Assembly: GCA_022563455.1 (NCBI GenBank)
Contig: JADFNI010000020.1
Coordinates: 1-18,221 of the forward strand
Reading direction: 5' to 3'
Length of the DNA stretch: 18,221 nucleotides
DNA from: Nanobdellota archaeon
GTDB lineage: Archaea > Nanobdellota > Nanobdellia > Pacearchaeales > GW2011-AR1
In this document: positions 1 to 18,221 of the stretch, one piece after another
How the letters are laid out: every line of letters starts with the position of its first letter
Numbering within the stretch: the stretch's first letter is position 1
Notes under the pieces: model-generated
Databases searched by the model: none
Seen by the model: only the letters and a program-made list of their open reading frames with translations
What the model was told of the DNA's origin: nothing
Program-made: the position numbers and the translations under genes

Positions 1-2
1 TA

Positions 3-22
3 ATCCCGACAAAAGTCGGGAT
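3..22. other. Perfect 8-bp inverted repeat / stem-loop (ATCCCGAC-AAAA-GTCGGGAT), function unknown
   Basis: Read directly: 3-10 pairs with 15-22 around a 4-nt loop. It is GC-rich against an AT-rich background. It lies ~58 nt beyond the stop (80-82) of the minus-strand gene. No T-run follows it on either strand inside the window, and its context is cut by the window edge. Confidence 0.5.
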
Positions 23-79
23 CGGAGGACAGGTTCTATTAAAATAATTTATTATGCTTTTACTTTATCTCGTATCTAT

Positions 80-931
80 TCAACCATGCTCTCCTTTACT
101 TTCTGCATTTGAAAAAACATTAAATTTAACAAGTTTATATGTAGTCCTGTTAACTTCATAAGTAGAAGAAACACATGAAGAATGAGGACATCCCAAATTA
201 AAATCAGTTATAGTTAAATTAAACCAATATACTCCAACCTCATCTCCAATAGCACTAAGATTCACAATAGCAGTAGTATTACTAGTCTCAGTTAAACTAA
301 AAATAGTACAATTTTGATTATCATCCCTCCCAGTTCCCTCTGCATGAGTACAGTTAACTTGTGTTAGTGTATAATTAATTGGGTAATGAAATTCTTCATC
401 AGTTACATTGATTTCGTATTCAGAATAAGAATCCCGAGTCCAATTATAAACAGTTTGACTAGAAGAAAAAACTGGAAAATCATTAGTTGCATTAACCTGG
501 AATTCAAAAACAGTGCCCGCAAATTCTTCATCAGTTGTATTTGTTGCTTGAATTGGTATAGTAAAAAATCCAGTTTGATTATCATAAGTAGCATTAATAG
601 TCAAATTCCCGGTATTAATATCATAAATTTTTATCCAAGGGGAAATTTCAGCCTCAGTAACATTAAAAGTTCCGCTAGCGTTTGTCCAGGTTATATTTGT
701 ACCAATAGTATTAATAGCAAAAGTAATGTCCCCCCCATATCCCGTAATGTTTGCACTCAAGTTATGATAATAAACATCCTCTTCGTCAGTCGTATAGTTT
801 ACCGTAGAACTAGACCCCCACGAGGGTCCAGCCAAAACAAAAACAGAAAAACCGATCAAAAGACCAAAAGCTATTAACAAAAAATTCAGAGAAACCCCCC
901 TATTTTTTCTTCTTTTTATCAAGGGATTCAT
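80..931 (-). CDS. Secreted/N-terminally anchored, heavily sequon-decorated surface protein with cadherin/Ig-like modules (283 aa)
   Basis: ORF track gives 80..937. I prefer the second ATG (929-931) because GGAGGTG lies 7 nt upstream of it but only 1 nt from the first ATG. A basic stretch plus hydrophobic helix (LNFLLIAFGLLIGFSVFVLAG) forms a signal peptide or anchor. I count 20 N-X-S/T sequons. Segments such as NDFPVF...INVTDEE resemble cadherin-like/Ig-like modules. The start overlaps the TAG stop (900-902) of the upstream AbrB-like gene. Confidence 0.8.
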   Translation of the reverse strand: MNPLIKRRKNRGVSLNFLLIAFGLLIGFSVFVLAGPSWGSSSTVNYTTDEEDVYYHNLSANITGYGGDITFAINTIGTNITWTNASGTFNVTEAEISPWIKIYDINTGNLTINATYDNQTGFFTIPIQATNTTDEEFAGTVFEFQVNATNDFPVFSSSQTVYNWTRDSYSEYEINVTDEEFHYPINYTLTQVNCTHAEGTGRDDNQNCTIFSLTETSNTTAIVNLSAIGDEVGVYWFNLTITDFNLGCPHSSCVSSTYEVNRTTYKLVKFNVFSNAESKGEHG

Positions 932-1094
932 CCTCATCCACCTCCATCTCCACGATCATACTCTTTTTTTCCGCATCAAATCTAATCTTTATCTTCTGTT
1001 TTTCTTTCAAATCCAATGTATCAATTATTGCTTTAGGAATCTTAATTCGGTGTCCAGTCTGTATATGATTATCCTTAAAAATTATCTCAACCAT
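900..1094 (-). CDS. AbrB/SpoVT (MazE-like swapped-hairpin) fold DNA-binding protein, 64 aa
   Basis: HRIKIPKAIIDTLDLKEKQKIKIRFDAEKKSMIVEME matches the SpoVT-AbrB pattern (g-x-v-x-IPK-x-i-x-x-L-x-L-k-x-G-d-k-v-x-i ... i-v-l). It is small and has no signal peptide. It ends in an acidic then poly-Lys tail (DEDESLDKKKKK). Its 3' end overlaps the next gene. Confidence 0.65.
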   Translation of the reverse strand: MVEIIFKDNHIQTGHRIKIPKAIIDTLDLKEKQKIKIRFDAEKKSMIVEMEVDEDESLDKKKKK

Positions 1095-1163
1095 GTACTT
1101 TTTATACCCCTTTTATATCATATCAATATCCTTATTATAACCTTTAAAAAGTATTTAAATGTT

Positions 1164-1294
1164 GCCCCCTTCTTCAACCTTTCGGGGGTATGCATAACTG
1201 CGCCCCCTTCTTCAACCATTCTGGGGTACCTCATAAGAGGTTCTTGTGCCAGGAGGTATGCATAACTGAGGCCCCCCAAGATATATGCATAACT
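1164..1294. repeat. GC-rich repeat/hairpin island: tandem ~38-nt unit (GCCCCCTTCTTCAACC at 1164-1179 and 1202-1217) plus three copies of TATGCATAACT (1189-1199, 1257-1267, 1284-1294)
   Basis: Direct reading. The core TATGCATA is an 8-bp palindrome. C5/G5 runs flank the copies and could form GGGGG/CCCCC stems. The island is clearly more GC-rich than its surroundings. It lies between the stop of the 676-aa gene (1325) and the start of the AbrB-like gene (1094). The ORFs the track reports here (1050..1265, 1118..1303, 1190..1378) translate the repeat itself. Confidence 0.7.
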
Positions 1295-1324
1295 ATGGCC
1301 CAATATTTACCTCAAAAAACTTTT

Positions 1325-3355
1325 TTATTTATGCCTTTTCCTATAAAGGAGAAATCTATGTCGAAGAATCTTAAATAATTTAAAAATAATAAATAGCAAA
1401 ATAATCACTGCTACAATAAACAAAAAGACTATGGTATAACTAGTAGCTCCATAAGGACTTTCCTTTTCACATACAAAAGGACATGGACCGCCGCAATCTA
1501 TATTTCCTTCCCCTTGATTTTGAATATTATCTGTACAAGTAGCACATGGGCCGCATGTACCCCCACAATCTACCAATAATTCGCAAGACCCATCATGACA
1601 ATTTGTTATCCCATCAAAACAGCTAGGTTCTTCAGTATAATGGCAAATTCTTGTCTCAATTGGTTTTGGAACTTTGAAAATTGTATTATTACATTCTGCT
1701 AAATCAAAACAAGTAGTTATCTGAAAACCACACTCTCGTCGTCCAAGTTCCTTTTGCGAACAAATTTCATTGGAATCAGAATAAGTTTGTGCAGAAATTA
1801 TTCTTGCGTCAAAAGACCGCTCCACATTTTGACATACATCAAAATCATTACATACCCATTGCTCATTACAAAGTCCTGAAAAAGCACCTCCTCCACCGCC
1901 ACCACCGCCACTAGAACTAGAAATAGGACAAGCAACAAGTAAAACATCAATCTCCCAACTTTGACTATCATTTTCAAACTTAGGATCATCAGTTGTAATA
2001 ACAGTAACATCCTTAGTCCCAGAAACTCCACATCCAAAAGAATAAGAAAATGTGTCCGTTGATTCATTTTCAACAGCCCTTTTCAAAACACCCTCCACAT
2101 ACCAATTTATATCTGGATAAGCATTAACCATATCCGGATCAGTTACATTAACAGTAAAAGTAGTAGATGTAGTCCCCTCAACGCTAAAATTAGTGTTCAA
2201 AGGAGTATACCCTGTAATTTCTGGAGGGCGGTTATCATTAGTTATAACAAAATTAAATGAGTCACAATGAGTATTAATTGATGCATCTCCAAACTCAGAA
2301 CAAAGACTAATATTTTGATGAGGACTAGAAAGTGCAGAATCGCTAACACAAACTGTAGGAAAATAAGTTCCAAGAGATTCCCCAGAAGGCGTGAAATTCA
2401 TAACCCCAGTACTACTATTTATTGTAAATAATTGTGTACCATTCCAAGAAATATTAAAAGTCATATTTCCATCCATTGCATTTCCATCTTCATTATCAGT
2501 AACTGCCCAAGCATAATTAAATGAAGAATTTTCCCCAACACCGTAAACCGTCCGAGTTCCAATAGAAGGAGCAACAGGTTCATCATTTAATTCAATAACA
2601 GTAATATTCGTAGTGGCCGTATCAACACAACAAGTGGCATTATATTGATCATTCACAGAAATATCTGTCACATAAGAACCAATCTTATCAGAATTAAGAT
2701 CACTAGTTCTAAGAATATATAATTTAACTGTATCATTATGTGTTTGAGAAACTACAGAAATAGGAAGATCACCAGAGATTAACAATTTCAATTCTCTTCC
2801 AGGACTAACAAACTCATCTAGATCTGTTGCATTAAATGGATAAGTAAGCTGTTGACCTTCACAAACATAAATTTGATCATCAATCACACTTAAAATAGGA
2901 GCAGTATTAGGAACATTAACATAAAAGAAAACAGACTGACTATGCCAAAGCCCTCCAAACTCATGAGCATTAACAGTCAAATTATTATTCCATCTAACTG
3001 CAAAAAAAGAAGAATTGGGTGTAAAAATAACATCCGTTACACTGACCTTATCATGTCTGACATCATAAAGTGAATAAGTCCAATTATCCACTAAAAAATC
3101 AGCAGACACATTTAATACAAACGAATAATTGTCTCCTATGCTAAAATTATAAGTAGCATTCAAAGGATAATGAATTGTAACAATCTTGGGATTTCCCTCA
3201 ACAAATAAATCAATAATTCCACTATCCACTACATTTCCAGTAATAGTCACCGGCAAAAGTGGTAAATCAAAATAATAAATTGAAACAAAATTCATCAATA
3301 AAAAAGCGACGAATAAAGACCCTACTAAAGCAAAAGCATCTTCCCCTTTTCTCAT
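1325..3355 (-). CDS. Type-I anchored surface protein: signal/anchor, Ig-/cadherin-like (He_PIG-type) modules, Gly8 linker, Cys-rich DCGG module, C-terminal TM + K/R tail (676 aa)
   Basis: ORF track gives 1325..3376 from a TTG. I prefer the ATG at 3353-3355 (MRKGEDAFALVGSLFVAFLLMNF...). Segments such as LFTINSSTGVMNFTPSGESLGTYFPTVCVSD are typical of cadherin-like/putative Ig domains. GGGGGGGG is encoded at 1886-1909. There are 18 Cys in the ~140 aa that follow, including two C-x-D-[GN]-I-x-N...DCGG-x-C motifs. The C-terminus is YTIVFLFIVAVIILLFIIFKLF followed by KILRHRFLLYRKRHK. Confidence 0.85.
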   Translation of the reverse strand: MRKGEDAFALVGSLFVAFLLMNFVSIYYFDLPLLPVTITGNVVDSGIIDLFVEGNPKIVTIHYPLNATYNFSIGDNYSFVLNVSADFLVDNWTYSLYDVRHDKVSVTDVIFTPNSSFFAVRWNNNLTVNAHEFGGLWHSQSVFFYVNVPNTAPILSVIDDQIYVCEGQQLTYPFNATDLDEFVSPGRELKLLISGDLPISVVSQTHNDTVKLYILRTSDLNSDKIGSYVTDISVNDQYNATCCVDTATTNITVIELNDEPVAPSIGTRTVYGVGENSSFNYAWAVTDNEDGNAMDGNMTFNISWNGTQLFTINSSTGVMNFTPSGESLGTYFPTVCVSDSALSSPHQNISLCSEFGDASINTHCDSFNFVITNDNRPPEITGYTPLNTNFSVEGTTSTTFTVNVTDPDMVNAYPDINWYVEGVLKRAVENESTDTFSYSFGCGVSGTKDVTVITTDDPKFENDSQSWEIDVLLVACPISSSSGGGGGGGGAFSGLCNEQWVCNDFDVCQNVERSFDARIISAQTYSDSNEICSQKELGRRECGFQITTCFDLAECNNTIFKVPKPIETRICHYTEEPSCFDGITNCHDGSCELLVDCGGTCGPCATCTDNIQNQGEGNIDCGGPCPFVCEKESPYGATSYTIVFLFIVAVIILLFIIFKLFKILRHRFLLYRKRHK

Positions 3356-3374
3356 TGACAAAGAAACAATCCCC

Positions 3375-3382
3375 AATATAAA
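3375..3382 (-). promoter_or_regulatory. TATA-like box (TTTATATT) 20-27 nt upstream of the ATG at 3355
   Basis: Read on the minus strand in the 35-nt spacer after the stop of the 371-aa gene. No SD-like purine run lies at a suitable distance. The geometry is similar to four other gene starts in the window. The AT-rich background makes chance matches likely. Confidence 0.3.
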
Positions 3383-3390
3383 AACGTTAC

Positions 3391-4506
3391 TTATCTTCGA
3401 AGTCGCTTATATCTTTTAATAAAAAGAATAATTCTAAAAATTATTCCTAAAATAACAACTAAAATAAGAAAAGTAAGAAAATAAGAAAAGTAATCTATAC
3501 CATGATGTATTTCTAAATTAACATTCTCTGTTGTAACTAAATCCCTATAATGAATAATAATTTCTGCAAAAACCTCATCTTCTTTAATTCCATTTGTATC
3601 AAAAAAACCTTTAAGAGTCACAGTCTTCCAAGCACCAAGAGAAGCAGTTGACGTTATAAAAGAAGCTTCTGGGTAATTAGCAATATTAACTTCAGCATAT
3701 ACACTTTCAATAACATTATTCCAAATTGAAACAATTTCCACATTAAATTCGGAAATTTTACCCCCTTCAAAACTTCTACTATAATTATTTATCAAAACTT
3801 TAAGTTCTCCAAGTTTAAATAAAGTATCTGCCCGAGAAACTAATCCTTCCCCATATTCAGAAAGTCCAGTGGCAACATATTCTCCACCGATATATCCAGA
3901 GGTATCAAGCACTCCAGAATAATCTTTAGTCTCATAAGGAGAAATTTGCTCATTTCTAAAAACTATTTTATCTACCTTTTTCAAATCTTTAAAAATCTGA
4001 ACTTGAGACTTCAAAATAACAGACTCATTCCCCCGATTAATCGCCCTAAGTGTAATTCTAACCTCTTCTCCAACATTAGCATTAGAAGCAGTAACTTCTA
4101 AATCAATATATTTTCCAGAATAAGGAACTTCAACTTTAATAATTCCCCAAACGTCCCAAGCAATTCCAACACCCCCCTCAATATTATCAGAAATTTTCTT
4201 AGCACCAATTCTAATTCTACTAAGCCCAGGAGTTTCCAATGCCTCTGCACCTACCTCAAGTTTTGCAACAACACTCCCACTTCCAAAAAGAACCTTTTTA
4301 TCAAGAGTAATATATTCAGACAGTGGTCCATCAACATAAAGTTCAGATTCACTTCCCTCGTCAAATGTAAAATCAAAAATATATTCCTCATCAAGACCAT
4401 CCACAAAATCTACTTCATAACTTCCAGGACTAACGCCAGAGAGTGCACTAACACTCCCCACAAGAATTACCACTAAAAATAAAAATATAACAAATCCCCT
4501 TTTCAT
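3391..4506 (-). CDS. Membrane-anchored surface protein with N-terminal Ig-like domain and two CARDB-like beta-sandwich repeats; paralogue of the 13638..14852 gene (371 aa)
   Basis: Signal peptide MKRGFVIFLFLVVILVGSVSALSG. The C-terminal TM is YFLTFLILVVILGIIFRIILFI followed by KRYKRLRR. It aligns by eye with the 404-aa protein: VSALSGVSPGSYEVDF vs VSALGVTPARTTIDF, LSEYITL vs LAEYIQI, and VPYSGKYIDL vs VPFPGKYANADL. Segments like VGEEVRITLRAINRGNESV...GEYVA fit the CARDB pattern. Confidence 0.8.
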   Translation of the reverse strand: MKRGFVIFLFLVVILVGSVSALSGVSPGSYEVDFVDGLDEEYIFDFTFDEGSESELYVDGPLSEYITLDKKVLFGSGSVVAKLEVGAEALETPGLSRIRIGAKKISDNIEGGVGIAWDVWGIIKVEVPYSGKYIDLEVTASNANVGEEVRITLRAINRGNESVILKSQVQIFKDLKKVDKIVFRNEQISPYETKDYSGVLDTSGYIGGEYVATGLSEYGEGLVSRADTLFKLGELKVLINNYSRSFEGGKISEFNVEIVSIWNNVIESVYAEVNIANYPEASFITSTASLGAWKTVTLKGFFDTNGIKEDEVFAEIIIHYRDLVTTENVNLEIHHGIDYFSYFLTFLILVVILGIIFRIILFIKRYKRLRR

Positions 4507-4527
4507 AATATTGTTAAGAAAAATTAG

Positions 4528-4535
4528 TTTTTATA
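4528..4535 (-). promoter_or_regulatory. TATA box-like TATAAAAA 22-29 nt upstream of the ATG at 4506 (leaderless-type geometry)
   Basis: Minus strand reads CCTATAAAAACTAATTTTTCTTAACAATATTATG. There is no SD. The octamer and spacing are identical to those upstream of the 1741-aa gene. Confidence 0.4.
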
Positions 4536-4566
4536 GGTTGTTTTCTTTGTTTAAAAAGTAATTATT

Positions 4567-4716
4567 TCACTTCAACAATTTTTTAAAGTTTTTATCTAAA
4601 TTTTCTTTCAATATATTTTCCAATTCCTTATTCACCTTCACACCTTTTAATTTACAATAAGCTACAAACTTTCTCCATAATTCTTCATCAAGATCTTTAA
4701 TTAATTTATGTCCCAT
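4567..4716 (-). CDS. Unlisted 49-aa ORF, putative ribbon-helix-helix (Arc/CopG-like) DNA-binding protein
   Basis: My own translation of the minus strand gives MGHKLIKDLDEELWRKFVAYCKLKGVKVNKELENILKENLDKNFKKLLK followed by a TGA stop (4567-4569). The ATG at 4714-4716 lies inside the last codons of the 1741-aa gene (16-nt overlap). It shows the RHH pattern: a short N-terminal beta-strand (KLIKDL), then helix DEELWRKFVAYCKLKG, a turn, and helix NKELENILKENL. It is below the length cutoff of the ORF track. Confidence 0.55.
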   Translation of the reverse strand: MGHKLIKDLDEELWRKFVAYCKLKGVKVNKELENILKENLDKNFKKLLK

Positions 4717-7700
4717 TTCTTCCAGACCTTAAATTTAATTCCAACAAAAACAAAGATAATAATTAAAGCAACAATGATCCAAATAATCCCTAACGTCCAT
4801 TTCTTCTTTTCTCCCTCAATTATCTCCTCTTCATCCAATCCACCAATCCCACCACCCGTAACATTCCCACTTGTTTCAACATTTCCCTTACCCTCAGGAA
4901 TCTCTTCATGAATACTCTTAATTGTTAGATTGGCCTTTTCATTTTCAATTGAATTCAACAAAACATAAATATCATAAAAGCTGTCATTCAAAACATCTAA
5001 TTTTGCATCCTCACCAACACTCAATATTATTTGAATAGGATCACTTGTGATATTTATTGTCGCTGTTGTATCAGTCAAATCGATAATACCTACATAATGA
5101 ATTTCATCACTAACAGAAATCTTGATCCTTTGCTTTTTACTTAATTCTTTAACATATCCTTGTTCTTGTTTGAATTCCTCATCACTAACAACAAAAGTAT
5201 TACTCCAAAAACTAGGTGTTCCAGAAGGACTTCCATCGCCACTGTCTCCAGAAGGAGCAGTTACAGGAGCAGTTACAGTAAAACTTCTAGAACTTGAATT
5301 TCCTAAATTAAGCAAAGCATCTGTACAATTAACATTCCAAGTATAAGTTGCGGGAGTAAATGTTTGTGTAAAGTTTTGGTTTACATCCTTAGTTATTGAA
5401 GAATTTGTTAAACTTATACTTCCATCAATAATTAAACTACAATTAGTTATATCAGAAACATCTGTAACATTATAAGAAAAAATAATTTCCTGTGAATTTG
5501 ATGTATAGCTTTGGCTGTTTGCAGGACTTATCAGAGTTACATTCGGAGAATCAAAATCAGAAGTAATGTTGATAAAAAATACTGTGGAGTTCAAATTTCC
5601 TAGAGTATCATTTACAGAAATATTTAGCCAGTAAATAGTCATTGTGGATAAGTTTGTTATGTTAGTTATCAATCCTGTTTGTGAAACATTAAACACACTC
5701 GTATCATTTAATGAATATGTATCTATTTCGACTGCTGAATCTGTTGCAGTAAAGTTTTGTGAAAAGGAATCATTAATATTAACTGTAAAATTTCTTGGAT
5801 TGTCAAATACAGGAGAAGTAGTATCAATAGTGAATAAAGTTAAGTTTTGCCCTTCATTTCCAGCTGAATCATTTGCCCAAATAGTTACGTTATGCAATCC
5901 TTCACTCCAGGTTAAAGTTGTGATGTTTATCCCGCACGAGATTGAAGTATTGACAGAATAAGTATCATTAGAATACCAACAAGAATCTAAGAAAGTATCT
6001 GTTGCAGTATAATTTATATCTAATCCAGTATCAGTTGTGTTTGTATGGTTCAATGTTAACATGTTCACCACAGGAATTGTAATATCAATCGTAAAATCAA
6101 TACTTGAAGAATTTTCATTCCCTACTGAATCATTTGCCCACACAGTTATATTATGAAAGCCCTCACTCCAGGTTAAAGTTGTTATATTTGTTCCACAAGT
6201 AATTGTAGTATTAACAGAATAAGTATCGTTTGAATACCAGCAAGAATCTAATCCTACCAAGGAATCTGAAACAGTATAATTTATATCCAATCCAGTATCC
6301 GAAGAGTTAGCATTATTAACAGGACTTACAATCGAAACATTAGGAGGAGTAGTGTCAATTGTGAATGTCCTTATGCTGGAATTTTGGACGTTTGTTTCAT
6401 TGTCTGTTGCTTCTATTCTCCAAATATATGTTCCATCGCCAAAACCAGTAAGGTCTTTTGTGAATATATATTCAGAATTATTTAACCCGCTTGTATTCGT
6501 TTCATTTATCACAAAACTTCCAGTCCAATCTCCCCATAAACTAACATTAGTCAAATTAGAATTATCTGAAACAGTTGTATTAAATGTAATTGAATAAGAA
6601 CTAAAGTTAGCATTATCGACGGGAGAATTCAAAGTTACATTTGGTCTCTCAAGGTCAGCAGAAGTCGTGAAGCTCTGAACAGTAGAAAAATTCCCCGCCT
6701 TCAGCCCAGTGTCAATCGTCTGAACACTCCAATAATATGTCGTTGAAGGCTCAAGCCTATCTACTTTTAAAGTGAAGTTCTTCCGTTGCATCATGTTTCC
6801 AAAGTAGCCAAATGCAGTTCCACCCCTCGTAGCATCTCCACTTCCCCCATAAATTCCAGAAATAATTGAATGATTATTTGATGCTGTTCCTAACTTCAAA
6901 TTATAATACAAACCATTTACTGAAGTTTCATTATCACTTCCGTTAAGCCACCCTAAAGACATTTCTCTATTGTTGTAAGAACTTGAAAAACTCGTTGGAG
7001 GTGTTGGCGCAACATTGGGTGTTGTAATATTATTTATATAAACTTTTTGGCTTTTTATTGAAACTAAATCCAAATCTCCATCATTGTCTATATCTCCCCA
7101 AAGTACAGAACCTTTTCTTACTCCTGTTAAATTTGCTTCAGCTGTTCCATCTCTTGCAAAAACTGAACCATTATTTTCTCCAATTTCTATTTGGTCATCT
7201 CCAGCATTAATTAAATCTAAATAACCATTATTGTCATAATCCCCCATCATCATGGAACCCCATCCAATATTACTAAGGTCAAAATTCCATGATGATGATT
7301 CATCCACAAATTGATCTACGCTACTTATTTTATTTATGAAATATCTTGGAATTGATGTCCCAGAAACAATTTGATCCAAATCACCATCATTATCAATATC
7401 TCCCCATACAACGTTGGCTTCATCTTTGGGGCCGATAGTCCAATTTGGATAACGCACAAAAGCAGTCCCATTATTTTTATAACTATAGGAAGTACTTGCC
7501 CCATGTACATTTAAATCCAAATCACCATCATTGTCTAGATCTATCAAACCCGTTGAAATTTTGCCTCCACTATCAATCTCATCACTCCAGATTAAATCCC
7601 CTACAAAACTTGTTCCGTTATTAATATAAACAGATGCCTTGGTAGATCCCATATCAGGAAATAATATATCCAAATCTCCATCGCCATCTATATCTCCTAG

Positions 7701-9926
7701 TGCAACTGAATCAGAACCAACATCATCCAATACACCTTCATTTTGCCATGTTAGATTCTCTAAAAAAGTTGTTCCATTATTAATATAAACTCCAAAATTA
7801 ATTCCAACACCCCCTCCGGCAAATATCATGTCTAAATCACCATCGTTATCTATATCCCCAAGAGCAATAGAACCTGTGCCTACTCCCGATAAATTCTGCT
7901 CCCAAGTTATATTTTCAACAAAAGAAGTCCCATTATTGATCCAAACATAACTTTTATCTGCAACAGAGCATACGGAAGAACCAGAATCACAACCAATACT
8001 AATCATATCCAAATCTCCATCGCCATCTATATCCCCTAGTACAGCCCCATTATGATAATTAGAGGCTGTTAGATTACTCTGCCATTGCGGACTTTCAATC
8101 AAACCCACAATTAAATCTGTAGTAAAAGTCCTAGTGCTTGAATTTTGACAATTGGTAGAATTATCGCAAGCTTCTATGTACCACTGGAACGATTGTTTCC
8201 TGTTTATTGTTTCTGTAAATATGTAATAAGTATTATTTAATCCAGAAGTGTTTATTTGTTTTCTACTCCAAACTCCATCTTTCCAATCCCCCCATAAACT
8301 AACATTAGTCAAATTCAAGTTATCCGAAACAGTAACATTAAACGTGACTGTATATGAACTCAAGTTCGCATTATCTACGGGAGAATTCAAAGTTACATTT
8401 GGTCTATCTAAATCCGCTGAAGTTGTAAAACTTTGAGCCGTTGACCAGTTTCCAGCTTTTAGCCCAGTATCAATCGTCTGAACACTCCAATAATATGTTG
8501 TACTTGGTTTCAGTCTATCAACTTTTAAAGTAAAATTCTTTCTCTGCATCATGTTTCCAAAATATCCAAATGCTGTTCCTCCACGTGTAGCATCTCCACT
8601 CCCTCCATAAATTCCACTTATGATACTATGATTATTTGATGCTGTTCCTAACTTCAAATTATAATACAAACCATTTACTGAAGTTTCATTATCACTTCCA
8701 TTAAGCCACCCCAAAGCCATTTCCCTATTGTTGTAAGAACTTGAAAAACTCGTTGGGGGTGTTGGCGCAACATTGGGTGTTGTAATATTATTTATATAAA
8801 CTTTTTGGCTTTTTATTGAAACTAAATCCAAATCTCCATCATTGTCTATATCTCCCCAAAGTACAGAACCTTTTCTTACTCCTGTTAAATTTGCTTCAGC
8901 TGTTACATCTCTTACAAAAGTTGTTCCGTTATTTTCTCCGATTTGTATTTGATCGCTTCCACTCAATCCTGCATTTACTAAATCCAAATAGCCATTATTA
9001 TCATAATCTCCCAGCATCATAGAACCCCATATAATAAAAGACATTTCTGTTTCCCAAGGAGATCCATCTAAAAATGTACTCCCATTATTTACTAAAACTC
9101 TAAAACGAGATCCCCTAGATACAACATTATCAAAATCGCCATCATTCTCAAGATCTCCCCATGCTACATTTACTTCATCACCACCTGAGGCAGTCCAAGT
9201 AGGGGTGTAAATAAAACTCGTTCCATTATTAATATAAGTTTTAGCAGAGTCTACTCCTGCTATATTCAAATCCAAATCTCCATCATTATCAAAATCTATT
9301 AATCCTGTTGAAATTTTACCACCTCCATTTGTAATCTCTTGACCCCATATTGTACTATTTACAAAAGTTGTGCCATTGTTAATCCAAACCACCCTATTTG
9401 GAATTCCCATATCAGGAAATAATAAATCTAAATCCCCGTCTCCATCTATATCCCCAAAAGTAATAGATTTAGAATCTGCAAGAGTAGTTGAATTCATTAA
9501 CAAACTTTCCCAAGTTAAATTTTCCTGAAATGAAGTTCCATTATTAATATAAATTCTAGTTCCAATCCAAGAAAGTGCCAAATCTAAATCTCCATCATTG
9601 TCTATATCACCCAATGCTATGGATCCTGCCGCATTTGACAAATTTTGTTCCCATGTTATATTTTCCACAAAACTAGTTCCATTATTAATCCAAACATAAC
9701 TTTTATCAGCATCACTTGAAGTACAAACACTTTCAGTACACCCGATACTAATCATATCTAGATCTCCATCTCCATCCACATCTCCAAGAACTGCAGAATT
9801 AGCACTAACTGAACCTGTTAAATTCCCTTGCCAAGTTTCATTCTCAATCAATCCAACATTACTAGCACTAACAAACCAAAAAAACATTAAACAAAATACC
9901 AAACAAATCAACAAACTCTTTTTCAT
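4701..9926 (-). CDS. Giant (1741 aa) anchored adhesin-like protein: signal peptide, 2 x [seven-bladed FG-GAP/VCBS propeller + FN3-like + Ig-like], further Ig-like modules, membrane-proximal beta-domain, C-terminal TM
   Basis: Signal peptide MKKSLLICLVFCLMFFWFVSAS. I count 14 Ca-binding-type motifs (e.g. GDIDNDGDLDL, GDVDGDGDLDM, GDYDNNGYLDL) arranged 7+7. FN3-like segments end in STTYYWSVQTIDTGLKAGN. Repeated modules start P-N-V-[ST]-L-x-SP-x-N. The C-terminus is WTLGIIWIIVALIIIFVFVGI followed by KFKVWKKW. N-X-S/T sequons are dense throughout. Confidence 0.9.
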   Translation of the reverse strand: MKKSLLICLVFCLMFFWFVSASNVGLIENETWQGNLTGSVSANSAVLGDVDGDGDLDMISIGCTESVCTSSDADKSYVWINNGTSFVENITWEQNLSNAAGSIALGDIDNDGDLDLALSWIGTRIYINNGTSFQENLTWESLLMNSTTLADSKSITFGDIDGDGDLDLLFPDMGIPNRVVWINNGTTFVNSTIWGQEITNGGGKISTGLIDFDNDGDLDLNIAGVDSAKTYINNGTSFIYTPTWTASGGDEVNVAWGDLENDGDFDNVVSRGSRFRVLVNNGSTFLDGSPWETEMSFIIWGSMMLGDYDNNGYLDLVNAGLSGSDQIQIGENNGTTFVRDVTAEANLTGVRKGSVLWGDIDNDGDLDLVSIKSQKVYINNITTPNVAPTPPTSFSSSYNNREMALGWLNGSDNETSVNGLYYNLKLGTASNNHSIISGIYGGSGDATRGGTAFGYFGNMMQRKNFTLKVDRLKPSTTYYWSVQTIDTGLKAGNWSTAQSFTTSADLDRPNVTLNSPVDNANLSSYTVTFNVTVSDNLNLTNVSLWGDWKDGVWSRKQINTSGLNNTYYIFTETINRKQSFQWYIEACDNSTNCQNSSTRTFTTDLIVGLIESPQWQSNLTASNYHNGAVLGDIDGDGDLDMISIGCDSGSSVCSVADKSYVWINNGTSFVENITWEQNLSGVGTGSIALGDIDNDGDLDMIFAGGGVGINFGVYINNGTTFLENLTWQNEGVLDDVGSDSVALGDIDGDGDLDILFPDMGSTKASVYINNGTSFVGDLIWSDEIDSGGKISTGLIDLDNDGDLDLNVHGASTSYSYKNNGTAFVRYPNWTIGPKDEANVVWGDIDNDGDLDQIVSGTSIPRYFINKISSVDQFVDESSSWNFDLSNIGWGSMMMGDYDNNGYLDLINAGDDQIEIGENNGSVFARDGTAEANLTGVRKGSVLWGDIDNDGDLDLVSIKSQKVYINNITTPNVAPTPPTSFSSSYNNREMSLGWLNGSDNETSVNGLYYNLKLGTASNNHSIISGIYGGSGDATRGGTAFGYFGNMMQRKNFTLKVDRLEPSTTYYWSVQTIDTGLKAGNFSTVQSFTTSADLERPNVTLNSPVDNANFSSYSITFNTTVSDNSNLTNVSLWGDWTGSFVINETNTSGLNNSEYIFTKDLTGFGDGTYIWRIEATDNETNVQNSSIRTFTIDTTPPNVSIVSPVNNANSSDTGLDINYTVSDSLVGLDSCWYSNDTYSVNTTITCGTNITTLTWSEGFHNITVWANDSVGNENSSSIDFTIDITIPVVNMLTLNHTNTTDTGLDINYTATDTFLDSCWYSNDTYSVNTSISCGINITTLTWSEGLHNVTIWANDSAGNEGQNLTLFTIDTTSPVFDNPRNFTVNINDSFSQNFTATDSAVEIDTYSLNDTSVFNVSQTGLITNITNLSTMTIYWLNISVNDTLGNLNSTVFFINITSDFDSPNVTLISPANSQSYTSNSQEIIFSYNVTDVSDITNCSLIIDGSISLTNSSITKDVNQNFTQTFTPATYTWNVNCTDALLNLGNSSSRSFTVTAPVTAPSGDSGDGSPSGTPSFWSNTFVVSDEEFKQEQGYVKELSKKQRIKISVSDEIHYVGIIDLTDTTATINITSDPIQIILSVGEDAKLDVLNDSFYDIYVLLNSIENEKANLTIKSIHEEIPEGKGNVETSGNVTGGGIGGLDEEEIIEGEKKKWTLGIIWIIVALIIIFVFVGIKFKVWKKWDIN
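5825..6353 (-). repeat. Two tandem ~261-bp (about 87-aa) Ig-like modules inside the giant gene
   Basis: CACTCCAGGTTAAAGTTG occurs at 5903 and 6164 (offset 261). The proteins are DTGLDINYTVSDSLVGLDSCWYSNDTYSVNTTITCGTNITTLTWSEGFHNITVWANDSVGNE and DTGLDINYTATDTFLDSCWYSNDTYSVNTSISCGINITTLTWSEGLHNVTIWANDSAGNE. Confidence 0.85.
6347..9863 (-). repeat. Intragenic tandem duplication, 2 x 1758 bp (586 aa: propeller + FN3-like + Ig-like)
   Basis: GTTGGCGCAACATTGGGTG occurs at 7003 and 8761 (offset 1758, in frame). The two protein halves are collinear. DNA identity is patchy: 6871-7146 vs 8629-8904 differ at only 5 of 276 positions by my hand alignment, while flanking segments differ at many mostly synonymous sites. 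Confidence 0.9.
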
Positions 9927-9947
9927 ACTTCATCAACGAGAAATTCC

Positions 9948-9955
9948 TTTTTATA
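9948..9955 (-). promoter_or_regulatory. TATA box-like TATAAAAA 22-29 nt upstream of the ATG at 9926
   Basis: Minus strand reads TAATTATAAAAAGGAATTTCTCGTTGATGAAGTATG, immediately after the TAA of the upstream gene. No SD is present. Confidence 0.4.
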
Positions 9956-9956
9956 A

Positions 9957-11222
9957 TTAATGCCCTACCAACTTCAATTTTGTCTTAGACCTATTGAAAA
10001 CTACAACAATTAGAGTTATACAAAGCATTGTAAACATTAAAACTAATTGATTCCCGGACAATATATTACTTCCAATCCCCAACACCGCTCCAGTTATTCC
10101 CGCCGTTGAGGGAAATATTTCTCCTAATTTATTCAAATTGATGGAAGGGTCGTCATTTTGTTCTTCCACTTTTACTTGCCCTATATTTTCTTGTCCATAG
10201 TTTGTCCAGGTTACTTCCCCATCTACAATAGGATCTATTTCAATACTTCTTGTTATATTATAATTCCCATCTGCTAAACTAGGTCTTAAATCAACAGTGA
10301 ATGTTACAGTTCCATTATTTGGTCCTAGAGTTTCTGCAACCAAAGGCAGACAATAAGGAGATTCTGCTCTATTTGTGCCTGTTCCTTTATCCTGATTGTA
10401 ACATTGAGTTTTATTAACATCTGTAAACCAGAAAAACATTCTTAGAGGTAATAATTCTCCACTAGCATAACCTGCTTTGAAAGGTATATCGATGGTATAG
10501 TTTAAAGTAATGTTAGATGTGCTGTTTAAAGTATTACTAATAAAAGTTTCCTGAGTTATAACGCCAGTATCTGTTCTAGAAATTCTTTTCCAAGTATTAT
10601 TCCATAAATCATAAGCATCACAATTTCCATTTATAACACAGTCATATAATTCTTCAAGCCAGCCGTGTTCTTCAGGTGTTAAAGAATCTTCTGCTTGCAT
10701 AGAAATTTCAATTGTTTTATCACTATCCGCAACAATATTTTGTGTTTTATCAAAATACCCTATTAGGTCTGAAAAAGTACATTCCCATGTCCCTGCAGCA
10801 AAACTATCAGCAGGAATTGAAGTATAAGGATTTTCAACATTTGCATCACTAAAACCATTATCACAAGAAACATCAAAACTTTTTTGACCACTTGTGTCTA
10901 TCTGCAACCCACCAAAACTATCAGTCAAATTGAAAGTAATCGTCCAATTAGCATACTGAAACTGCCTTGTTACAGACCAATCACTGGCTAAGACAGAATC
11001 ATTCGCCCTTACACGCCAGTAATAATCATCATCTGTTGTTGTGTAATCTGAAAGAGTAATATTGATTGAGGTGGGATCTGTTCCTTCTGCTATTGAAGTA
11101 TTACTATGAACTAAGTTTGCTGCTGCCATGTCACTTTCATTATAAATTTCTAAATCATAAGTTATAGTATCTCCATCAATATCTATAGAATTATTCCATG
11201 AAAAAGTTATTGTTGAATTCAT
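9957..11222 (-). CDS. C-terminal portion of a split surface protein: FN3-like module, beta-rich domains, C-terminal TM anchor. Lacks its own signal peptide (421 aa as tracked)
   Basis: It begins mid-module (MNSTITFSWNNSIDIDGDTITYDLEIY...DYYWRVRANDSVLASDWS). The reading frame stays open for 18 more codons upstream (APPTIPVLSAPANNSNFA), up to the TAA at 11277-11279 that ends the 442-aa ORF in the same frame. The C-terminus is LVLMFTMLCITLIVVVF followed by NRSKTKLKLVGH. Confidence 0.7.
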   Translation of the reverse strand: MNSTITFSWNNSIDIDGDTITYDLEIYNESDMAAANLVHSNTSIAEGTDPTSINITLSDYTTTDDDYYWRVRANDSVLASDWSVTRQFQYANWTITFNLTDSFGGLQIDTSGQKSFDVSCDNGFSDANVENPYTSIPADSFAAGTWECTFSDLIGYFDKTQNIVADSDKTIEISMQAEDSLTPEEHGWLEELYDCVINGNCDAYDLWNNTWKRISRTDTGVITQETFISNTLNSTSNITLNYTIDIPFKAGYASGELLPLRMFFWFTDVNKTQCYNQDKGTGTNRAESPYCLPLVAETLGPNNGTVTFTVDLRPSLADGNYNITRSIEIDPIVDGEVTWTNYGQENIGQVKVEEQNDDPSINLNKLGEIFPSTAGITGAVLGIGSNILSGNQLVLMFTMLCITLIVVVFNRSKTKLKLVGH

Positions 11223-11276
11223 TGCAAAATTTGAATTGTTTGCAGGAGCTGATAGTACTGGGATTGTTGGAGGGGC

Positions 11277-12605
11277 TTAAAAAACATCTCTATAAGTTAT
11301 TCCTTCCCCGCAGTTATACAAATCGCTAATCTCTGAAGTCGTTAAACTTCTATTCCAAAATCCAACTTCATCCAAACTTCCATCAAAAAACCTATTAATT
11401 GTCCCAGCAAAATTAAAGGCTCCAAGAGTTAAAGAATCCCCAAGAGTAATAAAATTGCTAGGAGTTGATTGAGCTGCATAATCTGTAGTATATAAAATCC
11501 CATCCACATGAAAAGTTATATTATTATCAGCAGGAGTCATTGTCACAGCAACATGATGCCAATTACCATCTCTCCAAGTATTGTTTGGTGCTCCAAAGTC
11601 TCCTGACAGACCATTTCCGCTTCCGTCCCAGTAAAAAAACATTATTGTTCCGTTTTCATGTCCTGTTGTTTTTTGAGCATTTAAGAATATCCCCATCCTA
11701 GGATTTCCCCCACTTACTTCTTTTCCCCATGGTGTTGGTTGTGTTCCTGCCTCTTGAATTGTATTTAACCAAAAACTAATAGTAAATCCAGAACCAATAT
11801 CTGTTCCAATATCTAACATATCTGTTAAATTCACATAATCTGAATCTCCTGCTGTAAAATTAAAAGAAGCATTTATGATTCCTGTTTGTCCCCTTGCTGC
11901 TCCATTATTGGAACCAGTAATATTTCCTGTAGCATCTATGACATTTCCAGAAGTTCCATTTAATCTATAATATGCTATTATGTCTGTATTCATACTCTCA
12001 GTCCATTCTGCCCATTCGTTAACTTCAACGCCCAATAAAGTTGGAACCCATTCAACTCTTTCATTAGGTAACACATCTGTAAAAATTCCAATAATTGTTT
12101 TGCCAGAAGGGATAGTCCCAAGAGAGTTTAAATCATTCCATTCAAACATTTCTTCTTGATGCGTTCCTATTAAAACTTGTGAGCAGTCTCGTAAAATTGT
12201 CCCATTACTTGAAATTTCCCCATCAACACAAACCGTTTTATAATCATTCACTGTTTCAAATCCTAAACTATTTCTATATTTATAATTAAATTGTCTATCA
12301 AATCTTTTCATACTATTTTTAACATCATAAAAATCAAGTTTCTCTAAAACAGAAGAAATTGGTTGAGAAGAAAGTTTATTATCTATTGTAAATTCTGCAA
12401 CTTTCCTGTCTTTTCCACGTATAACATTAAAGACCAAAGGAGTATTAAGTGTTATATCTGAAATAACATTTCCAGATGAATCTTTAATTGTAACAACTTT
12501 ATTGACGCTGTCATATTCTTTTGTATTATGCGTTGCAGCAGATAAAAAGAAAAACGTACTAATTAATATAAAAACAAAAAATATAATAATTAAACTCTTT
12601 TTCAT
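11277..12605 (-). CDS. Secreted LamG/concanavalin-A-like lectin domain protein (442 aa); probably the N-terminal half of a longer anchored protein
   Basis: Signal peptide MKKSLIIIFFVFILISTFFFLSA. The C-terminal ~230 aa fit the Laminin_G_3 pattern (FTISFWLN...WHHVAVTM...FFDGSLDEVGFWNRSLTTSEISDLYN). It has no C-terminal anchor, unlike its neighbours. Confidence 0.85.
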   Translation of the reverse strand: MKKSLIIIFFVFILISTFFFLSAATHNTKEYDSVNKVVTIKDSSGNVISDITLNTPLVFNVIRGKDRKVAEFTIDNKLSSQPISSVLEKLDFYDVKNSMKRFDRQFNYKYRNSLGFETVNDYKTVCVDGEISSNGTILRDCSQVLIGTHQEEMFEWNDLNSLGTIPSGKTIIGIFTDVLPNERVEWVPTLLGVEVNEWAEWTESMNTDIIAYYRLNGTSGNVIDATGNITGSNNGAARGQTGIINASFNFTAGDSDYVNLTDMLDIGTDIGSGFTISFWLNTIQEAGTQPTPWGKEVSGGNPRMGIFLNAQKTTGHENGTIMFFYWDGSGNGLSGDFGAPNNTWRDGNWHHVAVTMTPADNNITFHVDGILYTTDYAAQSTPSNFITLGDSLTLGAFNFAGTINRFFDGSLDEVGFWNRSLTTSEISDLYNCGEGITYRDVF

Positions 12606-12626
12606 AGATCTAGACTATAATAAGGG

Positions 12627-12634
12627 ATATATAA
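12627..12634 (-). promoter_or_regulatory. TATA box-like TTATATAT 22-29 nt upstream of the ATG at 12605
   Basis: Minus strand reads CTTATATATCCCTTATTATAGTCTAGATCTATG. No SD is present. It follows a 194-nt spacer with T-runs (TTTATTTTAAAAGTTTTG) that could terminate the upstream transcription unit. Confidence 0.4.
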
Positions 12635-12747
12635 GTCTTATTCCAAAAATGGTTGACAAAATAGGCAAAAAGGGATAAAATAAAACCATTCATTGTATTT
12701 TTTGCTTTCAAAACTTTTAAAATAAACTTATCTTTCCCCCAACCTAA

Positions 12748-12819
12748 ATCCAATCACTAAATCTCAAGCAGCTTCACCATAGGATCCAATCACTAAATCT
12801 TAAGCAGCCTCACCATAAG
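12748..12819. repeat. Tandem 36-bp direct repeat (33/36 identical) spanning the stop codon of the 202-aa gene
   Basis: 12748-12783 is ATCCAATCACTAAATCTCAAGCAGCTTCACCATAGG and 12784-12819 is ATCCAATCACTAAATCTTAAGCAGCCTCACCATAAG. On the coding strand each copy reads YGEAA-stop-DLVIG. The stops are TAA and then TGA, and the copies are in frame with each other. Confidence 0.9.
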
Positions 12820-13408
12820 ATATAGAGATAGTATCACTAAGTACTCCAATATTAGAATTATTAGGAATAATTAACGATAAATCTATAGTTATATTCTGTA
12901 AAGATTCAAAAACATCACATACTCTTTGGGAATCTGGAGAAGCATTAACTTCATAAAAAGTATCCAAACTAAAACCGCTAGGAGGAGAACAAATGTCTTT
13001 TCCACCGTCAGACACATTATACCTATATCCTGGAGAGCTCCCCCCAATAAAAGAACTAGCTGTTTTTCCAGAACTAACATTAATAGTTAAATTTTCATTC
13101 CCAAGATTGGTTATTAAAAAACGAGTAGTAGTAGCACTCCAATTCCCATTAATAACACTTCCAAGAGTGTCAATTGTAGCCGATACTTGTCCAAGATTAA
13201 CTGAGCCAGAACCAAAATTTATAGTGTCATCAGTAAAATTTAATAAAACCAGTGAAGAAATACTCAAATTAACAAACCCACTGTCAACCGCTTTTCCAGT
13301 AAACAAAATTTTATATTCTCCAATAGAGTTAAGTGCAAAAACCAAAGAGACTACTGAAAACAAAAACAGAGCCGTAGATCCAAGAACAAAATAATCATCC
13401 CGCTCCAT
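12800..13408 (-). CDS. Secreted beta-sandwich protein (202 aa) homologous to the C-terminal domain of the 550-aa protein; fimbrial/Ig-like signature
   Basis: I prefer the ATG at 13406-13408, which is preceded by GAGAGGGGTGAAA (SD-like); the track starts at a TTG. Signal/anchor FVLGSTALFLFSVVSLVFALNS. By eye it aligns to the 550-aa C-terminus: NFTDDTINFGSGSV vs VTDSMNFGLLAPSGS, RFLITNLGNENLTINVSSG vs PFVIRNDGTVMTNISINAS, and ITIDLSLIIPNNSNIGVLSDTISISY vs AEIDISILVPSNEGPGAKSSTIIFTS. Confidence 0.75.
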   Translation of the reverse strand: MERDDYFVLGSTALFLFSVVSLVFALNSIGEYKILFTGKAVDSGFVNLSISSLVLLNFTDDTINFGSGSVNLGQVSATIDTLGSVINGNWSATTTRFLITNLGNENLTINVSSGKTASSFIGGSSPGYRYNVSDGGKDICSPPSGFSLDTFYEVNASPDSQRVCDVFESLQNITIDLSLIIPNNSNIGVLSDTISISYGEAA

Positions 13409-13604
13409 TTTCACCCCTCTCAGTATATGGGACAATTTCTAAACTAATCTTCCCAACACTGTTAGCATTAGTCCCGCCGAAGTTTTCATTTCCATCATAA
13501 GATTCTCGAGCACTAGAAAGTGTAGACTCAATTGCAAAAGAAAAAAGCAACATCACAATCGCAACAACTAAAAAAATTACTGCAAGCCTCTGTTTTCTAT
13601 TCAT
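13395..13604 (-). CDS. Small (69 aa) single-pass membrane/secreted protein
   Basis: I prefer the ATG at 13602-13604, with GGAGGT 10 nt upstream; the track's TTG start lies inside that SD. MNRKQRLAVIFLVVAIVMLLFSFAIES is a hydrophobic helix after a basic N-terminus. The 3' end overlaps the next gene by 14 nt. Confidence 0.6.
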   Translation of the reverse strand: MNRKQRLAVIFLVVAIVMLLFSFAIESTLSSARESYDGNENFGGTNANSVGKISLEIVPYTERGENGAG

Positions 13605-13625
13605 CTCAAAAAAAACCTCCAAAAC

Positions 13626-13633
13626 TATATAAA
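13626..13633 (-). promoter_or_regulatory. TATA-like TTTATATA 22-29 nt upstream of the ATG at 13604
   Basis: It lies in the 33-nt spacer after the TGA of the 404-aa gene. The spacing matches the other candidate boxes, but an SD is also present here, so this may be coincidental. Confidence 0.25.
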
Positions 13634-13637
13634 TTCA

Positions 13638-14852
13638 TCATTTAAACCTCTTCCTAAGTTTAAGGAACCATAAAAGATTGATCAACACAAGTAAAACGAC
13701 GACAATTATAAGAACAACAATAATTGTATCAAGTTCTTCTCCAGAACCACTGTCCGAAATAACATATCCAAGACCAATAATTGTTAAGTCATTTTCACTT
13801 ACCTCGAATCGTAAATTATTATTACTTACTTTTCCAGCATAATTAATTGTCACATCAGCCTCGTAAGTTCCTTCCTTTACTCCAGCAGTATCCCAATAAG
13901 AAACAAAAACTTTTTTAGAAAGTGCTGCCACCTCATAACTTACAGACTCAAATGCCGAAACAATAATCCCATCATCATCCTTTATTTTTGTTTCTATGTA
14001 TGCTCCACTAATAGGTTCACTCCATTTATTTTCCACAAGCATCTCAAGCTTTGCAATCTCTCCAAGGCTAAAATCAGAAACTCTTATACTTTCAAGCTCA
14101 AGTTCCAAACTACCAACGCTAAATATCTTTTCTAAATTAATTGTTCCTTCATCATAAACAAGACTAGCAACAGCTCTGTACTCTCCGATTGCAACATCTG
14201 CCACCCAGTCATAAACAATTTCTCTCTTTTCACCAGAAGGAACCTCAATTGTACCAGTATTAAAAGAGCCAACAACTTCATCAAGCTTATTAAATATTTC
14301 AACATTTGCCCATACACTTGTTAAATCAAATTCCCCAGCACTAACAATAGGAAACACAAACCGAACAGCTTCTCCTTGATTAGCATTATAAATAATAAGG
14401 TCAGCATTTGCATATTTTCCAGGAAAAGGAACATAAACATAAATTTGAGTAACAACTGCAAGAGTCGCAAAAACTTGAGCCCCCGAAGATCCACTAGAAC
14501 TTGGCACTTGTAAAATAATTACTTCCCCAATATGAAGTCCAGGTTCCAAGTCCCCTGGTAAATTAAGAGTATAACTAAATTCTCTAGTTTTTATGTCTGA
14601 AGGAATTGAAGATTTCGATTCAGATATTTGAATATATTCTGCTAATTCTCCATCTGGAACCATAACAATATCTATATCTTTTTTATCCGAGTTAATAACT
14701 TCAAACTTAACTTCTCGCTCAAGGCCTGGCTCAAAGTCAATTGTCGTCCTAGCTGGAGTTACCCCAAGAGCACTAACACCTGACATCAATATAAGCATAA
14801 GAAATCCAAATCCAAAAATAAATAATTTTTTATTATTCATTTTATTATTCAT
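13638..14852 (-). CDS. Membrane-anchored surface protein with N-terminal Ig-like domain and CARDB-like repeats (404 aa); paralogue of 3391..4506
   Basis: I prefer the ATG at 14850-14852 (MNNKMNNKKLFIFGFGFLMLILMSGVSALG), with GGGAGG 7 nt upstream; it overlaps the stop of the upstream gene (ATGAATAA). The C-terminal TM is TIIVVLIIVVVLLVLINLLWFL followed by KLRKRFK. CARDB-like segments include GEIAKLEMLVENKWSEPISG...WDTAGVKEGTYEADVTINY. Confidence 0.85.
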   Translation of the reverse strand: MNNKMNNKKLFIFGFGFLMLILMSGVSALGVTPARTTIDFEPGLEREVKFEVINSDKKDIDIVMVPDGELAEYIQISESKSSIPSDIKTREFSYTLNLPGDLEPGLHIGEVIILQVPSSSGSSGAQVFATLAVVTQIYVYVPFPGKYANADLIIYNANQGEAVRFVFPIVSAGEFDLTSVWANVEIFNKLDEVVGSFNTGTIEVPSGEKREIVYDWVADVAIGEYRAVASLVYDEGTINLEKIFSVGSLELELESIRVSDFSLGEIAKLEMLVENKWSEPISGAYIETKIKDDDGIIVSAFESVSYEVAALSKKVFVSYWDTAGVKEGTYEADVTINYAGKVSNNNLRFEVSENDLTIIGLGYVISDSGSGEELDTIIVVLIIVVVLLVLINLLWFLKLRKRFK

Positions 14853-15333
14853 CTGACTGCCTCCCAACAAAACCAGTTCCATTTACTTCTCCTTCAATTA
14901 AAAGTTTAACAGTTTCAACCAAACTCGTTCCATTATAAACTTCAACATCAAGTACAACATTCCCAACATTAACAACGCTAAATTCATTAGAGGAATTTTC
15001 CCTAAGTCTAAGTTCTAAATTAACAACCGACTTAATAGTCAATGTCCTGATCTGGCTACTAGTAATCCCTACAGCCTTCCAGTAATATTTCCCAGGATCT
15101 AAATCAATCTTCAATCCATCCCTCATTAAATATTCTTGAGGACTACTAAATTCTATATTATCATCAATCAATAAAAATTCCGCTTTCTCAATTGAAAACA
15201 AAATCTCTGTCTCAGTTGTCTCAAGTTCATTCAATGGAGCAATGACAAGAGGTTGTACATAACCCCCAACAGCAAAAAGACTAAGAACAGTAATGACAAT
15301 TATTGCCGCATCAATCTTATAAATTTTATCCAA
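14845..15333 (-). CDS. N-terminally anchored/secreted beta-rich protein (~162 aa)
   Basis: The track ORF 14845..15432 overlaps the 550-aa gene by ~100 nt. I propose the TTG at 15331-15333, which overlaps that gene's TAA (ATTGGATAA) and has GAGGT 9 nt upstream. This gives MDKIYKIDAAIIVITVLSLFAVGGYV as signal/anchor. The body contains a module LIDDNIEFSSPQEYLMRDGLKIDLDPGKYYWKAVG. The exact start is uncertain. Confidence 0.6.
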   Translation of the reverse strand: MDKIYKIDAAIIVITVLSLFAVGGYVQPLVIAPLNELETTETEILFSIEKAEFLLIDDNIEFSSPQEYLMRDGLKIDLDPGKYYWKAVGITSSQIRTLTIKSVVNLELRLRENSSNEFSVVNVGNVVLDVEVYNGTSLVETVKLLIEGEVNGTGFVGRQSDE

Positions 15334-16978
15334 TTTCCGCCAACCTCGATGTAAATATAATAGTAGAACTCTTAGCTCCAGGACCCTCATTACTAGGAAC
15401 CAAAATAGATATATCAATTTCTGCAGAATCACTACTATCCGTATAATTTAATTCACTAATAGCGACAACGTCTCCAGTAATTGGAACATTGAAAAATTGT
15501 ATAATTGAATTAATCCAATTAAAAGAGTTTGGTTCGCTTGATACATTATCTACCTTAAATTGAAAAGAACTACTATTTTCAGATTGCGTAGTCCAAAGAG
15601 CACTAGCATTAATACTTATATTAGTCATAACAGTCCCATCATTTCTAATTACAAATGGTGATGGATTCTCATTAGTAGTATCATTCGATCCACTAGGTGC
15701 AAGCAAGCCAAAGTTCATAGAATCTGTAACAAGAGTGATTGTCGTATCTGCAGTAATATTAACTATAAAGTCTTCACTCCATGCCCCAAATCCGACAGAA
15801 TCATTAGCCCTAACTCTCCAAGTATAATAATATCCATTATCATGCAAACACAAAAGATCAACCGTTGGAACAAAACTAGTCCCCGTTAACAGTTCAAGTA
15901 AAGAGTCCGAGCAAATTTGTGATCCACTAAATTTATAATCAGTTATATTAATCTGATAATGTGAAACGTCAGAATCAGCATCTACCACAGACCAATTGAA
16001 TTCAGGAGTCCTATTTATAGTAGAAGATACATTAGCAGGACTAAGTAATGTAATAACTGGAAGCTGATTAAGGACAGATAAACTACTAGAATTCGCATAA
16101 GGTGTAGTATCTTGCTCATCAGTAAATCTAGCTTCACAAGTCCAATTCTCATAACGAGTAGTATTTCCAGACTCAAGAATTGCCAAAAGATTAGTTCCGT
16201 TAGTTTGAGAACTATAGTTAACACTTAAATTAAACGAATCGTTCAAATACCAATTAACTGTAACATTCAAAGCATCCCCGTCAGGGTCATCAATCAAAAT
16301 ATCACAAATTAAATTCTCTGAAGAAATATTTGCTCCACTAGATGTATTCAAGAAAGGCTGAGGCGTATTTGGAATTGTATTAAACTCTTCACTAGAATAA
16401 GTAGTAAAATGTGTAACATTAAATTTGTAAACATTAGTTACATTATCCCAAGATATATCCATACAAAGGTTAGCTGGACAGTCAACAAAAGTCCCATTAT
16501 CAAAATAATCTACAATAGATTCAGCAACAACTGGAGTTATAAGATCATTAAGAGTAATATTTGCAGTCGTATTAAAACCAATATCTTTAGTTGAATTAAT
16601 AAACACATTATTATCTGTTATTTGAATAACCTCAGACAAGTTAGATCCAGATGCGACAAGAGAACTATTAATAAATTCAACGGCTCCATAAGAATTATTT
16701 ATAACAAGACTGTTTTCACTAAAGTCGTAATTATAAATGGTCGAATTATATAAAAGATAATCAAGGTTAGCCCCCGTAATATTAATTCTTGAAAAGTTTA
16801 TCTCTTCTGAATTATTTATGAAAATAGAAATATTAGAAAATCCAGTAATATTAATATCCTTAAAAGTAACATTGCTAGAAATATTAGAAGAATCAGCACC
16901 AAGATCTATAACATAATCTGAATTTGAATCTATAGTTATATTTTCAAATAGACTATCAGTCATACCTTGAATGAACAA
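15326..16978 (-). CDS. Surface protein fragment: parallel beta-helix (PbH1-like) repeats, DGD-containing beta-sandwich, FN3-like module, C-terminal fimbrial/Ig-like domain. The 5' end appears truncated
   Basis: The tracked start is a TTG with no signal peptide. The frame stays open upstream to 17080, and coding-like sequence (LNIKSTINISLTNASKN) runs to ~17025 with no ATG. Beta-helix-type repeats include NITIDSNSDYVIDLG, NVTFKDINITGFSNISIFINNS and INFSRINITGAN. The FN3-like module is LLSPANVSSTINRTPEFNWSVVDADSDVSHYQINI...YYYTWRVRANDSVGFGAWS. Confidence 0.75.
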   Translation of the reverse strand: MFIQGMTDSLFENITIDSNSDYVIDLGADSSNISSNVTFKDINITGFSNISIFINNSEEINFSRINITGANLDYLLYNSTIYNYDFSENSLVINNSYGAVEFINSSLVASGSNLSEVIQITDNNVFINSTKDIGFNTTANITLNDLITPVVAESIVDYFDNGTFVDCPANLCMDISWDNVTNVYKFNVTHFTTYSSEEFNTIPNTPQPFLNTSSGANISSENLICDILIDDPDGDALNVTVNWYLNDSFNLSVNYSSQTNGTNLLAILESGNTTRYENWTCEARFTDEQDTTPYANSSSLSVLNQLPVITLLSPANVSSTINRTPEFNWSVVDADSDVSHYQINITDYKFSGSQICSDSLLELLTGTSFVPTVDLLCLHDNGYYYTWRVRANDSVGFGAWSEDFIVNITADTTITLVTDSMNFGLLAPSGSNDTTNENPSPFVIRNDGTVMTNISINASALWTTQSENSSSFQFKVDNVSSEPNSFNWINSIIQFFNVPITGDVVAISELNYTDSSDSAEIDISILVPSNEGPGAKSSTIIFTSRLAEIG

Positions 16979-17030
16979 ATTTTTCGAGGCATTTGTTAAA
17001 CTAATATTAATAGTACTTTTTATATTTAAC

Positions 17031-17055
17031 CCTCGTAAATCGAGGTTTTTTTTTT
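17031..17055 (+). terminator. Hairpin (CCTCG-TAAAT-CGAGG) followed by T10: intrinsic-terminator-like element on the plus strand
   Basis: Read directly. The stem is only 5 bp, but it is followed immediately by ten T. No plus-strand gene lies upstream of it in this window. It sits exactly where the minus-strand surface-protein ORF loses coding character. Confidence 0.35.
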
Positions 17056-17076
17056 GCTTCCATAAAAGAATATCAG

Positions 17077-17721
17077 ATGATTACAAAAACATCTCAACAT
17101 ATAATAAATACTTTTGAAGAAGAGGATATACTCCCGCTTATTTGTGCCGCTGCTGCTCTAAGAGATGGAAAATATCTTAGAGCCTTAATTGAAAGAGCAA
17201 AATTGATTGGTGTAAAAGAAAAACCGTTGTATGAATCTCTGCTGCAGAATTATCTTTTTACAGGTTATCCATCCGCAATGATTTCATTAAAAATATTAAA
17301 AGAGTATTGCCCAAAATTCGAAAATTATTCATATGAAAGCTGGGATCTAAATAAATACAGACAAAGGGGTACAAAGAATTGCAAAAAGATTTACGGTAGA
17401 AAATTTGAAAATCTTATTTCGAATGTTAAAAGTTTTTCACCGGAATTATCCGACTGGCTGTTGCTTGAGGGTTATGGTAAGGTACTGGGCAGGAAGGGGC
17501 TTTCACTAAAGAAGAGGGAATTGAACAACGTTTCGGTACTAACAGTATTAACGTTTGAGGATCAGTTATTCTCACATATCAACGGGGCATTCAGAACAAA
17601 ATCAACAATTGATCAAATTAAAAAAGTAATTACTAATCTTAAAATATTTGGGAAAGCAGGCTTAAGCAGATTTGGGATGAGAGTGTTAAACAAGTATTTA
17701 AAACAGAAGGGAATAGGATAA
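17077..17721 (+). CDS. Carboxymuconolactone decarboxylase (CMD/AhpD-like) family protein (214 aa)
   Basis: GYGKVLGRKGLSLKKRELNNVSVLTVLTFEDQLFSHINGAFRTKSTIDQIKKVI fits the CMD-domain core (G-x-v-x-x-R-x-g-L-x-x-k-x-RE-l ... L-x-x-H-x-x-gA). It is cytoplasmic in style and has far fewer N-X-S/T sequons than the array (about three by eye). Confidence 0.6.
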   Translation: MITKTSQHIINTFEEEDILPLICAAAALRDGKYLRALIERAKLIGVKEKPLYESLLQNYLFTGYPSAMISLKILKEYCPKFENYSYESWDLNKYRQRGTKNCKKIYGRKFENLISNVKSFSPELSDWLLLEGYGKVLGRKGLSLKKRELNNVSVLTVLTFEDQLFSHINGAFRTKSTIDQIKKVITNLKIFGKAGLSRFGMRVLNKYLKQKGIG

Positions 17722-17744
17722 TCCCGTTCCCTTCTTAAAACCTA

Positions 17745-18221
17745 TTATATGAAATTAAAAATTATAAAAAGATCCAATGTAAAAGCAGTAACAGTGTCTT
17801 CCCCATCTTCTTTCCCGGTTAAGTTAAACCAACCATAACCTGCAAAAACATCTAAATTTATAAAAGGAACTATAGTTACTTCAGTTCCAATTCCTAACTG
17901 TAAACCAAATCTTGAGAATCCACCACCAATCTTTGTTTCATTTCCATTAATTGTTTCAGTAAGATCTCCAAAATTATTAAAAGTAAGATCTAAGAATAAA
18001 TAAGGATCAAAGCCGGCAGGAATCGGAACAAAACTATATTGTAATCCTAAGCCCAATGATGAAATAGACTGTGAAAATTCAGTTATATCATCATTGCTGC
18101 TAAGATTATGATAGAGGAAAATTCCCCGGGGAGTAAATGGTATTAATGGTATATCAATTTTTGCAATTGCTCCAAAATTGTACTTGGAGGAAAACCCCAA
18201 TCCATTCTGCGAGATATCATT
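17745..18221 (-). CDS. Partial (N-terminus outside window) beta-barrel, porin-like outer-membrane-type protein
   Basis: The frame is open to the window end; the tracked 'M' at 18200 is a TTG. It has alternating hydrophobic beta-strand periodicity (LGLGLQYSF, YLFLDLTFNNF, FGLQLGIGTEVTI, LDVFAGYGWFNL, AFTLDLFIIFNFI), Gly/aromatic girdle residues and an aromatic-rich C-terminal strand. The fold assignment rests on pattern only. Confidence 0.45.
   Translation of the reverse strand, partial: NDISQNGLGFSSKYNFGAIAKIDIPLIPFTPRGIFLYHNLSSNDDITEFSQSISSLGLGLQYSFVPIPAGFDPYLFLDLTFNNFGDLTETINGNETKIGGGFSRFGLQLGIGTEVTIVPFINLDVFAGYGWFNLTGKEDGEDTVTAFTLDLFIIFNFI

Follow-up and report, generated by a model that had tools for sequence, protein, structure and literature searches.

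Positions 9957–12605 of the 18,221-nt stretch of DNA analysed here (the window) most likely represent, as judged from sequence comparison, one ancestral surface-protein gene of a DPANN-type (Pacearchaeota-like) archaeon, with a predicted product of ~882 aa. The division of that gene into two ORFs is probably due to a recent nonsense allele of what was a single-ORF gene, i.e. to an ordinary knock-out mutation. When 12605→9957 was translated in a single frame on the minus strand, 883 codons were obtained, with one internal stop. The features of the region are as follows.

12748..12819, no strand assigned: 36-nt tandem duplication, in which the 3′ end of the neighbouring gene (202/211 aa) is repeated
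12606..12702, minus strand: upstream region of the gene, conserved with L007
11277..12605, minus strand: upstream ORF, 442 aa plus TAA (442 codons, 12605→11280)
12525..12605, minus strand: start codon and signal peptide, aa 1–27, MKKSLIIIFFVFILISTFFFLSAATHN
11271..12510, minus strand: strain-variable head cassette, aa 32–445 including the stop, from blastn and BLASTP against L007
11991..12524, minus strand: family N-module, aa 28–205, ...VIRGKDRKVAEFTI...EWAEWTES, which aligns with P0001–P0015
11325..11849, minus strand: LamG/concanavalin-A-like head domain, aa 253–427, PF13385 (Laminin_G_3)
11279→11277, minus strand: premature in-frame TAA in the LamG–FN3 linker, from translation and codon alignment with relatives
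11223..11276, minus strand: 18 sense codons ahead of the first ATG, APPTIPVLSAPANNSNFA, the start of the FN3-like module
10947..11270, minus strand: FN3-like β-sandwich module, from homology to L007 ORF2 and P0023; model strands within residues 7–91
11220..11222, minus strand: first ATG after the stop, an internal Met that is conserved in the family
9957..11222, minus strand: downstream ORF from its first ATG, 421 aa plus TAA
10128..10946, minus strand: stalk, in which a second Ig-like domain is followed by a helical hairpin (EEHGWLEELYDC...) and then by a C-terminal β-sandwich
9957..10064, minus strand: transmembrane anchor, basic tail NRSKTKLKLVGH and terminator, from hydropathy and a model helix at residues 408–438

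It is apparent from the translation that the two ORFs share a frame with a single TAA between them, as the sequence-only reading had stated, and that they lie on the minus strand. The open stretch after the stop comprises 439 codons (11276→9960) in the frame of the upstream ORF. The base composition of this strand predicts stops at 8.1% of codons, and the chance of 439 open codons is ~8.5e-17; because of that probability, and because both halves match one protein family, the downstream stretch is not considered a chance ORF. ORFs on the opposite strand across 9900–12700 do not exceed 59 aa. The stop lies in the context GAT GTT TTT TAA GCC CCT CCA, 15 codons past the end of LamG and 2 codons ahead of the conserved FN3 block, and is followed by APPTIPVLSAPANNSNFA and then by MNSTITFSW.... 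The nucleotide sequence across the junction is ...GGAATAACTTATAGAGATGTTTTTNAAGCCCCTCCAACAATCCC, and an uninterrupted product would carry the junction peptide DVF-[Q/Y/K]-APPTIPVLSAPANNSNFAMNSTITFSWNNSIDIDGDTITYDLEIYNESDMAAANLVHSNTSIAEGTDPTSINITLSDYTTTDDDYYWR (...YRDVF-X-APPTIPV...).

The search yielded 87 homologues, the best match having an E value of 2.6e-262. More than 20 of them are single proteins of ~850–1200 aa (~850–1160 aa for the close ones) with the same order of parts, namely signal peptide, N-module, LamG, FN3-like module, Ig-like stalk and anchor; in the window protein, a short Pro/Thr linker lies between LamG and the FN3-like module. None of the 87 is split at this junction, and none is a stand-alone half of ~420–440 aa, the shortest match being 503 aa. 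Both pieces reside in one uninterrupted ORF in P0001–P0010, P0015, L003 and L007 ORF2. L003 is a positional orthologue, followed by the FG-GAP gene as in the window, and consists of one 864-aa ORF in which LamG passes directly to FN3. These results bear out the proposal that the two ORFs are the halves of one ~880-aa protein running from signal peptide to anchor, as the homologues span both halves as single proteins and not as two separate genes. Among them, MBR9705026.1 (P0006, a LamG domain-containing protein of Candidatus Pacearchaeota archaeon) has the same N-module, LamG, FN3-like module, stalk and anchor, and is collinear with the window protein over its whole length (48% identity over 49% of the query by BLASTP; 45% in the multiple alignment). 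P0006 and most other LamG (PF13385) homologues from DPANN archaea are uninterrupted, whereas the window gene is interrupted. In many of these LamG homologues, LamG and FN3 are separated by one or two additional Ig-like inserts, and a sub-family of ~540 aa ends without an anchor.

LamG is joined directly to FN3 in four homologues, all of which are continuous across the junction. At the column of the stop, the codon is CAA (Gln) in L001/P0003, where the junction is GTT TTT CAA AAA CCA CCA ACA, and TCT (Ser) in L007/P0023, where it is GTT GTT TCT ATT GCT CCA ACA; the window has GTT TTT TAA GCC CCT CCA ACA. The column is ambiguous or unresolved in the linkers of the other two homologues with a direct LamG–FN3 join. 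Thus, in the alignment of orthologues that had been suggested as a check, the readable columns hold sense codons. CAA and TAA differ by a single C→T change. As P0023 has TCT in this column, a path from CAA to TAA is plausible, not proven.

The gene begins behind a TATA-like box, TTATATAT, at 12627–12634, 22–29 nt 5′ of the ATG. No Shine–Dalgarno motif was found in the upstream region (12606..12702); the mRNA is therefore probably leaderless, a prediction made from these motifs. In hydropathy plots, the upstream half has a single hydrophobic stretch, at residues 1–27, and the downstream half likewise has one, at residues 405–431 of 439, which corresponds to the anchor. The halves are thus complementary, as had been noted earlier, with a signal peptide only upstream and an anchor only downstream. 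The accompanying statement that every other large protein in the window has both did not hold, since the 550-aa ORF has neither, and visual inspection of the translated 285-aa and 211-aa ORFs revealed no anchor-like hydrophobic stretch at their C-terminal ends. A signal peptide behind a stop was sought in the 550-aa ORF; there is none, and this ORF is a 5′-truncated copy of a longer gene. A second in-frame stop in the 285-aa ORF was likewise considered; it proved to be the true end, with another stop 4 codons on and no other frame that continues.

The N-module is 80.6% identical to L001 at the nucleotide level, and no Pfam family matches it (aa 28–205). LamG is complete, the match to PF13385 covering profile positions 2–151 of 151 (E value 1.8e-18; 67.6 bits against a cut-off of 27.6). 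The FN3-like module begins 5′ of the first ATG, as had been proposed: the BLASTP match to the corresponding module of the 550-aa ORF starts at post-stop residue 3 (E value 9e-08), and the AlphaFold model of the 439-aa half places a β-strand at residues 7–9, before Met19. The column of this first ATG is Met in P0001, P0002, P0004–P0007 and L003. This model is all-β, with a mean pLDDT of 75.8, and its stalk region has strands at residues 113–193, helices at 201–232 and strands at 240–383; this region is also covered by the family alignment. The top PDB matches in Foldseek are tandem FN3 arrays (E value 1e-5), with TM-scores of only ~0.2–0.3 because of the multi-domain geometry. Pfam searches of the stalk gave below-threshold matches only (SusE, Ig_Rha78A_N), and nothing beyond sub-threshold Ig-like matches was found in the stalk and the neighbouring proteins. 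The genuine terminator is the TAA at 9957–9959 (context TAA TTA TAA). The full-length protein is probably N-glycosylated; the downstream half has 17 NxS/T sequons, which are relevant only if the domain is exported.

The nearest relative, ORF2 of contig L007, has the same promoter and signal peptide (96–99% nucleotide identity), window positions 12511–12702 being 95.8% identical to L007 2662–2471 and the first 31 residues identical in the two proteins. The FN3 stalks are 97.75% identical in nucleotides and match at 145 of 148 aa. The head cassette between these flanks has no counterpart in L007 ORF2, whose own head contains DUF2341 (PF10102, E value 2.8e-15) and which is one continuous ORF over the junction. 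Homology to L007 ORF2 and P0023 resumes exactly at 11270 (CCAACAATCCCAGTA...), which is therefore taken as the 3′ recombination boundary of the cassette. As L007 has an unrelated head between conserved flanks, the stop, 6 nt from the edge, sits in a strain-variable, recombination-prone cassette.

Other signs of rearrangement were observed close by. At the site of the 36-nt duplication, an additional LamG gene (668 aa) is present in relatives, and three other assemblies break; the duplication marks the edge of a variable locus. A block of 4,229 nt (12784–17012) matches three independently assembled contigs with 100% identity, and the neighbouring 202-aa product is on record from three contigs that all end at the locus edge. 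Given the swapped head, the variable presence of an extra gene, the 36-nt duplication and the assembly breaks at the edge, the gene is, on these comparisons, part of a hypervariable, recombination-prone surface-protein locus in which whole head cassettes appear to be exchanged between strains.

The stop is absent from relatives, so an ordinary recent knock-out mutation is more likely than special decoding. A linker Gln codon, CAA in the nearest relative of the head cassette, would have become TAA by one C→T transition. Translation would then end at the TAA to give a secreted N-module plus LamG protein of 442 aa with no anchor, and the 439 downstream codons would not be usefully translated; they have neither a promoter-like nor a Shine–Dalgarno-like motif, nor their own signal peptide: the 54 nt before the ATG contain no GGAG, GAGG, GGTG or TATA-like box, and hydropathy reveals no hydrophobic N-terminus. 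A product begun at the first ATG would have an FN3-like domain minus its first β-strand and would stay in the cytoplasm. The lesion appears to be recent, as suggested by the intact downstream half; no further stop or frameshift was found in its 439 codons, and comparison with L007 across the 148 codons common to both gave a dN/dS of 0.11, from 7 synonymous changes and 3 nonsynonymous ones. Loss-of-function or truncated alleles would be expected in such recombination-prone surface loci. Of the three causes put forward in the sequence-only reading, which left them unranked, a derived nonsense change is now strongly favoured, a base-call or consensus error comes next and readthrough is without positive support.

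Several points bear on how this reading is to be taken. The ancestral codon was deduced from a relative whose overall identity is only 55%. That the downstream half is intact and constrained would be explained equally well by an artefact or by continued expression. Lying 6 nt from a recombination boundary, the stop may have come with the cassette and not have arisen in place.

A consensus or assembly error, in which the gene is intact (e.g. with CAA) and a T was miscalled, mis-polished or chosen by the assembler from a minor strain variant, is unlikely but has a small share of the probability. It would account for a downstream half that is fully intact and under purifying selection, and a single base change restores the family architecture. 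The base in question stands at the end of a T run (T5 to T6), in a strain-heterogeneous locus where other assemblies fragment, and consensus problems tend to concentrate at such places. On the other hand, homopolymer-associated errors are usually indels, not substitutions, and no other premature stop or frameshift was seen in the ORFs of the 18-kb window despite many homopolymers. The identity of 4.2 kb of the window to three independent contigs also indicates a low error rate. Given this sequence quality, an isolated consensus error that creates a stop is a priori rarer than a real variant; just 367 of the 7,938 possible substitutions in the gene (4.6%) make a stop. Searches for further copies gave no exact-product match on record for the 442-, 421-, 371- and 214-aa proteins; for the same gene, the best match in genome contigs was a relative with 40% identity and the best in metagenome contigs were 59–62% identical, and the exact junction pattern had no match in viral contigs.

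That the stop was imported is improbable. A donor cassette could already have held the TAA, as the end of a stand-alone LamG protein or in a disrupted copy, and a chimeric join or a recombination event within the PTIPV linker block could have placed it in frame ahead of the stalk. The TAA is, after all, 6 nt from where L007 homology resumes, the locus has several recombination scars, and a second gene of the window is 5′-truncated at another breakpoint. However, no family member ends after LamG, the relatives of the cassette (P0003, P0008 and P0012) all continue past ...GITY.NVF, and the two codons after the stop (Ala-Pro) still match the linker pattern x-Pro-Pro-Thr.

Functional readthrough, with some ribosomes decoding the TAA so that one mRNA yields a secreted 442-aa and an anchored 882-aa form, is quite improbable. 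The arrangement as such would suit it: a shared frame, one stop and a downstream half that is intact and constrained. Moreover, the family holds both anchored long and anchor-less short forms, so that two localisations are biologically plausible. It is opposed by the identity of the stop, as TAA is the normal and commonest terminator in the window, in the context UUU UAA G. TAA is the least leaky stop codon, and in systems with a eukaryotic/archaeal-type release factor 1, termination is favoured when a purine (here G) stands at +4. The RNA was folded over 151 nt around the stop (22 nt before and 126 nt after) and compared with shuffled sequences; no stable structure was found 3′ of the stop (MFE –15.7 against a shuffle mean of –18.0 kcal/mol, z = +0.75). 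No Rfam match was found, and the window has no tRNA. The stop is also not conserved: relatives with a readable junction all have either a sense codon there or no stop. Among the papers listed by a full-text literature search, none appeared from its title and abstract to describe programmed UAA readthrough in archaea. There is only a slim chance that a genuine TAA undergoes partial readthrough or bypass, with a putatively leaderless mRNA giving both a secreted LamG head and an anchored full-length adhesin. If that were true, programmed UAA readthrough would have its first archaeal case here, and would control how much of the surface protein a DPANN episymbiont sheds and how much it keeps anchored.

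Gene fission, i.e. two functional genes with the 421-aa ORF made by re-initiation at the ATG at 11222, is very improbable. The ATG is 54 nt past the stop on the same transcript and the ORF behind it is intact, but its 421-aa product would have neither a signal peptide nor the first strand of the FN3-like domain, no Shine–Dalgarno or TATA-like motif precedes the ATG, and a stand-alone gene of this kind is absent from the relatives. Whether the ribosome might shift frame or slip at GTT TTT TAA was examined by hand: the –1 and +1 frames stop within ~20–30 codons and never rejoin the downstream frame, and as the downstream ORF is in frame 0, frameshifting is irrelevant. A reassigned code in which TAA is read as an amino acid has a negligible probability, with nothing for it beyond the in-frame TAA itself and with TAA ending nine other ORFs of the window (those of 1741, 683 and 371 aa among them, as well as the downstream half), falling right after the C-terminal anchor and basic tail in the 1741-aa and 421-aa proteins, and no other in-frame stop occurring in ~5,750 sense codons, though CAA is used 86 times. 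Being a normal terminator in the window, TAA indicates an unchanged genetic code. It had been stated that TAA, TGA and TAG all terminate genes here; among the 13 ORFs checked, this was borne out for TAA (10) and TGA (3) and not for TAG (0).

A nonsense allele is, of course, by itself of little importance, a further instance of a premature stop in a variable surface-protein gene. For annotation, the region should be marked as one disrupted gene, not as two proteins. If the stop is real, an anchored adhesin-like protein has become a shed LamG protein or has been lost, a change that would be expected under selection from hosts or viruses. The two near-identical backgrounds, with one promoter, signal peptide and stalk in common but unrelated heads, with an adjacent gene in only one of them and with assembly breaks at the locus edge, suggest that this is a hot spot at which the surface proteins of DPANN archaea diversify; host attachment of these archaea presumably depends on such proteins.

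In comparison with known systems, the gene shares with programmed readthrough and with archaeal Sec/Pyl recoding one in-frame stop between functional-looking halves, and short and long isoforms would be possible in principle, as in readthrough. The stop here is UAA, in contrast to those of the Qβ A1 coat extension (UGA), MuLV gag-pol (UAG with a pseudoknot) and tobamoviruses (UAG-CAR-YYA). Unlike in programmed readthrough, there is no stimulatory context or structure, and the stop is not conserved in relatives; unlike in Sec/Pyl recoding, no SECIS- or PYLIS-like element and no special tRNA were found here.

The exchanged head between conserved flanks resembles pilE/pilS-type variation and the swapping of phage tail-fibre tips. 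Here, a 5′ flank of 96–99% and a 3′ flank of 97.75% identity surround unrelated heads (N-module plus LamG versus a DUF2341-containing head) in near-identical backgrounds. In contrast to pilE/pilS-type systems, the window contains no silent donor cassettes or recombinase, and two alleles only have been seen, for which replacement of the head by homologous recombination between the flanks is a putative mechanism.

The closest likeness in form is to the nonsense-split genes and young pseudogenes of prokaryotic variable surface or receptor loci. As in those, there is a single derived stop in place of a sense codon of relatives, both pieces line up in order with a single orthologue, expression and export signals are lacking in the downstream piece, and no further decay is visible. 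Nothing essential differs, apart from the position of the stop, 6 nt from the cassette boundary, and from the truncated product, which here is a complete signal-peptide plus LamG protein that might still be secreted.

Single-frame translation of the minus strand from 12605 to 9957 gave 883 codons with one internal stop. The two ORFs therefore share a frame and are separated by a single TAA, as the sequence-only reading had claimed. The ORFs relevant here are as follows.

11277..12605, minus strand: upstream ORF, 442 aa
9957..11222, minus strand: downstream ORF, 421 aa
15326-17012: 550-aa ORF, no signal peptide, no anchor

The stop lies in a linker, 15 codons past the end of a complete LamG domain, in the context GAT GTT TTT TAA GCC CCT CCA ACA (protein ...GEGITYRDVF*APPTIPVLSAPANNSNFAMNSTITFSW...). 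From the composition of this strand, stops would be expected at 8.1% of random codons, and the composition-based chance of 439 consecutive open codons is about 8.5e-17. The 439 codons past the TAA are therefore coding sequence.

The halves are complementary, as had been proposed. By hydropathy, a hydrophobic N-terminus (aa 1-27) is present in the upstream half only, which also contains the LamG domain (PF13385, E 1.8e-18, aa 253-427, profile positions 2-151 of 151). The 439 aa of the downstream half have no such segment at their N-terminus; their single hydrophobic segment lies near the C-terminus (aa 405-431) and is followed by a basic tail, a combination confined to this half. The accompanying claim that every other large protein of the window has both a signal peptide and an anchor was wrong, several large ORFs being without one or both. 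The FN3-like module does start before the first ATG of its half: the BLASTP alignment with the equivalent module of the 550-aa ORF begins at residue 3 past the stop (E 9e-08), and an AlphaFold model (21-sequence alignment as input, mean pLDDT 75.8) places a β-strand before Met19, at residues 7-9. In Foldseek, the stalk matched tandem FN3 arrays (E about 1e-5), with TM-scores that were low because of the multi-domain geometry.

A protein search returned 87 homologues of the fused sequence, the sole named one being a 'LamG domain-containing protein' of a Candidatus Pacearchaeota archaeon. Related loci reside in cellular archaeal genomes, adjoining ribosomal proteins, SecY, FtsZ and STT3. The family, made up of DPANN surface proteins that carry LamG, is uncharacterised. 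Its close members each form one protein of about 850-1160 aa, collinear with the window gene (signal peptide, N-module, LamG, FN3-like module, stalk, anchor), often with one or two additional Ig-like inserts between LamG and the FN3-like module. The direct LamG-FN3 joint of the window was found in four relatives, and all four read through the junction: the proteins P0003 (...GITYTNVFQKPPTTPVQSFPANNSNFAIGS...), P0007 (...GITYSINNPPSIPTQLEPENASGFAMNS...) and P0023 (...FSYPFVVSIAPTIPVLSAPANNSNFAMNS...), and an 864-aa ORF (...GTFYSENRPPSTPTLLSPGNNSGFGMNS...) in L003, a locus syntenic with the window in which the FG-GAP gene comes next. When relatives were aligned at the DNA level, the codon opposite the stop was a sense codon in uninterrupted ORFs, CAA in P0003 (locus L001) and TCT in P0023 (locus L007); CAA to TAA is one C→T transition. 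No stand-alone half occurred among the 87 homologues, the shortest match being 503 aa. The orthologues are thus single proteins and not two genes, and the reading as one interrupted gene stands. The window gene is one ancestral gene, and the stop in its linker is derived.

On the testable points, the window gene behaves as a gene interrupted by a nonsense codon, and the TAA is probably a real, recent nonsense allele. No second lesion was found in the 439 codons after the stop, and dN/dS against L007, the nearest relative (ENA ERZ27267501, a 4.4 kb contig), was 0.11 over 148 comparable codons, with 7 synonymous and 3 nonsynonymous changes; the lesion is either recent or not real. The second case, a consensus artefact in which the stop is not in the organism's DNA, is unlikely. 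Exact-product look-ups and contig scans found no contig identical across the window gene. Against an artefact, the window showed no further frameshift or premature stop, 4.2 kb of it is identical to independent assemblies, and only 4.6% of the substitutions possible in the window gene create a stop. This apparent quality favours a real variant over a consensus error.

Comparison with L007 also shows that a variable head cassette is framed by conserved flanks.

11271-12510, minus strand: strain-variable head cassette, no L007 counterpart

The upstream region and first 95 nt are 95.8-98.9% nt identical to L007, the N-terminal 31 residues are the same, and the FN3 stalk (window 10826-11270) is 97.75% identical in nt and in 145/148 aa. 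The head of the L007 gene (aa 32-483) is unrelated to that of the window and contains DUF2341 (E 2.8e-15), and the gene is one continuous ORF as far as the contig end. Homology restarts at CCAACAATCCCAGTA, a block common to P0023, 6 nt past the window TAA, so that the stop lies at the 3' edge of the cassette. That the TAA was brought in together with the cassette is improbable. The head swap, of window 11271-12510 (N-module and LamG) against L007 2663-4016 (DUF2341-containing head), resembles an allelic replacement within conserved flanks; promoter and signal peptide are common to the window gene and L007 ORF2 (96-99% nt).

Programmed readthrough of the TAA, which lacks three of its four defining features here, is highly improbable. 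The base after the UAA is G, a 151-nt segment spanning the stop (mostly 3' of it) folds no better than shuffles (z = +0.75), searches of the window gave no Rfam match and no tRNA, and the TAA is not kept in relatives. Of 73 papers matched by a full-text literature search, the 12 listed, judged by title and abstract, gave no precedent for programmed UAA readthrough in archaea. Gene fission is more doubtful still, and independent expression of the 421-aa ORF is unlikely. The downstream half has no independent signals: no Shine-Dalgarno or TATA-like motif is present in the 54 nt 5' of its ATG (a conserved TTATATAT box stands 22-29 nt 5' of the ATG of the upstream ORF), and that ATG is a conserved internal Met of the family. 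Its product would carry 17 N-glycosylation sequons yet no signal peptide and, according to the model, would be without the first β-strand of the FN3-like domain. A changed genetic code is excluded, since TAA ends nine other ORFs and occurs in frame nowhere else among about 5,750 codons; the sequence-only reading had likewise seen no sign of recoding. Its statement that all three stop codons terminate window genes is correct for TAA (10/13 ORFs examined) and TGA (3/13) and incorrect for TAG (0/13), an absence attributed to the G+C content of 30-36%. Frameshifting at the T6 run has no bearing on the case: the downstream ORF continues in frame 0, and both alternative frames, read by hand, stop quickly.

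The features surrounding the gene are listed below.

1-30: terminator-like hairpin ATCCCGACTTTTGTCGGGAT, past the 285-aa gene
1164-1228: two 27-nt hairpin-like direct repeats (GCCCCCTTCTTCAACC.TTC.GGGGTA), 93% identical
4701-9926: FG-GAP/VCBS-repeat surface protein, 1741 aa
12748-12819: tandem direct repeat, 36 nt, 92% identical
17040-17062: terminator-like hairpin AAAAAAAAAACCTCGATTTACGAGGGTT, between the truncated 550-aa ORF and a divergent CMD-family gene

An additional 668-aa LamG gene (P0023), absent from the window, lies upstream in loci L007 and L008. The 36-nt repeat copies the end of the neighbouring 202/211-aa gene (last codons, stop, 16 nt), lies at the exact site of the P0023 gene in those loci and of the contig ends in L014, L015 and L016, and probably marks a past recombination or deletion. 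These last three contigs, which come from other assemblies, match window 12784-17012 at 100% identity over 4,229 nt; all three end at 12784, the edge of the LamG locus, and the window diverges from them from 17012 on. Their version of the 550-aa gene extends upstream (758 to over 802 aa) into a LamG C-terminal motif. The window ORF is therefore either what remains after 5' truncation or the product of a chimeric contig join at 17012. In L001 (8961-17145), the LamG gene (P0003, 666 aa) is truncated, the adjoining FG-GAP gene points the opposite way from its window counterpart, with a small GerE-family gene separating the two, and tyrosine-recombinase genes (PF00589; 8961-9431 and 15997-17145) flank the stretch; this arrangement may reflect recombinase-mediated rearrangement. 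Taken together, the locus evidence describes a recombination-prone, strain-heterogeneous surface-protein cluster, and this structural variation, with the exchange of head cassettes, is a more interesting by-product than the stop.

Within the 1741-aa gene about 1.76 kb is duplicated, with a 48-nt repeat unit unchanged at 1,758 nt distance and a 300-nt stretch 81% identical; FG-GAP counterparts beside other LamG genes are shorter (1,096 aa in L009, 1,113 in L011 and 1,172 in L001). The 27-nt repeats lie in the 390 nt that separate the 285-aa gene from the 683-aa gene, have no Rfam match and may represent terminators or a small RNA.

With the TAA as a nonsense allele, translation, from a probably leaderless mRNA, would terminate there to give a 442-aa exported, unanchored protein of N-module and LamG. 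Stalk and anchor would no longer be produced, their coding sequence appearing still undecayed. Such a head may not be useless, since anchor-less members of about 540 aa occur naturally in the family (P0012, P0017, P0020, P0022, P0024 and P0027; loci L009-L013). These have a common endpoint, ...C(I/V)INGxGCA*, with the FG-GAP gene starting 33-62 nt later, and P0022 was read on 11 contigs by exact-product look-up, so the short form is natural and stable. These anchor-less members, however, keep an Ig-like domain, whereas the 442-aa product is without one.

Follow-up and report, generated by a model that had tools for sequence, protein, structure and literature searches.

The five-gene cassette described here (genes A to E; Table 1) is the core of a conserved operon of DPANN archaea, a previously undescribed gene cluster that most likely provides large adhesin-like proteins, variable and heavily glycosylated, with a docking platform. 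We tentatively read it as a WxL-like, membrane-anchored platform that would be assembled through beta-strand complementation and display variable adhesins, an interpretation that seems to us quite possible, if short of probable. The window, that is, the whole 18,221-nucleotide stretch of DNA analysed, contains the cassette; the operon itself was detected at 80 loci in the genomes of these tiny, symbiotic archaea (Pace-, Woese- and Nanoarchaeota). The order of the operon runs from a large adhesin, X, through B, C, D, E, C', F and F' to MoxR and DUF58/VWA, with F coming after C' in relatives, and both the strict gene order and the start/stop overlaps are kept across distant DPANN lineages. B immediately precedes C in 64 of 79 loci, and E is flanked by C and C' in 45 of 56; in 11 of the 56, D and E are missing from that position, and X, B, C, C' and F are retained. 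The first-pass annotation had proposed a module of surface proteins, and the conserved synteny bears this out. Its five coupled genes are real, but the unit that they were taken to form is a section of a longer operon. Similarly, the statement that no ATPase is present holds within the window, but the clusters of relatives close with a MoxR AAA+ protein and DUF58/VWA; across the 80 loci, no ATPase beyond MoxR, no platform protein and no prepilin peptidase were found.

The five ORFs are all encoded on the minus strand and have the lengths given in the first-pass annotation (550, 162, 404, 69 and 202 aa for A to E). The A stop codon is overlapped by the TTG start of B (SD, GAGGT), the C ATG overlaps the 3' end of B (SD, GGGAGG), D follows C after a 33-nt spacer (SD, GGAGG) and the D stop is overlapped by the E ATG. 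Thus, the gene models confirm the tight coupling of the five genes in its overlaps, its spacer and its SDs alike.

Table 1. Features of the operon and its surroundings in the window.
Feature	Position	Strand	Description	Basis
Gene A (550 aa)	15326..16978	-	5'-truncated copy of large secreted adhesin-like protein, X class	contig comparison
fn3-like penultimate domain of A	15779..16051	-	contains '..YYYTWRVRANDS..WSEDFIVNIT'	homologous to B ectodomain
E-like beta-sandwich of A	15338..15778	-	extreme C-terminus of A; putative anchoring/docking domain	pairwise and profile matches
Gene B (162 aa)	14845..15333	-	N-terminal TM helix, fn3-like domain, first strands only of E-like domain	hhalign
Gene C (404 aa)	13638..14852	-	signal peptide, three Ig-like domains, C-terminal TM helix, basic tail	WxLIP-like last Ig domain and TM
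Gene D (69 aa)	13395..13604	-	N-terminal TM helix, variable linker, one conserved beta-strand, short tail	family alignment
Conserved strand of D	13431..13454	-	'GKISLEIV'	family motif G-x-[VI]-x-L-x-[VI]-E
Gene E (202 aa)	12800..13408	-	N-terminal TM helix (aa 6-31), 'TG', 'GFVNLSI' strand, beta-sandwich (aa 56-200)	family and model
36-bp tandem duplication	12748..12821	.	2.1 copies; gene E 3' end including stop codon	
Three additional surface-protein genes	4701..12605	-	442 aa (LamG), 421 aa and 1741 aa (FG-GAP)	sited between E and C'
Gene C' (371 aa)	3391..4506	-	paralogue of C	BLASTP 1e-20, full length
Gene F (683 aa)	1325..3376	-	N-terminal TM, 'TGNVVDSGIIDLFVEG', Ig/cadherin-like domains, poly-Gly, Cys-rich region, C-terminal TM	

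The A of the window has a TTG start and no signal peptide. Three other public contigs match the stretch 12784-17012 at 100% identity, and in them A extends upstream to at least 802 aa and includes a LamG end and parallel beta-helix repeats. Because A reads further upstream in these contigs, the 550-aa ORF is a 5'-truncated version of a lectin/beta-helix adhesin, cut short either by a rearrangement or by a chimeric join at 17012; the length first given for the gene was right as an ORF, but not as the full form. A has no C-terminal TM and carries 7.3 N-glycosylation sequons per 100 aa. The X proteins as a class contain lectin, FG-GAP or beta-helix domains (FG-GAP and Laminin_G_3 matches) and no membrane anchor, and in every X protein examined an fn3-like domain precedes the E-like domain. 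The E-like domain, although detectable in only 24 of 63 upstream large proteins, is at the extreme C-terminus in all 24. Pairwise, E and the A C-terminus share 27% identity over 143 aa (E=0.004); the E-family profile matches the same region at 1.9e-10, and profile-profile comparison of E with the X C-terminus (hhalign) gives 98.8% probability (E=1.2e-16). The earlier proposal of a domain common to the 202-aa protein and the 550-aa C-terminus is therefore well founded.

The E family comprises at least 1231 clusters at 50% identity and is absent from Pfam, where no model describes it. A near-invariant 'TG' after the TM helix is followed by the conserved strand, and the beta-sandwich contains a disulfide and is enriched in sequons (4.5 per 100 aa in E; family median 4.1 vs an expected 1.8). 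The E model (pLDDT 91.5) is lollipop-shaped, residues 4-36 forming a helix and the beta-sandwich the head; residues 37-55, which include the conserved strand, are unstructured (pLDDT 60-72). Its best PDB matches by Foldseek are the donor-strand pilins TLP-1a, CsuA/B, FimG/F/A and CfaB, at E-values of 3.5e-3 to 0.1 only, and a viral beta-sandwich library gives E-values in the same range. Furthermore, the SCPU, fimbrial, other pilin and TasA/Peptidase_M73 families of Pfam were unmatched by the E family. We take the final strand, 'G-x-L-x-D-T-I-T-A-T', to resemble the strand with which SCPU and fimbrial subunits end. Judged from the model, the fimbrial-like fold proposed earlier for the 202-aa protein is weakly supported: the top PDB matches speak for it, but the E-values and the unmatched SCPU and fimbrial families do not. 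No test placed E among the WxL domains (hhalign probability 3-6%; one Trp, without the dual WxL motif), nor did any identify it as SCPU, TasA or type IV pilin.

Of the two small TM proteins, B matches the X C-terminus (hhalign, 97.5% probability, E=8.8e-12), and D, which has no sequons (0 per 100 aa), is conserved across 39 distinct sequences. The translational coupling of D and E suggests that the two are made in 1:1 stoichiometry.

C is the most conserved component of the cassette. It is also free of sequons (family median 0 vs an expected 0.66 per 100 aa), and its model (pLDDT 87) shows three Ig domains and a TM helix. Pfam WxLIP_HBD matches 47 of 49 C-family members (best 3.4e-7), with the C of the window itself under the threshold (15.6 vs 28.9 bits); the WxLIP-like signal is confined to the last Ig domain and TM, and DUF916/PGBD matched one of the 49. 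With Foldseek, the C model matches solved WxLIP structures of E. faecium, 9i25_C (2.4e-8; an entry for 'WxLIP bound to long WxL') and 9i1y_A (1.2e-7), but generic tandem-Ig proteins outscore them, the top matches being tandem-Ig proteins from the central apparatus of cilia, which we take to carry ASH/MSP (PapD-like) domains. Genuine WxLIPs taken from plasmids align with the C family at 86% probability (hhalign, E=5e-6). C and C', both sequon-free proteins of three Ig domains with a membrane anchor at the C-terminus, are distantly related to the WxLIPs (DUF3324) encoded in Firmicute WxL clusters. That the 404-aa protein resembles DUF916/DUF3324 partners had been suggested from the outset, as had its paralogue, and both suggestions stand; the 'CARDB-like repeats' ascribed to it do not, as the domains are Ig-like with weak Big_14/MG2 matches only.

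WxL clusters combine a small protein made up of the domain only, a large one that carries the anchoring domain at its C-terminus, and a partner of Ig-Ig-TM layout, which is predicted to complete the WxL sandwich by a donated strand (PMC10599100). In Lactobacillales and Bacillales, WxL/Csc clusters comprise small WxL, large WxL, WxLIP (DUF916-DUF3324-TM) and small LPXTG proteins. The DPANN operon is similar in that the small protein is the anchoring domain alone, the large protein has N-terminal binding domains and ends in the same domain, and both are encoded in one operon with an Ig partner (C-terminal TM, basic tail) and one or two small anchored proteins; WxL large proteins have N-terminal binding domains of lectin, pectate-lyase-like and Ig types. 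However, C has three Ig domains rather than two and lacks the DUF916 signature, the small partners B and D are TM-anchored rather than LPXTG-anchored, each DPANN locus has two WxLIP-like paralogues, and the archaeal host has no peptidoglycan to bind. In a docking platform of this kind, C and C' would be a membrane-bound scaffold or chaperone, and complete and partial Ig-type pieces (the X C-terminus, E, B, D and the F N-terminal strand) would interlock via beta-strand complementation, with a roughly fixed stoichiometry of parts suggested by translational coupling. The anchorless adhesins X would thereby be tethered to the surface of a cell without peptidoglycan and may serve in attachment, with host cells as a plausible target. 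It may also be that the conserved N-terminal strands are just the opening strands of ordinary Ig domains behind a signal anchor.

The same pieces might instead build a donor-strand-exchange fibre, which we think unlikely. E would be cleaved at 'TG-x-A' and polymerise head-to-tail through its N-terminal strand, X, with an acceptor domain only, would form the tip, D (TM plus strand) would root or terminate the fibre at the membrane, and C would be a membrane-bound PapD-like chaperone. As in chaperone-usher pili (archaic Csu/SCPU, type 1), whose CsuA/B and Fim pilins are among the nearest structures to E, X resembles the FimH tip adhesin in joining a binding part to a C-terminal pilin-like domain; D is a membrane protein with a strand only, and the N-terminal domain of C is Ig-like, with tandem-Ig proteins at the top of its Foldseek matches and a presumed likeness to PapD/MSP. 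In contrast to these pili, the DPANN system has neither an usher nor an outer membrane, C is membrane-anchored with three domains, and polymerisation of E is putative. Donor-strand filaments are known in archaea, namely the chaperone-free Sulfolobus threads (Saci_0406) and Pyrobaculum bundling pili (ABP; AbpA/TasA-like, with AbpB/TapA), and cannulae; like E, their subunits are Sec-exported, glycosylated beta-sandwich proteins of ~200 aa, and they assemble without ATPase or usher, with accessory Ig-domain genes beside the subunit gene (PMC9715654, PMC9245690). These filament proteins have no sequence match to E, none is among its top structural matches, and their gene neighbourhood is different; E, furthermore, carries a long TM helix at its N-terminus. 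The top Foldseek match of E, the TLP-1a/b fibrils (CryoSeek, PDB 9ikj; E=3.5e-3, probability 0.99), has a TM-score of only 0.34-0.39 with the model. AF2 monomer models leave the N-terminal strand of TLP-1 disordered, and in the fibril it is the donor strand; the conserved strand of E is likewise unstructured in the monomer model, as are the donor strands of TLP-1 and other subunits (PMC11494351). However, the relatives of TLP-1 come from Flavobacteriales and have ordinary signal peptides, and no sequence similarity between TLP-1 and the E family was found. The fold matches to pilins are no better than those to viral beta-sandwiches, pilin Pfam families are unmatched and cleavage of the TM helix is putative. 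The segment of X that aligns with the 'donor' strand of E is the final strand of the fn3-like domain in front, and this may therefore be an ordinary in-cis strand. Finally, the 11 loci that lack D and E and yet keep the other components, and the D-E coupling, which favours a 1:1 complex over a polymer with a single anchor, count against E as a major pilin.

It is also rather improbable that the locus is simply an island of independent membrane-anchored or secreted Ig-domain glycoproteins (adhesins and S-layer-associated proteins), co-located and co-transcribed without mutual assembly. Such an island would suit a contig filled entirely by surface-protein genes on one strand, the TM anchors that most of the proteins possess, a window without enzymatic or assembly machinery and the generic nature of Ig-like domains; it sits poorly with strict order and conserved overlaps in distant lineages, with a sequon-free C among sequon-rich neighbours, and with an X that has no anchor of its own yet shares its terminal domain with E, and a stand-alone function is hard to picture for a 69-aa TM-plus-strand protein or a part-domain protein. 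A MoxR-DUF58/VWA (Bat-like) system, in which the cassette would be the client or structural part of a surface complex matured or inserted by the AAA+ chaperone MoxR and the VWA protein, strikes us as distinctly unlikely, although it is compatible with the docking platform and not exclusive of it. MoxR (AAA_3, 1.3e-58) and DUF58/VWA (2.2e-37) do follow F' in one relative (locus L001), and in 12 loci MoxR is sited ~9.4 kb downstream of C, where the retrieved flanks reach their limit. However, MoxR is cytoplasmic, its genes are outside the window, many loci are too short to score, and MoxR-DUF58-VWA operons are common and may be mere neighbours; we know of no link between MoxR and extracellular proteins. 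The lollipop shape of E, with its N-terminal hydrophobic helix and Ig-like head, would fit an archaeal type IV pilin-like subunit assembled by machinery encoded elsewhere, but we consider this highly implausible: E lacks a class III signal peptide, since proteins of the family start with 'M-x-x-D-N-L-L..' and have no [KR]-[GAS] cleavage motif before the hydrophobic stretch, a 20-residue low-confidence linker separates helix and head, and pilin families, platform protein and prepilin peptidase are all missing, as described above.

Surface-protein genes occupy the whole 18-kb contig, on one strand throughout, and within the window enzymatic or assembly machinery was not found. The three-gene insert between E and C' is unique to this contig, C' coming directly after E in relatives, and the three other public contigs all terminate at 12784, inside the 36-bp tandem duplication.

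The first-pass annotation had described five coupled genes, designated here A to E, and on reading the sequence all five were recovered with the coordinates and lengths proposed for them. Every long ORF between 12800 and 16978 lies on the minus strand. A scan for sigma-70 promoters and terminators returned counts equal to the shuffled expectation and is uninformative for an archaeon.

Genes and other sequence features of the cluster and its surroundings (forward-strand positions)
Feature	Position	Strand	Description
F	1325-3376		gene following C' in the usual order
C'	3391-4506		paralogue of C
FG-GAP protein	4701-9926		1741 aa; between E and C'
421-aa protein	9957-11222		between E and C'
LamG protein			442 aa; between E and C'
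E	12800-13408	-	202 aa; ATG overlaps D stop
D	13395-13604	-	69 aa; preceded by 33-nt spacer and GGAGG
C	13638-14852	-	404 aa; ATG overlaps B end, preceded by GGGAGG
B	14845-15333	-	162 aa; TTG start overlaps A stop, preceded by GAGGT
A	15326-16978	-	550 aa; TTG start
TG-x-[AV]-[VT]-(D) site in F	3200-3270
TG-x-[AV]-[VT]-(D) site in E	13259-13300
Duplicated 300-nt stretch in FG-GAP gene	6524-6823 and 8282-8581		81% identical
Tandem duplication	12748-12821		36 bp; 2.1 copies, 92% match
GC-rich hairpin, then T10	17031-17055	+	adjoins divergence point 17012

The window is one complete contig of 18,221 bp. Its block 12784-17012 (4229 bp) is 100% identical to three contigs of other assemblies (L004-L006), in which gene A extends upstream to at least 802 aa and includes beta-helix repeats and, beyond them, the end of a Laminin_G_3 domain. 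Upstream of 17012 the window departs from these contigs into a gene that is unrelated and divergently oriented. The ORF of 550 aa, with its TTG start and without a signal peptide, thus represents an adhesin gene shortened at its 5' end. At the other junction, position 12784 is the end of all three identical contigs and falls inside the tandem duplication of the 3' end of E, where the last E codons ('YGEAA' and a second stop codon) are repeated with synonymous differences; this resembles either the end of a second E allele or a scar left by recombination. The two junctions have two candidate explanations: adhesin genes may be shuffled between strains around a B-E core that stays fixed, or the contig may be a chimera. 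The hairpin next to the divergence point sits between A and a divergent 214-aa carboxymuconolactone-decarboxylase-like gene.

The cluster is widely conserved. Homologues of C number in the hundreds (55-72% identity), all of them named 'hypothetical protein' and labelled archaeon, and a C profile scanned against one genome per species gave 80 loci, nearly all in MAGs of Ca. Pacearchaeota, Woesearchaeota and Nanoarchaeota/Nanoarchaeia, with one labelled Parvarchaeum; three bins carrying other labels are probably mis-binned. HMMs for B, C, D, E and F were run on all ORFs of 84 non-redundant loci, and the screen comprised HMM profiles or phmmer queries for B to F, MoxR and DUF58. Most often the genes run X-B-C-D-E-C'-F(~680 aa)-F'(~1300 aa), where X is a class of large adhesin-like proteins that includes A, and F' is the gene after F. 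B stands immediately upstream of C in 64 of 79 loci. Two C paralogues are present in 56 loci, and the space between them holds D-E in 31 (plus three variants), E alone in 10 (plus one) and nothing in 11. The first-pass annotation had made its proposal of a surface module depend on synteny in relatives, and the order is indeed conserved across the 80 DPANN loci. We also considered, and rejected, the idea that B and E are 'silent cassettes' for adhesin variation, as both are conserved, SD-preceded, TM-anchored ORFs across phyla.

A word-indexed search with the E protein found seven homologues only, and a second one with the E profile added nothing except 'hypothetical protein' entries, while an exhaustive profile search found 1231 clusters (50% identity) at E ≤ 1e-3 and 642 at E ≤ 1e-10, mostly of about 200 aa and matched over their full length. 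The AF2 model of E, built with 66 homologues (pLDDT 91.5), consists of a helix (residues 4-36), a coil (37-55, pLDDT 60-72) and a beta-sandwich (56-200). Conserved in the family alignment are the TM helix, a near-invariant Gly in 'x-T-G-x-A', the strand 'G-x-V-N-L-T-V', the motifs 'I-N-W-G-S-G', 'G-N-W' and 'N-x-G-N-x-N', two invariant Cys and the C-terminal ending 'I-P-x-D-S-x-x-G-x-L-x-D-T-I-T-A-T'. The model of C (49 homologues, pLDDT 87) runs from a signal peptide through three Ig-like domains and a flexible neck to a C-terminal TM helix and basic tail; the suspected paralogy of C with C' extends over the full length (1e-20). D, compared over 39 distinct sequences, starts with a TM helix, from which a variable linker (15-25 residues) leads to a single strand 'G-x-[VI]-x-L-x-[VI]-E' and a short tail. 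F has a TM helix at each end, the first with 'TGNVVDSGIIDLFVEG' behind it and the second preceded by a Cys-rich region.

Homology between E and the C-terminus of A, claimed earlier, is borne out at increasing depth: pairwise alignment gives 27% identity over 143 aa (E=0.004), the E-family HMM matches the A C-terminus at 1.9e-10, and profile-profile comparison reaches 98.8% probability (E=1.2e-16). Upstream of B, 24 of 63 loci encode a protein with a detectable E-like domain, every time at the extreme C-terminus, and in all X proteins examined this domain is preceded by an fn3-like domain ending '..YYY-x-W-x-V-R-A..W-S..F-x-V-N-I-T'. The E-X alignment begins at the E sequence 'SGFVNLSI', facing the last strand of the fn3-like domain. 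B corresponds to this fn3-like domain plus the first strands only of the E-like domain (profile comparison 97.5%, E=8.8e-12), a relation that emerges with profiles only, the pairwise comparison of B and A being not significant. On these profile and anatomy comparisons, B, D and E are versions, partial or complete and each anchored in the membrane, of the two-domain unit that ends the X proteins.

This arrangement reproduces the design of the Firmicute WxL cluster. In published WxL clusters, the small WxL protein is the domain alone, the large protein joins N-terminal binding domains to a C-terminal WxL domain, and the WxL-interacting protein (WxLIP) is built as DUF916-DUF3324-TM, with a hairpin strand predicted to complete the WxL sandwich (PMC10599100). 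The archaeal cluster likewise pairs a small and a large protein with a common terminal domain, but the domain is a different one; its scaffold has three domains and two paralogues, and its small partners are TM-anchored. For comparison, we took genuine WxL clusters from plasmids of Bacillus, Enterococcus, Listeria and Latilactobacillus and aligned their WxL and WxLIP proteins; a probe peptide served solely to retrieve annotated plasmid genes, all comparisons being made with the retrieved genes. As the large proteins next to the fetched loci gave no Pfam WxL match at E ≤ 1e-3, the 'large WxL' architecture is taken here from the published description.

Against WxLIP_HBD (DUF3324, PF11797), C of the window scores E=0.016 and 15.6 bits, with a cut-off of 28.9 bits, and 47 of the 49 members of its family match at E ≤ 0.1 (best 3.4e-7). 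With hhalign, the last Ig domain and TM helix of C align to genuine WxLIPs (86% probability, E=5e-6), and Foldseek retrieves, among many tandem-Ig proteins, the WxLIP of E. faecium (9i25_C, 2.4e-8; 9i1y_A, 1.2e-7). Of the likeness to the DUF916/DUF3324 partners of WxL loci remarked on in the first-pass annotation, the DUF3324 side has these distant matches. The DUF916 side has almost none: the peptidoglycan-binding domain (PF06030) matches one of the 49 members (4.8e-4), the NQIDKxxxYFDLK motif was not found in C, and the N-terminal domains are unaligned in hhalign. C is likely a distant homologue of the WxLIP HBD, below the curated threshold for membership, and a WxLIP-type scaffold is probably common to the archaeal and WxL clusters. 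The E domain is another matter. None of 66 E-family members matches the WxL domain (PF13731), and in hhalign E reaches 3-6% probability against 10 genuine WxL proteins, the last strand alone being aligned. The profile-profile comparison stayed not significant after the signal regions were trimmed and the alignment relaxed; E has one Trp, and the WxL domain has two Trp-x-Leu motifs. In the literature searched, no publication ties DPANN archaea to WxL or DUF3324.

DPANN archaea are not known to have peptidoglycan, and any anchoring would need membrane proteins. F, F', the 1741-aa protein and C/C' each have their own TM anchor, which the X proteins lack. The density of N-glycosylation sequons per 100 aa is 7.3 in A, 5.5 in the FG-GAP protein, 4.5 in E and 3.4 in F, and zero in C and in D, with family medians of 0 for C versus 0.66 expected and 4.1 for E versus 1.8 expected (about two-fold enriched). 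Judged from sequons, this contrast separates exposed glycoproteins (X, E and F) from an unglycosylated set (C, C' and D).

The first-pass annotation also saw a fimbrial-like domain in E. Foldseek against the PDB with the E model gave nothing below 1e-3, and its top ranks are consistently donor-strand subunits: TLP-1a fibril (3.5e-3), CsuA/B (5.8e-3 to 9e-3), FimG, FimF, FimA and CfaB. For CsuA/B and the Fim subunits, E runs from about 6e-3 to 0.1 and TM is 0.3-0.5; major sperm protein is listed as well. The likeness to fimbrial folds is weak; no SCPU or fimbrial Pfam family matched the 66 E members, nor did any other Pfam family. Since a viral structure library returned generic beta-sandwich matches to E that are as weak as the PDB pilin ones, the pilin-like neighbours are a lead rather than a classification. 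No Pfam or NCBIfam model scored above threshold with A-E, C' or F, and PDB sequence searches with single proteins and family profiles reached at best E 0.5-2, with unrelated proteins. Membership of the TasA/archaeal bundling pilus (ABP) group was rejected: TasA/camelysin (PF12389) and TapA/AbpB gave no Pfam, NCBIfam or PDB sequence match, and TasA and AbpA are absent from the top 50 structural matches of E. That E is an archaeal type IV pilin is scarcely credible, because its family has no class III signal peptide and its N-terminus, 'M-x-x-D-N-L-L', lacks the [KR]-[GAS] site; type IV pilus genes (ATPase, platform protein, prepilin peptidase) were likewise not found in the window. A fibre built by donor-strand exchange (DSE), with E as polymer, X as tip and D as root, draws on the pilin-like neighbours, on an E N-terminal strand that behaves in AF2 as the TLP-1 donor strand does (PMC11494351), and on the existence of archaeal chaperone-free DSE filaments (PMC9715654, PMC9245690). 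It is nevertheless unlikely, as D-E is lost in 11 of 56 loci, D and E are translationally coupled and the 'donor' strand has an in-cis counterpart in X. Even less likely is the fuller version, the first chaperone-assisted DSE appendage of archaea, in which E would polymerize via its N-terminal orphan strand behind a giant lectin/integrin-like adhesin tip (acceptor domain only), with D as membrane root and the WxLIP-like C as membrane-bound chaperone, forming a host-attachment filament of Pace-, Woese- and Nanoarchaeota. If this version were true, Firmicute WxL clusters and pilus-type strand exchange would rest on one ancient assembly principle in both domains. As to chaperone-usher pili, no usher-like or PapD family match (Pfam/NCBIfam) was found in the window; C is Ig-like, yet it has three domains and a membrane anchor, and PapD-like chaperones are two-domain periplasmic proteins.

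Observation supplies a conserved operon, related domains, topology signals and a contrast in glycosylation, and from them we infer, with confidence a little short of even, a scaffold-docking complex. C and C' would form a membrane-bound scaffold, and the anchorless adhesins X would be kept at the surface via their terminal fn3 and E unit. Beta-strand complementation would involve B through its partial domains, D through its single strand, and E and F through their N-terminal strands, and would yield a complex of roughly fixed stoichiometry. A collection of independent surface proteins is unlikely. A MoxR/VWA-linked system, which would be compatible with the docking scaffold, is very unlikely; it derives from a MoxR AAA+ gene lying about 9.4 kb downstream of C in 12 loci, at the edge of the flanks fetched. 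For example, in L001 (17929-19864), MoxR (AAA_3, 1.3e-58) and then a DUF58/VWA gene follow F' at the cluster end, and MoxR recurs in L003, L016, L018, L022, L023, L029, L040, L047, L065, L081 and L082; the window stops short of this position.

Much of archaeal diversity belongs to DPANN lineages, most of whose members probably live attached to hosts. Hardly anything has been described of the molecules by which uncultured Pace- and Woesearchaeota hold on to hosts or surfaces. The cluster sets an Ig/TM scaffold that is strongly conserved and unglycosylated beside lectin- and integrin-like giants that are hypervariable and heavily glycosylated, and this pairing, together with its presence across Pace- and Woesearchaeota lineages, makes it a concrete and testable candidate attachment apparatus. 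We place it close to the WxL/Csc-type surface complexes, with a link to strand-complementation assemblies. The WxL/WxLIP design, earlier regarded as almost confined to Lactobacillales and Bacillales, is thereby extended to archaea without peptidoglycan, and this bears on the actual role of WxLIP-type proteins. Furthermore, E represents a large protein family (at least 1231 clusters at 50% identity) that has no Pfam model, and the membrane-anchored partial domains B and D are unusual and point to strand complementation as an assembly principle.

Several minor features of the surface proteins were also apparent. F and its counterpart in L003 (5300-7462) carry a poly-Gly stretch and then the Cys-rich region before the C-terminal TM helix, with a repeat unit 'C-x-DG-x-QN-x-GE-x-x-IDCGG-x-C' that had no Pfam match. 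The motif TG-x-[AV]-[VT]-(D), placed a few residues past the N-terminal TM helix and followed by a G-x-V-x-L-x-V strand, is common to unrelated surface proteins (E, F and large proteins of L034 and L003) and may be a lineage-specific signal-processing or sorting motif. Some X proteins (L034 2731-7908, L068 2548-8430) start with a basic cytoplasmic 'HKKYTYKDGKKYGPYYYE-x-KR-x-DGK..YLG' before the TM helix and not with a plain signal peptide. The 421-aa ORF, starting 55 nt past the end of the LamG gene, has a C-terminal TM helix and no signal peptide, and may be the C-terminus of a larger surface protein from which it became detached. Finally, the FG-GAP protein contains a large internal duplication with a repeat spacing of 1758 nt.
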